Assembly (NCBI GenBank): GCA_964531715.1
Contig: CAZHEE010000008.1
Location: forward strand, 1,963-65,962
Reading direction: 5' to 3'
DNA from: an uncultured Micavibrio sp.
GTDB lineage: Bacteria; Pseudomonadota; Alphaproteobacteria; Micavibrionales; UBA1664
Length of the DNA: 64,000 nt
Numbering within the stretch: position 1 is the stretch's first letter; each line of letters opens with the position of its first letter. The translations under genes and the position numbers were made by a program. This document shows, one piece after another, positions 1 to 64,000 of this stretch. The notes below the pieces were generated by a model. The model was not told the DNA's origin, did no database searches, and saw only the letters and a program-made list of their open reading frames with translations.

Positions 1-542
1 ATTTTGACTTAGCAAAGGCCATTAATGCCCATCTTGTGCCCGAGCCGATTACAATATTGAAAGCCGAAAAAGTTGCAGATGATTTTCATGCACGGTTTGG
101 CGCAATAGTAAAATGCTATCGTTATAGCCTTGTAACAAGGCCCTTTCGACCTGTTTTAGACCGTAACTTCGTCTGGCATTATCGTTATCCGCTCAATATC
201 GAAGCCATGCGCGAAGGTGCAAAACATCTTATAGGGCATCATGATTTCACATCGTTTCGGGATAGTAAATGCCAAGCCAAATCACCCATCAGAACGCTTC
301 AAAAACTTCATATAAAAAACGAATCTTATGACTGCGAAGGAGGCATGCATATTATTTTTGAACTTGAAGGGCAGAGTTTCCTTCATCATCAATGCCGCAA
401 TATTGTGGGCACGCTTGTTCAGGTCGGACGCGGTAAAATAAAACCCGCTGAAATAAAGACAATTCTTGATGCCAAAGACAGGACAAAGGCCGGTATGACA
501 GCACCGCCGCAAGGGCTTTCGCTTATATCTATCGCTTATTAA
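1..542 (+). CDS. truA: tRNA pseudouridine(38-40) synthase TruA, C-terminal part (5' end outside window)
   Basis: The frame is open from the window edge (FDLAKAINAHLVPEPI...). The TruA-like motif HHDFTSFR...CQAKSPIRTL is present, and the stop is at 540-542. Confidence 0.85.
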   Translation, partial: FDLAKAINAHLVPEPITILKAEKVADDFHARFGAIVKCYRYSLVTRPFRPVLDRNFVWHYRYPLNIEAMREGAKHLIGHHDFTSFRDSKCQAKSPIRTLQKLHIKNESYDCEGGMHIIFELEGQSFLHHQCRNIVGTLVQVGRGKIKPAEIKTILDAKDRTKAGMTAPPQGLSLISIAY

Positions 543-580
543 AAATATTTTAACCGCTTGTTATTTCTTTTTTAATATAA

Positions 581-2701
581 ATGCGCCACACTGTAATCAC
601 AATGGTGGGTAATCAACTTTCAATGAATAATATCTGGTCCAGCAAGCTTGTATGGCGTGTGGCAATTGCCCTTTTTTTAGTCATTCTCGCGGTGAATTCC
701 GTTTTTTCTTTTATGAAGCTTGAGCAATATAAAAAAGATCGTCTTTTCGATATGGAGGAGCTGGGCCTATATACCATTATCCCTGCCCTTGCCGATGCAT
801 CTTTTGATCAGACACAACCACCGATTGACCAGAAAACGGCAAACCGTTTAATTTCAAATACACCTTTGCGCGGGCTTGCCTTTTATAATGTCAATTATGA
901 TCTTGTCGGGTCCAGCGGAGAGAATGTAAGCTTAATAGCCTCACGCAATTCCGCGGCAGCGCGAGAGCTTTTTAATGAAGAAAGCGGTATATTCGAGGTT
1001 GTTTATATCCCGAGGGAGCTGGGTATATCGCATTTCATTGTCGCCAGTTTCGATGCCGCACCGATTATCAGTGAGATGAGCAGACAAATCGAGCTTGAAA
1101 TCATCATTGTTATTTTGCTCTCAATGTTTGTTACGCTGGTTTTGATTATCGCCTTGTCAAAATGGTTTTTGGATCCGGTTATTTATCTTTATAAACGATT
1201 GGCTCTTGCCACCAAAGACCCCGAAAACCCACCGGAAATGGATCGTGATTTCCATGATAAAACGGAAATCGGACGTGCGATTGAGGCGGCCGATGTCCTC
1301 ATGACAAATAATGCAGACAGTATCAAGCGCATCAAGGCAATGGCTGAAAGCGAGGTTAATCGCTTGGCTTACTTTGATACTTTAACAGGGCTGCCGAACA
1401 GAATTTCATTTCTGAATACTTTAAAAGAAACATTGGCAGAAACCGACGAGCATTTCCTGGATCGTTACGCCGTACTCACAATGAATGTTGATCATTTTAA
1501 GGATATCAATGACACAATGGGGCATGCCATTGGGGATGAGGTTCTCAAAGCATTCGGTAAACGCCTTTCCAAAACTGTGCCTGAAAACGCTGTTGTATCG
1601 CGGTTGAGCGCCGATGAATTTGCAGTTATGGTACCTTTAAGCGGGGGTGAGGATGAAGGTTTAATTTACGCCAACGAAATTATTGAAGCCTTCCGTAATG
1701 AAGCTATTGAGATTATGGATGAGAATTTTCAAATTCGTTGCTCTGTCGGTATTGCGGTTTGCCCAGAGGATTCTGATAACCCTGAAGAGGTTTTGAAATG
1801 TGCAGATATTGCACTTAACCGTGCCAAGACAGAAGGGCGAGACCGTGCGAAACGCTATGATGGGACTTATACTGAAGATATTCAAAAGCGGTTTCAGATC
1901 TTGCGTGACTTACGTGTAGCCATGGATCATGAGGATCTGGAGCTATTTTACCAGCCACAAATTGATATGGCGAGCGGAAAGCTTATCGGTGCGGAAGCCC
2001 TCATTCGCTGGTTCAAGAAAAACGAAAATGGCGATGGTGCGACATTCATCTCTCCTGTTGATTTTATACCCGTGGCCGAGCAATCAGGTTTGATCCTGCC
2101 GCTTGGTGACTGGATTATGCGCAAGGCTTGCGAAACGGCAAAGGCTTGGTCAGATGAGGGGATGGGTGACCTTTCTATCGCTGTGAACGTTTCCGGCCAC
2201 CAATTCTTGGAAAAAGATCTCGTTCAAAAAATCGAGCGGATTATTATTGATACGGGTATTAAACCGCATCAGCTTGAAGTTGAAGTCACAGAATCCGTTT
2301 TTATGGAGGACACTGATCATTCAATTAAAATGTTGAAAGATATTCAGGCGATGGGTGTGCCGATTGCGATTGATGATTTCGGAACGGGCTATTCTTCACT
2401 ATCTTATTTGCAACGATTCCCGATGGATAAGCTGAAGATTGATCGTGCCTTTATCCGTTATATTGATGAGCAGCGTGATAATCTTGTCCTTACCAAAACT
2501 ATTATCGCGCTTTGTAAGACAATGAATTTGAAAGTAGTGGCCGAAGGGGTCGAAACAGGTGCTGAAGAAAAAATCTTGATTAACGAAGCTTGCGATATAG
2601 GGCAAGGCTACCGTTACTCGCCACCAATTCCAGATTCTAAATTCCGTGAATTTGCTAAAAATTATACAGGTAAATTGAATTATTTTGATAAAGCATCATA
2701 A
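581..2701 (+). CDS. Membrane-anchored GGDEF-EAL signalling protein (c-di-GMP phosphodiesterase with a degenerate cyclase domain)
   Basis: There are two hydrophobic segments in the N-terminal half. The GGDEF position reads SADEF. The EAL motifs look intact (EALIRW, EVTES, DDFGTGYSSLSYL, EGVET, QGY). The start codon is uncertain, with alternative ATGs at 602 and 623. Confidence 0.9.
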   Translation: MRHTVITMVGNQLSMNNIWSSKLVWRVAIALFLVILAVNSVFSFMKLEQYKKDRLFDMEELGLYTIIPALADASFDQTQPPIDQKTANRLISNTPLRGLAFYNVNYDLVGSSGENVSLIASRNSAAARELFNEESGIFEVVYIPRELGISHFIVASFDAAPIISEMSRQIELEIIIVILLSMFVTLVLIIALSKWFLDPVIYLYKRLALATKDPENPPEMDRDFHDKTEIGRAIEAADVLMTNNADSIKRIKAMAESEVNRLAYFDTLTGLPNRISFLNTLKETLAETDEHFLDRYAVLTMNVDHFKDINDTMGHAIGDEVLKAFGKRLSKTVPENAVVSRLSADEFAVMVPLSGGEDEGLIYANEIIEAFRNEAIEIMDENFQIRCSVGIAVCPEDSDNPEEVLKCADIALNRAKTEGRDRAKRYDGTYTEDIQKRFQILRDLRVAMDHEDLELFYQPQIDMASGKLIGAEALIRWFKKNENGDGATFISPVDFIPVAEQSGLILPLGDWIMRKACETAKAWSDEGMGDLSIAVNVSGHQFLEKDLVQKIERIIIDTGIKPHQLEVEVTESVFMEDTDHSIKMLKDIQAMGVPIAIDDFGTGYSSLSYLQRFPMDKLKIDRAFIRYIDEQRDNLVLTKTIIALCKTMNLKVVAEGVETGAEEKILINEACDIGQGYRYSPPIPDSKFREFAKNYTGKLNYFDKAS

Positions 2702-2712
2702 ATAGTCAAAGT

Positions 2713-3369
2713 ATGAATTTAAATATCATAACCATCGATGGGCCGGCGGCAAGCGGAAAAGGAACACTTGCGCGAAAAATTGCCGCTGAGCTTAATTATT
2801 TCTACCTCGATACTGGTAAAATTTATCGTTTGATTGGATTGGAAGCTTTGAAGAATGACTTAGACCCTGAAACAGACGTCAAAGAAATTGCAAACCTTGC
2901 GCGGCAGCTTGCCGTTAATTTTGATATGGCTTTGCTTCAAAATCCTGAGCTTACTTCAGATTTGGCAGGGCAAATGGCCTCGCGTACATCTCAATTCCAA
3001 CCTATTAGAGAGGCCGTTCTCGACCTTCAACGCAGTTTAGCCAAGAACCCTCCTCAAGGCCAAAAAGGAACGGTCTTGGACGGGCGCGATTGCGGCACGC
3101 GCATTTGTCCTGATGCAGATTATAAATTTTACATCACTGCAAACCAAAAGGCACGTGCTGAACGCCGCTATCACGAACTTAGTGCCAAAGATGAAAACCT
3201 CACTTTTGAAACTGTTTATAAAGATATGCAAATCCGTGATGAGCGGGATATGACACGTGAGAATGATCCTCTCAAACCCGCTGAAGATGCCATCATCATT
3301 GATACATCCGATATGACCGTGGATGAGGCGTTTGCAAAAATTAAAAATACTCTCGCCCTATCCTCATAA
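2713..3369 (+). CDS. cmk: Cytidylate kinase
   Basis: The P-loop ITIDGPAASGKGT is present, the length is 218 aa, and the conserved cmk-rpsA synteny holds. Confidence 0.95.
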   Translation: MNLNIITIDGPAASGKGTLARKIAAELNYFYLDTGKIYRLIGLEALKNDLDPETDVKEIANLARQLAVNFDMALLQNPELTSDLAGQMASRTSQFQPIREAVLDLQRSLAKNPPQGQKGTVLDGRDCGTRICPDADYKFYITANQKARAERRYHELSAKDENLTFETVYKDMQIRDERDMTRENDPLKPAEDAIIIDTSDMTVDEAFAKIKNTLALSS

Positions 3370-3502
3370 AATAATAACAGGCTTCACTTGCATTTCATCG
3401 CTATTAACGCTACAAAGGCGATTGTTATCCACAGGGCTGGGCTAACCCCCGTGCAAGCTTCATGTGTTTGGCATATTTTGACTATAAAGAGAGACTATTA
3501 TT

Positions 3503-5209
3503 ATGGCTGGAGTAGCAGCAAAACTAAATGACAGAGAAGAGAGTTCGGATTTCGCCGCTCTTCTTGGTGAAACAATTGGCGAAAATGAAAATTTTGCAGG
3601 TCAGGTTGTGACCGGAACTATCGTCACACTTGGTGCAGACCACGTGACAGTTGATGTAGGATTAAAATCAGAAGGGCGCATTCCGCTTAAAGAATTCGGC
3701 CTTGCAGGGCAACGCGCCGAGCTGAATATTGGTGACCCTGTTGAAGTCTATGTCGAGAGACTTGAAGACAAAAACGGTGAAGCCGTTCTTTCACGTGAGA
3801 AGGCGCGCCGCGAGGAAGCTTGGACCGATTTAGAAAAAATGCATGAGAAAAACGAGAATGTCACCGGTGTGATGTTCGGCAAGGTGAAAGGCGGCTTTAC
3901 GGTTGACCTTAACGGCGCCGTTGCATTTTTGCCTGGCTCACAAGTCGATGTTCGCCCAATCCGCGATGTGTCTGCCCTTATGGGTGTGCCGCAACCATTC
4001 CAAATCCTGAAAATGGACCGCGCACGCGGCAACATTGTTGTCTCACGCCGTGCCATCCTTGAGGAAAGCCGCGAAGAAGCGCGTTCTGGCCTGATGGACA
4101 CTATGGAAGAAGGTAAAATCCTGACCGGTATTGTGAAAAACATTACGGATTATGGTGCCTTTGTTGATTTGGGCGGTATTGATGGCTTGCTCCATGTGAC
4201 AGATGTGTCATGGAAGCGTATCAACCACCCGTCCGAGGCTCTGTCTGTCGGACAACAAATTGATGTGATGGTTATTCGTTTTAACGAAGAAAATGGCCGC
4301 GTATCATTGGGGATGAAGCAGCTTGAAGATGACCCATGGGAGAATGCGGAAACGCTCTACCCTGTCGGTGCAACTTATAAGGGTCGTATTTCCAATATTA
4401 CGGATTATGGTGCCTTTGTTGAGCTTGATGACGGTATTGAAGGGCTGGTTCACGTTTCCGAAATGTCATGGACAAAGAAGAATGTCCATCCTGGCAAGAT
4501 TGTCTCAACTTCTCAGGAAGTGGATGTTCAGGTTCTGGATGTTGACCTTGAGAAGCGTCGTATCTCGCTTGGTATAAAACAAACACAGCCGAACCCTTGG
4601 GCGGATTATATCGATAGCAAGAAAGTCGGTGACGAGATTGAAGGCGAAATCCGCAATATTACGGAATTCGGCTTGTTTGTCGGCTTGACGGATGAAATTG
4701 ACGGGATGGTTCATATCTCTGACATTTCATGGGAAGACCAGAGCGAAGATATCCTTAAAACTGTCTCCAAAGGCGATAAGGTTAAGGCAAAAATCCTCGA
4801 AATGGATGCGGATAAGGAACGCGTTGCACTCGGTATCAAGCAACTGACTAAAGACCCGTTTGACGGTGCCTTAACAGGTGTTGCCAAGGGTGCGGTTGTG
4901 ACGGGCACAATCACCGAAATTGAAAATACCGGTGTCAAAGTCTCTGTTAATGACGCGCTCAAAGGTTATATCAAAAAGGCTGACCTCTCCGCCGAACGTT
5001 CGGAACAACGCCCTGACCGTTTTGCCGTGGGTGAGAAAGTTGACGCGAAAGTCATGAAAATTGACACGAAAACGCGTGAATTGTCACTCTCTATCAAGGC
5101 TTATGAGCAAGAGCAGAACAAGAAAGCCATGGAAGAATACGGTTCAACCGAATCGGGCGCATCCCTTGGTGATATTCTTGGTGCCGCACTTGGTGATGAG
5201 AAGAAATAA
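3503..5209 (+). CDS. rpsA: 30S ribosomal protein S1
   Basis: The 568-aa product has six S1-domain repeats (for example ITDYGAFVDLGGIDGLLHVTDVSW) and lies downstream of cmk. Confidence 0.95.
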   Translation: MAGVAAKLNDREESSDFAALLGETIGENENFAGQVVTGTIVTLGADHVTVDVGLKSEGRIPLKEFGLAGQRAELNIGDPVEVYVERLEDKNGEAVLSREKARREEAWTDLEKMHEKNENVTGVMFGKVKGGFTVDLNGAVAFLPGSQVDVRPIRDVSALMGVPQPFQILKMDRARGNIVVSRRAILEESREEARSGLMDTMEEGKILTGIVKNITDYGAFVDLGGIDGLLHVTDVSWKRINHPSEALSVGQQIDVMVIRFNEENGRVSLGMKQLEDDPWENAETLYPVGATYKGRISNITDYGAFVELDDGIEGLVHVSEMSWTKKNVHPGKIVSTSQEVDVQVLDVDLEKRRISLGIKQTQPNPWADYIDSKKVGDEIEGEIRNITEFGLFVGLTDEIDGMVHISDISWEDQSEDILKTVSKGDKVKAKILEMDADKERVALGIKQLTKDPFDGALTGVAKGAVVTGTITEIENTGVKVSVNDALKGYIKKADLSAERSEQRPDRFAVGEKVDAKVMKIDTKTRELSLSIKAYEQEQNKKAMEEYGSTESGASLGDILGAALGDEKK

Positions 5210-5276
5210 GTCACTATAATCAAACAATTAAATTTAGCCCTTCACAAAGAAATGAAATCCCTTTATTTTATAGTGA

Positions 5277-6050
5277 ATGGCTGAATTTACCCTTCCACGA
5301 AATTCCAAAGTTGAAAAAGGCGAATATTTCGCTTGCGGCTCTGATAATAAGCGCACTATTCGTGTTTATCGCTGGTCACCTGATGATGACCGTAATCCCC
5401 ATATGAACAGTTATGAAGTCGATATGGACACATGCGGTCCGATGGTTTTGGATGCACTGATTAAAATTAAAAATGAAACTGACTCCAGCCTGACCTTCCG
5501 CCGTTCCTGCCGCGAAGGAATCTGCGGGTCATGCGCGATGAATATTGACGGCACAAATACGCTCGCCTGTATTAAGCCGATGGATGAGGTCAAGGGCGAT
5601 ATTGACATTTACCCCTTGCCTCATATGCCGGTTGTTAAGGACCTTGTCCCTGACCTGACCCATGTTTATGCGCAGCTCGCCTCGATTAAACCATGGATGC
5701 AGACACAAAGCACACCGCCCTCGCGGGAGCGTTTGCAATCCCCTGAGGAACAAGCGTTGATTGATGAGGCCTCGGCCTGTATTTTATGTTTTTGCTGCTC
5801 AACCGCATGTCCATCCTATTGGTGGAATGCAGACAGGTTTTTGGGGCCTGCTGTCTTGCTCATGGCTTATCGATGGATTGCGGACAGCCGTGACGAGGCA
5901 ACGGGCGAACGGCTTGATAATCTGGAAGATCCGTTCCGCCTTTATCGTTGTCACACAATTATGAATTGCACAAAAACCTGCCCTAAAGGTTTGAACCCCG
6001 CCAAAGCGATTGCCGAAATCAAAAAATTGATGGTCGCCCGCGCGGTTTAG
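5277..6050 (+). CDS. sdhB: Succinate dehydrogenase iron-sulfur subunit
   Basis: All three Fe-S cluster cysteine motifs are present: [31 protein letters not shown] and [17 protein letters not shown]. Confidence 0.95.
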
Positions 6051-6835
6051 TTCATTCTTAAATGTTCAAGTGCAATATCGTTCGCAAGGCTTCTAATAGA
6101 TGGATCAAATACTTCTCGTGCTCTGCGCATTAATGAACTATAAAATTCATCACTAGCCATAAGCGTTTGATCAAGACTTTCCTGTAAACAGGCTTTTCCT
6201 GTTTTTGGCTTTTCATCTCTACGATTGCATCTACCTTGTAATGCTGACATTACATTATATGTTGCAGTCAGTGCCGCATCCATCATTCTCTTATCGCGCT
6301 CATCTGACAATGAAACTACATGTTTGCGATCTGTAGCTTTAGCTATCAAATCAGCCGCGTATTTTGCCTCCTTCCGAATTTGTTCTTCAAAAAGATGGAC
6401 AAGAGGTATTACAGCAATAGCGGGTTTTGTAAGTCCGGCTTTTGAAGGATCAATCAAAGATTTACTTCCTTTAACTAAAATATTTTGCCCGCCTCGGACT
6501 CTTCTGATAGAGAAGCCCATTAATGGAACATCAATATCATCGGATGAAACATTATAAATAGCTAAAGTAAATGCTTCTCCTGAACGAAACTTTCTTAAAG
6601 AAGGCTGTTCATCTTCAGGTATATCAATTTTGTGCTGTATAAAAGGCATATCCATTGAATTTAGAGTAATAAGCCGTCCTTCTGGCTGTTGGTCTATAAT
6701 TTCATCCATCTCTTCTTTACAAGTAACATGCCTCGTAATACTTAGTGAACTAATCTTAGGATCTTTTCTTGTAACTACTGTAAGCATTGATTTAAACCAT
6801 TCTAATTTGCTATAAAGATTATGTATTATAAACAA
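6047..6835 (-). CDS. Hypothetical protein (no recognisable family)
   Basis: This is a 262-aa ORF in a visibly AT-rich stretch with no competing ORF of similar length. It is convergent with sdhB and overlaps it by 4 nt. Confidence 0.5.
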
Positions 6836-6906
6836 TAAAAGCTATATATGGTCAAATATTATTTCAAATTTATCCATATATTCGCAACTAAAAGATATTC
6901 AGCAAT

Positions 6907-8100
6907 TTATTTATTATAAAATTCCTTCTGCCTTACACCCTTATGCCAGAGATAAAACCCGATCGCGCTTAATATAATTAACTGCACCGCGATATAGGCA
7001 AGCCCTTCCAATATTGAGAAATTCTCCTCAATCCATCCGAGTATAAGCCCTGTCGGAATGAACATCAGGCTAATCAAAAAGCCAAGGGTTGAGAGAATTG
7101 TTGCCCGACGCGCAGGGTCGGCATATTTATTAATCGCATTTTGAACAAATGGAAAACCATACCCCCAAACGCCGGTCACCATTAATAAACAAATGATAGA
7201 TATCGGGACATGAAAAATAATCGCCAGTCCGAGCATACTGACCGTAAAACCGGCAAGGGATAACAGCATTATACGATTGGATAAATTAAGCCTGAACCGA
7301 TGCCCGAAATGCCCCAGCAATCCGCCAAATAAAAATCCTGCCGCCATGATATAGCCGAAATAGAGAACAGGGATATCAACATATTGCATAAAGGGTTGCT
7401 GCGCCCACATGACCATTTTAGTTGTGCAAAACAGGACTGTTGAAACGAGGATGATGCCTGCAATCTCTTTATGCCCATACAAGGCATAACGTAATGTCAC
7501 CGCCATATCATAAAACGGATTTTTGATAACTTTTTCTTTAATCCGCTCAGGTTCTTGCATCAGCAAAACAGCAATCACCGCAAGCGTTAGCGTTAAAATA
7601 TCGAATATTAGCGGCAGGCGCATATCATAATGGTAGAGTATACCACCGCAAACCGCACCAATGGCCACGGCGTATAGCCCTGTCCCATGCCGTTTTCCCT
7701 CTAACCTTTGGTAAAGATGCGTTTTATCCTTCATGGCCAAGGAATCATATAAAATAGCCGTCACCGTTCCCGAATTACAGGCAACACCAATGCCCAAAAC
7801 CGCTTGCGCTGACATCGCTGTCCAGAAACCCTGCGCAGTTAACAGTAATGTATAACCTGTAATGGCGGTGAGACAGCCGAGCAACAACGTTTTCTTTCTG
7901 CTCCATACATCGGATAGCCAACCGCTCGGCACTTCCATCGCAATAATAACAATGGCAAACAGCGCCTCACCAATCAGGAAATCCCTGAAAGTGAGGCCAA
8001 GCCTGTCCTGATAATACGGAATGATGACAGGCAAGATAAAGACCGTCCCGACACAAAAAGTATAAAGATTGATCAGGAATATATTGCGTTTCAGCGTCAT
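6907..8100 (-). CDS. MFS-type transporter
   Basis: The 397-aa product has about 12 hydrophobic helices in a 6+6 layout with a central loop. It overlaps the upstream GNAT gene by 4 nt. Confidence 0.8.
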   Translation of the reverse strand: MTLKRNIFLINLYTFCVGTVFILPVIIPYYQDRLGLTFRDFLIGEALFAIVIIAMEVPSGWLSDVWSRKKTLLLGCLTAITGYTLLLTAQGFWTAMSAQAVLGIGVACNSGTVTAILYDSLAMKDKTHLYQRLEGKRHGTGLYAVAIGAVCGGILYHYDMRLPLIFDILTLTLAVIAVLLMQEPERIKEKVIKNPFYDMAVTLRYALYGHKEIAGIILVSTVLFCTTKMVMWAQQPFMQYVDIPVLYFGYIMAAGFLFGGLLGHFGHRFRLNLSNRIMLLSLAGFTVSMLGLAIIFHVPISIICLLMVTGVWGYGFPFVQNAINKYADPARRATILSTLGFLISLMFIPTGLILGWIEENFSILEGLAYIAVQLIILSAIGFYLWHKGVRQKEFYNK

Positions 8101-8720
8101 GGCTCACCGACCCATCGCACATCAAAATCTTTCAAGTGATTGCAATGAAACAGGCTGTAATAATGATGGTCATAAACTGAACCGTCAGGCGCATAATAAT
8201 CTTTTAATGATGTATATTCATGGGCAAAGCCACATTTTTCAATAACACGACGGCTGGCATCATTGCCCTCGGCATGCGCGATGACGACCTTATTCGCTTT
8301 CAAAACATCAAAGGCATAACGGATGAGAGCTTTCGTGCTTTCAGTGGCGTAACCTTGACCATGGGCAGATTGCCGAAACCAATAACCGATTTCAACGTGG
8401 CGCGTTTTCCAATCAAAGCGGTGAAGCCCTGTGCCGCCGACAAATTGTCCTGTTTCTTTTGCAAAAACGAGCATCATTAAATCTCTTCTTTCAAGGAATT
8501 TAATATGCGCTTCACGCATGAATATTTCATCTTCTTCGACAGATGTTTTTTCCTTCGCCCATGGCATCCATTGGTGTAGCCTATCCCAAGTCTCAAGCTT
8601 AGCTTCATTAAGTGCTTGTCCATCGCCGAAACGAGGCTCGCGTAACATGAGCCGCTCTGTCTCGATCGGTAATGGTAAATCAATTAACAGTGGTTTATCA
8701 AAGTTTATATTAGTCATCAT
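8097..8720 (-). CDS. GNAT family N-acetyltransferase (RimJ/RimL-like)
   Basis: The acetyl-CoA binding region QGYATESTKALIRYAFD and the 207-aa length fit the RimJ/RimL-like architecture. Confidence 0.85.
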   Translation of the reverse strand: MMTNINFDKPLLIDLPLPIETERLMLREPRFGDGQALNEAKLETWDRLHQWMPWAKEKTSVEEDEIFMREAHIKFLERRDLMMLVFAKETGQFVGGTGLHRFDWKTRHVEIGYWFRQSAHGQGYATESTKALIRYAFDVLKANKVVIAHAEGNDASRRVIEKCGFAHEYTSLKDYYAPDGSVYDHHYYSLFHCNHLKDFDVRWVGEP

Positions 8721-8772
8721 TCCATCCTTTTTATTTTAAAAGAGAAATGACCTAAATTACTGATATTAAATA

Positions 8773-8810
8773 GAAAAAAGGCCAAAACTCATTTCGTTTC
8801 GAGTTGGCCT
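8773..8810 (-). terminator. Putative rho-independent terminator (minus strand)
   Basis: The stem pairs ggccaa(aa)actc with gagttggcc. On the minus strand it is followed by a T-run, seen as the plus-strand A-run at 8773-8778. It lies downstream of the DUF1674 gene. Confidence 0.5.
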
Positions 8811-8982
8811 TGTGTGAGAGTTATAAAACCAACTTGTTAACGGCTTTGTTTCGCCGTTACATAATCGCGTTTGAAATTCCCTGAGCCAAGCATCAGGAGG
8901 AAAATCACGGACATGCAAACAAGTTGTTCAATACTCATACTATAAGTGAAACATAGTTCAAGACTTTAACGCAAGATAAAAA

Positions 8983-9183
8983 TTAAAAATCTATCGCGCG
9001 TCCGTCTTTCTCCCAATCGCCATAGCGGGTCGGGTCTTTACCATCGCGCCCGCCTTTTTCATCTTTGCGATTATCAAGAATACCTTCTTTTTTGGCATCT
9101 TCCGCTGTTTTGCGATTGCGTGATGGTGTGTCCTTGTCGTTTACGGCATTCGTATCAATCGGTTTCAATTTATCATTATTCAT
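8983..9183 (-). CDS. DUF1674 family protein (SDHAF4-like succinate dehydrogenase assembly factor homologue)
   Basis: The 66-aa basic product ends in the DUF1674 signature TRYGDWEKDGRAIDF. Confidence 0.75.
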   Translation of the reverse strand: MNNDKLKPIDTNAVNDKDTPSRNRKTAEDAKKEGILDNRKDEKGGRDGKDPTRYGDWEKDGRAIDF

Positions 9184-9303
9184 GTATGATGAAATAGCCT
9201 TCCTGCCTTATATTTCAAGTGATCTTGTTTTAAGATATGAACGTCATATTTTCATCTTAATTTTTTACTGTATATATAATAAAAACCAAGAAAGCTTAAT
9301 GTG

Positions 9304-10137
9304 ATGTCAGGATATTTGAAAACAACAATTCTTATGGCGGCAATGACCGCCTTATTCATTGGTATCGGCGGTCTGATGGGTGGTCGGGGCGGTATGATGA
9401 TCGCCTTTATCCTTGCGGCAGGGACCAATATTTTTGCCTGGTGGAATTCGGGTAAGATGGTTTTGAAATATTATAAGGCTAGGGAAGTGGATGCTCAGTC
9501 TGCCCCCGACCTCTATAATATGGTGGCGCAAATGGCGGAGAATGCCGCGATGCCGATGCCCAAAGTCTATATTATTGAAAATGACCAACCCAACGCCTTT
9601 GCAACGGGTCGGAACCCTGAAAATGCAGCCGTGGCCGCAACTACAGGATTACTGCGCAGGCTGGATAGTGGTGAGGTCGCAGGCGTTATGGCGCATGAGC
9701 TGGCGCATATTAAAAACCGTGACACGCTCATTATGACTGTCACGGCAACGCTTGCGGGTGCGATATCCATGCTCGCTAATTTTATGATGTTTACAGGTAG
9801 TGGCAGTAATAACCGCATGGGCATACTTGGCACACTCGCAGTGATGATTTTGGCACCGCTTGCCGCAACAATCGTTCAAATGGCGATTTCACGCTCACGC
9901 GAATATGAGGCGGATAAAATAGGGGCGGAGATTTGCGGAAAGCCTGAATGGCTCGCCTCCGCATTAGAGAAAATCGCGCTCAAGGCTCAGGTCATTGACA
10001 ATAATGCGGCGGAACGTAACCCCGCAACCGCGCATATGTTCATTATCAATCCACTCCATATGCATGCGGTTGATGGGCTGTTTTCTACCCACCCTAATAC
10101 GCAAGAGCGTATCCGTCGATTGAGAGAGATGGTCTAG
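9304..10137 (+). CDS. htpX: Zinc metalloprotease HtpX
   Basis: The [10 protein letters not shown] zinc motif and four TM segments are present. ATG 9304 is preferred over the in-frame GTG at 9301. Confidence 0.9.
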
Positions 10138-10163
10138 GTTCTTTCCCCTCTCCCTTTTATTAT

Positions 10164-10215
10164 CCCCGCCTCCGAGCGGGGATCCAAGTTATAGACCCCC
10201 GCTCGGAGGCGGGGG
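10164..10215. repeat. GC-rich double-palindrome element, copy 1
   Basis: The arm ccccgcctccgagcgggg (10164-10181) has its exact reverse complement inside cccccgctcggaggcggggg (10196-10215). Each arm is also self-complementary. A near-identical copy lies at 19769-19820. Confidence 0.85.
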
Positions 10216-10265
10216 AACGATAGTTTTTATTCCTTACAATCATTCTTCATGATAAGCATATATGC

Positions 10266-11546
10266 ATGTCCGAAGGTTTGAATTCCCGATTATGTGCGCT
10301 GCAAACGCTCAACGCCGTTTTTGACAATTGTCAAACACTTGAAAACGCGCTTGATAAATATGCATCAAAGCTCAATTTATCACCGCAGGATAAGGGCTTC
10401 ACACATGCTTTATGCGGGTTTGTCTTGCGTTACAAACCGTCTTTACAAGACGTCATTCAAACGGCAGGAAACAGGAAAAAGCCGTTTTACCCTGCCGCTC
10501 TCAACACACTTTTATTGATTGGCGCGGCGCAAATCTATCTGATGGATGTGCCTGACCATGCGGCGGTGAATAGCGCGGTTGATCTTGCCGTAAAAATAAA
10601 ATGCTCAAAACAAAAGGCAATGATTAATGCGATTTTAAGGCGGCTCATCAGAGAGGGCGAGAAAGACTTAAAGCCTACGCTTCCTAACTGGCTGGTGAAA
10701 AAATGGGAAGATGACTATGGTTTAAAAACGGCTAAAGCACTGGAACAGGCAAGTATAAAGCAGGCGGAAACAGGACTGACTTTTCGTTATTGCGAGGAGG
10801 TCATAACCGACGAAGCAATCCATAAAACCTCGCCATCGCATGGATTGCTTCGCTACGCTCGCAATGACGCTATCACGAATGTTCATGGCTATGAGGAAGG
10901 GCAGTGGTGGGTGCAGGATTATGCATCGCATTATCCTGTATTTTTATTGCCGGATTTAACAGGTAAAATAGTGTTCGATCTTTGTGCCGCGCCGGGTGGA
11001 AAAACCATGCAGCTTGCGGCAAAGGGGGCAACGGTTAAAGCGGTAGATATTTCTGAAAAACGTCTATCGCGCTTGCGTGAAAATGTGGAACGCACACAAT
11101 TATCTGAAAAAGTTGTGATTATTTGTGCAGATATTCTAAAATGGAAACCGCAGCAAAAAGCCGATATCGTTTTACTCGACGCGCCCTGTTCGGCAACAGG
11201 CACGCTCCGCCGTCACCCTGACTTACCCTATATTCGCGGCGAAAATGATGTTGCCGCGCTTATCAGATTACAAGTACAACTGCTTGATAAAGTGAAGCAC
11301 TGGTTAAAAGAGGATGGGCTACTTATTTACTGTACATGCTCGCTTCAAAAAGATGAAGGCGAACGGCAGATAGAAAATTTCTTGCAGCAAAATCCTGCAT
11401 TTTCTCGGGATAAAACTATGATGATTGATGCACAGTTTCTCACAAAGGATGGCGATGCTCGCTTGCTCCCAACCTATGGCAGTATGGATGGATTTTTTAT
11501 CAGTTATTTGCGTTTCAAGTCATCATCTTTCGATAAAACACCATAA
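10266..11546 (+). CDS. rsmB: 16S rRNA (cytosine-C5)-methyltransferase RsmB/Sun
   Basis: It has a NusB-like N-terminus, the SAM motif FDLCAAPGGKT, and the catalytic motifs LLDAPCSATGTLRRHPD and YCTCS. Confidence 0.9.
   Translation: MSEGLNSRLCALQTLNAVFDNCQTLENALDKYASKLNLSPQDKGFTHALCGFVLRYKPSLQDVIQTAGNRKKPFYPAALNTLLLIGAAQIYLMDVPDHAAVNSAVDLAVKIKCSKQKAMINAILRRLIREGEKDLKPTLPNWLVKKWEDDYGLKTAKALEQASIKQAETGLTFRYCEEVITDEAIHKTSPSHGLLRYARNDAITNVHGYEEGQWWVQDYASHYPVFLLPDLTGKIVFDLCAAPGGKTMQLAAKGATVKAVDISEKRLSRLRENVERTQLSEKVVIICADILKWKPQQKADIVLLDAPCSATGTLRRHPDLPYIRGENDVAALIRLQVQLLDKVKHWLKEDGLLIYCTCSLQKDEGERQIENFLQQNPAFSRDKTMMIDAQFLTKDGDARLLPTYGSMDGFFISYLRFKSSSFDKTP
10786..10868. repeat. Palindromic repeat element embedded in frame in rsmB
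   Basis: The outer arms are gttattgcgagg and ctcgcaatgac. The inner perfect 12-bp inverted repeat is gaagcaatccat (10812-10823) and atggattgcttc (10840-10851). The architecture matches the intergenic copies at 15408, 19629 and 29099. Confidence 0.8.
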
Positions 11547-13144
11547 GCAATCGCCGTGATATAGGTATTAATACGCCTAAAGTCGCGCAATACATCCGTA
11601 TGAATTCCGGACGTCGCAACAGTTTGCGGCAAGCCTTCCCGCAGGCGCGCCATATGGTTTTGCATGCTGTCACGCTCCGCCTTGACCAGACCTTTTTTAT
11701 AATCAAGGAGCTGCCGCGCAAGGACAGGGTCGCTTGAAAGAAAAATACTTTGCGCCAGTTTTAAATTCGCATAAACCTTGTCATGAAAGCTTTTGATTTC
11801 CTTTAAACCTTCGGCAGAGAACTTATCGTTTCGCCGCACCATTTTTCGGGCATTCACCATCAGGCTGTTTTCAATGATATCGCCACAATATTCAAGATTG
11901 GTTGCAAAATTCATAATGCGCATGGATTGATCCGCCTCACGGTCGCTTAATTCCTCACGTGTCAGGCGAATGATATAATCTTTAATAGCTGCAAAAATTG
12001 AATCAAGAACCTCATCTTTTTGAATAATCTCTTTTATCGCGGCCTCATCATGGCGCGAAAGGGCATAGAAACTTTTATCCAGCATATCTTCCAGCAATTC
12101 CGCCATATGCAAGGTTTCACGCGTGGCGCAGGATAGCGCGGCGGCGGGGGAGGATAACGCCTTTTTATCCAAATAGCGCGGACGCATTTGCAAATCTTCC
12201 TCGCTCTCTTTGGATGGACTGAGCCTTTGACAAAGCGCAGCAATTTGCCTGATAAATGGCATGAATAAAAAGGCTAAAAGTAGGTTAAAACCAATATGCG
12301 CGGCGAGAACTTTTTGTGCGTTTGCCCAGTCGGTTGCATCCAGATATTCAACCGCGTATGGCATTGCAATCATGGTGATAAGCGCAACGGTTAATCGCAT
12401 AATGAGATTACCGAGCGGCACTTGAAAGGCTTGCGGCGTATCGCGCATAACGGCAATAAGCGGAATAAGCCCTGCACCCAAATTTGCGCCGATAATAAAA
12501 ACGATTGCAAGCTCTAATGACAGCACACCGCTCGCCGCAAATGTTGTCAGAATAAGGATGGCGGACAGGCTGCTATGCAATATATAAGTTAATATAACCG
12601 CCAGAATAAGGGCTAAAATTGGTTCGGCCTCTAACGGTGCAAGGATCAACGGTAATGTCTCTGATGCGGCGAGGGGGGCGGCCGCTACACGGATAATCGC
12701 CAAACCTGTCAGGACAAAGCCCAAGCCCATCACAATACGCGCGGCAAATCGCTTTTGATTGCCATCATCATAAATCAGGTGAAAAATAATTCCTGTCGAG
12801 AGCAAGAGCGGCGCGAGCCAGCGCATATCGAGTGATAAAATTTGTGCAATTATTGCCGTTCCGATATCTGCACCAATCATGATGGCAAGCCCTGCCGAAA
12901 CTGTCATTAATCCTCTGCCGACAAAAGAGGAGGCGAGGAGGGCTGTTGCCGTTGAGCTTTGTAGAAATAATGTTGTGATAAATCCACATCCGAACGCGGT
13001 GAAGCGGTTGCGTGTGCCGTATGAAATTGCCGCCTGAATTTGTGCGCCGTAGCCGCGTAAAAAAGCACGCTTTACTGTGCGCAACCCCCAGAGGAGTAAG
13101 CATATCCCGGATAATATTGTAAGTAATGTAAGCGTCACAGACAT
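11504..13144 (-). CDS. Na+/phosphate cotransporter family protein with PhoU-like C-terminal domain
   Basis: The 546-aa product has a multi-TM N-terminal half with duplicated Na/Pi-cotransporter-like repeats and a soluble helical PhoU-like C-terminus. It overlaps the 3' end of rsmB by 43 nt in convergent orientation. Confidence 0.85.
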   Translation of the reverse strand: MSVTLTLLTILSGICLLLWGLRTVKRAFLRGYGAQIQAAISYGTRNRFTAFGCGFITTLFLQSSTATALLASSFVGRGLMTVSAGLAIMIGADIGTAIIAQILSLDMRWLAPLLLSTGIIFHLIYDDGNQKRFAARIVMGLGFVLTGLAIIRVAAAPLAASETLPLILAPLEAEPILALILAVILTYILHSSLSAILILTTFAASGVLSLELAIVFIIGANLGAGLIPLIAVMRDTPQAFQVPLGNLIMRLTVALITMIAMPYAVEYLDATDWANAQKVLAAHIGFNLLLAFLFMPFIRQIAALCQRLSPSKESEEDLQMRPRYLDKKALSSPAAALSCATRETLHMAELLEDMLDKSFYALSRHDEAAIKEIIQKDEVLDSIFAAIKDYIIRLTREELSDREADQSMRIMNFATNLEYCGDIIENSLMVNARKMVRRNDKFSAEGLKEIKSFHDKVYANLKLAQSIFLSSDPVLARQLLDYKKGLVKAERDSMQNHMARLREGLPQTVATSGIHTDVLRDFRRINTYITAIAYGVLSKDDDLKRK

Positions 13145-13170
13145 AGAATAATACTATGCCTTATTCATCT

Positions 13171-14061
13171 TTAGGTGGCTAGCATCTTTAAATCGCGATG
13201 GCGGACAGAGACGTTATATCCCAACTTCTCAATATCTTGCGCAAGCTTTTCGGCCAAAAAAACCGAGCGATGCTTTCCGCCTGTGCACCCGAAAGCAAGT
13301 GTGAAATAACTTTTGCCTTCCTGTGTGTAATGCGGCAGTAAGAACCCCATTAAATCATAGGTTTTCTTGTAATATTCCTCAAAAGCAGGGTCGCCAGAGA
13401 CAAAATCCTGAATGATTTTTTCACTCCCGTTATGGGCGCGAAGTTCGGCGTTCCAATGCGGATTTTTAAGAAAACGTACATCCATCATCATATCAACCTC
13501 ACGCGGAACCCCATTTTTAAATCCAAATGACATAATAGTCACCGATAGCCGCCCCTGCCCATCATTCAGGTTAAAATCGCTTTCAATACGGTGTTTTAAA
13601 TCATGAACGGTGAGTTCGGTCGTGTCGAGTATAGTGTTCGATACATGTTTAAGCGGTGCGAGCCATTCACGTTCATAAATTATGCCGTCCGTAACGGTGC
13701 GATCTTTCGCCAAGGGATGCACCCGTCGTGTTTCCGAAAACCTTTTTTGCAGAACTGCATTTGTTGCGTTTAAAAATAAAATTGTTGCATTGACTTCTTT
13801 TGCCATGCCGATGATACGATCGGGGCTGAAGGCGCGTGTACGGCTGTCAAAGCCAAAAGCTACAGGTTGATCCTGATACCCTGCCTCGTCTAAAAGTGCG
13901 CGGACATGCCCGACAGGAAAATTATCAAATACCTCATAGCCGCAATCTTCCAAGGCTTTCAGTGCAGTTGAAATGCCCGCCCCAGACAGGCCGGTCACAA
14001 ATATCACAGGGCGTTTTTGTTTATCTTTCACATTTAAAAGTGTGCCAGTGAAAGCATTCAA
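13171..14061 (-). CDS. rapZ: RNase adapter protein RapZ (YhbJ)
   Basis: The Walker A motif VTGLSGAGISTALKALED and the C-terminal GCTGGKHRSV motif are present, and the length is 296 aa. Confidence 0.9.
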   Translation of the reverse strand: MNAFTGTLLNVKDKQKRPVIFVTGLSGAGISTALKALEDCGYEVFDNFPVGHVRALLDEAGYQDQPVAFGFDSRTRAFSPDRIIGMAKEVNATILFLNATNAVLQKRFSETRRVHPLAKDRTVTDGIIYEREWLAPLKHVSNTILDTTELTVHDLKHRIESDFNLNDGQGRLSVTIMSFGFKNGVPREVDMMMDVRFLKNPHWNAELRAHNGSEKIIQDFVSGDPAFEEYYKKTYDLMGFLLPHYTQEGKSYFTLAFGCTGGKHRSVFLAEKLAQDIEKLGYNVSVRHRDLKMLAT

Positions 14062-14075
14062 ATGCTATTAAAACT

Positions 14076-15350
14076 TTAACCCGCTTTACGCTTTTTGGAA
14101 AAGTCGGTGCGTTTATCTGTCCGCTTCCCTTTAAAGGCAGGTTTGCCGTCTTTTGGCTTACCTTCCTTTGACCAGCGAGGCTTCTTCGCAAACGGCTTTT
14201 TCTTGCCTTGCCCTGCGCCTGCACCGCGATGATTGCGGCGACCATTGCCACCCTCATTATCATTCGATTTGATGCCGAGCAGTTTTTCAATCTCGCGCCA
14301 TTTCCCGTAATCGGAAGGGGAGATAAAACATAAGGCTGAGCCTTCCGCCCCTGCACGTGCTGTCCTTCCCATACGGTGAATATAATCCTCCGCTACTTGC
14401 GGTAAATCGTGATTAATAACATGTTCAATATGTGGAACATCCAGCCCACGTGCGGCAATATCGGTTGCGCAAAGAATGCGGAATTTCTTATTACGAAAGG
14501 CCTGCATCACCTGGTCACGCTTGCGTTGGCGCAAATCACCATGAAGGGCATCGGCGGTAAAACCATCCTCACGCAGGCGCTTCGCCATTTTTTCAGTCCC
14601 GTATTTTGTTTTCACGAAAATAATCACTGTGCCTTCACGTGTCTGAAGTTGGCGTACCATTTCATCATGCTTTTTCTCATGCGCGATACGCACAATCTCG
14701 GTTTTGATTTTCGGCGCGACAATATTGGTGTTACCCATTGAAATCCGCTCAGGATTATTCAGATATTTCTTGGCAAGGCTCATAATATTATCAGGCATTG
14801 TTGCCGAAAAAAGAAGTGTTTGACGCTCTTCAGGCAAGTGTTTTTTAATGCGGTCAAGCTGAACCCCGAAACCCATATCGAGCATACGGTCAGTTTCGTC
14901 CAAAACCAGAAAACCGCATTGGCTTAAATCAATCGCACCTTTGTCGAGGTGATCATTAATCCGCCCGGGTGTGCCGACAATGATGCGCGGATTATTGCGC
15001 AGCTGCGCAAACTGCTTGCCGTATGGCTCACCGCCGATAATAAAGGCCGTATTCAGTTTGGCTTTCTTGCTGCTCATCGCGTGGATATTATCCAATACCT
15101 GCTTGGCAAGTTCGCGTGTCGGAGTAAGCACAATCGCGGTTTTTTCAGTATTTTGATAGAGATACTCAATCATCGGAATTGAAAACGCACCTGTTTTCCC
15201 TGTTCCCGTTTGTGCAGAACCCAAAATATCGCGACCTTTCAGGGCGAGCGGAATGGCCGCCTCTTGAATAGGGGTGGCTTCGGTAAATCCAATGGCATCA
15301 AGCGTATGGATTAAACGTTCGGACAGGCCGAACTCTGTAAATTTCATCAT
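14076..15350 (-). CDS. DEAD-box ATP-dependent RNA helicase (RhlE-like) with basic C-terminal tail
   Basis: Motifs AQTGTGKT, PTRELA, TPGR, SAT and HRMGRTARAG are present. Motif II reads DETD instead of DEAD. Confidence 0.9.
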   Translation of the reverse strand: MMKFTEFGLSERLIHTLDAIGFTEATPIQEAAIPLALKGRDILGSAQTGTGKTGAFSIPMIEYLYQNTEKTAIVLTPTRELAKQVLDNIHAMSSKKAKLNTAFIIGGEPYGKQFAQLRNNPRIIVGTPGRINDHLDKGAIDLSQCGFLVLDETDRMLDMGFGVQLDRIKKHLPEERQTLLFSATMPDNIMSLAKKYLNNPERISMGNTNIVAPKIKTEIVRIAHEKKHDEMVRQLQTREGTVIIFVKTKYGTEKMAKRLREDGFTADALHGDLRQRKRDQVMQAFRNKKFRILCATDIAARGLDVPHIEHVINHDLPQVAEDYIHRMGRTARAGAEGSALCFISPSDYGKWREIEKLLGIKSNDNEGGNGRRNHRGAGAGQGKKKPFAKKPRWSKEGKPKDGKPAFKGKRTDKRTDFSKKRKAG

Positions 15351-15407
15351 TTTTTTTCGTCTTTCATGTCAAAGCAAACTAATGTTTATGTAATTATTCC
15401 TTAATCC

Positions 15408-15497
15408 GTCATTGCACGTTTTATGAAATAAATACGTGCAATCCATACGAACTTACTGGATTACACGTATTACGCTATCGCGCAAACGTGTAATGAC
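15408..15497. repeat. Nested palindromic repeat element (gtcattgcacg family)
   Basis: The outer inverted repeat is gtcattgcacgt and acgtgtaatgac. The inner inverted repeat is cgtgcaatcca and tggattacacg. It is related to the copies at 19629-19716 and 20037-20112. Confidence 0.8.
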
Positions 15498-15749
15498 GCT
15501 TAAGGAAACATCACTAAACCGACTGACTATCAGTCTTTCTATAAATTTGAACTTTCACATGAAAAATCGTGTCAGGATTTTAACCTTGGTAAGCTCGACA
15601 CTCATAGGGCGAAGCGTTGCTTTTCCCGCTTCATTGATTGATGTTATGACAGCTTTTTTCGTAAATGTCAATTTTATAATAAGTTATAATTTAAAAACTA
15701 TCTCTATTAAACATCTTGGTTATATTTAAAATACTACGTACTATTCAGT

Positions 15750-16187
15750 ATGCTGACAGAGTGGTTAACAATTATAGGTATTTTTACATTCGTAATTGGC
15801 TTTGTTTATTTTTGTGTACGTTTATCGAAACAAGAAAACGAGGCCATCAAAACTAATAAAAACACTCCTTACAAAAAAGATGATAAGGAAATTTTTCGAG
15901 CATTATTACGTTACATATATGTTTTATTTACTTTAATTTCGATCTGTATTTTCTTCAGCATGAAAGAGGCATGGTATATATTTGGTCTACTATCTATTGT
16001 GACCTGGTTGTATATGATGAGCAAAGGAATTCATCTGTTAAGACTTTCAAAAAAAGCTCCACATCCCAATACGCGTTATAATATTGTTGGCATTACTGGG
16101 GCATTTGTTTTTATGGGGTCTATATTATTCTTGATTATAGCGGGAGGAATACTGCTTGCCTGGTTAGATGGTCAAAAATTACTATAA
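15750..16187 (+). CDS. Hypothetical membrane protein
   Basis: This 145-aa ORF has about four hydrophobic helices, lies in a very AT-rich stretch, and belongs to no recognised family. Confidence 0.45.
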   Translation: MLTEWLTIIGIFTFVIGFVYFCVRLSKQENEAIKTNKNTPYKKDDKEIFRALLRYIYVLFTLISICIFFSMKEAWYIFGLLSIVTWLYMMSKGIHLLRLSKKAPHPNTRYNIVGITGAFVFMGSILFLIIAGGILLAWLDGQKLL

Positions 16188-16215
16188 TTTGTAAAACTAT
16201 TAAACTTTTTAAATA

Positions 16216-17142
16216 TTAAGCCCTTGGATGGGATTTGAGGAAAATATCCATCATCGCCTCATGGTCGACATCGGCGTAAATCTGAGTTGATGAGAGTGAT
16301 TCATGCCCGAGGAGATGTTGAATCTCTCGCAAATTCATCCCTTCACCAAGCAAATGCGTGGCAAAACTATGCCTCAGTGCGTGGGGGGTCACCGTATCAG
16401 GCAAACCCATATCAACGCGAAGTTTTCGCATTGCCTTTTGTGCCATTCCTTGATTAAGCCGCTTTCCCTGTATGCCGCAAAAAAGGGGCGATAAATTGTC
16501 ATCGGATAGGGGCGCGGCGGCGCGATAATCCTCTACACGTTTTTTCACGATCGGCAGTAACGGCACTTCCCGTTCCTTGTTGCCTTTCCCAGTAATACGT
16601 AGCTTTCGCCCATCGAGAGGCCAATCGCCAACATTCATTTTCAGGGCCTCATCAATCCTCAAGCCTGAACCGTAAAGTAAAGAAAAAAGGGCATAATCGC
16701 GCAAACCCGTCCAGTTTTTTACATTCTCAACGGCATTGTCAATCAGTTTTAAAAGCTGAGTATACTCAATCGGGCGCGGTACTTTTGCAGGGCGTTTCGG
16801 TGTGTTGAGCAGGCTTGCCGCAGGGTTATGCATGATTCCGTTTTGATCCAGAAAGGTGAAAAAATTTCGGATGCCGGCCAGCGACCGCGCGCGGGATGAG
16901 GCCTTCGCCCCTTTCACCGCCTTTTGCGTGAGCCATGACCTGAAATCCGTTATTGCCGTTTCCGATAAATCATTGATTGAGATTTGTTGCCCCTGATGGG
17001 TGTTCATGAATTTCAGGAAATGCAGCATATCCGTCTGATATGCCCTGAGCGTATGGGAGGAGAGTTGTCGCCTGCTTAAATGTGCATACCAATCATTGAC
17101 CGCTTTATCCAAATCCGGCGCACAGTATAAAGCATAGGACAT
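16216..17142 (-). CDS. xerC: Tyrosine recombinase XerC
   Basis: The catalytic motifs HALRHSFATHLL and LLGHESLSSTQIY are present. XerC is favoured over XerD because of the upstream DUF484 (yigA-like) gene. Confidence 0.8.
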   Translation of the reverse strand: MSYALYCAPDLDKAVNDWYAHLSRRQLSSHTLRAYQTDMLHFLKFMNTHQGQQISINDLSETAITDFRSWLTQKAVKGAKASSRARSLAGIRNFFTFLDQNGIMHNPAASLLNTPKRPAKVPRPIEYTQLLKLIDNAVENVKNWTGLRDYALFSLLYGSGLRIDEALKMNVGDWPLDGRKLRITGKGNKEREVPLLPIVKKRVEDYRAAAPLSDDNLSPLFCGIQGKRLNQGMAQKAMRKLRVDMGLPDTVTPHALRHSFATHLLGEGMNLREIQHLLGHESLSSTQIYADVDHEAMMDIFLKSHPRA

Positions 17143-17152
17143 ACGCGCCGCC

Positions 17153-17842
17153 CTAACCGTTCCAGAATTTTAAGGCACGCTCAACGCAGCGGCAAAGAAA
17201 AGTAATCAGCTCAGCCCCTTGCCCTTCAACAAACATGTCAGGATCGCGCGAGCCGAAAGCCAGAATTGATGGCGGAATATCAAGCGTTTCATCGATCCTG
17301 AGCAAGGCTTGAGACTTGATAATCCCGGCCGCAGAACCAAAAATTGCCTCGGTGCCTTGCGTGTTTGAATAAAGACGGGCGGTGTGACCCTCCATCCAAT
17401 TTTCAACTGTCCCGCTTGAAACAATTTTGAGTGTATTATGTTGCGCCTTCGAAAAATCATGCTCGCTTTCGATAATGAGTGATGCCGCATCGCAATCGAG
17501 GATGACAGGAACATCGACAGAAAGAACCTGTACAAATTCATTAAATGTCCCGGCCTCCAAAAACCTTAAAACCGCATCATGAATACGGGCGAGGTTATTC
17601 ATATTTTCGCGGCTGACCTCAATAATATCACGCGTTGTATCCAGAACCATGCGCTTATCGGCTTTAAGCTTTTCAAGCATATAATGATTAAAATCAACGA
17701 CATGCCGACCGTTCGATTTATCCTTGGGCGGGATGAGGTAATCCAGCGCATCCGGGTTTTTTTGCAAGAATTGCGGATTATTTTTTAAATAAGCAATGAC
17801 GTCATCGTCATTCATATCGTTTTTTTGCGCAGTGTGATTCAT
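17153..17842 (-). CDS. DUF484 family protein
   Basis: The 229-aa product has a GAF-like C-terminal half and sits in the conserved position immediately upstream of xerC. Confidence 0.75.
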   Translation of the reverse strand: MNHTAQKNDMNDDDVIAYLKNNPQFLQKNPDALDYLIPPKDKSNGRHVVDFNHYMLEKLKADKRMVLDTTRDIIEVSRENMNNLARIHDAVLRFLEAGTFNEFVQVLSVDVPVILDCDAASLIIESEHDFSKAQHNTLKIVSSGTVENWMEGHTARLYSNTQGTEAIFGSAAGIIKSQALLRIDETLDIPPSILAFGSRDPDMFVEGQGAELITFLCRCVERALKFWNG

Positions 17843-17936
17843 GGAAAGATTTTACCATAGCGCACCAAACGGTCAAACAGATGATGGAAATTTTTTATGG
17901 CTTGCATGGTCAAGCTATGTTAATGACAAACACTAT

Positions 17937-18002
17937 GTCATTTTGAGGCAAAGCCGAAGAATCTGATTTGAGATCCTTCGTCGTTTTACTCCTCAGGATG
18001 AC
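17937..18002. repeat. Palindromic repeat element (gtcattttgagg ... cctcaggatgac)
   Basis: Terminal inverted repeats are seen directly. The element lies just downstream of the fliE stop. A degenerate relative lies at 27051-27130. Confidence 0.75.
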
Positions 18003-18017
18003 ATTATAAAACGCCAC

Positions 18018-18329
18018 CTAAATCGGCATACGCATAACATCCTGATAGGCGGAAATGACCCGTGTTGTAATCGATTTTGCGGTTTGAAGGACGACTTCGG
18101 CCTCGGTCACGGCCTGAACAACGTCAATCGGTGTTGCATTGCCGGTTAATGCGGCTGCGGAGACTTGCTCAGACGTTTTTTGCGTATCGATAACCTTCCC
18201 AAGCCCGGCCTTAACCATTGACCCGAATGAAACCTGATCATCACGGTCAGCACCATTCGGTGCGATTGTCGCAATCTTTGCCGTGTTTTGATAAAGGCTT
18301 GCCGCCTGCTGACCGATTATATTATTCAT
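18018..18329 (-). CDS. fliE: Flagellar hook-basal body complex protein FliE
   Basis: The 103-aa product has the C-terminus AYQDVMRMPI typical of FliE and follows flgB-flgC. Confidence 0.85.
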   Translation of the reverse strand: MNNIIGQQAASLYQNTAKIATIAPNGADRDDQVSFGSMVKAGLGKVIDTQKTSEQVSAAALTGNATPIDVVQAVTEAEVVLQTAKSITTRVISAYQDVMRMPI

Positions 18330-18367
18330 GTGATTTTTTTATCCTTTAATTTAAGTATAGCAAAAAC

Positions 18368-18778
18368 CTATTGCCCTATCAAATCAATCGTTTTGCCAAG
18401 CATCGCTTTTGAGATTTGAACCATCCCTAAATTTGCTTCATATGACCGTTGAGCCTCGCGCATATCCATGCTTTCAATCAATGTATTGATTTTGGGTGTT
18501 CTGATATAGCCATTATCATCCGCGCCAGGATGGCTTGGCATATATTTTAATTTGAACTCACCTTCGGCTTCCAAGACACGGGAGACTTCGACCTTTTCGA
18601 CGCCACTTGCGCGGTCAAGAACATTTTTAAAGATAACTGTTTTACGCTGATAAGGCTCTGCATTTGGTGTATTCGCCGCCGTGTTTGCGTTTGCGATATT
18701 TTGAGCCGTCACACGCAAGCGATGGCCTTGCGCCTTCATGCCTGAGGCCGAAATTTCCATTGCGTTAAAGAAATCCAT
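18368..18778 (-). CDS. flgC: Flagellar basal-body rod protein FlgC
   Basis: The N-terminal rod motif MEISASGMKAQ...VTAQNIANANT is present, and the length is 136 aa. Confidence 0.9.
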   Translation of the reverse strand: MDFFNAMEISASGMKAQGHRLRVTAQNIANANTAANTPNAEPYQRKTVIFKNVLDRASGVEKVEVSRVLEAEGEFKLKYMPSHPGADDNGYIRTPKINTLIESMDMREAQRSYEANLGMVQISKAMLGKTIDLIGQ

Positions 18779-18794
18779 GTTTCTATACCTTTCC

Positions 18795-19196
18795 TTAATC
18801 TGTTACGACCATGCGAATCATACCGACATTCTTGCGGTATAAATTCGTGATCATATTGTAATCCGCCATGGTTTGTTGAGCCTTGAATAATTGCTCTTCC
18901 ATAATGACCGCATTATCATCTGGGGCAGATTCATAAACCTGTTTCATCTCACGCGCATCTGCCTCTGCCAATCGGGGTTGCCCACCGATATGATTGCTGT
19001 TTGTGACTGCTTGTGAGAGTGACGGGCGGCCTGTCGCGCCCTTCATAACCTTACCGAAATCGACTTCTTGCAGGTCAGAAGGGCGAAAGCCAGGTGTATC
19101 AGCATTGGCGATATTGGATGATATCGTGACCTGACGCTGGTTCAGCCAGTTCATCTTGCCATTAATCCCGCGCATCAAACCGATATTATCTAACAT
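18795..19196 (-). CDS. flgB: Flagellar basal-body rod protein FlgB
   Basis: The motif ISSNIANADTPGFRPSD is present. The internal start MLDNIG (19196) is preferred because the 19259 start would run into the divergent gene at 19253. Confidence 0.8.
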   Translation of the reverse strand: MLDNIGLMRGINGKMNWLNQRQVTISSNIANADTPGFRPSDLQEVDFGKVMKGATGRPSLSQAVTNSNHIGGQPRLAEADAREMKQVYESAPDDNAVIMEEQLFKAQQTMADYNMITNLYRKNVGMIRMVVTD

Positions 19197-19252
19197 TCTT
19201 TTATCCTGACCCTCATCATGATATATTTTATAAATAAAGCATTGCAGGAACC

Positions 19253-19612
19253 ATGCCAAAAATTATGACAGATGACGGCTTTCAGGATAAAAAGACGAAT
19301 TTTGAGGCGATAAAACCATCGTCTCAAACCATTGCGGTTGCGGTTAAAGATTATAATGATAGTGGTATCAGCACGCCGCATATCAAGGCCGCGGCACGGG
19401 GGGCTTTAGCGGAGAAAATCCTAAAACTTGCATTTGAGAATGACATTAAAGTCCGGAAGGACAGCGATTTGGCAGAAATGCTTGCCGAGCTGGAGCTTGA
19501 CTCGCCGATACCGACAGAGGCTTTAACAGTGATTGCGGAAATTCTGTCCTATGTTTACCGTGCAAATGGCGAACCCGACCCTTTTAATGCGATTTTAGAT
19601 GATGATAAGTAA
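19253..19612 (+). CDS. FlhB C-terminal-domain-like protein (EscU/YscU/HrcU family small paralogue)
   Basis: The 119-aa sequence ...GALAEKILKLAFENDIKVRKDSDLAEML...PIPTEALTVIAEILSYVY resembles the FlhB cytoplasmic C-terminus. It is divergent from flgB. Confidence 0.7.
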   Translation: MPKIMTDDGFQDKKTNFEAIKPSSQTIAVAVKDYNDSGISTPHIKAAARGALAEKILKLAFENDIKVRKDSDLAEMLAELELDSPIPTEALTVIAEILSYVYRANGEPDPFNAILDDDK

Positions 19613-19628
19613 AAGCAAAAATATAATC

Positions 19629-19741
19629 GTCATTGCACGTTTGCATCGCAATATATGCAATCCAGCATCATCGTATGGATTACACATATTTTCCTAAAGT
19701 CAAAACGTGTAATGACGTGTTTTTAACAGTTGATAGGTTTT
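19629..19741. repeat. Nested palindromic element plus left copy of a ~100-bp direct repeat
   Basis: The outer inverted repeat is gtcattgcacgt (19629) and acgtgtaatgac (ends 19716). Positions 19640-19741 match 20037-20138 with about 5 mismatches. Confidence 0.85.
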
Positions 19742-19768
19742 ATTGCCCTCACTGTCTTTCCCTGTCAT

Positions 19769-19820
19769 CCCCGCCTCTGAGCGGGGATCCGAACAATAGA
19801 CCCCCGCTCGGAGGCGGGGG
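19769..19820. repeat. GC-rich double-palindrome element, copy 2
   Basis: The arms are ccccgcctctgagcgggg and cccccgctcggaggcggggg. The flanks (ctttccc..., ...gggggaacgata) are shared with copy 1 at 10164-10215. Confidence 0.85.
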
Positions 19821-20036
19821 AACGATATTTTTAAACTGTTATTGCAAGGCTTGTACCTGCAACCTGGTAATATTTTAACCGCAGAGTTATAGAGTAAGAG
19901 GAGTTTTTATAAGTTACGTATCTTTAATACCTCGTGTTTAGTCCAAATAACAAAACCACGAATAAACACAAATTCACAAAAAATAATAACATCGTTTAAA
20001 TTCGTGTCTATTCGTGTGCATTTGTGGTGAAAAATC

Positions 20037-20138
20037 TTTGCATCGCAATATATGCAATCCAGCATCATCGTATGGATTACATGTATTTGCCTAAAGTCAA
20101 AACGTGTAATGACGTATTTTTAACAGTTGATAGTTTTT
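20037..20138. repeat. Right copy of the ~100-bp direct repeat (left arm of the palindromic element missing)
   Basis: By manual alignment it is about 95% identical to 19640-19741. Confidence 0.85.
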
Positions 20139-20183
20139 AAATTGCCTTTGTCATGACCGTGAATGTAATGGCATAGTAATGCC

Positions 20184-20459
20184 ATGGATATCGGGCAATA
20201 TTTACAATTAGCAGTCGGGCTTATCATAGTCCTTGGGTTAATGGGATTATTCGCTTTTCTCATGAATTACCTGAACCGCACGCGGGCAGGGCTGGTCGGA
20301 GGTGCGGCGCGCTTAAAAATTGTTGAGTATAAAATGATTGACCCGAAGCATAAGGCCGTGATTTTAAAACGCGATGAGGTTGAACATCTAATTTTACTGT
20401 CCCAAAATGGGCAACCGGCCATTCTTGAAACCAATATTAAGCCAACAAATGATGCATAA
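20184..20459 (+). CDS. fliO: Flagellar biosynthesis protein FliO
   Basis: The 91-aa product has a single N-terminal TM. It lies immediately upstream of fliP and overlaps it. Confidence 0.6.
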   Translation: MDIGQYLQLAVGLIIVLGLMGLFAFLMNYLNRTRAGLVGGAARLKIVEYKMIDPKHKAVILKRDEVEHLILLSQNGQPAILETNIKPTNDA

Positions 20460-21270
20460 AATTTTTGCCAATAAACTCTTATGCAGTTCGATAATCATAT
20501 CGGTTATCAGTTTTACTTTATTATTACTATTCTCAAATAATCTTGCCGCGCAATCTATCACGCTTGACCTCGGCACACCCGAAGGTGGCGTTGATGGCGC
20601 AATAAACAATCAGGAAACCTTAACAGGCCGCGTGGTTCAGCTGTTGGGGCTTCTCACTATTCTTTCTCTTGCGCCATCTATCCTGATTATGATGACAAGC
20701 TTTACACGGATTGTTGTGGTTTTGTCTTTCTTGAGGACAGCAATGGGGGTACAGCAGACACCGCCCAATACGGTGATGATATCGCTCGCATTGTTCCTGA
20801 CATTCTTCATCATGGCACCGACATTTAATGCCGCCTATGAAACAGCGCTCAAGCCTCTACTCAACCAAGAGATTGAGGAAATGGAGGCTTATGAGCGCGG
20901 CATTATTCCGTTCAAAACTTTTATGCTGTCTCATACCCGTCCAAAGGATTTACAGTTGTTCGCAGAAATCAGCGAAACGGAAGAGGTTGAAAACCCGATG
21001 GATTTACCAATGACGGTTGTTATACCGTCTTTTATGATATCGGAATTGCGCCGCGCATTTGAAATCGGGTTTATGTTGTTCCTGCCTTTCCTGATTATCG
21101 ATATGGTGACCGCCTCAATCCTCATGTCGATGGGGATGATGATGCTGCCCCCCATTATGATATCCCTGCCGTTTAAGATTATCTTTTTCGTGCTTGTCGA
21201 CGGATGGTATCTGGTGGCAGGGTCACTGATTAAAAGCTTTGACCAAAGTCTCCCCCTCCCTGAACCGTAA
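20449..21270 (+). CDS. fliP: Flagellar type III export apparatus protein FliP
   Basis: The signature SFTRIVVVLSFLRTAMGVQQTPPN is present. Start MMHKIF (20449) gives a plausible signal peptide, while the ORF-track start at 20407 lies inside fliO. Confidence 0.9.
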   Translation: MMHKIFANKLLCSSIIISVISFTLLLLFSNNLAAQSITLDLGTPEGGVDGAINNQETLTGRVVQLLGLLTILSLAPSILIMMTSFTRIVVVLSFLRTAMGVQQTPPNTVMISLALFLTFFIMAPTFNAAYETALKPLLNQEIEEMEAYERGIIPFKTFMLSHTRPKDLQLFAEISETEEVENPMDLPMTVVIPSFMISELRRAFEIGFMLFLPFLIIDMVTASILMSMGMMMLPPIMISLPFKIIFFVLVDGWYLVAGSLIKSFDQSLPLPEP

Positions 21271-21464
21271 AAAAGAATAATAATCATGAGTAAGATCGAA
21301 CCCGTCAGACCTGCAAATGCCCTGCCTAAAGTTGCTAATACTAAACGACTTGGCGCAGATGGTGAGCTTGAAGAAATTAAGGCAAAATTGGAAGAACAGC
21401 GATGAGCTTGGGCACAACTTTCAAATCCAGAATATCCAGACTGTCTCCCTACACCTCGTAAAAT

Positions 21465-21827
21465 TTAACATGAACGTAAATTCGGTTTCTTTTTATGATC
21501 GGGATTGCGAAAGCGAATAAGTGCCTCTAAAAATTTTTCGGTGCGGCAAACTTGTTTTGAGCCATTAAAAACGCGATAAAAAGGCTTGCCGCCCTGTTTT
21601 GCCGATTTGGCTTTGGAAATTGAATAAATTACGGCTTGCGGAATACCCTGACCGCGCTCTATGACACAAAAAGTTGTCTGTTTCGCCTCGCACGTGATTG
21701 CATAATCGCGCCAGCCTTTATTCAATACACCCTCCGCATAGGTCGAGAGCACCTGCCGCAACTCACCATGCGAAAATATGCTAGGATGGGTTTGACCGAA
21801 AGCGGTTGACGGAAATTTTTCTGTCAT
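21465..21827 (-). CDS. Conserved hypothetical protein (DUF2794-like)
   Basis: The 120-aa pattern ELRQVLSTYAEGVLNKGWRDYAI resembles the alphaproteobacterial DUF2794 family. This is recalled from memory and was not searched. Confidence 0.5.
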   Translation of the reverse strand: MTEKFPSTAFGQTHPSIFSHGELRQVLSTYAEGVLNKGWRDYAITCEAKQTTFCVIERGQGIPQAVIYSISKAKSAKQGGKPFYRVFNGSKQVCRTEKFLEALIRFRNPDHKKKPNLRSC

Positions 21828-21869
21828 TAAACTCTATTTTATCAAATTTTGAGCGGAAAAGCGACCCTT

Positions 21870-22580
21870 ATGGCAAAAAAAACAAAACAACAAACACAGG
21901 ATGAACAAGACGAGCTTGCGGCTCAACTCTTATTAAAAGAAGCGGACGAATCGCTAAGGCAAGATAAGCTTAATGCCTTTTGGGATGAGTGGGGCAGTAC
22001 AATCATATCGGTGGTGGCGATGGTTGTTCTTGGCACTATTCTTGGTGTCGGTTGGCAATCATGGCAGGGTTCCCGTCAGGCGGCAGGGACAAACACTCTC
22101 ATTGCGCTTGAACAAAACCCTGAAGCCGAAATCGCCATAGATGGACATTATGGCGCGGTTGCAGGGCTTATCCGTGCTGGTCAATATGCGGATGCAGGGC
22201 TTGCCGCACAAAATGGGGAGGAAGTCACGCGCCTGTTCCAGCAAGCGGCAGAGGCAAATTTACCGCAAGAATGGGATTTGTTGGCGGAGTGGGGTGCGCT
22301 ACGTATGCGTGCGGATGTTGCGGAAGCTGCCGATGTCAAAATCGGTGTAGCTCGCGATATGGTCGAACTGGCAGAACATTCTGATAATCCCTATCACCCT
22401 GCCATTTTAATGGAGGCGGGTGTCTTATTCGGCGAACATGGCGAGCGAAAACAGGCGTTAATCGCTTTGGAAAACGCCGCGAATAATGAGGCCGCGCAAG
22501 CCACACCTGATTTGTTACAGAAAATAGCGGCTTATCATGCCCTTTACACACGCGAACTGACCGAGGTTTTGAATGACTAA
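21870..22580 (+). CDS. YfgM-like membrane protein (TPR-like, single N-terminal TM)
   Basis: It has a basic N-terminus, one TM (IISVVAMVVLGTILGVGW) and a helical periplasmic part. It sits immediately upstream of bamB, as in yfgM-bamB. ATG 21870 is preferred over TTG 21849. Confidence 0.6.
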   Translation: MAKKTKQQTQDEQDELAAQLLLKEADESLRQDKLNAFWDEWGSTIISVVAMVVLGTILGVGWQSWQGSRQAAGTNTLIALEQNPEAEIAIDGHYGAVAGLIRAGQYADAGLAAQNGEEVTRLFQQAAEANLPQEWDLLAEWGALRMRADVAEAADVKIGVARDMVELAEHSDNPYHPAILMEAGVLFGEHGERKQALIALENAANNEAAQATPDLLQKIAAYHALYTRELTEVLND

Positions 22581-23970
22581 ATTATTTTTCCGTTTCGTTT
22601 CAATTATCGGGCTGTGCAGTTTGCTGTCGGCCTGCAGTTATTTAGGCTTTGGCGATAAAAACGAGTCCGTTTTGGAAGGGGAGCGGCTATCTCTCTATGA
22701 TTTTGAACGGTCGTTGCAGGATAACACGCAAACGCGTTTCGGTATGGATGGGCGCGAAAATGAAACCGGGGCTTTACTCCCTGCCGGCTTGAAAGGTGGT
22801 AAAGATACGGAAATCAGCATCGTTGCACCATGGGAAAATCGCTTCTGGCCTCAGGCCGGAGGTTATGCCAATCATGCCATGAAACATGTCGCCTTCACGC
22901 AAGATAAGCCGTCACGCCAATGGTCATTCAATGCGGGGCGTGGCGGAAATAAACGCTTGCCATTGACTGCGCCGCCCATAATGGCGGACGGACATGTTTT
23001 TGTGCTGAATAACAAGGCCGAAGTCATTGCAATAAATGCCGAGAGCGGGCGTGAGTCCTGGACAACATCTATCTTGAAACAAGGCGAGGATGAAGTTGTC
23101 ATTGGCGGCGGTGTTGCCTTTTCGGGCGGCAGAATTTTTGCCACAAACGGGTTTAATGAAGTGGTTGCACTGAATGCGCAAACGGGCAAGATTTTATGGC
23201 GTTCCGACACGGTCGCCCCGGTTCGCGCCGCGCCTGCCGCGCTCCCTGACCGTGTGTTTGTGACAACGATGACTAACCGTACGATTGCCTTTGATGCGGC
23301 AAGCGGTACACAATTATGGGATCATCGCGGATTATCGGGCGAGACAAAACTGCTTGGCGCGGCAACCCCTGCACTGACCCGCGATGCGGTCATTGCGGCT
23401 TATAGCTCTGGTGAGATTTTTGCCCTACAAATAGATACAGGCGCACCGTTATGGAGTGAAAATCTATCGCCCCTCGCCCGCGTGGCAGGCGCCGCCGACA
23501 TCTCGGATATCAAGGCATTGCCGGTGGTGGACGGGCAGGTGGTCTATACCGCCTCAACCTCAAACCGTTTCAGTGCAATAGATTTAAGATCCGGGCGGCA
23601 AATCTGGCAAGTGCCGCTTGGCACTCAATCAACGCCATGGGTTTCGGGCAATCGCATTTTTGTGGTTGAATCGCAGGGCACACTTGTTTCTCTTAACCGT
23701 TTGAATGGTGAGATGATTTGGCAGGAAATTCTGCCGAAACATGAAAATGCCCGAAAACGTGATAATCCGATCACATGGAAAGGCCCGTATTTGGCAGGAA
23801 ACCGTTTGATGATAATTGGGTCAAACGGGGCTGTGCGCGATTACAATCCGATTGACGGGTCGCTCATTCGTGAATGGAGTATTGGGCGTGATATCCTCCT
23901 GCCCGCGGCATTTGCGAATAACGCAATGTATCTCTATTCCGATAATGTAACCGTGAGCGCTTATCGGTAA
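22573..23970 (+). CDS. bamB: Outer membrane protein assembly factor BamB
   Basis: The lipobox LLSACS and repeated PQQ-like beta-propeller blades (G..lW) are present. It overlaps the upstream gene by 8 nt. Confidence 0.85.
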   Translation: MTKLFFRFVSIIGLCSLLSACSYLGFGDKNESVLEGERLSLYDFERSLQDNTQTRFGMDGRENETGALLPAGLKGGKDTEISIVAPWENRFWPQAGGYANHAMKHVAFTQDKPSRQWSFNAGRGGNKRLPLTAPPIMADGHVFVLNNKAEVIAINAESGRESWTTSILKQGEDEVVIGGGVAFSGGRIFATNGFNEVVALNAQTGKILWRSDTVAPVRAAPAALPDRVFVTTMTNRTIAFDAASGTQLWDHRGLSGETKLLGAATPALTRDAVIAAYSSGEIFALQIDTGAPLWSENLSPLARVAGAADISDIKALPVVDGQVVYTASTSNRFSAIDLRSGRQIWQVPLGTQSTPWVSGNRIFVVESQGTLVSLNRLNGEMIWQEILPKHENARKRDNPITWKGPYLAGNRLMIIGSNGAVRDYNPIDGSLIREWSIGRDILLPAAFANNAMYLYSDNVTVSAYR

Positions 23971-24063
23971 GGGATCATAATAAAATAAGATATATTCCGC
24001 CTTGCGAAAGCCATAGTCTCAGCGCATAAAGGAACTATCTTTATTCAATCTTATTAGACTGTT

Positions 24064-27033
24064 ATGACCAAAATATTCTTATCTATTCTCTCTGTTCTTA
24101 TCCTGATTATCGGCGCGATGCTTGTCATTCCGTCATTTGTTGATTGGGGGCAATATCGCGAGCAAATTAAAACCCGCGTGGCAGAGGCCACTGGCTATCA
24201 AATAACGATTAATGATGAGCTGAATGCGGCTTTTTTACCTTATCCGCATATAACACTTGGCGCGGTAGAGATTGACGGCTCAAACGCCGAAGGGCCTTAT
24301 ACTGTGAATGGTCAGGTTGAAAGGCTTTCTATTGCGGTGGCTCTCATGCCGCTTCTCTCAAAAGAAATTGTAATAAGTGATATTTCATTGATTAAACCTG
24401 TATTGACGGTGCAGGAAAATGCAGTTGAGGAAACAGCGCAAACGACAGAAGACAACGCAAGGGCGAATACCGCGACCACAGCCTTACAAATTGATCAATT
24501 TTATATTGAGGATGGAGCGATCACCTATCAGCCTTTGAATGGCGAGGCGATGGCCTTGGCAATTCCAAGCCTGACTTTACAAGCCGACAGTTTGTCAGGA
24601 CCGTTTAATTTTGAAAGTGAACTGATTTATCAGGATTTGCCTGTTGCAGTTAACGGCTCTATCGGTGCGCTCAATCAGACTGAGCCAACGCAAGTGAATG
24701 TTGCAATTTTGCTTGATGAGGCTGAACTTAACTATAATGGCCTGATTGATATGAGTGGTGAAACCTTAAGTTATCAAGGTGAAGTGACTGCCAATGCCAG
24801 CAAGCTCTCCCCTCTTTATCAGCGTTTGAACGGCGAAGCTCTACCTTTTCCAGATTCAGCAATGCGTTTTTCTGGTTTGGTTGAAGGGTCACAAGGTGAC
24901 GTTAAACTGACAAACGGTAATTTTACCTATGCCGATATGAAGGCAGGCCTTTCCGCGGCTGTTCAAGGGCTGGATGCAGATACGAAAAATATCACTGCCG
25001 CGTTGGATTTTAGTACGCCTGTCAATCTCGACAAATTTATTCAGTCTGATGGCACACAAAATAATCAATCTTCAACAGATGGCGGCGCAAAAAACTATCG
25101 TTTTATGCCTGAAACTTTATCCATTCCGGCGGGCATGAATGCCGACATCACACTCAACGCGCCGAGCATTATGTATCAAGGGCGGGCAATGGAAGGTGTT
25201 AGCCTTGAGGTCAAAAAGGCCGCAACATCTATCAATGGCTCTTTTGCATTGAACAGCCTGCCCGGTGGCGGTTCGACAAATATGGATTTTTCTCTAAATC
25301 CAACATCAACCTCACGCGATAATGCCGCAGATGCCATTATTTTCGCCGACCCTGCCTTACAGATAAGCGGAAATTTCGCGGTTCAGTCCTTAAAAACAAT
25401 TGCCGTTGATTGGCTCAAACTTGTTGAGGCAGATACGTTTGATAACCCTCAAATGCCTCAATCGGCAAGCGGTCAAATTACCGCCAAAATTCAAGGCAAC
25501 CGCGCAATGCTCAACGCGCCTCAGCTTTCTATTGAGCCTTATGATATGAGCGGGGTTAAACTGGCCTATATTAATCAGGCAACGCCCGTTATTGATTTAA
25601 ATATTCAAAATTTTGAAGGAGCAACAGTCGGTTTGAAAGGCACGCTCGATGCAACCCAAGGGGTAACGGCTTCGCTTTCTCACCCGAATGCCGCCCGCTT
25701 TATTCAAGTGTTTCAACCCGATTTTGAGGCTTCTCCCATTACAAATAGTGCTCTTCAATTTCAAGGGCTGGTGTTACAGGATGGGGATATTCTTTCAATC
25801 AATAATATGAATGCGACTATCGGCTCAATCACTGCAAATGGTACTGCGCGATTAAATAATGGCGGTGCCATTCCTGCCATAGCGGCGGATTTGACTTTCG
25901 GTAACTTGGATACGCAGGTATTATTGACAGGAAAAGCATCCACCGCCAGTACAAATAGCACGCGGGCATCATCGTCAGGCCAATCACCTTGGAGCCGTGA
26001 CGCGATTGACACATCCTTCATGCGTTCAATCAATCTGGATTTAAATGCAAAGGCGAACCGGCTTATTCACGGGAACTGGCTCATCTCAAACCCTACGATT
26101 GATATAGATTTAAATGGCGGTGTGCTGGATATTAATGCGATTCAGGGGGGATTATTTGGCGGTCAAGTCAACCTCTCAGGGAAAGCCGAAGCGCGCGAGG
26201 CAGGTCGTCCGCTTTCTGTCAATGCTTCAATCAATGCTAATCAGGTTGATTTAAATCGTATGGTTCAGGCGGCGCTATCTCAAAATAAAAAACATATTGA
26301 TGGTACAGGAAGCTTTACCATGGATATCAGCGCGAGTGGAATTTCAAGCTCGGCTCTTATCTATGCACTTAATGGTGATGGGCGTATTGAAACAGGCGAT
26401 CTCACTATTTATGGTCTTGACCTCAACCGCGTGGCAGAGGCGATCGCGGATGAAAGCCTGACTGATTTGGGTCGTGTAATTCAGGGGGCTTTTAACAATG
26501 GGCAAACCGCGTTTCAACCTGTCAATCATCCTTTGACAATTCGCGAAGGGACAATGCCCGTCAATAATTTTGAGCTGATTTCCGCACCTGCAACCCTAAG
26601 CGCGAATGGCGAGGTCAGCTTTTCACGGTGGATGATGGATATCACCAATACAGTTGATTTCACGCTTGATGAGGGCTTACCATCTGTCAGCATGACAATT
26701 AAGGGGCCGCTCGATGCACCGAAACAAAATGTGGCGAGTGATGTTTTAAGGTCATTTATCGTGAATAAATATGGCGCGAAGGTTCAAAATAAGGTTCAGG
26801 AATTTATCGGGAAAGAGCTTGGCGAGGACAGCCCTGCAACAGGGATTATTAATAATTTGCTTGGCTTACCGCAACAACAAAAGCAAGCGCCGGCTCAAGC
26901 TCCTGCACCTGTGAATGATAATGAAGTTGAGCAAACGCAAGAGGTTCAGGAAGTTGAACAAACCCCTGCGCCTCAACCTGAACAATCACCGGAAGAACAA
27001 ATCATCCGCGGGATTTTTGATCAAATTCGGTAA
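24064..27033 (+). CDS. AsmA family protein
   Basis: The 989-aa product has the N-terminal anchor ILIIGAMLVIPSFVDWGQYREQIKTRV, a long beta-rich body, and a Q/P/E-rich tail. Confidence 0.8.
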   Translation: MTKIFLSILSVLILIIGAMLVIPSFVDWGQYREQIKTRVAEATGYQITINDELNAAFLPYPHITLGAVEIDGSNAEGPYTVNGQVERLSIAVALMPLLSKEIVISDISLIKPVLTVQENAVEETAQTTEDNARANTATTALQIDQFYIEDGAITYQPLNGEAMALAIPSLTLQADSLSGPFNFESELIYQDLPVAVNGSIGALNQTEPTQVNVAILLDEAELNYNGLIDMSGETLSYQGEVTANASKLSPLYQRLNGEALPFPDSAMRFSGLVEGSQGDVKLTNGNFTYADMKAGLSAAVQGLDADTKNITAALDFSTPVNLDKFIQSDGTQNNQSSTDGGAKNYRFMPETLSIPAGMNADITLNAPSIMYQGRAMEGVSLEVKKAATSINGSFALNSLPGGGSTNMDFSLNPTSTSRDNAADAIIFADPALQISGNFAVQSLKTIAVDWLKLVEADTFDNPQMPQSASGQITAKIQGNRAMLNAPQLSIEPYDMSGVKLAYINQATPVIDLNIQNFEGATVGLKGTLDATQGVTASLSHPNAARFIQVFQPDFEASPITNSALQFQGLVLQDGDILSINNMNATIGSITANGTARLNNGGAIPAIAADLTFGNLDTQVLLTGKASTASTNSTRASSSGQSPWSRDAIDTSFMRSINLDLNAKANRLIHGNWLISNPTIDIDLNGGVLDINAIQGGLFGGQVNLSGKAEAREAGRPLSVNASINANQVDLNRMVQAALSQNKKHIDGTGSFTMDISASGISSSALIYALNGDGRIETGDLTIYGLDLNRVAEAIADESLTDLGRVIQGAFNNGQTAFQPVNHPLTIREGTMPVNNFELISAPATLSANGEVSFSRWMMDITNTVDFTLDEGLPSVSMTIKGPLDAPKQNVASDVLRSFIVNKYGAKVQNKVQEFIGKELGEDSPATGIINNLLGLPQQQKQAPAQAPAPVNDNEVEQTQEVQEVEQTPAPQPEQSPEEQIIRGIFDQIR

Positions 27034-27050
27034 ATGTTATAACGCCCTTA

Positions 27051-27130
27051 TCATATCGACCAAGCAAAGCGTGGAGAGATCTGGTAATTTATCAGATCCC
27101 TCGGTTTCGTTTTACTTTACTCGGGATGAC
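27051..27130. repeat. Degenerate palindromic element related to 17937-18002
   Basis: The right half cagatccctcggtttcgttttactttactcgggatgac aligns to gagatccttcgtcgttttactcctcaggatgac. Confidence 0.5.
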
Positions 27131-27255
27131 ACCATACAACAAACCATCCATATCAAAACTTATAGATTGCATGAAACGATACACATACACTCTAACCATA
27201 TCTTAAATAATTTTATCTATAATGATATAAAGTTTAATCAGTAAAGAGTTCACAA

Positions 27256-29049
27256 ATGCCTCAATTTACCGCACCCCTTGATGATATCCGATTTGTCCTC
27301 CATGAATTGCTGAATGCCGAGTCATTAAGCAATTTACCCGGTTATGAGGATGCCACGCGCGACCTGATTGACCCGGTCCTCGATGAGGGCGCAAAGATTT
27401 GTCAGGATGTGCTTTTCCCCCTTAATCAAAGCGGCGATGCCGAAGGCTGCCATTTTGACAATGGCGTTGTCACAACACCCAAGGGGTTTAAGGAGGCCTA
27501 TCAAACATTCACCCAGAGCGGATGGTGCGGCGTATCCGCAAGCCCCGAATTTGGGGGCATGGGCCTGCCTATGTTGGTTAATACGGTGATGCAGGAAATG
27601 ATTTGCGCGGCAAATTTTTCTTTCGGTATGTATCCGGGCCTTTCCCAAGGCGCGTATGAAGCCATCGAGCATTTCGGAACGGACACCCAAAAATCGCTCT
27701 ATCTGCCTAAGCTTGCCGAAGGTGTCTGGTCAGGCACGATGAATTTGACGGAGCCGCATTGCGGAACCGATCTCGGCCTGATTAAAACCAAGGCAGATGA
27801 TAATGGCGATGGTACATATTCCATCACAGGGACAAAGATTTTTATTTCGGCGGGTGAGCATGATTTGACAGAGAATATTATACACCTTGTCCTCGCGCGA
27901 TTGCCCGATGGACCCGAAGGTGTAAAGGGGATTTCCCTGTTCGTTGTCCCAAAATTCAAGGCAAATGAGGATGGCTCAATCGACAGCCGCAATGAAGGTG
28001 TCACATGCGGTTCTATCGAACATAAAATGGGCATTCATGCGAATTCGACATGCGTTATGAATTATGATGGCGCATGGGGGGAGCTGGTGGGCGAGCCACA
28101 TAAGGGCTTGAAAGCCATGTTTACCATGATGAATGCCGCACGATTGGGCGTTGCGATGCAGGGGCTTGGCATTGCCGAGGTGGCCTATCAAAACGCGCTG
28201 GCTTATGCCAAAGACCGTTTGCAAATGCGCGCGCTGACAGGCACAAAGGAGCCTGATAAGCCTGCCGATCCGATTATTGTCCATCCCGACGTGCGCAAAA
28301 TGCTTTTGACAGGGAAGGCCTTTACCGAAGGCGCGCGCGCTCTTTCCTACTGGGCTGCAAAAAACCTTGATATATCACAGAAACATGAGGACGCAGCCGA
28401 ACGTCAAAGGGCGGATGATCTGGTCGCGCTTTTGACCCCGATTTTGAAGGCTTATTTGACCGATATGGGCAGTATGGTCAGCAACCTCGCGGTGCAGGTT
28501 TTCGGCGGTCACGGCTATATTCAGGAATATGGGGTTGAGCAATATGTTCGCGATGCACGTATTGCCGAGATTTATGAAGGTACAAACGGAATTCAGGCGC
28601 TCGACCTTGTCGGGCGGAAAATGGGGCAGGGCTATGGTCGCTTGCTCCGCCGTTTTTTCCATCCTGTCCAAGATTATATTGAAACGCAAAGTGCAAACCA
28701 CGATATGGCGTCCTATATCATGCCGCTGGCCAAGGCTTTTATGAAGCTGCAACAATCAACGGCGATGACGGCACAAAAAGGATTGAAAAATCCTGATGAG
28801 GCAGGCGCGGCCTCGACCGATTATCTGCGGCAATTTGCACTTGTTGCCATGGGTTATATGTGGGCGCAAATGGCGGAGGTTTCATTGAAGGCTTTAGAGG
28901 GTGAGCCTGACAATAAAGATTTTTATGAGGCGAAGCTTCAAACAGCGGCATTCTTCTTTGCGAAAATGCTCCCTGAGGCGGATTGGCGGTTTAAATCCAT
29001 TATGGCCGGCGCTCAACCCATCATGGCGATGAAAGTAGAGGGGTTTTAG
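27256..29049 (+). CDS. Long-form acyl-CoA dehydrogenase
   Basis: The 597-aa product has an ACAD fold with IYEGTNGIQALDLVGRK and an extra C-terminal helical domain. Confidence 0.9.
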   Translation: MPQFTAPLDDIRFVLHELLNAESLSNLPGYEDATRDLIDPVLDEGAKICQDVLFPLNQSGDAEGCHFDNGVVTTPKGFKEAYQTFTQSGWCGVSASPEFGGMGLPMLVNTVMQEMICAANFSFGMYPGLSQGAYEAIEHFGTDTQKSLYLPKLAEGVWSGTMNLTEPHCGTDLGLIKTKADDNGDGTYSITGTKIFISAGEHDLTENIIHLVLARLPDGPEGVKGISLFVVPKFKANEDGSIDSRNEGVTCGSIEHKMGIHANSTCVMNYDGAWGELVGEPHKGLKAMFTMMNAARLGVAMQGLGIAEVAYQNALAYAKDRLQMRALTGTKEPDKPADPIIVHPDVRKMLLTGKAFTEGARALSYWAAKNLDISQKHEDAAERQRADDLVALLTPILKAYLTDMGSMVSNLAVQVFGGHGYIQEYGVEQYVRDARIAEIYEGTNGIQALDLVGRKMGQGYGRLLRRFFHPVQDYIETQSANHDMASYIMPLAKAFMKLQQSTAMTAQKGLKNPDEAGAASTDYLRQFALVAMGYMWAQMAEVSLKALEGEPDNKDFYEAKLQTAAFFFAKMLPEADWRFKSIMAGAQPIMAMKVEGF

Positions 29050-29098
29050 TGTTCCACCACTAAGAACACAAAGTTTACTAAGTTATCTTTATAAAATT

Positions 29099-29187
29099 GT
29101 CATTGCGAGAAACGTAGTGACGAAGCAATCTATACGATCTTAAAAATTGTGTGAATTGCCGCGGTCGCGCTGCTTCCTCGCAATGAC
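29099..29187. repeat. Palindromic repeat element (gtcattgcgag ... ctcgcaatgac)
   Basis: Terminal 11-bp inverted repeats are seen directly. The internal gaagcaatc motif is shared with the rsmB-embedded copy. Confidence 0.8.
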
Positions 29188-29315
29188 GCTTTTTATCTAG
29201 AAATGACTATAGTTACAGAATTTAGACTTAAACCTCAGCGGGAGTAACTATATTGAGTAATTATAAGGACTCACGAATAATGATGTTATTCTCAAATAAG
29301 TAAAAGGTCTAATTA

Positions 29316-29621
29316 ATGCACAACTCACTCATCACACAATTTCAAGACAAGCTGAAATACGCGCCGCAATTTAAAGAAACGGTGAAGTTCGTTATTAAAG
29401 ATCATGATGAGGATGTCATTGTCGTTGATTGTTCAGAGCGGCCTGCCCTTGTCTCACATGATGACAGTGAGGCGGATGTCACACTGATTGCCGATTTGAA
29501 AACATTCGAAAACATCATGAATGGGACACAAGACCCGAATATGGCCTTTATGATGCGAAAGCTTAAAATCAAAGGCTCCATGGGTTTGGCCATGAAGCTG
29601 AATGCCGTTTTGGAAGATTAA
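29316..29621 (+). CDS. SCP2 sterol-binding domain protein
   Basis: The 101-aa product carries the C-terminal motif MRKLKIKGSMGLAMKL typical of the SCP-2 fold. Confidence 0.8.
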   Translation: MHNSLITQFQDKLKYAPQFKETVKFVIKDHDEDVIVVDCSERPALVSHDDSEADVTLIADLKTFENIMNGTQDPNMAFMMRKLKIKGSMGLAMKLNAVLED

Positions 29622-29624
29622 ACC

Positions 29625-31616
29625 CTAAGCATCTGTGCCTTGACGGAGCATATAGCCGAGCAAATCATCCGTCGGGCGACCTGTCACGGGCAGGTTCTCG
29701 CGTTCCTGATACTCACGGATGGCCTCAACGGTTCCTGCACCGACTATTCCGTCCTGAGGTCCATTATAAAGCCTGCTTTTACGCAATTGTTCCTGTATTT
29801 GGGCAATCATAATTTGCTCCCCATTCGGAATAAGCGCACCAAGGGACACAAGGTTATCATCCTCGGTTCTTGCGCTTGCAACCGTTTCACGCTGTAGCGC
29901 ACTGCTCAAGCTTTCACCGTTTTCCAATAAACCTGCATCCGCTTCATTAAGGCCGAGCCTGTTTGTTAAAATACGAAAAGCCTCTGCGGCTTCAGCAGAG
30001 CCGTTTTCGCTCGCCGCGCGGTACCAGATGAGCGAATCCTCAATCCGCGTTTCGCCTAATAAGCCATTTTCAAGGATAAGGCCAAGATTATAGGCCGCCT
30101 CAACTATACCTGCAAAGGCCGCTTGCTTAAAAAAAGCCGCCGCCATGTTCGGGTTATACCGCGTACCAACCCCTTCAATATAGGCAATGCCCAGATTATA
30201 AAGAGCCTCTGGATGACCGTTTTGCGCGGCGCGGCGATACCAGTCGAGTGCGCGTTGCATGTCTGGATCACGCCCCAACCCTTGTTGGTTAAGCACGCCA
30301 AGATTATAGGCGGCATTGGCAATGCCCTGATCCGCAGCTTGTGTAAACCAGAATGCCGCACGTTCATAATTGGTTGAAACACCCGCCTGCCCTGCCGTAT
30401 AAAGTGCCGCCAAGTCATGTTGTGCCTCAGGCACGCCTTCAAAGGCTTTAACCTCCAAAGCCTGAATATCTTCAGGCAGGCTCAGATCTCTGTCCATAGT
30501 CACTTGCGCATCGGTGATGGTTTGGGTTGTATCCTCTGTTGTCATGATTGCTGATTCATCAATCATTTCTGTGGGCGATTGCTCTTCTTCCAGCATTTCG
30601 TTGAGAATATCTTCGGTAATCCAGTCCGTCACACTAAGCGCGATATCGCCCTCAATATCATCACCGATAAAAGCGGTCGGCGTTTTTTGTGCTGGCTCAA
30701 CCTTTTCCATCGGCGTTGCGGTTGCAGTAATTTGGTCGGTATTAAAAGTAAACGGCGTCATTTGTCCTGTAGAGAGGTCAAGCCGCGCCAAACGCCCGTC
30801 ATCCAACATAATAAAGGCTTGTTCGCTCGGTTTGAGGCTCATCGCCGCCATCCAGCCAAGCCCTAATGCTCCGGCAGTTAAAAGCAGAATAAGCGCGGTT
30901 GAGGCAAGCGCTTCACTACGCTTTCTTAGCTTATCATCCGTCATATATGCGCCATCTTTTGCAGGGGCATGAAGGTCATCAATCGGTTGCAACATGCCGC
31001 TTGCATCATAATGCGGCAGGGCGGCGCGGACAGCCTCGCTTTTATCGGTGAGGAGAACGAGCGCTTTGGCTTCTAACGCGCTTTGAGCCTCTGCAGCGAT
31101 ATTTTCAACCTTCTCAATACGGCGTTGCAGGCGGGCACGTTTCTGCTCTTGCGCGTCCAATTTCCGTTGTAATTTTGAGATTGTCGAGGTGCTGTCTTTT
31201 AACCGTGTTTCAAGGCTATCCTGCTTTTTTTCAAAAGATGATAATTTTTGGGTTGAATCTGTGATCGCCTTCCTGTCATCATCACTTAAATTGTTATCCG
31301 AGATTATCGCAGTTTCGCTTCTCGCCTCCATTTGGTCAAGGCGGCGGGCAAGGCTGATCTGACTGCGCTCAAGCTGATTTTCAAGCTTTTCCTGCGCGTC
31401 TAACGCTTCGTTAAGCAGTCGGCGCATGGTTTCACGCTCTGTTTCCGAACGCACTAGCTTTGCGCCGAGCGTATCCAAGGCCGATAAAATCTGGCTTTGA
31501 TGACTGTTATTATTCTGACTGCTCGTGCCTAGCTGCCTGATATTATGGGTGAGTTTCTTACTCTCCTCGGCGGCGCGTATGGCATCTTTATCAGTGATTT
31601 TAAAGCCTTTATTCAT
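29625..31616 (-). CDS. Bitopic protein with coiled-coil N-terminus, TM, Sel1 repeats and C-terminal peptidoglycan-binding domain (PodJ-like architecture)
   Basis: It has a coiled-coil N-terminal 200 aa and the TM ALILLLTAGALGLGWMAAM. At least four Sel1 repeats follow (AAYNLGVLNQQGLG..., ALYNLGIAYIEGVG...). The C-terminal part DGIVGAGTVEAIREYQERENLPVTG resembles PG_binding_1. Confidence 0.7.
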   Translation of the reverse strand: MNKGFKITDKDAIRAAEESKKLTHNIRQLGTSSQNNNSHQSQILSALDTLGAKLVRSETERETMRRLLNEALDAQEKLENQLERSQISLARRLDQMEARSETAIISDNNLSDDDRKAITDSTQKLSSFEKKQDSLETRLKDSTSTISKLQRKLDAQEQKRARLQRRIEKVENIAAEAQSALEAKALVLLTDKSEAVRAALPHYDASGMLQPIDDLHAPAKDGAYMTDDKLRKRSEALASTALILLLTAGALGLGWMAAMSLKPSEQAFIMLDDGRLARLDLSTGQMTPFTFNTDQITATATPMEKVEPAQKTPTAFIGDDIEGDIALSVTDWITEDILNEMLEEEQSPTEMIDESAIMTTEDTTQTITDAQVTMDRDLSLPEDIQALEVKAFEGVPEAQHDLAALYTAGQAGVSTNYERAAFWFTQAADQGIANAAYNLGVLNQQGLGRDPDMQRALDWYRRAAQNGHPEALYNLGIAYIEGVGTRYNPNMAAAFFKQAAFAGIVEAAYNLGLILENGLLGETRIEDSLIWYRAASENGSAEAAEAFRILTNRLGLNEADAGLLENGESLSSALQRETVASARTEDDNLVSLGALIPNGEQIMIAQIQEQLRKSRLYNGPQDGIVGAGTVEAIREYQERENLPVTGRPTDDLLGYMLRQGTDA

Positions 31617-31752
31617 ATTTCAAACCCTTCATAATCGAGGCGGCGAACCTGATTATAATATGTGAATCCTAATCCCGAATGAACCATAGCAAATATATTA
31701 GCATAATTGCCAGCGATTCTTTTACTAAGGTATCAAGCTGTGGATAAAATGC

Positions 31753-33186
31753 TTATCGTCCACCACCAAGGGCGCGGTAAAGATTGATTTTTGCCGCTGT
31801 ATTTTGTGCTAGTTGAGAAATATAATTTTGCCGGGCGGCGTAAAGTTCACGCTCTGCATCCAATACAGTAAGGTAATTTTCAATTCCACTATCAAAGCGG
31901 AGCTGGCTAATCTCTGTTGCCTGCTGTGTTGCATCTATCAATGCGGTTTGGGCCTTGATACGGTCATCGAAGGTCGAAACGGCGGCAAGTGAATCTGACA
32001 CCTCACGAAACGCCGTTTCAATCGCTTGTTCATAGGCGACTATCGCCTTTTCCTTGCGGATTTCCGCAACATTCAATGTGTTTCTCAACCGTCCGCCGGT
32101 GAATAGCGGAATGGTGACCTGAGGCGAAAATTGCCAGAAGCCCGCCCGTGATTCAAACAAGCCTGATAATTCATCAGAACGATAACCTGCCGACCCTGTC
32201 AAGGAAATGGAGGGGAAGAAAGCCGCCCGCGCCGCGCCGATATTAGCGTTGGCTGACTTTAACTGATATTCTGCGGCAATAATATCAGGGCGATTAATCA
32301 GTAAATCAGATGGCAGGCCGACAGGAACGCTACTGACTAAGCTATCAAACTTCTCTAAATCCGAAAGATCATCTGCATCAGGCAGATAAGCAAGCGAAAG
32401 ATTATCAGGCGAGCCGAGAAGTAAACGAAGCGCATTTTCGGCCTCGGTCGCGGCAAGGAGGAATCGATACTGATCCGCCTTTGCTTGTTGGAGTAATATT
32501 TCCGCCTGCCTTAACTGCAATGCATTGGATATACCTGCCGCAACCCGTTCATCTATAAGGTCGAAAGCTTCCTGTTGCGTCTCAACCGTTTGAATGGCTA
32601 GGGCAAGCTGGCTTTGGCTCGCCATGAAATTTACATAGCCATTGGCGATTTCCGCAATCAGGCTTGTTTTAACCGCTTGGCGGGCGGCCTCGGTTGCAAA
32701 ATAATTATTGAGTGCGGCACGGCTCAGGCTTTGAATACGTCCGAATAAATCAATTTCATAAGACGGGATACCAAGCCCGACAGCATAAATGTCCTCAGGC
32801 GCGCTTGTCAAATTATTTACGTCATCTGAACTATCTTGCCGCGTGTAAGAGCCATCCGCGCTTATTGACGGTAATAAATCGCTTCGCTCAATGCCGTAAA
32901 GTGCGCGAGCTTCGGTGATATTCAAGGTCGCGGTACGCAAATCACGATTATTCTCAAGCCCTATAGCGATAAGGCGTTTCAGCTCTTCATCCTGAAAGAA
33001 ATTCTGCCATGCAATATCGGACAGGGTTTCGTCCTCCTCACTATTCGCCATGAGGGGATTATAAGCCTCCCCCGCGGGAAAAAATTGAGGAACAGGCAGG
33101 CGAATATCCTCCAGCTTTGGAATCATGGTGCATCCGCTTAATAATGCGGCACTTAAGCCAGTAAGGGCTAGATGTTTAAGCCGCAT
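31753..33186 (-). CDS. RND efflux outer membrane factor lipoprotein (NodT/OprM family)
   Basis: Start MRLKHLALTGLSAALLSGCT gives a lipobox. The upstream extension to 33354 lies inside the pump gene and is rejected. Confidence 0.85.
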   Translation of the reverse strand: MRLKHLALTGLSAALLSGCTMIPKLEDIRLPVPQFFPAGEAYNPLMANSEEDETLSDIAWQNFFQDEELKRLIAIGLENNRDLRTATLNITEARALYGIERSDLLPSISADGSYTRQDSSDDVNNLTSAPEDIYAVGLGIPSYEIDLFGRIQSLSRAALNNYFATEAARQAVKTSLIAEIANGYVNFMASQSQLALAIQTVETQQEAFDLIDERVAAGISNALQLRQAEILLQQAKADQYRFLLAATEAENALRLLLGSPDNLSLAYLPDADDLSDLEKFDSLVSSVPVGLPSDLLINRPDIIAAEYQLKSANANIGAARAAFFPSISLTGSAGYRSDELSGLFESRAGFWQFSPQVTIPLFTGGRLRNTLNVAEIRKEKAIVAYEQAIETAFREVSDSLAAVSTFDDRIKAQTALIDATQQATEISQLRFDSGIENYLTVLDAERELYAARQNYISQLAQNTAAKINLYRALGGGR

Positions 33187-36100
33187 TGTTTTCTGCTTCC
33201 CTGTTACGGCGGCATTCATCCGCCTTGAAAAACCGCAACACCCAGATAAAGAAAAATGGCGCGAAGAATAAAACAAAGATTGTCGTTGCCGTAATCCCGC
33301 CAAGGACACCGATCGAAATTGCGTTTTGCGCCCCTGACCCCGGGCCACTGGCAAACGCCAATGGCATCACACCCAGAATAAAAGTGAGTGAGGTCATGAG
33401 GATCGGACGTAAGCGTTTCTTCGCGGCATAAACGGCGGCGTCATAGGCGCGTGCGCCTTCCTCAAATCGCGTTTTTGCAAATTCAATAATAAGGATGGCG
33501 TTCTTTGCCGCCAAGCCGATGGTCATAAGCAAGCCAACCTGAAAATACACATCATTGGCTTGATCAGTTGCCCATGTTGCCAAAGTTGCCCCAAAAATAC
33601 CTAACGGCACGGTCAGCATGATTGCAAGCGGTATCGCCCAGCTTTCATAAAGGGCGGCAAGCGCAAGGAATACGGCAATGATTGAAATTGTATAAAGAAT
33701 AAAGACTTGATCACCCGATTCTTGTTCTTCGTAAGACAAACCCGTCCATTCAACCTCAACACCTGCGGGCAGTTGTTCGGCAATATTGAGGACTTCCTGC
33801 AAGGCTTCACCTGAGCTGATACCTTCTGATGCTTCCCCTTGAATTTGAAGAGCCGGGTTGCCGTTAAAGCGGCTTAGCTTCGGTGCGCCATAACCCCATT
33901 CGCCTGAGACAAATTCGGTGAGGGAAATCATATCGCCATTGTCACTACGGACAAACCATTGGCTCATATCATCAGGCTGCATACGATATGGTGCATCTGC
34001 CTGTACATAAACGCGTTTAATGCGACCTTCCTGTAAAAAGTCATTCACATAAACACCGCCCCATGCGGCACCAAGCAGGCGATTAATATCTGTGTTCGTT
34101 ACGCCCAAGGCGCGTGCCTTTGCCAGATCAGTATCGAGATTATATTGCGGGCTGGGTGGCAGACCGCCATAACGCACGGATTGGAGCTTCGGATTTTGGT
34201 TTGCCATTTGAATAAATTGTTGCATTGCGCCGCCCAGCTCCTGCTGATTTAACCCACCGATATTGACTAACTGAAATTCAAATCCGCTTGCATTTCCAAG
34301 CGCGGTTACAGGCGGTGGCACGATTGGAATAATCATGGCGTCAGGAATCTGAATTTGCTGCCGTGCTTTATCCGCAATCGCAAAAACACTTTTCGCTTCG
34401 CCGCGTTCTTCCCATGGATTCATCTGGATAAAGGCAATCCCGACATTTTGTCCGTTCCCGACAAAACTGAAACCCGCAGCCGTGAATAACCCATCAACCG
34501 CACCATCCGTTTGATCGAGGTAAAAATTCTCAACCTGTTTGTTTTTCTCAATCGTTTGTTCAAGCGTCGTCCCCGGCTTCCCAAGGATAAGCGTGAACAT
34601 CCGCCCTTGATCTTCCGCAGGTAAGAAGGATGATGGAATCTTTGCAAATAAAATCACAATCGTTGCAATCATCGCAATAAATATAACAGGTAAAATAACC
34701 TTGTGCGCCAACGTCCATTTGAGGAGCCGAGAATGGCCAATTTTCAATTTTCTGAAACTGCGGTTAAAGACACCAAAAAAACCCGTTTTTTTCTCTTCCT
34801 TACCTTGTTTCAATATAATTGCCGCCATCGCAGGGGAAAGACTGAGCGCGACAAAGAGTGATATTGCCATTGCGATAGAAATCGTCACCGCAAACTGGCG
34901 ATAAATCACCCCTGTTGACCCGTCAAAAAACGCCATGGGAATGAAGACGGCCCACAAAACTGCCGTTGTCCCAACAAGTGCGCCTGAAATTTCTTTCATC
35001 GCCTTAAAGGCCGCCTCTTTCGGTGTGATAGTCTTATCTTCTTCAAGCTTGTTTTCAACATTCTCGGTGACAACAATCGCATCATCGACCAACATCCCGA
35101 TGGCAAGTACAAGCGCAAAGAGCGTCAAAACATTGATAGAATAGCCAAGGGCGAACATCGCCGCAAAGGTTCCGAGCAACACTACAGGAATTGCAACGGA
35201 TGGAATAATCGTTGCGCGGCTTGTCTGCAAAAACACATAAATAACGATGACAACCAGAATAATCGCAAAGAATAATGTCCGTACAACATCATTAATTGAT
35301 GTTTGAATGAATGGTGAAATATCAATCGGATAGACGATTTCAAGCGAATCAGGAATAATGTTTTCAAAGCTTTTTACTCGGTCTTTCACCGCCTGAATTG
35401 TGCGAAGCGCATTTGCGTCAGAGGATAGCTCAATCGCGATACCTGAGGCTGGCTTGCGATTCCATCGGCCTATAATACTGTAATTTTCCGCACCGATTTC
35501 AACACGTGCAACGTCTTTTAACAAAACTTGTGAGCCATTACTGTCAACAGTGAGAAGAATATTTTCAAAATCGTCTGTTGTCTCCATCAAGGATTGAGCG
35601 GTGATGGTGGCATTGATTTGTTGACCCTCAATGCTTGGTGCGCCGCCGATTTCACCGGAGGCTACCTGAACATTCTGCTCTTGTATTGCGCGAATGATAT
35701 CATCCGCGGTAATACCAAAATTACGCATATCATTCGGGTTCAACCAAATACGCATCGCATGCTCGGGCCCAAATGTATTAATGTCACCCACACCCTCTAC
35801 ACGGCTTAAAGGCTCCTCCAGATTAGAGGCAAGAAAATCTGAAATTTCATTGCGCCCCATTGAGCCATCACGTGAGTAGAACCCGACAATGAGAGCGTAA
35901 CTACTCCCTGATTTATTAATACGTATCCCTTGTTGTTGAACCGCGCTGGGCAGGGATGCCTCTGATTGCGCGACCTTATTTTGTACCTGCACTTGCGCGA
36001 TATCAGGGTCGGTACCGGGCTCAAAAGTGAGGGTAATGCTTGCCTGACCTGAAGACGACGAATCTGATTGAATATAGCGGAGATTATCAATCCCTGTCAG

Positions 36101-36307
36101 ATTCTGCTCAATAATTTGGGTAACAGTATTTTCAAGTGTTTGCGCAGAAGCCCCCGGATAGGTAGCGGAAACCGTGACTTGTGGTGCGGCGATATTGGGA
36201 TATTGCTCAATCGGCAGGCTGTTAATCGATAATGCACCTGCGCCCATAATAATAAAGGCAATCACCCATGCGAAAATCGGGCGTTCGATAAAAAATCCTG
36301 ATATCAT
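33176..36307 (-). CDS. RND multidrug efflux pump, inner membrane subunit (AcrB/MexB family)
   Basis: The 1043-aa product has 12 TM segments with two large periplasmic loops and sits between the adaptor and OMF genes. Confidence 0.95.
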   Translation of the reverse strand: MISGFFIERPIFAWVIAFIIMGAGALSINSLPIEQYPNIAAPQVTVSATYPGASAQTLENTVTQIIEQNLTGIDNLRYIQSDSSSSGQASITLTFEPGTDPDIAQVQVQNKVAQSEASLPSAVQQQGIRINKSGSSYALIVGFYSRDGSMGRNEISDFLASNLEEPLSRVEGVGDINTFGPEHAMRIWLNPNDMRNFGITADDIIRAIQEQNVQVASGEIGGAPSIEGQQINATITAQSLMETTDDFENILLTVDSNGSQVLLKDVARVEIGAENYSIIGRWNRKPASGIAIELSSDANALRTIQAVKDRVKSFENIIPDSLEIVYPIDISPFIQTSINDVVRTLFFAIILVVIVIYVFLQTSRATIIPSVAIPVVLLGTFAAMFALGYSINVLTLFALVLAIGMLVDDAIVVTENVENKLEEDKTITPKEAAFKAMKEISGALVGTTAVLWAVFIPMAFFDGSTGVIYRQFAVTISIAMAISLFVALSLSPAMAAIILKQGKEEKKTGFFGVFNRSFRKLKIGHSRLLKWTLAHKVILPVIFIAMIATIVILFAKIPSSFLPAEDQGRMFTLILGKPGTTLEQTIEKNKQVENFYLDQTDGAVDGLFTAAGFSFVGNGQNVGIAFIQMNPWEERGEAKSVFAIADKARQQIQIPDAMIIPIVPPPVTALGNASGFEFQLVNIGGLNQQELGGAMQQFIQMANQNPKLQSVRYGGLPPSPQYNLDTDLAKARALGVTNTDINRLLGAAWGGVYVNDFLQEGRIKRVYVQADAPYRMQPDDMSQWFVRSDNGDMISLTEFVSGEWGYGAPKLSRFNGNPALQIQGEASEGISSGEALQEVLNIAEQLPAGVEVEWTGLSYEEQESGDQVFILYTISIIAVFLALAALYESWAIPLAIMLTVPLGIFGATLATWATDQANDVYFQVGLLMTIGLAAKNAILIIEFAKTRFEEGARAYDAAVYAAKKRLRPILMTSLTFILGVMPLAFASGPGSGAQNAISIGVLGGITATTIFVLFFAPFFFIWVLRFFKADECRRNREAENNAA

Positions 36308-37575
36308 TCGCCTTGGCTTTCAGTTTGAGACGGTTTATTTCCTCGATTTTGTCTGCCATTCATTGACATAGGCTGAACTTTAGATCCTGGGGGCAGCATC
36401 ATCGCGCCTTGCACTATAATCTGCTCGCCCTCTTGTAAACCGCTATTAATAATCCAGTTATTTTTATAGCTTCCGCCTGTACTGACATTACGTTGCTCTG
36501 CAATATTATCTTTAGTCACAATCATCGCAGTCTTACTACCATCCGGTTGAATAGAAATTGCGGCTTGCGGTACAATAATCGATTTGGTATCGCCCGCATC
36601 GGCAATGGCGGCACGGACAAACATACCCGGCAAAAGATCATTATTCGGGTTTTCAATCACCGCGCGAAGACGAATTGTGCCTGTGCCCTCATCAACTGCA
36701 AGGTCGGTCGCATCCAGCCTGCCTTTTATCGGATAAGGCTCATCACCACGTTCAGGGAAAACGGTCACAATAAAATCATTATCATTGTCGCCCGCTTTTT
36801 GACTTTGGAGGAGGCGACTTTGCAAATTGCGTGCATCGGCGGAGGCTTGCGTCACATCAATATAAACAGGGTCAAGCTGGCGAATGGTCGCCATCGCCAT
36901 GGCCTGCCCGTTTGTAACCAATGCGCCTTCCGTGACTGCCGATGGTCCGATATAGCCCGATATCGGTGCCAAGACTTTTGTGTAGTCAAGGTCGATTTGC
37001 GTATTTTGAACTTCTGCCTCTGCCAAGGCCACTGCGGCACGCGCCTGAGATACAGCGGCTTGCGCATCGTCATATTCCTGATCGCTAATGGCGTTTGAGT
37101 CGGTCAGTTTTTTCAAACGATTGCGCAAATTCAGCGTGTTTCGCAATTCAGCCTCCGCCATATCCAGCGCGGCAACGAAGCGGTCATAATCCGCCTGATA
37201 ACGGGCGGGGTCAATTTGGTACAGCTGCTCGCCCTTTTCAACAAAGCTGCCTTCCTCAAACAAACGGGATTGGATAATGCCGGTCACTTGCGGGCGAATT
37301 TCGGCAATGGCAAAGGCACGCACGCGACCGGGTAAATCTTGTGTCATCGGAATGGTTTCGGATTGGACAGGCATCATCATGACAGGGCGTGGTGGCTGAT
37401 TCTGCCCCTGACTTTGACCGGGAGGACCACCGGCACCCAATGGCGGGCCGCCCTGAGGCGGGCCTTGCCGACCTTCGGCCTGTAGCTGACCCTGTTGCCC
37501 TTCCTGCCCGCCATCACCGCACGCCGACAAAGTTAAAAGTGAAAGGAGGAGCACCACGGGGAAAAAACGGGGCAT
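36304..37575 (-). CDS. RND efflux periplasmic adaptor (AcrA/MexA family)
   Basis: The lipobox LTLSACG and HlyD-like hairpin and barrel regions are present. It overlaps the pump gene by 4 nt and has a G/Q/P-rich linker after the lipobox. Confidence 0.9.
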   Translation of the reverse strand: MPRFFPVVLLLSLLTLSACGDGGQEGQQGQLQAEGRQGPPQGGPPLGAGGPPGQSQGQNQPPRPVMMMPVQSETIPMTQDLPGRVRAFAIAEIRPQVTGIIQSRLFEEGSFVEKGEQLYQIDPARYQADYDRFVAALDMAEAELRNTLNLRNRLKKLTDSNAISDQEYDDAQAAVSQARAAVALAEAEVQNTQIDLDYTKVLAPISGYIGPSAVTEGALVTNGQAMAMATIRQLDPVYIDVTQASADARNLQSRLLQSQKAGDNDNDFIVTVFPERGDEPYPIKGRLDATDLAVDEGTGTIRLRAVIENPNNDLLPGMFVRAAIADAGDTKSIIVPQAAISIQPDGSKTAMIVTKDNIAEQRNVSTGGSYKNNWIINSGLQEGEQIIVQGAMMLPPGSKVQPMSMNGRQNRGNKPSQTESQGE

Positions 37576-37692
37576 GGTAAGGGCTTTCTATAGACGAATA
37601 ATCACTGTTTAATTTCTAACATAAAACAATGACAATAAAAAGAAAGTGATAACGCGCAGGAAAGTTCAAATTAATCTGACGCTTAACAAATT

Positions 37693-38946
37693 TTACTGAA
37701 TGCTGCCGCGATTTGCAGCTCTTATTTGAGCATTTGTATCTTTGATACGAGGATAAACCTCAACAGCCATTGCCGTTCCGGTATTTAAAACATTGAATTG
37801 CATCATTTCCAAAAGCTTAAAAAGCAAGCGGTTTGTCAGTGCCGCATTGTAGGAAAGATTAACCGCCAAGCCATCCGTGTTATTAACAACTTGTTGTGTA
37901 ATGAACCCTTGCCCCATCATGCCCATTGTAATGGCATCAAGCTGCGCCATGATACTTGCCCTATTATCCGCAATCAAAGATGTCACTTGTTCAGGACTTA
38001 AATTAGCCTCTGTAAGCATTTCTTCTATAAACGGAACTGCCCCCCCCGGGGATGACAAAGGTGTTTTTTCACCTCTTATTTTTGCAAAAGCCGCCTGCCC
38101 AATACCTAAAATAGCCCTGTTTCTTTCACTGGTTACAAATAATTCTTGTATTGTTTGACCGGGGTTATTGGCAATCAAATCAGGCAATAAAGCTTCCTGA
38201 ACTTGAGCGTAGAGAAGATTTTGCAAATATTCAAGTTGGTCACTATCGTCAGGAGCTTGGGGCGTGCCAATACCGATGTTCGGTGAGAATAAAAGTGTTC
38301 CTATACTAAGATGCTCGCTATCTGTCGAAGTACAAGCTGTCAGAACACCCCCGTTGGATTCTTGTTGACAGAATCCCATGGCTTGCTCAAATAATTGACG
38401 CGCCATATCCGCAGAGCCATTTGCAGCAATTGTGTTTTCACCACCCGCCAGAACAAGCATCCGCCTTGAAAGTTCTGATCGGGCGGTTTCACGCGAAATT
38501 GTTTCCGCATCACCCATATTCCCACTAATCGTAATGTAGGGACAAGCAATCTCATCAACACCCATTTGTTTGGTTGTAAGTCCTGCTACTGTGCCTTGTG
38601 AAACACCTATTCGGGAATTTGTGGAATGAGCGTTTGTTGCGCCAGAATTTGCATTGAGTGTTATTCCCTGAATAACAGTTAATTGCTCAGATAATTTGGC
38701 TATAGCAAGTCTTAATTCATCACTAAGCATATTAAGACTACTACCAACTATTTGTCCTAAACCATTAATGCCTTTATGTGTGCCTTTATCAGCAACACTT
38801 ATGCCAGTGCCTGCTGCACCGGCATCGGGGCTTTCATCTATAGAACTGGGAGGTGAAGTCGCACTTGAAGTGTTTGCAAAAAGCTCTCTCTCAATAAAAA
38901 AAACGAGAACGGTTAAACTCATTAATACAAAAAGAAAACGTTGCAT
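37693..38946 (-). CDS. Secreted hypothetical protein, possibly T4BSS-associated (IcmX/TraW-like is only a guess)
   Basis: The 417-aa product has the signal peptide MQRFLFVLMSLTVLVFFIERELFA. It is divergent from the icmL-like gene across a 239-bp AT-rich region. No motif was recognised. Confidence 0.6.
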   Translation of the reverse strand: MQRFLFVLMSLTVLVFFIERELFANTSSATSPPSSIDESPDAGAAGTGISVADKGTHKGINGLGQIVGSSLNMLSDELRLAIAKLSEQLTVIQGITLNANSGATNAHSTNSRIGVSQGTVAGLTTKQMGVDEIACPYITISGNMGDAETISRETARSELSRRMLVLAGGENTIAANGSADMARQLFEQAMGFCQQESNGGVLTACTSTDSEHLSIGTLLFSPNIGIGTPQAPDDSDQLEYLQNLLYAQVQEALLPDLIANNPGQTIQELFVTSERNRAILGIGQAAFAKIRGEKTPLSSPGGAVPFIEEMLTEANLSPEQVTSLIADNRASIMAQLDAITMGMMGQGFITQQVVNNTDGLAVNLSYNAALTNRLLFKLLEMMQFNVLNTGTAMAVEVYPRIKDTNAQIRAANRGSIQ

Positions 38947-39185
38947 TGTTCCTCAAAACATCATCAGGCTTACGTTAATATCAAGCCATCGGGTTAAATA
39001 TTACTCTTAAAATTATCATAAAATTCTTAATAATTTGTTATATTTTACTCAATATTCTGAACGATAGCTATCATAATTTATTTAAATTCTTTTTTTGTTT
39101 TTGATTTCAAACATAAGTAAGTGTTTTCAAAAAGGTTGAAAGCCATTATCATAACTTCATAAATAAATAGAAAAAATAAAAATTT

Positions 39186-39869
39186 ATGGTCGAAAAAAAA
39201 CCGATACCAAAAAGAGATAAAACACTGGCGGCGCAAAAACCCGAGGTTGACAGCCCACTTGGCAATGTTGTTATCCGAAACCAGTTTTATCGCGATGGTT
39301 ATCGTACACTTATTAAAATTGCGTTGTTTCAGGCGGCAATTATTTTGGGGCTACTGGTTGTGGTTGGAGTGTTTGTCAATACGCATCAACCTGTCCGTAC
39401 ATATTTTGCGACAACTGAGGACGGTCGCGTTATCCCGATGGTTCCCTTGTCCCAGCCGAATTTGACGCGTCCTGCGCTTTTGTCATGGGCGGCGCAATCG
39501 GCAACAGAGACAATGACATTCGGCTTTCACGATTATCGCCGTCGTCTTCAAGAATCATCCCGTCACTTTACACGCCGTGGCTGGGCCAGCTTTGCCCAAG
39601 CCTTGCAAGATTCGGGCATGATTGAAACGGTGACCGATAACAGACAGGTTATATCGGCCACGCCGCGGCAGGCACCGACAATTCTGGCCGAAGGGCTGTT
39701 GGCAAATGGTGTTTACAGATGGGAAGTCGAGATGCCGATGCTGATTACTTATGAGCTGGGTCAGACGCGCCGATCCAACAATATGAATATTCGTCTGGTC
39801 ATTGTCCGTGTGCCGAAGCTGGAAAGCACAAACGGTGTTGGCATTGAACAATGGATTGCGTATAACTAA
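39186..39869 (+). CDS. icmL: Type IVB secretion protein IcmL/DotI (TraM-like)
   Basis: The motif RNQFYRDGYR followed by a single TM is characteristic. The length is 227 aa, and this is the first gene of an L-K-E-G order. Confidence 0.85.
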   Translation: MVEKKPIPKRDKTLAAQKPEVDSPLGNVVIRNQFYRDGYRTLIKIALFQAAIILGLLVVVGVFVNTHQPVRTYFATTEDGRVIPMVPLSQPNLTRPALLSWAAQSATETMTFGFHDYRRRLQESSRHFTRRGWASFAQALQDSGMIETVTDNRQVISATPRQAPTILAEGLLANGVYRWEVEMPMLITYELGQTRRSNNMNIRLVIVRVPKLESTNGVGIEQWIAYN

Positions 39870-39930
39870 ATTTCAGGCTATAAATTAAGCTTACTAGTTA
39901 CCATAAGAAAATAATGTGAAGTTGAGTTGC

Positions 39931-41007
39931 ATGTCAGACCTAAAAACAATTAAATTTCTTGCCGCCGCTTTTACGTTTTTGGTTGTGCCTTTTCAGGTTC
40001 AGGCTCAAATTCCCAATCCGCTTGATCAATTCAGAACAAATAGTAACGAGCAGCAGGCTCAGCCACAACAACAGTCCCAACCGCGAAACCCGGATGATAT
40101 ACCGCCCCCGACAATCGGCGGCATGCAACAGCAAGGCTTAACCCAAGAGCAGATTAATCAGGCCTTGGCAGGCTATAACCTTGATGGCGGTATGACGCTG
40201 GAAGAGCGTCAGGCAGAGGCCGAGGCTCAAGCTAGAGAGTCAGCCTTTGAGGCTATGATGAACGGCGCCTTCCCTTTGAAACCGGAAGAAATCCGCGAAG
40301 TCTTGGAAGTTTTTAGAGAGGTGAGAGAGGCAAGCGAGAGCCGTATCGGTGGCGCGCCAAACCCTGAAATTACATTGGAATCCGTACCGCTGGACCCCGG
40401 GTCAACACCGCCGATTATCCAATTATCGCCGAATTATGTCACAACCCTCAATGTCCTTGATATTACAGGGCAACCATGGCCGATACAGGATATCAGCTGG
40501 GGCGGAAATTTTGAAATTCTCCAACCTGAAGACGGGGCGAATATTGTTCGGATCAGTCCCTTAAGGGCGCATGAGGTCGGTAATTTATCGGTTCGCCTTG
40601 TTGATTTGAACACGCCTGTTATATTCAGCCTTCAAAGCGATCTCGGCGATGTTGATGTCCGCTTTGATGCTCAAATCCCTGAATATGGACCGAATGCGGA
40701 AATGCCACTGATTGATAATGGCGGTATTCAAACCACGGCAGGGGATAATGAGATTATTCGTATTTTGGACGGTGTGCCACCATCTCAGGCAGAGAAGCTG
40801 GACGTCGATGGGGTTGACGGTCGGACAAGCGTTTATGAAGTAGACGGGCGCATTTATGTGCGCACGCCCCATACATTGCTTTCGCCCGGATGGTCTGGGA
40901 CAATCAAATCTGCCGATGGAACATCCGTTTATGCGATTAACCAGTCACCTGTTTTATTGCTGTCTGACAGAGGCAAAATGGTCAGGGCATTTGTTAATTA
41001 TAACTAA
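39931..41007 (+). CDS. icmK: Type IVB secretion protein IcmK/DotH (TraN-like)
   Basis: It has the signal peptide MSDLKTIKFLAAAFTFLVVPFQVQAQ, a Q-rich linker and a beta-rich C-terminal domain, and sits after icmL. An alternative GTG start lies at 39916. Confidence 0.75.
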   Translation: MSDLKTIKFLAAAFTFLVVPFQVQAQIPNPLDQFRTNSNEQQAQPQQQSQPRNPDDIPPPTIGGMQQQGLTQEQINQALAGYNLDGGMTLEERQAEAEAQARESAFEAMMNGAFPLKPEEIREVLEVFREVREASESRIGGAPNPEITLESVPLDPGSTPPIIQLSPNYVTTLNVLDITGQPWPIQDISWGGNFEILQPEDGANIVRISPLRAHEVGNLSVRLVDLNTPVIFSLQSDLGDVDVRFDAQIPEYGPNAEMPLIDNGGIQTTAGDNEIIRILDGVPPSQAEKLDVDGVDGRTSVYEVDGRIYVRTPHTLLSPGWSGTIKSADGTSVYAINQSPVLLLSDRGKMVRAFVNYN

Positions 41008-41043
41008 TTTATAAGAATAAGAATTAAGAATGGTTTTATACCG

Positions 41044-42372
41044 ATGAATGACTTTAAAGATGATGATTTTGATAACTTTGATGATGATTTTAGTGATTTC
41101 GATTCCGACTCATCAGAGACTTGGAAAAGTAATCCGCTTTTAAAAATCTTTCTTGTTGTCGGAGGGGTTATAGCCCTTATTGCGGCGGTTGCTATCTTTG
41201 CGGGCGGTGATGAAGATATCCCGTCACGTGTTGGCGGCGGACTTGACCAAAGTGAGACGTTAGGTGGTGAGATTTCGCAAAATTATGCAGAAGTACTGGA
41301 AGAAGTCAATCAACAGCGTTTGGAAGAGGCCGTTCAATCAGGCCAAAGCACGATTCCGATGTTAATCAACCCTGAGGAAACAGACCTCTTAACCCCGACC
41401 GAAGATTTGCCGCCGATGCAGGATTTTGACCCGCTTGCATCTTTCCGCGCAACAATGCAGGAGGAGGCTGAACCTGAACAACAGCAGGCTTTTACGGAAG
41501 AACCTGTCTTAATCGCACCTGAGCAGGTTTTTACACCTCAGGCTCAACCAATTCCTGCCCCTAACCCGGAAGCCGTACAAAATCTGGCGCAGGCCATGTC
41601 TGCCAATATAGGGGAGATTTTAGCCAATCATGCGCCTGGCCCTGCACGAATTGTTCAGGTCACATCTATGGAACAGCCTTTGGATGCAACTGCGTCAGGT
41701 AGCGGACAAGGCGGCAGGCTGGTCGATACAAACGGTGACGGCATTCCCGATACACCTGTCGATGATTTAATCGGTATTGATAGTGAAACTGGCGAAGTGG
41801 TTATTCAAAATGTTTTAGTTTCTGCAGGGACAATTAATTACGGGCAGGTTTTGATTGAGGCAAACAGCGATGTCCCAGGCCCTGTTTTGGTGCAATTAGT
41901 GTCAGGACCATTGGCAGGTGCTCGCCTGATCGGCAGTTTTGATGTCGTTGGTGATCTGCTTGTTCTTAATTTTAATTCAGTAGTCATTGACGGACTTAAT
42001 CAACCTGTCAGTGCCATCGCGCTTGACCCAAATACAACATTGCCCGGCATTGCAAGCGAAGTGAATAATCGCTATTTCAAGCGTGTGATTTTACCCGCCG
42101 CCGCCCGTTTCCTTGAAGGTGTTGGCTCTGCAATTGCGCAGGATGCCGAGACAACTGTGACAGTGTCAGGTGATACAGTTATTGAAGAGACAGAAGCCCT
42201 TGATTTTGAGCAGGAAATTGGGCGCGGGGTCGAGGAAGCCTTTGAAGAAGTGGCTGACTTTATGGAAGATGAGGCCGATGCAACGCGTGTTCTTGTTCGT
42301 GTTGCGCGCGGTACGCCTGTCGGGGTTTTCTTTCTCGAACCCGTGATTGAAATTGAGGATGGAGTGCAATAA
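41044..42372 (+). CDS. icmE: Type IVB secretion protein IcmE/DotG (TraO-like; VirB10/TrbI-like C-terminus), short form
   Basis: It has an acidic N-terminus, one TM, a P/Q-rich linker and a C-terminal TrbI-like region (GTINYGQVLIEANSDVPGPVLVQLVSGPLAGARLIGSF). Confidence 0.75.
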   Translation: MNDFKDDDFDNFDDDFSDFDSDSSETWKSNPLLKIFLVVGGVIALIAAVAIFAGGDEDIPSRVGGGLDQSETLGGEISQNYAEVLEEVNQQRLEEAVQSGQSTIPMLINPEETDLLTPTEDLPPMQDFDPLASFRATMQEEAEPEQQQAFTEEPVLIAPEQVFTPQAQPIPAPNPEAVQNLAQAMSANIGEILANHAPGPARIVQVTSMEQPLDATASGSGQGGRLVDTNGDGIPDTPVDDLIGIDSETGEVVIQNVLVSAGTINYGQVLIEANSDVPGPVLVQLVSGPLAGARLIGSFDVVGDLLVLNFNSVVIDGLNQPVSAIALDPNTTLPGIASEVNNRYFKRVILPAAARFLEGVGSAIAQDAETTVTVSGDTVIEETEALDFEQEIGRGVEEAFEEVADFMEDEADATRVLVRVARGTPVGVFFLEPVIEIEDGVQ

Positions 42373-43622
42373 TGGATAATAAGGACATCAATCAGGATTT
42401 CGACGATATATCATTCGAGGAAGAAGATTACGACTTTGAAGATGACGCTTTCGATGAGGGCGAATCTGACTACCCGGAACCAGTCAAAAAATCCTCATTA
42501 AATTGGTTTAACATTCTTATTTTCGGTGGATTGGCGATTGCTGTTATCGGCCTATCCTATATCTATCTTCCGTCTATTTTTGGCGGTGGCAATCAAGATG
42601 CGCAACAGCAAACTCCAGTCGTAGCCTCGGATACACTTCAACCAAGCGAACCAGCCTCGCAACAAAATATTGCTGAGGCTGCCGTGACGGATGAATTGAG
42701 CGGAAATGAAATTGCGGAAGGCGGATTGCTCGATAACCCTGATATGTTTGCCGATACGGATGACCAATTTATTTACATCTCGGCGCAAGAAGATAACGCG
42801 GTATTTGATGAGATTAACGCTCAACTGACAACGAATGCCGAAGATGATTTAGATATTTTTTTCCCGGATTTTGAGCCAGCTCAAAATAATGATCAACAAA
42901 CTATGGCAGAGATGGATGAAGTTTTCACGCCGGCCTTACCTGATATTAATGTGGCGAATAACACTCAAGAGGAGGTAAGGAATACAGTTCCTGCAGAGCC
43001 AATGGTTGTTATGACTGAGCCAATGGAAACACAAAGAATAGATGACCAGCCGCAAAATAACCTGCAAACGCCTTTAGAGAATAGTGAAATTGCGGAGATG
43101 AAGGCGACCATGAATATCTTGTCACAACAAATGGCGGATATAATGGATATGGTTCAAAGCCAGTCTGATGATAAGGGTTCTGATGACATATCAACATTAC
43201 AGACCAGTATTGAGCGGCTTGAAGCGCGCTTGCGTAGTTTGGAAGATAATACGCCACAGCAATCATCTGATACGGCTTCACAAACAAGGGAAGAGCTTGC
43301 CCAAGTTGAAGTCAATAATAATACGACACTACAAGAGTCTGAAACTATTGCATCGCCTGCGCCTCAACCTGTAAAAAAAGTTGAGGTTCGTGAGCCAAGA
43401 CCTGCCCAACCTGTTGTGGTCTCCACCCCTGAACGCTCCCGCATAAGCTGGCAATTGCGCGGTGCATCGCCTGAGCAAGCTTTTCTGGCCAATCAAGCCA
43501 ATGGCGCGGTGACGACCGTCAGCTTGGGGCAAACCGTTCCGGGCTTAGGACGTATTGAGAGCATTGCGGTTGAAAACGGGCGTTGGGTTGTTCGCGGCAC
43601 AAATGGTATTGTACGCCAGTAA
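42372..43622 (+). CDS. icmG: Type IVB secretion protein IcmG/DotF-like (TraP-like)
   Basis: It has an acidic N-terminus, one TM, a coiled-coil and a C-terminal block (WQLRGASPEQAFLA...VSLGQTVPGLGRIESI). It sits directly after the icmE-like gene, and the two share an ATGA start/stop overlap. Confidence 0.6.
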   Translation: MDNKDINQDFDDISFEEEDYDFEDDAFDEGESDYPEPVKKSSLNWFNILIFGGLAIAVIGLSYIYLPSIFGGGNQDAQQQTPVVASDTLQPSEPASQQNIAEAAVTDELSGNEIAEGGLLDNPDMFADTDDQFIYISAQEDNAVFDEINAQLTTNAEDDLDIFFPDFEPAQNNDQQTMAEMDEVFTPALPDINVANNTQEEVRNTVPAEPMVVMTEPMETQRIDDQPQNNLQTPLENSEIAEMKATMNILSQQMADIMDMVQSQSDDKGSDDISTLQTSIERLEARLRSLEDNTPQQSSDTASQTREELAQVEVNNNTTLQESETIASPAPQPVKKVEVREPRPAQPVVVSTPERSRISWQLRGASPEQAFLANQANGAVTTVSLGQTVPGLGRIESIAVENGRWVVRGTNGIVRQ

Positions 43623-43644
43623 TAGCCAACCACGGGTAATAGAT

Positions 43645-44073
43645 TCAGTCGTTAAAGTGACCATGGGTTTGTCTTTGATCGCTATATAATAACGTGTTGT
43701 TACCGCCTCCATGCTCCTGCATTGCGGCGCTGACGATTGAGACCACACCACCGAGCGCACCGCCATAAATTGTACCGCCGACAATTTTCGCAACAGGCGA
43801 CATTTGATCGCCCGTTAATGAGCGATAGGCTTTGTTAACAAAAGGGATATGTTGTAACGGGTTAAGGATATCAAGTAACTCGCTAAAGCCTAAGTTGGGT
43901 GGTATTCCAGTCTTATTGCCTTCATCATCCAATCTCAATGCCGGTGGCTGAAAAGCTGTACTTACACTATTATTATTTTGCCAATGGGCGGATGTCCCTG
44001 CCATGCGCTCTGGCGCAAAATGGCGTTCACGTGTATAAAACGGTTGAGGTAATATATTATTGGAACGATCCAT
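43645..44073 (-). CDS. Conserved hypothetical protein
   Basis: The 142-aa product carries the motif LLDILNPLQHIPFVNKAYRSLTGD followed by a Gly-rich hydrophobic segment. It resembles an uncharacterised alphaproteobacterial family from memory, which I could not verify. Confidence 0.5.
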   Translation of the reverse strand: MDRSNNILPQPFYTRERHFAPERMAGTSAHWQNNNSVSTAFQPPALRLDDEGNKTGIPPNLGFSELLDILNPLQHIPFVNKAYRSLTGDQMSPVAKIVGGTIYGGALGGVVSIVSAAMQEHGGGNNTLLYSDQRQTHGHFND

Positions 44074-44114
44074 CCATTCTCAAACTGCAAATTTCATGCC
44101 ATAGTCAGATTGTC

Positions 44115-44693
44115 ATGGTTTACCCGCATTGTAAAATAGCACTTGTTGATTTAGAGCCTGTTATCGCGGAGAGTTTGGGACAGGCTTTTGCCCTTAATTA
44201 TCAGCCGCCAATCGAAATTAAGAAGTTCAATTCGGTTAAAGACTTTGCCGAAACGCGAGAGACTTATAATCTTTGTATCAGCAATGAGTTGATATCGAAA
44301 GGCAACGCCGATTATTTTTATCATTACAATACCAAACAACGACATAGAATGGGTATTATACTCGATCAACTCGAAACCTTACTCCTTTCTCATCAAAGGT
44401 TTGACATCACTTATGGTGATTATTACCTGAACTATGATGACTCCCGGCTTTCTTTTCATGATCGGGATATACTATTAAGCGAACGCGAACGTGAGCTGGT
44501 CTTCATGCTCTTAAAGGGTACTGAGAACGGGCAAACAAAACAAACACTTTTGACATCAATTTGGGGATACGCGCCTGATATTGACACTCATACGCTTGAA
44601 ACCCATATTTATCGCCTGCGGCAAAAGATAGAGGACACGCCCGATAAACCGACGAGGCTTATCACAACGCATGACGGGTATAAGTTTCAATAG
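44115..44693 (+). CDS. OmpR/PhoB-type winged-helix DNA-binding protein with short, degenerate receiver-like N-terminus
   Basis: The C-terminal part ERERELVFMLL...TLLTSIWGYAPDIDTHTLETHIYRLRQKI...THDGYKFQ is a classic trans_reg_C domain. ATG 44115 is chosen because the longer ORF from 43899 overlaps the opposite-strand gene. Confidence 0.7.
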   Translation: MVYPHCKIALVDLEPVIAESLGQAFALNYQPPIEIKKFNSVKDFAETRETYNLCISNELISKGNADYFYHYNTKQRHRMGIILDQLETLLLSHQRFDITYGDYYLNYDDSRLSFHDRDILLSERERELVFMLLKGTENGQTKQTLLTSIWGYAPDIDTHTLETHIYRLRQKIEDTPDKPTRLITTHDGYKFQ

Positions 44694-44694
44694 C

Positions 44695-46566
44695 TTACTT
44701 CTTTTTCTTGCGCTGTTTCGGCTTTATTGTCTTGGTATCTTTATCACCATCATTATGATCAAGAATTTCCATTGCAGGGTTCACATCCGGCCCTTGGTCA
44801 ACCAATTCTTCGAGCCTTTCTTCAGAGCGCGAGCGCGTGAAGATATTAACCCGAACACCTTCTTTCCTGAGCAGATAATATTGTTGCAGACAGGATAGAA
44901 TGTTACTCCATGACCAGTAAATCACCAAGCCAACCGGGAATTTTGCGAGGATAATGGTTATCCAGAATGGCATAATGCCGAACACGAAACGTTGCGTTTT
45001 ATCCTGCGGCGGTGGTGACAAGCGTTGTTGTATCACAAGGGTTAGGCACATAATAATCGGCCATGCCCCGATATGAAGCCAAAGCGGCGCACCCCATGGG
45101 AGTAAACCGAACCCTTCAAAAAGATTGGTCGGGTCCATCGCGGACATATCGTCGATCCAACCCCAAAAAGGCTCATGCCGCATGCCGATATTCACATAGA
45201 ACACCTTGTAAAGTGCAAAGAAAATCGGGATTTGAATGAGCATCGGAATGCATCCTGCAACGGGATTCACTTGCTCTTTTTGATAAAGCTCGTAAATTGC
45301 TTGCTGCATCTTCACGCGGTCTTGACCGTATTTCTCGCGAATTTCAACCATCTGAGGGGTAATTTTACGCATCCGAGCGAATGATCGGAATGATTTTTGC
45401 GCTAGCGGGAATACCGCTAAACGAATAAGCACCGTAAAGATAAGCAGCGCGACCGCAAAATTCCCGACTTTCTCATTTAAAAAAGTCAAAACCTCATAAA
45501 AAGGTCTTGTTAGAAAATAAAGTATCCCGAAATCAACCGCCAAATCGAAATGCGGAATATTATATTGCGCGGCATAATCCTCCAGCATATTAACGATTTT
45601 CGGCCCTGCGAAAAACTCTATCGGCATAGTCACGGTTGCGCCTGCCTGAACAATCATCGGCGCGCCCATCATATCGGTTTGATAAAATGTCTCGCCATTC
45701 AATTGCGGACTGCCGGTAAAGCGATATTTTACGCTTGCCGTGTAGTCGCGTCCAGTTGTGAGCGCGGCGAGCCAATATTTATCCGTCATCCCGATCCATC
45801 CTTGGTCTGCGGAAATCGTTGTATTCTCGCCTTTGTCGAGGTCTTTATAATCAACCTCAAACAGCTCGTCACCGATGTAGCCAATCGGACCTTCATGGAG
45901 GATAAATGCCCCCGTCATATCGGCAGGCAAGCCCATCCGCCCGACCAAAGCAAACGGATAAAGCGTGATTGCACGGTCGGTCGTGTTACGCACGCCTTGG
46001 TCAATCGTGAACATATAATCATCATCAAGGGTGATTGTTTTTGTGAATTGTAAACCGTTGGGGCTGTCCCACGTTAAAGTCACAGGTTCGTTCGGTTGTA
46101 TTGTTGAGCCGTTTGCTTCCCAAAGAGTATCCTTATTCGGTACGGCAATGGCAGGGTCGGCGGCAACCCAGCCGAACTGCCCGTAATAACCATGAGGACC
46201 AGAAGTAGGGTTGAGAAGCTCCACCATCTCATTCCCATTCGGCACGGTCATATAATTTTTGAGCGCGATATCATCGATGCGCGCCCCTTTGAGGCGCAGG
46301 CTTCCTGTGATCGTTTCGCTTTCTATTGCCAAGCGGCTATTGGCTTGAAGGGCTTCATCACGTGATAGGGCAGGCGCGTTCAGACTCTCGATAATCTCGG
46401 GATTATTTTGAATAAATTCGGCTTGCTCTTCTTGAAACTGCCGCAATGCTTCTTGCCGCGGTTGAAACACAAAATGGTCAAAGGCCAGATAAACACCGAT
46501 CACGGCAAAGAAGAATAAAACCATATTCCTCATATCTTGCGGGTGCATAAATTCTTTTTGTTGCAT
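44695..46566 (-). CDS. yidC: Membrane protein insertase YidC
   Basis: The 623-aa product has an N-terminal TM, a large periplasmic domain and a conserved 5-TM C-terminal core. It lies downstream of yidD. Confidence 0.95.
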   Translation of the reverse strand: MQQKEFMHPQDMRNMVLFFFAVIGVYLAFDHFVFQPRQEALRQFQEEQAEFIQNNPEIIESLNAPALSRDEALQANSRLAIESETITGSLRLKGARIDDIALKNYMTVPNGNEMVELLNPTSGPHGYYGQFGWVAADPAIAVPNKDTLWEANGSTIQPNEPVTLTWDSPNGLQFTKTITLDDDYMFTIDQGVRNTTDRAITLYPFALVGRMGLPADMTGAFILHEGPIGYIGDELFEVDYKDLDKGENTTISADQGWIGMTDKYWLAALTTGRDYTASVKYRFTGSPQLNGETFYQTDMMGAPMIVQAGATVTMPIEFFAGPKIVNMLEDYAAQYNIPHFDLAVDFGILYFLTRPFYEVLTFLNEKVGNFAVALLIFTVLIRLAVFPLAQKSFRSFARMRKITPQMVEIREKYGQDRVKMQQAIYELYQKEQVNPVAGCIPMLIQIPIFFALYKVFYVNIGMRHEPFWGWIDDMSAMDPTNLFEGFGLLPWGAPLWLHIGAWPIIMCLTLVIQQRLSPPPQDKTQRFVFGIMPFWITIILAKFPVGLVIYWSWSNILSCLQQYYLLRKEGVRVNIFTRSRSEERLEELVDQGPDVNPAMEILDHNDGDKDTKTIKPKQRKKKK

Positions 46567-46633
46567 GGGATAAGTACGCTCTTTAATTATTTTAGCGCGA
46601 CAATAGCGCAGGATGGATAGCCCTGCAATGGCG

Positions 46634-46912
46634 TTAATGCTCTTTTACATCAGGCACGGGATCGTGCCCCTGACACTTATGCCAGTGCCTGTCATTCAAC
46701 GGATGACACTTTGAAAGTCGTTTTAAGCCAAGCCAGGCGCCTTTCATACTGCCATGCGTTTGAATAGCCTCAATCATATATGCAGAGCATGTCGGCACAT
46801 AGCGGCAATTCTTACCGAATAGGGGTGACAAAGTAACTTGATAAAGCCTCACCAAACTAATGAGCATTTTTCTTATAATCATGGTCACGATTATTATCGA
46901 ATAAACTTGCAT
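46634..46912 (-). CDS. yidD: Membrane protein insertion efficiency factor YidD
   Basis: The motifs LVRLYQVTLSPLFGKNCRYVPTCSAYMIEAI and KCHPL are present. The true start may be an internal Met at 46882 or 46867. Confidence 0.85.
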   Translation of the reverse strand: MQVYSIIIVTMIIRKMLISLVRLYQVTLSPLFGKNCRYVPTCSAYMIEAIQTHGSMKGAWLGLKRLSKCHPLNDRHWHKCQGHDPVPDVKEH

Positions 46913-46978
46913 CGGTAAAGTTTCATTAATATAAGTATATTATGCTAATTGGCGAAATAACAGGTTATCCCTAAGAAA

Positions 46979-47881
46979 ATGGCAACATCAAAGCATGATA
47001 AGCAGGCACTGGCGGATTTATTCATCCATATGGGTGTGCCTCTCATTACATCTATCCAAACGGTAGAGAGCTGGTCAGGCGGTGAGGCCGAGCCACAGGT
47101 TCAACGCGCTGAAAAGCTCGCGAAGCTTCTTAATGTTTCGGTTGATTTCGCAACCAAAGTAACGAAGAAGCTTGAAATTCGGGATGCTTATACGCTTGAA
47201 AATGTCCGTGGGCGCATAATCCGTATCGTAACGCCCATTATTGGCGATTATTATGTAACGAATGGCAGCCTGCCTGAAGAGGACGCGCTCAACAGCTTGA
47301 CCGACTTATTTGATGTGTTAATATCATTTGCATCCTCTGTGTCACCAACGGATGAAAAGGGCTCAAAATCCAGTAAGATTGCACTCCTGATCGAACAATC
47401 CGCGCCTTTGATTGACGCTATCCGCGCGAATAATCTGGGTCAAAAAGAGCCTGATATTTTCACAAACTCAGTAGACGGGATTAAAACCCGTGCAGAGCAA
47501 TTGGCAGAATCGCTTGGTCAAGCTGACGGTATTGAAAGCGGCTTGTATAAGGCTGTTTTGGCTGTCTTTACCTCATCTTATAAACAAATAGCGGAGAAAG
47601 AAGGCACTTTGGATGATGTCTGGAACGAATGTGACCAGCGTCTTATTTTAATTCAGGGGCTGACGGCCTTTGTGGGTGATAAGGCAGGCATTGATAAGGG
47701 TGAGAAAACCAAAGCTCAAACACCTGCGAAAACAAAAGAGGAAAAAGAACCGGAGAAAAAAGAAACATCACCATCGGAAGAATCGAAGAAATCCAATGAT
47801 AATAATGGCGATAGCGATGATAGTGATGACGATGCGGATGACGGTGATTTTAACCCGATGGCGTTTTTTTCAGGCGGATAA
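46979..47881 (+). CDS. Hypothetical protein with K/E-rich then poly-acidic C-terminal tail
   Basis: The 300-aa ORF is co-oriented with and 15 nt upstream of the lytic transglycosylase-dotDCB block. Its tail reads ...NGDSDDSDDDADDGDFNPMAFFSGG. Confidence 0.6.
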   Translation: MATSKHDKQALADLFIHMGVPLITSIQTVESWSGGEAEPQVQRAEKLAKLLNVSVDFATKVTKKLEIRDAYTLENVRGRIIRIVTPIIGDYYVTNGSLPEEDALNSLTDLFDVLISFASSVSPTDEKGSKSSKIALLIEQSAPLIDAIRANNLGQKEPDIFTNSVDGIKTRAEQLAESLGQADGIESGLYKAVLAVFTSSYKQIAEKEGTLDDVWNECDQRLILIQGLTAFVGDKAGIDKGEKTKAQTPAKTKEEKEPEKKETSPSEESKKSNDNNGDSDDSDDDADDGDFNPMAFFSGG

Positions 47882-47896
47882 AGTAGCGATAGCCTC

Positions 47897-48313
47897 ATGC
47901 TTCTCAATCAAATATTTGCAACTTGCCTGATGGTCGCGGCACAAAATTATGCCATACCGCCGCAAGTCCTGATTGGGATCCTCCATGTTGAGGGCGGTAA
48001 GGTGGGGCAGCAGGTGCGCAACACAAACGGTACTTATGATTTAGGCCCGATGCAAATTAACACGCTATGGACAAAGGTTTTGGCTGAGGAATGGGGGGTT
48101 TCTCGCTCTTATGCCCATCGTGTCATCCGTGATGACCCTTGCACCAATGTGAATGTCGCCGCATGGATTTTTCGCAAAAACTGGAACGAGGCAAAATCAC
48201 TATCAAAGGCAATCGCCTGGTATAACTCCCGAACGCCGCATATCGGGCGCGCCTATCGCCTGAAAGTCATTGCCGCCATGCGCAGGAATAACCTGCTCGA
48301 GCCCAAAGGATAA
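47897..48313 (+). CDS. Lytic transglycosylase (SLT domain), secretion-system-associated type
   Basis: The candidate catalytic region HVEGGKVG and the motif YDLGPMQIN are present. The length is 138 aa, and it lies upstream of dotD. Confidence 0.75.
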   Translation: MLLNQIFATCLMVAAQNYAIPPQVLIGILHVEGGKVGQQVRNTNGTYDLGPMQINTLWTKVLAEEWGVSRSYAHRVIRDDPCTNVNVAAWIFRKNWNEAKSLSKAIAWYNSRTPHIGRAYRLKVIAAMRRNNLLEPKG

Positions 48314-48418
48314 AGGCACACATTAGAGAATTGAGCTTTTTACGAAAAAAGAAGAATAAAAAGCTTTCGATTTTTGGCGAGATAGTCGATAATCATAAGC
48401 CTGTGAAGCTTTAATAAA

Positions 48419-48949
48419 ATGAATAAAGAAATATTAAAAAGTAAAATGACATTCAGAATACTTCCTTTCCTTACCGCACCTTTATTGGTTTTGACATCCT
48501 GTGCCTATATGCCGATTGCGCAACCTCAAATGGTGGCGGAGCCTGATACGGCCGACCTGATGCTTGCCGATGCGGCAGATCGTGCGACACGCGCCCTCGA
48601 AACGCTTTCGGCGATGGAACGTACGCAATTGCCTGCGGCTTCTCAAGCGGCGATTGTGCCAAACGCCCCTCAGGAGCTTCGCCGTGCTGTCACATTTGAC
48701 TGGGTCGGACCTGTTGAGCCACTGGTTGAGGAGCTGACCCGCAAAAGCGGTTATCGCTATAATGTTATCGGGAAGGAACCTGCAACGCCGATTATTGTGA
48801 CGATGAGCGCGATTAACAAACCGCTGATTAACGTGTTTCGCGATGTCGGGATACAGCTTGGCGCACGGGCGGATATCAAAGTTGATGCCTCGACAAGAAT
48901 GGTTGAACTTCAATATAATGATTTTGCCAATAACAGGAATGACCAGTAA
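48419..48949 (+). CDS. dotD: Type IVB secretion lipoprotein DotD (TraH-like)
   Basis: It has the lipobox LVLTSCA and a C-terminal secretin-N0-like domain (VTFDWVGPVEPLVEELTRKSGY...). It abuts the dotC-like gene (TAAATG). Confidence 0.75.
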   Translation: MNKEILKSKMTFRILPFLTAPLLVLTSCAYMPIAQPQMVAEPDTADLMLADAADRATRALETLSAMERTQLPAASQAAIVPNAPQELRRAVTFDWVGPVEPLVEELTRKSGYRYNVIGKEPATPIIVTMSAINKPLINVFRDVGIQLGARADIKVDASTRMVELQYNDFANNRNDQ

Positions 48950-49804
48950 ATGACCGAGCGCGGACGTTTTCATGTTTTTAGTATCGCACTTATCCTGCTG
49001 ATATTTTTCCTGCCGTTGATGGCAATGGCGGCAATGGATCCAACCAAAGGCGAAGTATCGAACCTGACCCTCTCGGAACTGATTGAGCAAACCGCAAATG
49101 TTAATCCGGTCGATGATTTGGCTGATACGTTGGAGCCATCACAAATTCGTATGGATGCGATTAAGCAAGCCGCGCTGTCATACGGCGCACGTGCAGGTCT
49201 AGCCAAACGAACGGAAATTATCCGTGAAACACTTGATGCCAAGGCAGGCGCGATGGATCAGATTTATGATTTCGGGCGCCTCCTTATTCCCGCGCCGTCC
49301 GGTCTGATGATTGAACCGCCAATTATCAGTGAGGGGGAGGACGCCACCCTGATTGAAAGCGGAGGGCAAACCGCCGCCGTCGCTGACCGGATTTTTCAGA
49401 TTAACCGCAATGCGCGGATTGTCTCAACCGCGCGAAACTGGCGTGCCTATCTTGAGCGTGAATGGGGTAATATTGACCTGCCCCCTCGAGTCTTGTTTCC
49501 TCGCACAAATGAGGAGCGGAAAGTCTGGGTTGAGTATTTGACAAGAGGCTGGAACGAGGGCATGGCGCAGGCTGATGAGATTTTTCAGGCGGATTTGAAT
49601 AAACTTGTTTCCGATTATACGGGCATGGTGCGCTATCGTAAATTGCTGTCGATGAATATTGTGTCCGCGCCTTATGCGTTGCAGGTTGACCGTGGCGTAA
49701 CGGGCGGCGGTGATGAAATGCGTATCGGTGACCGCGCAATTGAGATTACAGGCCCGTCGCAATTGATGACAGAGGCATATGAATGGCAACCCGTAAGCCG
49801 ATAA
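48950..49804 (+). CDS. dotC: Type IVB secretion protein DotC (TraI-like)
   Basis: The 284-aa product has a signal peptide and lies between the dotD-like and dotB-like genes, as in Legionella dotDCB. It contains no cysteine, so it cannot be a lipoprotein. Confidence 0.7.
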   Translation: MTERGRFHVFSIALILLIFFLPLMAMAAMDPTKGEVSNLTLSELIEQTANVNPVDDLADTLEPSQIRMDAIKQAALSYGARAGLAKRTEIIRETLDAKAGAMDQIYDFGRLLIPAPSGLMIEPPIISEGEDATLIESGGQTAAVADRIFQINRNARIVSTARNWRAYLEREWGNIDLPPRVLFPRTNEERKVWVEYLTRGWNEGMAQADEIFQADLNKLVSDYTGMVRYRKLLSMNIVSAPYALQVDRGVTGGGDEMRIGDRAIEITGPSQLMTEAYEWQPVSR

Positions 49805-50943
49805 GCCTCCTTAAAGGGGAGAATAATGCGGGTGAAACCTGGCCTGATGAACCTGTCCGCTTTTTGGAGGAGCATGTTGACCCCTTCTTATTATGGTGTA
49901 TATCAAAAGGCTCATCCGATGTCACAATTCAATCGGACAGGACGGTTTATAACGAGATTTCGGGAAAACTTTATCCCGGAACGTATCGACCGCTCGATTC
50001 TGCGGAAATAAACGCTTTTCTCAATAAAATTTATGGACCTGAAGCGCTTGCAAAGCTTGCATCGGCCAATGATCTTGACTTATCCTATGAAATTCGCCCT
50101 GACCGATATTCGCGTAGCCGTTTCCGTGTTAATATTACGGCCGTTCTGTCTCGTGGGCGTGACTCGGTTCAAATCACAATGCGTGTACTGCCGTCCGACC
50201 CACCGACATTTAAGCAGCTGGGCATCGAGGATGAGATTATCAAGGCCTGGAATCCGCGTCAGGGTATGATTGTCGTAACAGGGCCGACAGGGTCTGGTAA
50301 AACGACATTGCTTGCCGCAGGTATCCGTCATCTTCTTGAAGAGCGTAACGGTTGCGGCAAGGTTTTGACCTATGAAGCGCCGATTGAATATACCTACGAT
50401 AATATTAACAGCCCGCATTCCCTGATTTCCCAATCTGAAATTCCCCGCCATTTGCCTGACTTTTACAAAGGCGTGCGTAATGCCCTTCGCCGTAAACCTG
50501 AAATTATTCTGGTGGGTGAAGCCCGTGACCGTGAAACGATCAGTGCGGCGATTGAGGCAGGGCAAACAGGGCATACAGTCTATACAACGACCCATACAAC
50601 AGGGGTTGCGGCAACCATCCGTCGAATGATATCAACCTTTGAACCCGAAGAACGGGCGGAGCGTGCCTATGCGTTGATGGAAACGGTGCGCCTTGTGGTT
50701 ACACAAGCCCTCGTGCCGAAAATCGGTGGTGGGCGCCTTGGTGTGCGTGAATGGATGGTGTTTGACGATAATGTTCGCGAGAAAATGCTCGAAATGGATT
50801 ATAATCAGTGGAGCCCGGAGATACAGCGGATGATTGACCAATATGGCCGCACAATGGAAAAATCCGCAACACAAGCCTTTGAGGCGAATTTGATTGAACG
50901 CCGCCCATACCTCATGCTCGCCAATTCTACCGGCGGGGGGTAG
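49783..50943 (+). CDS. dotB: Type IVB secretion ATPase DotB (PilT/VirB11-like)
   Basis: The Walker A motif GPTGSGKTT, the Walker B / Asp box region ILVGEARD and the His box TGHTVYTTTH are present. It overlaps dotC by 22 nt. Confidence 0.9.
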   Translation: MATRKPISLLKGENNAGETWPDEPVRFLEEHVDPFLLWCISKGSSDVTIQSDRTVYNEISGKLYPGTYRPLDSAEINAFLNKIYGPEALAKLASANDLDLSYEIRPDRYSRSRFRVNITAVLSRGRDSVQITMRVLPSDPPTFKQLGIEDEIIKAWNPRQGMIVVTGPTGSGKTTLLAAGIRHLLEERNGCGKVLTYEAPIEYTYDNINSPHSLISQSEIPRHLPDFYKGVRNALRRKPEIILVGEARDRETISAAIEAGQTGHTVYTTTHTTGVAATIRRMISTFEPEERAERAYALMETVRLVVTQALVPKIGGGRLGVREWMVFDDNVREKMLEMDYNQWSPEIQRMIDQYGRTMEKSATQAFEANLIERRPYLMLANSTGGG

Positions 50944-51807
50944 TCACGCTTTAATCGGTATCCAGATTTCGATTTGACCGCTGAGTGTTTGCACATTAAA
51001 CCGCTCATCATACAGCTCGAAATACAATGGGAAGCATGGCGTTTCCTTTAATTTAGGAAGTGACACACCCCATATAAATTGAACCGTCTCCTTCAATGAT
51101 GAGAGCGGCCCATCATGCGTATAGACAAGGTATGTCGCGGCAGGGATAATACACGTTGTCATTTCATCCGGTATAGTTTCACCGTGATATTCAATACCTG
51201 CGATATAATCAAAGTGACTCTCAGGCAATGACCCATCAAAAAAGCCCTTGCAAATGCCATAGGCGGTAGAGCATTTTGAATCAGGATCAATCTCTTCATA
51301 TCGATTATTAAATTCCTGCCATAATTTATTCAACTCAAGCGGGTTGTCGCCGAATTTATATCTTTTCTCTAAGCCTGTAACGATCATTTCATTCATAGAA
51401 CGCTCTTCAGGTAGTGTTGTAATTGCCGTGGTCGCTATATGATATAACAAAGCCTCATCAAAGACAGGTTGTGAAAGGTGATAATAATCAGACTGTGAGT
51501 GTCGGAATTCGCGCGGGCTAAGCCCGAACATGATCTTAAAAGCACGGGTGAAGGCTTCATGGCTATCAAATCCTGCATCAAGTGCGATATTAATTACGCT
51601 TGCACGTGTTTCCCGAAGCTGGTCAGCCGCGATAGATAACAGACGACGACGGCGATAAAGACCGGGCGATATTCCCGTTAATGCGGTGAATGTCCGATTA
51701 AAATGATAATAGGACATGCCCGCCTCCTGTGCAGGGGCATCGGCTTTCAAATCTTCATGCAAATGCGCTTCAATAAAATCAACCGCGCGTTTGATTTGGT
51801 TGTGCAT
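50944..51807 (-). CDS. AraC family transcriptional regulator with GyrI-like effector-binding domain
   Basis: The N-terminal double HTH (MSYYHFNRTFTALTGISPGLYRRRRLL... / GFDSHEAFTRAFKIMFGLSPREFR) is followed by a 160-aa GyrI-like C-terminus. Confidence 0.85.
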   Translation of the reverse strand: MHNQIKRAVDFIEAHLHEDLKADAPAQEAGMSYYHFNRTFTALTGISPGLYRRRRLLSIAADQLRETRASVINIALDAGFDSHEAFTRAFKIMFGLSPREFRHSQSDYYHLSQPVFDEALLYHIATTAITTLPEERSMNEMIVTGLEKRYKFGDNPLELNKLWQEFNNRYEEIDPDSKCSTAYGICKGFFDGSLPESHFDYIAGIEYHGETIPDEMTTCIIPAATYLVYTHDGPLSSLKETVQFIWGVSLPKLKETPCFPLYFELYDERFNVQTLSGQIEIWIPIKA

Positions 51808-51852
51808 GTGGGAATTATATCATGCCCATTATTGAATTATAATTAAGAAATC

Positions 51853-52680
51853 TTAGCCATATGCAGGCGCAGGCGATGATGCTCTTGACGTTCGTCTTTC
51901 CATGGCTTCATGTTTGGCACGCATAATTTCAAGATTCTCTTCCAATGACTGACCTGCGTCATATATAGAAAGATGTAATGTGCCTTCATCAGGTTCAGTG
52001 ACATTTTCGGCACATCCATAATTATCACCATACCATCGCTCAATATCCAAACGCTCTTTTCCTGAAAAATTGATACGCCTTTGAGCCGAGGGATTTGCCC
52101 ACCAAAAAACAACAGAAGACATGGATAGATGATGATGTGCAGGCTTTTGAAGGAATTGAAACGATAAATTTGGTCCGCTACTGGAAGACTCCATTATAGT
52201 GGTTAGTTCTACGGACTGTCCTTGTGTTTCAATCATATCAATATAAGAACAAATTGATGCCCCCCATTGCATGATTTTATTTGCAGGAACACCTGCATTC
52301 GCATTTATATTCAGTCTAACTTTTAGCACTGGCTTTTGTTTAAAAGCCTGTCCTTTGCGCACCATTGCGAATGCTTCCCCTGCCGCGGCACGACCTGGCG
52401 CAGGATACTGCCCTGCCACATCGTAACGTTTTTTCCTTTCCACAACTTGGGGAATAATTTTTCTGGCGGCATTAACCTCTTTTGTGAGCATGGCCAATCC
52501 TTCAGGCCAACCATATTTAGCCAGTTGATAGGCTTCCTCATAATTGGCAGTGCCATACCAATGCTGTCTATCAGTTCTGCGACTGGATAATTCACCTGTC
52601 CACAGGCATGGTGCATGTGTTGCCCATTCCAAAAACGCATTGGCAGACGGGAATTTTTTGATAATGATATTATATGACAT
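51853..52680 (-). CDS. Hypothetical protein, partner of the upstream AAA_5 ATPase
   Basis: The 275-aa ORF starts 2 nt after the ATPase stop. No family was recognised. The segment VLKVRLNINANAG...QGQSVELTTI is loosely reminiscent of a vWA beta-strand/MIDAS position without the DxSxS residues, which is speculative. Confidence 0.6.
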   Translation of the reverse strand: MSYNIIIKKFPSANAFLEWATHAPCLWTGELSSRRTDRQHWYGTANYEEAYQLAKYGWPEGLAMLTKEVNAARKIIPQVVERKKRYDVAGQYPAPGRAAAGEAFAMVRKGQAFKQKPVLKVRLNINANAGVPANKIMQWGASICSYIDMIETQGQSVELTTIMESSSSGPNLSFQFLQKPAHHHLSMSSVVFWWANPSAQRRINFSGKERLDIERWYGDNYGCAENVTEPDEGTLHLSIYDAGQSLEENLEIMRAKHEAMERRTSRASSPAPAYG

Positions 52681-52682
52681 AA

Positions 52683-53720
52683 CTATCCATGCCTTAATTC
52701 TTGCGCCGCCGCACCAATGGCTCTCACCATTCGTCCTGAACCGCTATTGGCTCTTTCCAATGATGCATGGATGCGTTTAACCTGTGCGGCCTGATTCATC
52801 ACCTGTATCAATGATTCTTCAATTTGATCAATGTTGGGAATATTCATCAAGGCCTGTTCCGCATCCCCGACAAGATCTGACAAACCAAACACACGAGTCA
52901 TATCTTTTCGGAGTTTTTCTAAGCGGCTTACGCTTACAACTTGTGAAGCATCTTCTGCATTAGCCTCCATTCGACCTGTTAATTGTATAATTTGATCTTC
53001 ATCCAGACCTTTTAAAACTGTTCGGTTAAAGACATCCTCTGTTTTAAGACCTGCTTTGATAAGCCTTGCACCATTAATGGCCGCGCGTGTCGATACAATA
53101 TGACGTATTTCAAGGTCTGAAACGGCTTTACGCGCCTGATGAACAACATTAACCCATGAGAGATGTTCCTTACCAACAAGCCTGCAAACAAGGTCTTTTT
53201 CAAGTTTAGGGTCGTACCCGACTTCTGTTGTGACATATCTGTCAAGCGTTGCACCGTCTAAAGCATTTCGCCCCATATATTCTAATGAAGCACCATGCCC
53301 CCAAGTGTTGCCTGCGGCAATGAAATGGAAATCTTCATGACGCTCTACCATACCATCGGGTGCATCCAAAACACCGTTATCGAGTGCGGCATGTACCGAT
53401 ACAATTGCTTGAGGGTCAGATGCATCAATTTCATCAAACAGAAACACGCCCCCTTCTTCATAGGCAGTTCGGAATGGTGTTTTAACCGTATTGCCATGGG
53501 CATCTTTAAATCCACGCAACTGAAATGCGGACTCTACTGCGCCTGTATAATAAAATGTTAAGCCTTTATCTTCGGCGACATTCTTTGCAATTGTTGTTTT
53601 CCCTGTACCGGAGGGACCGACCATAAAAGGGTGTACGCCTGCATTAATGATAGTTAATACACTGTCATATGCTTCATGACGTAAGGGTTTGATTTGTTTA
53701 GTCATAGTTTTCTCTTTCAT
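52683..53720 (-). CDS. AAA family ATPase (AAA_5; MoxR/CobS/NorQ-like) with ~100-aa helical C-terminal extension
   Basis: The Walker A motif GPSGTGKTT and Walker B motif FLFDEIDAS are present, along with the sensor region AAGNTWG and an arginine-finger-like LDRY. Confidence 0.85.
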   Translation of the reverse strand: MKEKTMTKQIKPLRHEAYDSVLTIINAGVHPFMVGPSGTGKTTIAKNVAEDKGLTFYYTGAVESAFQLRGFKDAHGNTVKTPFRTAYEEGGVFLFDEIDASDPQAIVSVHAALDNGVLDAPDGMVERHEDFHFIAAGNTWGHGASLEYMGRNALDGATLDRYVTTEVGYDPKLEKDLVCRLVGKEHLSWVNVVHQARKAVSDLEIRHIVSTRAAINGARLIKAGLKTEDVFNRTVLKGLDEDQIIQLTGRMEANAEDASQVVSVSRLEKLRKDMTRVFGLSDLVGDAEQALMNIPNIDQIEESLIQVMNQAAQVKRIHASLERANSGSGRMVRAIGAAAQELRHG

Positions 53721-53807
53721 AATTAAAGTTATGAAAAGTAAAATACTCTATGATTATCCATAAAACTTGATATTTTTTGCGGAATATCGAGTTGGGGAGG
53801 GAAAAAA

Positions 53808-55364
53808 TTACTGCAAAATTATCAGGCCGCTATCCTGACTGCCTGAAATTGTGCCTTGCATTTGCTTTTTAATTTCGGCGGGGGCGGATTTGATCATACC
53901 TTGTAAACTTTGCGGGTTTTGCATGACTTGCGTTGCCTTGTTCATCAGCATATCTAGTGTTTCCTGCGCCTGAATCGCGCCTAAAGCCTGAGTCATAAAT
54001 GGGCTTGCGGCCGTGGCGGCCTCACCATCCAAACGATTAAGAATTTGAACCGCCTCGGCCACATTCCCTTTGTCCAGCGCGGCCTTTGCCTCGGCGATAA
54101 TCGCCTCTTCCTCAATAACCATGAGCGGTTTGCCGTCTTTTTCAATTGAGAGAACCTCACCCAAACGGGCCTTCACCCTGTCTTGAATCGAAACATCTTC
54201 GCCATTCATCGCGGCGGTGACAATCTCGCTCGACAAATTTTTTAATTCGTTTGAGAGCCCTTCAGGTGAAAGCACTCCGCTTGCGGCATAGGGGGCAAGG
54301 CGGTTGATTGCCTGATTGAGTTCGGGATTATTATCCCCGACAAGATTTTGAAGCATGGCTAAATCCTGCTCAAACGGTTCCGACCGGTTCAGGCTGTCAC
54401 GCATTTGTGTGAGGGCAAGCAACATTGCCGCCGCGCCCAAATCCCGCGCGGACATGGTTTGCACAGATTGGCTGAGTTCAGCCGCGCCTTGTTTTGTTTG
54501 CTCAACCTGATTATTCAACGCACCCATCTGACCTTGCATATTCGCAATCATGCCCTTGAAATTGGTAAAGGCTTGTGTGCCATCCTCGCCTAAAATTGTT
54601 TGGTCAAAACCATCAAAATAGCGGATAAGCGCGCCAAGGTCAAAATTCTCGTCACCTATATTCAGGTTATCTTCAAGCCTTTGTACCCGCGCCATTAGAG
54701 GTGTTTGTGTATCAATAACGATATTACCTGCCTCATCTTTTTGAAGCCCGATAGCACTCGTTACCGTGCCGATTTTACCAGAGACATCCGCTAAATTTTG
54801 TGTTGCTTGTTGTTTAAAATCTTCGTAGCCAGTGCGGAGTGCCTGAATTTGTGTCTCGGTTTCCTGTTGGTTGGTGGCGAGGTTGTTGAGCTCTTTCGCT
54901 TCCTCACCGAATAAAATATAGCCAATTATAAATAAAATGATAAAGACAGAGAATGTCGTAATAAGCGATTGTTTGACAATCTGGCGTTTAATCTGACCGC
55001 CCGAAACCAATGTCGGATGTTGCTTTTTATCAAAGCGCGTTTCGACTTTGCGTTTTTTGTGTGGCTTGGCATTTGTTTCCGGCATTTTGGGTTTAAGAGG
55101 CGATTCGTAGGGTTGAGATGGGATTTCAGCCTCCCTGCTTCTTTCCTCTTCAATTTTTACAGGGATATTGATACCGTCCAGTGAGATATTATTATCCTTT
55201 GCGGCCTTAAGAAACTCATTCATCCGCTCGGCAGGGATCATGCCGCGCTTTTTCCAACCCTGAATGGTAGAGGCATGGACATTCATCTTTCGCGCCATGG
55301 GGCGCAGGCCACCAAAGCGGTTTATGATAAGATCAACATTGCCGATACCATCCTGCGTTGTCAT
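53808..55364 (-). CDS. Mic60/mitofilin-like membrane protein (alphaMic60 candidate) with N-terminal HTH-like segment
   Basis: It lies directly after hemC-hemD and overlaps hemD by 4 nt. It has one TM (LITTFSVFIILFIIGYILF), a long coiled-coil and a C-terminal block (...LDKGNVAEAVQILNRLDGEAATAASPFMTQA) matching the mitofilin-domain pattern. Confidence 0.6.
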   Translation of the reverse strand: MTTQDGIGNVDLIINRFGGLRPMARKMNVHASTIQGWKKRGMIPAERMNEFLKAAKDNNISLDGINIPVKIEEERSREAEIPSQPYESPLKPKMPETNAKPHKKRKVETRFDKKQHPTLVSGGQIKRQIVKQSLITTFSVFIILFIIGYILFGEEAKELNNLATNQQETETQIQALRTGYEDFKQQATQNLADVSGKIGTVTSAIGLQKDEAGNIVIDTQTPLMARVQRLEDNLNIGDENFDLGALIRYFDGFDQTILGEDGTQAFTNFKGMIANMQGQMGALNNQVEQTKQGAAELSQSVQTMSARDLGAAAMLLALTQMRDSLNRSEPFEQDLAMLQNLVGDNNPELNQAINRLAPYAASGVLSPEGLSNELKNLSSEIVTAAMNGEDVSIQDRVKARLGEVLSIEKDGKPLMVIEEEAIIAEAKAALDKGNVAEAVQILNRLDGEAATAASPFMTQALGAIQAQETLDMLMNKATQVMQNPQSLQGMIKSAPAEIKKQMQGTISGSQDSGLIILQ

Positions 55365-55981
55365 ACGTGTTCTACTTCCTGTAAGATCAGATTCCTCATA
55401 TCAGCATAGCGCGGCGATGCGCTGACCGCAAGATTTCTGTATCCTCTTGTGTCGAAAGTATCGGCGATCTCGTTTGACAGGCAAAGTATTCGCGCCTGTA
55501 TGTCTGTATGCCCCATAACTATATGCGCGGCCTTCACAGAGAAAATCGTAATGATAGGGTCAGGGTCTGTTATTTTAAAATAAGGGTTTGGAAGTGTCTG
55601 ATAAACAGGCCAGTGAAGCGTTTTTTCAGGAATAAAACTCGGCTCTAAGGCAGAGGGATAGAGGATTTTTTTATAAGCAGACAAGTCCAAATCACGAACG
55701 CCACCTGTACCTGTTTGAAGAATTTTAAAGCCCTTCTGTCGGGCTGTACGTGCTGTATGTTCGCCCACGGCGATAACAGGCAGGTCAGGCAATGTTATAT
55801 TTTCAAGTGCATGAGCACTGCTGATAAGTATCACCTCAAACTCACTTTGAGGCATGGGGCTGTCATAGGGTGTCACTTTTAACAGAGGATTGGCTATTAC
55901 ATTTTTAACTAAGCCGTGTAAATCCTGTACAATTTCATTCGCGCGCGGTTGCGTACAGGTTATGAAAAGGGGTTTAGCCAT
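55361..55981 (-). CDS. hemD: Uroporphyrinogen-III synthase
   Basis: The 206-aa product sits in the conserved position overlapping the end of hemC, with HEM4-like alternating beta-alpha layout. The call rests mostly on synteny. Confidence 0.7.
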   Translation of the reverse strand: MAKPLFITCTQPRANEIVQDLHGLVKNVIANPLLKVTPYDSPMPQSEFEVILISSAHALENITLPDLPVIAVGEHTARTARQKGFKILQTGTGGVRDLDLSAYKKILYPSALEPSFIPEKTLHWPVYQTLPNPYFKITDPDPIITIFSVKAAHIVMGHTDIQARILCLSNEIADTFDTRGYRNLAVSASPRYADMRNLILQEVEHV

Positions 55982-56906
55982 GAACCTGCAAATATTCCTG
56001 AGGCGTTTTAGCCTTCAGCTTCCGCCCGACACGTAGGCCAAGGGCATAGGCATCATTCGGGTTTTGAACCGTGGCCGTTTCTTCGGATTGGTAAAGCTCC
56101 ACCCCATCGGGTGATGCAACCATGCCACGCAAACGCATTGTTTTGTTCTCAACCCACTGTGCATAAGAGCCAATCGGTGTGCGGCATGACCCATCCAAAA
56201 CGCCCAGCAATGAACGCTCTGCCGTGGCAACCATGCCTGTTTTCTTATCATGAATAGTATCAAGGATTCTTGCGCTGGTCTCATCATTCTCACGAATTTC
56301 CATGCCTAAAATACCCTGACATACGGCAGGGAGGATAGATTCAGGCTCAATATAAGACGCAATACGGTCTTCCAAATCCATGCGGTGTAACCCTGCGGCA
56401 GCGAGGATGGTTGCGTCAACTTGCCCATCTGACAGTTTTTGGAGGCGTGTATCGACATTCCCGCGAAAGGGCACGATTTTTAAATCAGGTCTGCGTGATA
56501 AAATAATGGCCTTTCGCCGCATACTGGATGTTCCAACAATCGCCCCCTCCGGTAATTCATCCAAAGATTGCGCTTTAAGTGAGATAAAGGCATCACGCGC
56601 ATCTTCGCGTGGTAACACATGGTAAATTTGCAACCCTTTAGGCAGAAAAGTCGGCACGTCTTTAAGGGAGTGAATACCGACATCAATCCGCCCCTCCATG
56701 AGTGCAAGCTCAATTTCTTTTGCAAACAGACCCTTCCCGCCATCGGCTTCGGACAGCAATGTCTCGCCATGGGTCGGGTGCCAGTCCCCTGAAGTTTTAA
56801 TCACTACCAGCTCAAGCGGGAGGGACGGGTGAGCTTTTTTCAATGTTTCGATGAGCTTTTGCGCCTGAATTAATGCAAGCTTGCTGCCCCTTGTTCCTAT
56901 TTTCAT
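55974..56906 (-). CDS. hemC: Hydroxymethylbilane synthase (porphobilinogen deaminase)
   Basis: The N-terminus MKIGTRGSKLALIQA, the motif SLKDVPT, and the dipyrromethane cysteine region (GSCRTPIG) are present. Confidence 0.95.
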   Translation of the reverse strand: MKIGTRGSKLALIQAQKLIETLKKAHPSLPLELVVIKTSGDWHPTHGETLLSEADGGKGLFAKEIELALMEGRIDVGIHSLKDVPTFLPKGLQIYHVLPREDARDAFISLKAQSLDELPEGAIVGTSSMRRKAIILSRRPDLKIVPFRGNVDTRLQKLSDGQVDATILAAAGLHRMDLEDRIASYIEPESILPAVCQGILGMEIRENDETSARILDTIHDKKTGMVATAERSLLGVLDGSCRTPIGSYAQWVENKTMRLRGMVASPDGVELYQSEETATVQNPNDAYALGLRVGRKLKAKTPQEYLQVHG

Positions 56907-56986
56907 GAACGGGTTTCGTCTTATTGTTTCTTTTTTGTCACCACTTTGATAAAACCTTTTGAAACAAATTTAAAGTTTAAAATGAC

Positions 56987-58102
56987 ATGCATAGCCTTGT
57001 ATTGGGGATAGAAAGCTCTTGTGACGAGACAGCGGCGGCCGTTGTGGCGCAGGACGGCACAATTTTATCCAATATTATCTCCTCACAAATTGTGAACCAT
57101 GAACGGTTCGGCGGCGTGGTACCCGAAATCGCGGCGCGCGCCCATCTTGATCAGATTGAGGTCATTATTGATACGGCCTTAAAAGATGCCAATGTGGGCT
57201 TAAAGGACTTAAGCGGTATTGCCGCAACCTGCGGGCCTGGGCTTGTTGGCGGGGTGATAGTCGGCATGATGGCAGGAAAGACACTCGCCCTTATGAATGA
57301 TAAGCCCTTTATCGGAATTAATCATCTTGAGGGGCATGTGCTTTCACCGCAACTATCTGATAATGTGGCGTTTCCTTATCTTGTGTTGCTGATTTCAGGG
57401 GCGCATACGCAAATTCTCATTGCGCATGATTTAGGGCATTATGAAATGCTTGGCACAACACTGGATGACGCGTGCGGGGAATGTTTTGACAAGGTCGGGC
57501 GCATGCTCGGGCTTCCTTTTCCGGGTGGAAAATATGTGGCCGCCCTTGCCGCAAAATGTGTTGATAGGGCAGAAGCGGCGAAGCGATTCTCTTTACCGAA
57601 ACCACTTAAAGGGCGCGAGGGGTGTGATTTTTCATTTTCGGGTTTAAAAACCGCCGTCCTCAGGCATGTTGAGAAACTGTCAGAGAACTGCAACCCCGTG
57701 TCCGCGCACGGGGATGCGCATACAGATTTGGCAGCATCTTTCGAGGATGCAGTCGCAGACGTGATTCTCGACAGAATGGAACAAGCCATCACAATCTTCA
57801 AAAAACATTATCCGAATAAAAAGGCGCATATCGTGACAGGCGGCGGTGTTGCGGCAAATAAGACAATCAAGGCAAGGCTTGCCGACTTGACAAGCAGGCA
57901 TCAGATGATTTTTACTGCACCACCATCGTCACTTTGTACTGACAATGGTGCAATGATCGCATGGGCAGGTTTGCAACGATTGAACCGCGGCTTAATAAAT
58001 TCGTTAGATATGAAGGCAAGGCCGCGCTGGCCTTTAGAGGAGCTTAAAAAAGAATTTCAACCGCAGAGGCGCAGAGATACAGAGGTATTAATTAAATGTT
58101 AG
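56987..58102 (+). CDS. tsaD: tRNA N6-adenosine threonylcarbamoyltransferase TsaD
   Basis: The motifs GIESSCDETA and NHLEGH are present, with a Kae1/TsaD fold. The last ~15 aa are encoded by a repeat arm. Confidence 0.95.
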   Translation: MHSLVLGIESSCDETAAAVVAQDGTILSNIISSQIVNHERFGGVVPEIAARAHLDQIEVIIDTALKDANVGLKDLSGIAATCGPGLVGGVIVGMMAGKTLALMNDKPFIGINHLEGHVLSPQLSDNVAFPYLVLLISGAHTQILIAHDLGHYEMLGTTLDDACGECFDKVGRMLGLPFPGGKYVAALAAKCVDRAEAAKRFSLPKPLKGREGCDFSFSGLKTAVLRHVEKLSENCNPVSAHGDAHTDLAASFEDAVADVILDRMEQAITIFKKHYPNKKAHIVTGGGVAANKTIKARLADLTSRHQMIFTAPPSSLCTDNGAMIAWAGLQRLNRGLINSLDMKARPRWPLEELKKEFQPQRRRDTEVLIKC

Positions 58103-58584
58103 AGAGAGCACTTACAATTATAAAAACTATAGAATATCTAACAATAGCTTCTGTTTGTCCTAATGGTTTACCATGGAACACGCCTGTGTTCACCTCTTAC
58201 GATTCTAATCTAAATTTTTATTGGGGATCTTATAAAGAAAACCAGCATTCGCTTAATATTATGAATAATAATAATGTATTTTGTGTTTTATATGATAGTC
58301 GTGCAAAAGAAGGAACTGGAGAAGGGTTATATTTGGAAGGATATGCAGATATGTTAACAGATAATGAAACTATGCAGTATGCTTTAAATATGCTTATGAA
58401 GCGGTCAGGTCATTTTGGTAAAAATACTGATAATTATAAAGATGATAAACCACGAAGGTTATATCGTTTTATTCCTGAAAGAATATGGATGAATGATGGC
58501 GATACAAAAAATGGTGAATATATTGATATTCGTACTCAAATAGATAAACAAAGACTCTGCGCTCTTTGCGCCTCTGCGGTTTAA
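58096..58584 (+). CDS. Pyridoxamine 5'-phosphate oxidase-like FMN-binding family protein
   Basis: The 162-aa N-terminus ...YLTIASVCPNGLPWNTPVF...FYWGSYKENQHSLNI resembles the split-barrel PNPOx-like family. The region is very AT-rich and is bracketed by 15-bp inverted repeats. Confidence 0.65.
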   Translation: MLERALTIIKTIEYLTIASVCPNGLPWNTPVFTSYDSNLNFYWGSYKENQHSLNIMNNNNVFCVLYDSRAKEGTGEGLYLEGYADMLTDNETMQYALNMLMKRSGHFGKNTDNYKDDKPRRLYRFIPERIWMNDGDTKNGEYIDIRTQIDKQRLCALCASAV

Positions 58585-58596
58585 TAAGGATATAAA

Positions 58597-59592
58597 ATGA
58601 CACAAAAAATCGGTGTAATCGGATCAGGGGCATGGGGAACGGCTTTGGCACATATTCAGGCCGAGGCAGGTCGCGATGTGACCTTGTGGGCTCGAGAAGC
58701 CTCCATTTCCGATCAAATTTCCGAGTCAAACGAGAATACATCCTACCTCCCCGGTGTTAAGCTCAATCCTTCTATCAAGGTTACAAACAGTCTATCTGCT
58801 CTACATGAATGCGATATTTTCTTACTGGTCACGCCGGCGCAATATCTCCGCCCGACTTTGGAAGGCTTACGCCACGAATCACTGAACGGAAAGCCGATTG
58901 TGATTTGTTCTAAAGGTATCGAGATTGAAAGCGGGCGCATGCTCTCACGCGTGGTTGAGGAAGTCTTGCCTAACAGCATCCCTGTTGTCATGACAGGGCC
59001 TTGTTTCGCGCGTGAGGTTGCCCTTGGACTGCCGACCGGAGTAACGATTGCTTGTGAAAATCTGGATGTTGCTAGAGATTTGTCAGAACAGCTGGGCTGT
59101 CGCAATTTTCGTGCCTATGTTACGGCCGACATTATCGGGGCACAGATTGGGGCCGCGGTGAAAAACGTTCTGGCCATTGCTTGTGGCGCAATTTACGGTC
59201 TCAAATTAGGTGAGAATGCCCGCGCGGCCTTGATTACACGCGGTATCGCGGAGATGGGGCGACTGGCCAAAGCCATGGGGGCTGATGAAAAAACCCTGAT
59301 GGGTATGTGCGGCTTTGGTGATGTGATGCTGACCTGCACCTCTATGCAATCCCGCAATTACTCGCTTGGCGTCATGCTCGGTGAAGGGCGAAGCCTTCAA
59401 GATATCATGGGTGAACGTCAATCAGTCACGGAAGGGGTTCATACCGCCGAAGCGCTAAAAAAACTTGCCTATTCAAACGCGGTTGATATGCCCATCGCCG
59501 AAACAGTTTATCAATGCCTCTGTGAGGACATGCCATTGAACGAGGCGAAAAATCAACTCCTCGATCGTCCGTTTGCAAAGATAAAAGGTTAA
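58597..59592 (+). CDS. gpsA: NAD(P)H-dependent glycerol-3-phosphate dehydrogenase
   Basis: The Rossmann motif IGSGAWGTALA, the 331-aa length and GpsA-like C-terminal motifs (NYSLGVMLGEG) are present. Confidence 0.95.
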   Translation: MTQKIGVIGSGAWGTALAHIQAEAGRDVTLWAREASISDQISESNENTSYLPGVKLNPSIKVTNSLSALHECDIFLLVTPAQYLRPTLEGLRHESLNGKPIVICSKGIEIESGRMLSRVVEEVLPNSIPVVMTGPCFAREVALGLPTGVTIACENLDVARDLSEQLGCRNFRAYVTADIIGAQIGAAVKNVLAIACGAIYGLKLGENARAALITRGIAEMGRLAKAMGADEKTLMGMCGFGDVMLTCTSMQSRNYSLGVMLGEGRSLQDIMGERQSVTEGVHTAEALKKLAYSNAVDMPIAETVYQCLCEDMPLNEAKNQLLDRPFAKIKG

Positions 59593-59720
59593 GAAATCTT
59601 AAGCTTCTGGCTTTATATTCACAATTTATCTTAAATTTTAGATATTTTTTATCCAATCTTTATATATTATCCTGTACACTTATAAACAGCTTGTGAAAAA
59701 ATAAAAAAAGGATAAAAGCC

Positions 59721-60122
59721 ATGGGTCTCCCCATTCTGGTTGTTGATGACAATGAATTTATTCGCGCATCGATGATAAAATTTTTAGAAGGTCATAATTA
59801 TAAAGCCAAAGGCGTGGAGGGCGCAAAACAAGCCATAGAATCCTTGGGTTCTGAGCAATATAGCCTTATTATTACCGATATTCTTATGCCTGATATGGAC
59901 GGGTTTGAATTGATTGACCATGTTCGTGAAGGTAAAGGTATGAACGCATCTGTCCCGATTATTGCAATTAGTGGCGGCGGACGAGCGGTTGATGCCTCAA
60001 CCTTGCTTCAATCACTCGAAGAGAAGGTAGATTATGTCTTAAGGAAACCTTTTACCAAAAAAGACTTACTGGATAAAGTCGGCGAACTCTTGGCAAAAAA
60101 TAAAGAAAAAGCAAAAGCTTAA
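59721..60122 (+). CDS. Single-domain response regulator (CheY-like receiver)
   Basis: The canonical residues are present: VVDDNEF, ITDILMPDMDG, AISGGG and LRKPF. Confidence 0.85.
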   Translation: MGLPILVVDDNEFIRASMIKFLEGHNYKAKGVEGAKQAIESLGSEQYSLIITDILMPDMDGFELIDHVREGKGMNASVPIIAISGGGRAVDASTLLQSLEEKVDYVLRKPFTKKDLLDKVGELLAKNKEKAKA

Positions 60123-60152
60123 ATAATAATAAAGATAACGGGGGAGTCGATA

Positions 60153-60566
60153 ATGAAGATACTGATTATTGATGATGTTGATTACATCCGTAAATCAATT
60201 CAAAAAGTTTTAAGCGACAATAATTTCACTTGCCAAACCTGCATTAATGGGCGGGATGCGGTGAATAAATTGGGTGATGAGGAATTTGATCTCATCATTA
60301 CTGATATAATGATGCCCGATATGGATGGGTTTGAATTCTTGGATTATATTCGCTCTCAAGATGGGCATCTATCAACAATGCCCGTCATTGCGATGAGTGG
60401 GGGGAGCAAGACGATTGATTCCGAAACCGCATTAAAAATTATTGAAGAAAAAACTAACGCAATTTTGAAAAAACCATTTGGTAAAAACGATCTTCTGAAA
60501 ACGATTGAGCAAGTTATTGGTAGTGATAAATATCATGCGCTGACGGCCGCAACAGCCAGCGCATAA
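60153..60566 (+). CDS. Single-domain response regulator (CheY-like receiver), tandem paralogue
   Basis: The residues IIDDVDY, ITDIMMPDMDG, AMSGGS and LKKPF are present, and it is clearly paralogous to the preceding gene. Confidence 0.85.
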   Translation: MKILIIDDVDYIRKSIQKVLSDNNFTCQTCINGRDAVNKLGDEEFDLIITDIMMPDMDGFEFLDYIRSQDGHLSTMPVIAMSGGSKTIDSETALKIIEEKTNAILKKPFGKNDLLKTIEQVIGSDKYHALTAATASA

Positions 60567-60573
60567 CTATCGA

Positions 60574-60933
60574 TTAGCCGCCTATCATTGGCGGCAATTT
60601 TTCACCGCCGAGGATGTGCATATGGAGGTGTGGCACTTCCTGCCCGCCATGGTCGCCACTGTTGTAAACCGCGCGATAACCGTTTTCTTTCAGGTTATAT
60701 TTCTTAATCGTCGCGGCAATGGCTTTATTAAAATCGAGAATCTCATCCTCAGAAGCCTGTGTAGTAAAATCTGTTAAATCTTTATACGCACCGCGTGGAA
60801 TAATGAGGATATGGATTGCCGCTTGCGGTGCAATATCTTCGAAAGCCACACAATGCTGTGATTCATAGATAAAGTTTGAAGGAATCTCACCACGCAAAAT
60901 TTTTGCAAAAATGTTATTTGGAGCGTATGTCAT
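60574..60933 (-). CDS. HIT family (histidine triad) protein
   Basis: The histidine triad HLHMHILGG is present, and the length is 119 aa. Confidence 0.9.
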   Translation of the reverse strand: MTYAPNNIFAKILRGEIPSNFIYESQHCVAFEDIAPQAAIHILIIPRGAYKDLTDFTTQASEDEILDFNKAIAATIKKYNLKENGYRAVYNSGDHGGQEVPHLHMHILGGEKLPPMIGG

Positions 60934-62351
60934 GATATTAAATCCCTACCATTCAAAATTTCCAATTCAGGCAATACCCATAAGCCATCATCCATAATGA
61001 TGTCACCATCGGCATAGATTTTCCCTTCTTTGCCAAGGAGCATGGTCGTGATATCCCAATGCAGGCGGGAGCGATTGCCGTTATCGACAATCACATCCTG
61101 CCCATCATAGTTTGTCATCTCAAAGGCACTGCCCAGCGCAATATGAAATGAGCCGCCGATTTTTTCAACCAAAAGTATTGAGGCGACTTGCGTTTTCCAA
61201 AACGGGTTCGTACCAATGCCGATTTCCCCGACATAGCGCGACCCCTCATCCGTATTCACTGTATCATCCAAAATATCTTGCCCATTTTCAGCACTATAAC
61301 TTTCGAGGTAACCATCCTTGAAATTGAGCGTGATATCCTCGACAATTTCGTTTTGAAAGCCTTTCACCGCAAATTTTCCTTTGGCAACGACTGTCCCATT
61401 CACGCTGTCTTTCCTCGGCGCGGAAAAGACTTCAGACCCCGGAATATTGCGCAGAATGGTTGAATTCACAAATGTGAAACCATTAATGCTCATGCTCAAA
61501 TCCGTGCCGTCATTATTAGTGAATCTCAGTGTTTTTGTGGCATTCAAACGCTCTATCAATTTCGCCTGAACATCATGTATAGCGGGCCAGTCTTGATTAC
61601 ACATTGTAAAGAAATCGCGCACATATGTTTCGTAATCCAACTCATCCACCGCGGCATCGATGCGACTTGGGATTAGCGTGAAGCATGGCTGAATCTTGCC
61701 TGACATTGACCATTCACGCAGCAGTATTGCCGCATCATCATAGGCTTTCTTTTTCTTGGCATCGGTTTTAATAACCGTATGTTCGGGCAAATTGCACAAG
61801 GCCATTAAACGATGCGTCACATGAGAGCGCATGAGCGCGTAAGTCTCGCCAAAGCCAGCGGCCTGAACCTCATCACAATGATTGAGGAGCAAGGCCTTAA
61901 AATTCTCATCAAAAATTGAGACATCAAATTTCACCCCATCCTCAACACATTTATCGAACAGGAAACATCCGATTGCGCGTCCATGGTCACCGATTTCCAA
62001 TATCGGCACATCTTTTTTCGGGTCTTTGGTTTTATAGAGATTATCGGCAAGAGCCTTTTGGCGTTCTTTTTCAACAGGCGGCGAAGTAAAATCTTTCCAT
62101 GTCGGAAAAGTTCCGCGATAAAACTGATCCCGAAATTCCTTGTGATTTTCCATGCGGGCAGAGAAAATATGCTCAAGCCTTTGAATACGGTGAAGCAATT
62201 CAAAAGCCTCATCCGCATGAGAGAGATCTTCTTCCTGCGCGGCATCCAGCAATTTATCGGCATGGTCACGCCACAAGGATGGCACGGCGGCCCATCGTGC
62301 CAACCGTTCCAAACGTAGATTAAAGTAAGGGGATATGTCTTTTAATAGCAT
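60930..62351 (-). CDS. Aminopeptidase, M29 (AmpS/PepS)-like
   Basis: The C-terminal motifs GEIGIGTNP, GSFHIALGSAFE and SRLHWDITT resemble peptidase family M29. It has an N-terminal extension of about 60 aa. Confidence 0.65.
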   Translation of the reverse strand: MLLKDISPYFNLRLERLARWAAVPSLWRDHADKLLDAAQEEDLSHADEAFELLHRIQRLEHIFSARMENHKEFRDQFYRGTFPTWKDFTSPPVEKERQKALADNLYKTKDPKKDVPILEIGDHGRAIGCFLFDKCVEDGVKFDVSIFDENFKALLLNHCDEVQAAGFGETYALMRSHVTHRLMALCNLPEHTVIKTDAKKKKAYDDAAILLREWSMSGKIQPCFTLIPSRIDAAVDELDYETYVRDFFTMCNQDWPAIHDVQAKLIERLNATKTLRFTNNDGTDLSMSINGFTFVNSTILRNIPGSEVFSAPRKDSVNGTVVAKGKFAVKGFQNEIVEDITLNFKDGYLESYSAENGQDILDDTVNTDEGSRYVGEIGIGTNPFWKTQVASILLVEKIGGSFHIALGSAFEMTNYDGQDVIVDNGNRSRLHWDITTMLLGKEGKIYADGDIIMDDGLWVLPELEILNGRDLIS

Positions 62352-62564
62352 TTTAAAAGTATGGTGCGTTTGCTACTGCTTATCAATCCCTTTCCCTTAA
62401 CACGAAGTTCACGAAGTCAAAGAAGCAGTCGCGAAGAAATTTAAAAAAGTTTAGCGATAACTTCGCGCTCTTCGTATCTTCCGCGTTAAAATTATTCGGA
62501 TTGCATAGACATACGACTTATTGAGGGTTAAAAAGAGACAAGTAATTAATTAGGAGTTTAAGAC

Positions 62565-63302
62565 ATGTTTAATCTAGAAGGAAAAATAGCCCTCGTAACA
62601 GGCGCGACAGGCGGTATCGGCGGCGCGATTGCAAAGGCTCTCCATGCACAAGGCGCACATATTGCCATCACGGGTCGGAATGAGGAAAAGATCCAGGCTC
62701 TGTTATCCGAATTATGCCCGAATTGTAAGGCGTTCCCTACCGACCTCTCTTCCTCTTCTGCTGTTCAGAACTTGGTAAAGCAGGTTGAGGCGGAGATGGG
62801 TGGTATTGATATTCTTGTCAATAATGCCGGTCTGACACGCGATGGCCTATCCATGCGGATGAAAGATGAAGACTGGCAGCAAGTGATTGATGTCAATATG
62901 ACCGCGACATTTAAACTGGCGAAGGCTGTCCAGCGTGGCATGATGAAAAAACGCAATGGGCGCATTATCAATGTCGCGTCCGTTGTTGGTGTGACTGGCA
63001 ATCCGGGGCAGTGTAATTATGTTGCGTCAAAGGCAGGGATGATTGGCTGGTCAAAATCAATGGCGGCAGAGGTTGCCTCGCGCGGTATTACCGTGAATTG
63101 TATCGCGCCCGGTTTTATTGCAACGGCCATGACGGATGCCTTAACCGATGATCAAAAGAATAAAATCAATTCAACCATCCCTGCAGGGCGTATGGGGGAG
63201 GCTAGCGATATTGCGGCGGCAACGGTTTATCTTGCCTCTGACGAGGCCAACTATGTGAACGGGGCGACCATTCATGTGAATGGCGGCATGGCGATGATTT
63301 AA
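62565..63302 (+). CDS. fabG: 3-oxoacyl-[acyl-carrier-protein] reductase FabG
   Basis: The motifs TGATGGIGGAIA, NNAG and the catalytic YVASKAG are present, and the length is 245 aa. Confidence 0.9.
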   Translation: MFNLEGKIALVTGATGGIGGAIAKALHAQGAHIAITGRNEEKIQALLSELCPNCKAFPTDLSSSSAVQNLVKQVEAEMGGIDILVNNAGLTRDGLSMRMKDEDWQQVIDVNMTATFKLAKAVQRGMMKKRNGRIINVASVVGVTGNPGQCNYVASKAGMIGWSKSMAAEVASRGITVNCIAPGFIATAMTDALTDDQKNKINSTIPAGRMGEASDIAAATVYLASDEANYVNGATIHVNGGMAMI

Positions 63303-63353
63303 GGCGTTAATCTCCCTTTGCATCACGAAAACAGACAAGGTACACTTGCATCC

Positions 63354-64000
63354 ATGCATATTCTTGTCTTGGGACAGCAGATACAGGGTTTAATCACCGC
63401 CGCACTTGCCGCGCAAAGTGGGCATAAGGTCGATATTCTCGATTTTGAGGAGAATAACGATTATGACGAATTTCATGGAGAGTGCAAGGTCGGGCCTGTC
63501 ACGCACCTGCCTCTCCCGCTATCTAAAGATATGGTCGAGAGGCTCAGCCTATCAACCTATGGGTTTGAGCCAACGGATGTGGTGCAGGTCACCAACCCGT
63601 TTCAAAAGCTTCCTTTTTATGATGTTTTGAAAGTTCTCGCCGATATGTTTATCGCGATTGAGGCGGATCGCCCTGCCTATCGTGAAAAAGCCTGGCGCGA
63701 TGCGTGGAGCACATTTGAAATCGGGCGCATTTTGTCCGAAAAAACTCCGGAGGTGCAATCACTTTTTGCGAAAAGCACTACGCTTTCGCTCCTCGACTTG
63801 CTTAATCAAAGTGAGATTGATGATAAGGTCAAGGCCGACATTATCGCGATGAGCGTTCTCGGCTCTAAAACCGACCCTGCCATGAAGGGCAGTGCCGCCG
63901 CTATCCTACCTGCCATTGCTATACCCGAGCGACCTGACACTCACTTGGTTCACGGCAGTTTACATGGCCTGATGCGCGCGCTGAAACAATGTTGTATGGC
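63354..64000 (+). CDS. FAD/NAD-dependent oxidoreductase-like protein (phytoene-desaturase-like), 3' end outside window
   Basis: The frame stays open from ATG 63354 to the window end (MHILVLGQQIQGLITAALAAQSGHKVDILDFEE...). The dinucleotide-binding motif looks degenerate. I translated this ORF by hand because it is not in the supplied track. Confidence 0.45.
   Translation, partial: MHILVLGQQIQGLITAALAAQSGHKVDILDFEENNDYDEFHGECKVGPVTHLPLPLSKDMVERLSLSTYGFEPTDVVQVTNPFQKLPFYDVLKVLADMFIAIEADRPAYREKAWRDAWSTFEIGRILSEKTPEVQSLFAKSTTLSLLDLLNQSEIDDKVKADIIAMSVLGSKTDPAMKGSAAAILPAIAIPERPDTHLVHGSLHGLMRALKQCCM

What the first reader, a model, noticed from the sequence alone, without database searches (positions are those of the whole stretch)
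37693..50943. Dot/Icm-type (type IVB) secretion genes in an alphaproteobacterium-like chromosome, split into two blocks that sandwich yidD-yidC
**Seen in sequence**
- Co-oriented ORFs match icmL/dotI (RNQFYRDGYR plus one TM), icmK/dotH, icmE/dotG (VirB10/TrbI-like C-terminus) and icmG/dotF in motif, size and order.
- About 4 kb further on lie a lytic transglycosylase, dotD (lipobox plus N0-like domain), dotC and dotB (PilT-like ATPase).

**Established**
- The orders L-K-E-G and D-C-B are those of Legionella regions II and I and of IncI tra genes.

**Inference**
- Surrounding genes are alphaproteobacterial hallmarks: a Mic60-like gene after hemCD, a PodJ-like protein, DUF1674, a DUF2794-like protein, and a small FlhB-like gene beside flgB.
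- This would therefore be a chromosomal T4BSS outside the Legionellales.
- yidD-yidC lacks its usual rpmH-rnpA upstream neighbours and is flanked on both sides by T4BSS DNA. That suggests the secretion genes were inserted into, or rearranged around, a core locus.
- dotA, dotL/M/N/O, icmT, icmB and others are not in the window.
Basis: partly seen in the sequence, partly recalled or inferred. Interest (0 to 1): 0.7.

Follow-up and report, generated by a model that had tools for sequence, protein, structure and literature searches.

The report
Dot/Icm-type secretion genes in Micavibrio-like bacterium
The window carries genuine, intact genes for the envelope-spanning core of a Legionella-type (type IVB) protein-injection machine, in the chromosome of an uncultured relative of the predatory alphaproteobacterium Micavibrio; this machine turns out to be widespread and old in that lineage but has never been studied there.

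Summary
Profile searches recover IcmL/DotI, IcmK/DotH, a short IcmE/DotG, IcmG/DotF, a lytic transglycosylase, DotD, DotC and DotB at the stated coordinates. They form two co-oriented operons on either side of yidD-yidC.

- **Host:** the rest of the window is an ordinary alphaproteobacterial chromosome with the same base composition as the secretion genes. I found no relaxase, coupling protein, nearby integrase or tRNA.
- **Relatives:** the closest are uncultured "Micavibrio"/Alphaproteobacteria genomes. A pattern scan of GTDB species representatives found icmL-K-E(-G) in 68 of them. About 40 continue with icmC-D-J-B, as in Legionella.
- **Prior knowledge:** the system is old and vertically inherited in this lineage, not an oddity of this window. 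It was noted once in passing, as "seven Micavibrionales" with pT4SSi (Needham 2022).
- **The yidDC sandwich:** it is real but reflects rearrangement, not recent insertion. The dotDCB-yidDC junction is shared with marine relatives, and icm-region linkage to yidDC or to the small gene pair beside icmG recurs in distant relatives.
- **Extra finding:** the unannotated gene upstream of icmL belongs to a large secreted-protein family that forms arrays of up to five paralogs beside icmL. It may be IcmX-like, on weak evidence.

Verdict: new member of a known kind. Function and target are unknown.

The parts
37693..38946 (-). u417: a signal-peptide protein of 417 aa, transcribed divergently from icmL. 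It belongs to a large T4BSS-linked secreted-protein family and is a possible distant IcmX/TraW counterpart.
   Evidence: It has no Pfam, NCBIfam or PDB sequence match. The family has 166 members in 48 of 77 loci, always in arrays of 1-5 upstream of icmL. It has 868 representatives in the 1.84-billion-protein library. 154 of 159 members have an N-terminal hydrophobic segment, and three Cys are nearly invariant.
39186..39869 (+). icmL/dotI: inner-membrane T4BSS component with one TM segment.
   Evidence: PF11393 E=6.5e-61. NF038072 scores 185.8 bits against a cutoff of 175. TM segment at about residues 39-70. It is 78-81% identical to L003-L005.
39916..41007 (+). icmK/dotH: outer-membrane core-complex protein. 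The likely true start is the ATG at 39931, giving 358 aa.
   Evidence: PF12293 E=5.8e-76. The database copy P0001 is 358 aa. There are 762 homologs, the best at 74% identity. ATG position.
41044..42372 (+). icmE/dotG, short form of 442 aa: an acidic cytoplasmic N-terminus, one TM segment and a VirB10/TrbI-like C-terminal domain.
   Evidence: PF03743 scores 36.6 bits against a cutoff of 35. NF033900 E=3.7e-37 on model positions 755-1004. TraO E=4.3e-24. TM segment.
42372..43622 (+). icmG/dotF: an acidic N-terminus, one TM segment, a Pro-rich linker, a coiled coil and a C-terminal beta domain.
   Evidence: NF038218 E=2.8e-5. PDB DotF E=0.013. The profile of 30 positional orthologs hits DotF 7muc with E=8.5e-11 as the top PDB match.
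43645..44073 (-). u142: a small conserved protein of unknown function, paired with the regulator next to it.
   Evidence: No Pfam match. Homologs with the same partner follow icmG in L049, follow icmB in L117 and L128, and follow yidC in L075.
44115..44693 (+). Reg: an OmpR/PhoB-type winged-helix regulator of about 192 aa with an unmatched N-terminal half. The mechanical ORF starts at 43899. It is a candidate regulator of the locus, by inference only.
   Evidence: PF00486 E=2.4e-15 on the C-terminus, with no Response_reg match. Alternative start. Co-occurrence with u142 beside icm genes.
44695..46912 (-). yidC (44695-46566) and yidD (46634-46912): core membrane-insertase genes between the two T4BSS blocks. 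They are context, not part of the machine.
   Evidence: PF14849, PF02096 and PF01809. rpmH and rnpA are absent from the window.
46979..47881 (+). u300: first gene of the dotD-C-B operon, with an acidic C-terminal tail and no signal peptide. Function unknown.
   Evidence: Only weak family hits and no PDB hit. It is conserved at the same position only in L073, L074 and L079 (56-68% identity).
47897..48313 (+). Lytic transglycosylase (SLT domain, TrbN/IagB-like), probably for local peptidoglycan remodelling.
   Evidence: PF01464 E=6.9e-9. NF010463 TrbN E=6.5e-24. It is adjacent to dotD in L018, L019, L021, L022, L025, L052, L073 and L079.
48419..48949 (+). dotD: outer-membrane lipoprotein of the core complex.
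   Evidence: PF16816 E=2.8e-32. NF033882 E=1.9e-33. Lipobox LTSC. It scores 78 bits against L. adelaidensis DotD and 32 bits against IncI TraH.
48950..49804 (+). dotC: core-complex protein with a signal peptide. No lipobox Cys was seen.
   Evidence: PF16932 E=5.9e-75. It is 36% identical to L. adelaidensis DotC (E=1e-49, 156 bits), against 99 bits for IncI TraI. N-terminus.
49783..50943 (+). dotB: PilT-like hexameric secretion ATPase.
   Evidence: TIGR02524 E=2.8e-118 at 395 bits, against TraJ at 254 bits. It is 47% identical to L. adelaidensis DotB and 31-33% identical to IncI TraJ. Walker A GPTGSGKT.

Best explanation
The region encodes part of a chromosomal, vertically inherited Dot/Icm-type type IVB secretion system. 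The host is an uncultured alphaproteobacterium of the Micavibrio lineage (Micavibrionales in GTDB usage), sampled from a microbial mat.

**What the two operons supply**
- the outer-membrane cap: DotC, DotD and DotH/IcmK;
- the periplasm-spanning parts anchored in the inner membrane: a short DotG/IcmE and DotF/IcmG;
- the inner-membrane component DotI/IcmL;
- the cytoplasmic ATPase DotB;
- a dedicated lytic transglycosylase.

**What is probably encoded elsewhere (inferred from relatives, not shown for this organism)**
- IcmB/DotO, IcmJ/DotN and IcmC/IcmD-like proteins;
- DotA-like and IcmT-like proteins;
- a coupling protein.

**Function (inferred)**
- The machine most likely translocates proteins into a contacted target cell, not DNA.
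- The target is unknown. It could be bacterial prey or a eukaryote.

**Arrangement (inferred)**
- The layout around yidD-yidC results from old linkage followed by local rearrangement.
- In this clade icmC-D-J-B no longer follow icmG, and the yidDC segment is inverted relative to icmLKEG.

**Likely accessory genes (inferred)**
- the divergent upstream gene u417;
- the u142-regulator pair;
- the operon-leading gene u300.
For: **Identity of the parts**
- Supported.

**Closer to Dot/Icm than to IncI conjugation genes**
- Bit scores against L. adelaidensis DotD/C/B are 78, 156 and 350. Against IncI TraH/I/J they are 32, 99 and 194.
- NCBIfam scores DotB at 395 bits against 254 for TraJ, and IcmE at 128 against 85 for TraO.

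**Chromosomal and native**
- The surrounding genes are housekeeping genes.
- T4BSS genes have mean GC 0.482 and GC3 0.458. The other genes have 0.460±0.039 and 0.447±0.074.
- No tRNA or Rfam element is present.
- The only integrase-family gene is a XerC/D-type gene next to DUF484, about 20 kb away.

**Lineage-wide conservation**
- 68 GTDB species representatives carry icmL-K-E(-G). Nearly all are labelled Micavibrio, Alphaproteobacteria, Pseudobdellovibrionaceae or Bdellovibrionales.
- NCBI taxonomy files Micavibrio under Bdellovibrionales, which explains those labels.
- T4BSS and core-gene identities fall together. In L073, DotB is 88% and YidC 66% identical. On the 78.8-kb contig, IcmK is 55% and YidC 56%. 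In UBA6147, IcmK is 50% and YidC 51%. In L016, IcmK is 54% and RpsA 66%.

**Missing parts exist in relatives**
- IcmJ and a TraQ-like IcmC are present.
- A 997-aa protein at the IcmB position is 28% identical to IncI TraU over 967 aa, E=2e-102. It is found in 34 loci.
- DotA-like and IcmT-like genes are present.

**Assembly is sound**
- An independent 3.7-kb contig from the same sample matches.
- Independent Logan contigs cover the icmG|u142|Reg|yidC junctions at an even depth of about 4-5x.
- The same dotDCB|yidDC junction appears in ENA and Logan assemblies from other samples.

**Prior detection**
- MacSyFinder detected relaxase-less pT4SSi in seven marine Micavibrionales (PMC9418006).
Against: - Only 8 core genes are in the window. 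IcmB/DotO, the coupling protein and DotA were not found for this organism, so completeness here is unproven.
- In this clade the canonical icmC-D-J-B continuation is missing after icmG.
- DotB and IcmE score below NCBIfam's equivalog cutoffs.
- There is no expression evidence. Three metatranscriptomes from the same sample have no contig on the region, and the organism is rare, at about 4-5x DNA depth.
- The cultured M. aeruginosavorus ARL-13 was reported to have no type IV secretion system (PMC3189940). The system is therefore not needed for epibiotic predation in at least that species.
- No substrate or target is known.
- Organism placement rests on best hits, contig co-location and alphaproteobacterial marker genes, not on a phylogeny.
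Confidence: 0.8

Rival explanations
1. The genes are the mating-pair-formation module of an integrated IncI-like (MPF_I) conjugative element or its remnant, and they move DNA, not effector proteins.
For: - All the genes have IncI counterparts in the same order: TraH-I-J and TraM-N-O-P.
- IcmE is the size of TraO (442 vs 429 aa), not the size of Legionella DotG.
- The lytic transglycosylase is TrbN-like.
- PilV/Shufflon_N-like genes lie near the icm locus in one relative, L076.
Against: - The window has no relaxase, coupling protein, type IVb pilus cluster, flanking integrase, tRNA or repeats.
- The composition is host-like.
- The genes sit among different housekeeping genes in different genomes: guaA/putA in L004 and cmk-rpsA in L016.
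- They are conserved in 68 species.
- The proteins score higher against Legionella Dot than against IncI Tra.
- MacSyFinder classed the Micavibrionales systems as relaxase-less pT4SSi.
Confidence: 0.07
2. The two blocks are a non-functional, decaying remnant of an ancestral T4BSS. In this clade the locus has been fragmented and icmC-D-J-B have been lost.
For: - icmG is followed directly by non-T4BSS genes here and in L003-L005. In about 40 other genomes icmC-D-J-B follow it.
- M. aeruginosavorus ARL-13 reportedly has no T4SS, so loss does occur in the lineage.
- No transcripts were detected.
Against: - All eight ORFs are full length compared with their homologs, with intact motifs: Walker A, lipobox, signal peptides and TM segments.
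- Between the window and L073 the T4BSS proteins are better conserved than YidC: DotB 88%, SLT 85%, DotC 77% and DotD 74%, against YidC 66%. This argues for purifying selection.
- The operon structure is tight, with gaps of 46, 36, -1, 15, 105, 0 and -22 nt.
Confidence: 0.1
3. The contig is an assembly or binning chimera that joins gammaproteobacterial (Legionellales-like) T4BSS DNA to an alphaproteobacterial chromosome.
For: - The organism has low coverage, about 4-5x.
- Two Logan contigs have loose ends, at 33475 and 43917.
Against: - Independent contigs cover every inspected junction with even depth.
- The loose-end sequences match nothing in the window.
- The same dotDCB|yidDC junction occurs in unrelated samples.
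- The nearest T4BSS homologs are themselves embedded in alphaproteobacterial chromosomes of up to 2.5 Mb.
- The composition is uniform.
Confidence: 0.02

Closest known systems
Dot/Icm type IVB secretion system of Legionella, Coxiella and other deep-branching intracellular Gammaproteobacteria
   Same: - The component families are the same: DotB, DotC, DotD, DotF, DotG C-terminal domain, DotH and DotI.
- The sub-orders L-K-E-G and D-C-B are the same. In most Micavibrionales the full L-K-E-G-C-D-J-B order is present.
- The system is chromosomal and no relaxase was seen.
- The window's proteins score higher against Legionella homologs than against IncI homologs.
   Different: - The host is an alphaproteobacterium of a lineage known for preying on bacteria, not an intracellular gammaproteobacterium.
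- DotG is short (442 aa) and lacks the long repeat region. It matches only model positions 755-1004.
- DotC has no lipobox Cys.
- A lytic transglycosylase and an unknown acidic-tailed gene lead the dotD operon.
- A family of secreted paralogs sits upstream of icmL where Legionella has icmM.
- Identity to Legionella is only 28-47%.
- IcmS, IcmW, IcmQ and IcmR were not looked for.
IncI1 plasmid (R64/ColIb-type) Tra/Trb conjugation system (MPF_I)
   Same: - The families and orders are homologous: TraH-I-J and TraM-N-O-P.
- IcmE is the size of TraO.
   Different: - The window has no relaxase, coupling protein, thin-pilus genes or plasmid backbone.
- Similarity is lower than to Dot/Icm. DotB is 31-33% identical to TraJ against 47% to DotB.
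- The genes are embedded in a chromosome and conserved across an order.
pT4SSi systems detected by MacSyFinder in marine genomes (Needham et al. 2022, PMC9418006), including 'seven Micavibrionales'
   Same: This is very probably the same system in the same lineage. It is relaxase-less MPF_I-type and chromosomal.
   Different: - That paper only lists the hits. It gives no anatomy, synteny or function.
- The present window comes from a microbial mat, not the ocean.
- I could not check which genomes they list, because the supplement is not held.
Bacteria-killing type IVA systems of Xanthomonas, Stenotrophomonas and Lysobacter (X-T4SS). This is a functional analogy only.
   Same: It is a contact-dependent T4SS that injects toxic effectors into rival or prey bacteria. 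That is the role a T4BSS might play in a predator. The literature is cited in PMC12428579.
   Different: It is a different T4SS class (VirB/D4-type, IVA). No XVIPCD-type effectors or immunity pairs were sought or seen here. The analogy is untested.

Membership tests
Type IVB (Dot/Icm, MPF_I) secretion system | Outer-membrane core proteins DotC, DotD and DotH/IcmK | tested here: met
   PF16932 E=5.9e-75, PF16816 E=2.8e-32 and PF12293 E=5.8e-76, all far above the gathering scores. The lipobox is in DotD.
Type IVB (Dot/Icm, MPF_I) secretion system | DotG/IcmE with a VirB10/TrbI-like C-terminal domain, and DotF/IcmG | tested here: met
   TrbI scores 36.6 bits against a cutoff of 35, and NF033900 gives E=3.7e-37 as a partial match. 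The DotF profile-to-PDB search gives E=8.5e-11. IcmE is a short form.
Type IVB (Dot/Icm, MPF_I) secretion system | DotI/IcmL inner-membrane component | tested here: met
   NF038072, an equivalog model, scores 185.8 bits against a cutoff of 175. PF11393 gives E=6.5e-61.
Type IVB (Dot/Icm, MPF_I) secretion system | DotB/TraJ-type PilT-like ATPase | tested here: met
   TIGR02524 is the best family at 395 bits, although below the equivalog cutoff of 463. Identity to Legionella DotB is 47%, and Walker A is present.
Type IVB (Dot/Icm, MPF_I) secretion system | VirB4-family ATPase IcmB/DotO | tested here: inconclusive
   It is not in the 64-kb window. It is present at the canonical position in 34 related loci and is 28% identical to TraU, E=2e-102. 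A metagenome scan did not recover a contig from the window's own sample.
Type IVB (Dot/Icm, MPF_I) secretion system | Coupling-protein complex (DotL/IcmO, DotM, DotN) | tested here: inconclusive
   None is in the window. IcmJ/DotN is present in 39 related loci. DotL and DotM were not searched for in relatives.
Type IVB (Dot/Icm, MPF_I) secretion system | DotA and IcmX (protochannel) | tested here: inconclusive
   There is no DotA in the window. DotA-like proteins of 913-931 aa follow icmG in L006, L008, L011, L012 and L014. The u417 family gives only weak IcmX/TraW signals.
Type IVB (Dot/Icm, MPF_I) secretion system | Translocation of protein substrates into a target cell | not testable with these tools
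   This needs a translocation reporter assay in a cultured representative.
IncI-type conjugative transfer system | Relaxase (NikB/MOBP), oriT, coupling protein TrbC and a thin-pilus (pil) cluster linked to the tra genes | tested here: not met
   Pfam scans of the window's ORFs found none. The flanks are housekeeping genes.
Legionellales (organism membership) | Core genes group with Legionellales | tested here: not met
   - YidC and IcmK best hits are alphaproteobacterial or Micavibrio-labelled genomes.
- YidC homolog P0162 lies on the same 966,943-bp contig as the Micavibrio sp. UBA6147 icm locus.
- A Mic60-like gene follows hemC-hemD. That this is an alphaproteobacterial trait is my own knowledge.
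- No formal phylogeny was run.
IcmX/TraW family (for gene 37693-38946) | Detectable sequence or fold similarity to IcmX/TraW | tested here: inconclusive
   - 2 of 36 members hit NF033888 conj_TraW at E=1e-3.
- L. adelaidensis IcmX ranks first of 195 ORFs against the family HMM, with E=7e-4, or 0.03 with a deeper profile.
- hhalign probability is under 1%.
- With an AF2 model of pLDDT 78, the Foldseek PDB search ranks IcmX chain 9ngy_AP1 second of 350,542 chains. The match itself is not significant: E=0.8, TM 0.16.

The most novel reading that the evidence does not exclude
In the Micavibrio lineage the Dot/Icm-type machine is a weapon or feeding device aimed at other bacteria, or at a microbial eukaryote, not a tool of intracellular life. 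The tandem arrays of up to five secreted IcmX-like paralogs beside icmL would encode interchangeable periplasmic or surface-exposed channel/tip components that set target range. This would make T4BSS an ancient contact-dependent injection system shared by two unrelated 'cell-attacking' lineages, and not a hallmark of intracellular Gammaproteobacteria.
Probability: 0.25. Interest if true: 0.85.

Novelty: new member of a known kind. Interest (0 to 1): 0.55.

Why it matters
Recent reviews present the protein-secreting T4BSS as a landmark of deep-branching intracellular Gammaproteobacteria such as Legionellales, Piscirickettsia and Fangia (PMC11338181, PMC8896642).

This work shows a native, conserved and probably complete T4BSS across an alphaproteobacterial order. 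The only cultured members of that order are obligate epibiotic predators of bacteria. Three questions follow:
- What is injected, and into whom?
- Is the system older than, or laterally shared with, the Legionellales system?
- Do many uncultured 'Micavibrio' actually interact with eukaryotes?

The work also yields a large, unannotated, T4BSS-linked secreted-protein family of at least 868 sequence clusters. That family is a concrete target for structural and genetic study.

Tried and rejected
- **Exact look-up of DotB:** the window's DotB was not on record.
- **tRNA and Rfam scans:** nothing was found, so there is no tRNA-flanked island.
- **First structure prediction of u417:** AlphaFold with a 3-sequence alignment gave pLDDT 35 and was unusable. 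A 73-sequence alignment gave pLDDT 78, but no significant PDB fold match followed.
- **Last word-indexed homolog search:** I spent it on the u417 alignment and it returned only 3 proteins, because the candidate list was saturated.
- **PDB searches for u417 and u300:** sequence and profile searches found nothing.
- **hhalign of u417 against IcmX and TraW:** not significant.
- **Reference sequences:** R64 (AP005147) is not in the plasmid collection. IcmX has no tblastn relative among plasmids except itself, so no IcmX profile could be built.
- **Expression:** three metatranscriptomes from the same sample have no contig on the region. This is uninformative at that depth.
- **Metagenome scan with an IcmB profile:** it did not recover a contig from the window's own sample, so completeness in this organism stays open.
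- **Loose contig ends at 33475 and 43917:** I tested them as a possible deletion variant. They match nothing in the window.
- **Promoter/terminator scan:** uninformative.
- **Literature:** Pasternak 2014 is not held, and the supplement of Needham 2022 that lists the Micavibrionales genomes is not held.
- **Readings rejected:** a recent horizontal insertion, an ICE, an assembly chimera and a Legionellales host. The rival explanations give the reasons.

Full report
**1. Observation**

icmL/dotI (39186-39869) passes NCBIfam's IcmL-only equivalog cutoff. icmK/dotH (39916-41007) gives PF12293 E=5.8e-76. Its probable true start is 39931.

icmE/dotG (41044-42372) is a short form. It has an acidic N-terminus, one TM segment and a TrbI/VirB10-like C-terminal domain that matches only the last quarter of the Legionella DotG model.

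icmG/dotF (42372-43622) is weak as a single sequence: NF038218 E=2.8e-5, and PDB DotF E=0.013. I aligned 30 positional orthologs from related genomes. The resulting profile hits L. pneumophila DotF (7muc) as the best of all PDB sequences, E=8.5e-11.

The second block holds these genes:
- an SLT-domain lytic transglycosylase;
- dotD, with lipobox LTSC;
- dotC;
- dotB, with Walker A GPTGSGKT and 47% identity to L. adelaidensis DotB.

Gene spacing is operon-like in both blocks. yidC and yidD lie between the blocks. rpmH and rnpA are nowhere in the window.

The orders D-C-B and L-K-E-G match an annotated Legionella record and an IncI plasmid.

**2. Host and context**

The rest of the window is ordinary chromosome. 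It holds:
- truA, cmk, rpsA, sdhB, rsmB, rapZ and xerC/D with DUF484;
- flgB/flgC/fliE, a small FlhB-C-terminal gene and fliP;
- bamB, asmA and a PodJ-like Sel1 plus PG-binding protein;
- a TolC-AcrB-AcrA efflux pump;
- hemC-hemD followed by a Mitofilin/Mic60-like gene;
- tsaD and gpsA.

No tRNA or Rfam element is present. GC, GC3 and codon usage of the T4BSS genes are indistinguishable from the other genes.

The window comes from a JGI microbial-mat metagenome. Independent contigs from the raw runs cover the region evenly at about 4-5x, including the icmG/u142/regulator/yidC junctions.

**3. Relatives**

IcmK has 762 database homologs, the best at 74% identity. The few that carry names are 'Alphaproteobacteria bacterium' MAGs.

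A pattern scan of 185,579 GTDB species representatives with an IcmK alignment returned 68 loci. Almost all are MAGs labelled Micavibrio, Alphaproteobacteria, Pseudobdellovibrionaceae or Bdellovibrionales. NCBI taxonomy still files Micavibrio under Bdellovibrionales, which explains the last two labels. The best match is Micavibrio sp. UBA1664, at 73% for IcmK and 81% for IcmL.

All 68 loci have icmL-K-E and nearly all have icmG. About 40 continue with an IcmC/TraQ-like gene, a small IcmD-position gene, IcmJ/DotN and a protein of about 1000 aa. That large protein is 28% identical to IncI TraU (=IcmB/DotO) over 967 residues, E=2e-102. This is the full Legionella order L-K-E-G-C-D-J-B.

DotA-like and IcmT-like genes also occur in these loci.

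T4BSS and core-protein identities fall together across genomes. This points to vertical inheritance.

The window's DotD, DotC and DotB score about twice as high against Legionella Dot proteins as against IncI TraH, TraI and TraJ.

**4. The yidDC sandwich**

YidC's closest homologs (61-66% identity) fall into two context types.

- **Type A** (L073, L074, L079). The arrangement is DotB<-DotC<-DotD<-SLT<-u326 | yidD-> (small ORF) yidC-> <-Sel1/PodJ-like. This is exactly the window's right-hand junction. Identities to the window are DotB 88%, SLT 85%, DotC 77%, DotD 74%, YidC 66% and u300 56%.
- **Type B** (L071, L072, L080, L081). No T4BSS gene lies next to yidDC.

More distant relatives show other forms of the same linkage.
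- One 78.8-kb contig carries u426<- icmLKEG about 19 kb upstream of a canonical rpmH-rnpA-yidD-yidC. The u142-homolog/regulator pair follows it.
- In L083 and L092 the complete icmL...icmB region lies about 5 kb upstream of yidD-yidC.
- In L117 and L128 icmB is followed by the u142-regulator pair. In L049 icmG is followed by that pair, as in the window.
- In the closest icmK relatives, icmLKEG sits between guaA and putA (L004). In L016 it sits next to cmk-rpsA.

So the T4BSS, the u142-regulator pair and yidDC have been neighbours for a long time in this lineage. The window shows a contracted and partly inverted version of that neighbourhood. In it, icmC-D-J-B no longer follow icmG, and the dotDCB operon has replaced rpmH-rnpA upstream of yidD. 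The sequence of events is inferred. I found no second genome with both blocks touching yidDC.

**5. An unannotated accessory family**

The gene upstream of icmL (37693-38946, minus strand) has a signal peptide and no Pfam, NCBIfam or PDB match.

Iterative searches of the fetched loci found 166 family members in 48 loci. They always form arrays of one to five paralogs, transcribed divergently from icmL. 154 of 159 complete members have an N-terminal hydrophobic segment. Three cysteines are nearly invariant, which fits a periplasmic or extracellular location.

An exhaustive HMM search found 868 cluster representatives. They share a conserved C-terminal domain of about 310 residues and have variable N-terminal extensions.

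The evidence for a link to IcmX/TraW is convergent but weak.
- 2 of 36 members hit NCBIfam conj_TraW at E=1e-3.
- L. adelaidensis IcmX is the top hit among 195 control ORFs, at E=7e-4, or 0.03 with a deeper profile.
- An AlphaFold model built on 73 sequences (pLDDT 78, all-helical) places the IcmX chain of the DotA-IcmX protochannel structure 9ngy second of 350,542 PDB chains. The scores are not significant: E=0.8, TM 0.16.
- hhalign is not significant.

I rate an IcmX-like role at roughly even odds.

**6. Mechanism**

*Shown.* The window encodes homologs of the proteins that in Legionella build the outer-membrane cap and periplasmic ring (DotC, DotD, DotH, DotF, DotG). It also encodes an inner-membrane component (DotI), the DotB ATPase and a peptidoglycan-cutting enzyme.

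*Inferred from relatives.* The energising and substrate-recruiting parts (DotO, DotL/M/N, DotA) are encoded elsewhere in the genome.

*Inferred from family knowledge and the absence of a relaxase.* The machine translocates proteins into a contacted cell.

*Unknown.* The target is not known. The only cultured Micavibrio are epibiotic predators of Gram-negative bacteria. However, the sequenced strain ARL-13 was reported to lack any T4SS (PMC3189940). The T4BSS is therefore not required for that mode of predation. It may serve another interaction, for example with protists.

**7. Comparison with what is known, and novelty**

Reviews treat the protein-secreting T4BSS as a hallmark of deep-branching intracellular Gammaproteobacteria. 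The only mention I found of the system in this lineage is one sentence in Needham et al. 2022, listing 'seven Micavibrionales' among marine genomes with pT4SSi. Literature searches on Micavibrio or Micavibrionales with secretion terms found nothing else.

The window is therefore a new member of a known kind. The system is real, native and conserved, but already detectable with standard profiles and already noticed once. What remains open and interesting is its function in a predator lineage, its evolutionary relation to the Legionellales system, and the IcmL-linked paralog family.

**8. Limits**

- No phylogeny was computed.
- Organism placement rests on best hits, contig co-location and marker genes.
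- Completeness in this organism is unknown.
- There are no expression data.
- The GTDB scan used two IcmK peptide patterns. Its count of 68 is a lower bound within the lineage and says nothing about other lineages.

Noticed in passing
window 37693-38946 (-); arrays in L002, L016-L019, L022, L025-L027, L031-L035, L043-L070 upstream of icmL: A large unannotated secreted-protein family forms tandem arrays of 1-5 paralogs transcribed divergently from icmL. It has 166 members in 48 loci and 868 cluster representatives in public data. There are weak hints of a relation to IcmX/TraW.
   Followed up: yes
window 51853-53720 (-): A DUF7192 protein and an AAA_5/CbbQ-C (MoxR-like) ATPase form a tight gene pair between the AraC/GyrI-like regulator and the Mic60-like gene. 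Their GC3 (0.33) is lower than that of their neighbours, and their function is unknown.
   Followed up: no
window 58096-58584 (+) and 6047-6835 (-): There are two compositional outliers. One is a PNPOx-like gene with GC 0.32 and GC3 0.20, wedged between tsaD and gpsA. The other is a 262-aa ORF with GC 0.36 and no Pfam match. Either could be foreign or fast-evolving.
   Followed up: no
window 33475 and 43917: Two Logan contigs from the same sample run off into about 255 bases that match nothing in the window. These could be strain variants or graph artefacts. They do not join to each other as a deletion variant would.
   Followed up: partly
window 59721-60566 (+): Two tandem single-domain response-regulator (receiver-only) genes sit next to a HIT-family gene and an M29 peptidase gene. 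In type-B relatives the M29 and HIT genes lie directly downstream of yidC.
   Followed up: no
window 41044-41140 and 42372-42490: IcmE and IcmG both begin with strongly acidic, Phe/Asp-rich cytoplasmic tails (for example DDDFDNFDDDFSDFDSD). The acidic N-terminus is conserved in the IcmG orthologs of the lineage and aligns with the N-terminus of Legionella DotF.
   Followed up: partly
window 46979-47881 (+): The gene that leads the dotD operon (u300) has no signal peptide and ends in an acidic tail followed by hydrophobic residues (...DDSDDDADDGDFNPMAFFSGG). It is found only in the window and its closest yidC-linked relatives. It also has a weak RstR-like HTH hit at residues 25-70.
   Followed up: partly
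L076 267-3059: In a relative with 55% IcmK identity, two genes with Shufflon_N (PilV-like pilin N-terminal) domains lie about 6 kb upstream of the icm locus. They recall the thin-pilus adhesins of IncI plasmids.
   Followed up: no
L014 10812-16524; L006, L008, L011, L012 after icmG: In one subgroup of the lineage, DotA-like proteins of 913-931 aa directly follow icmG in place of icmC-D-J-B. L014 has two in tandem. The same subgroup lacks the u417-family array upstream of icmL.
   Followed up: partly
window 31753-33354 / 33176-36307 (-): The mechanical TolC-like ORF overlaps the acrB ORF by about 180 nt. The true outer-membrane-factor start is probably downstream of the listed TTG.
   Followed up: no
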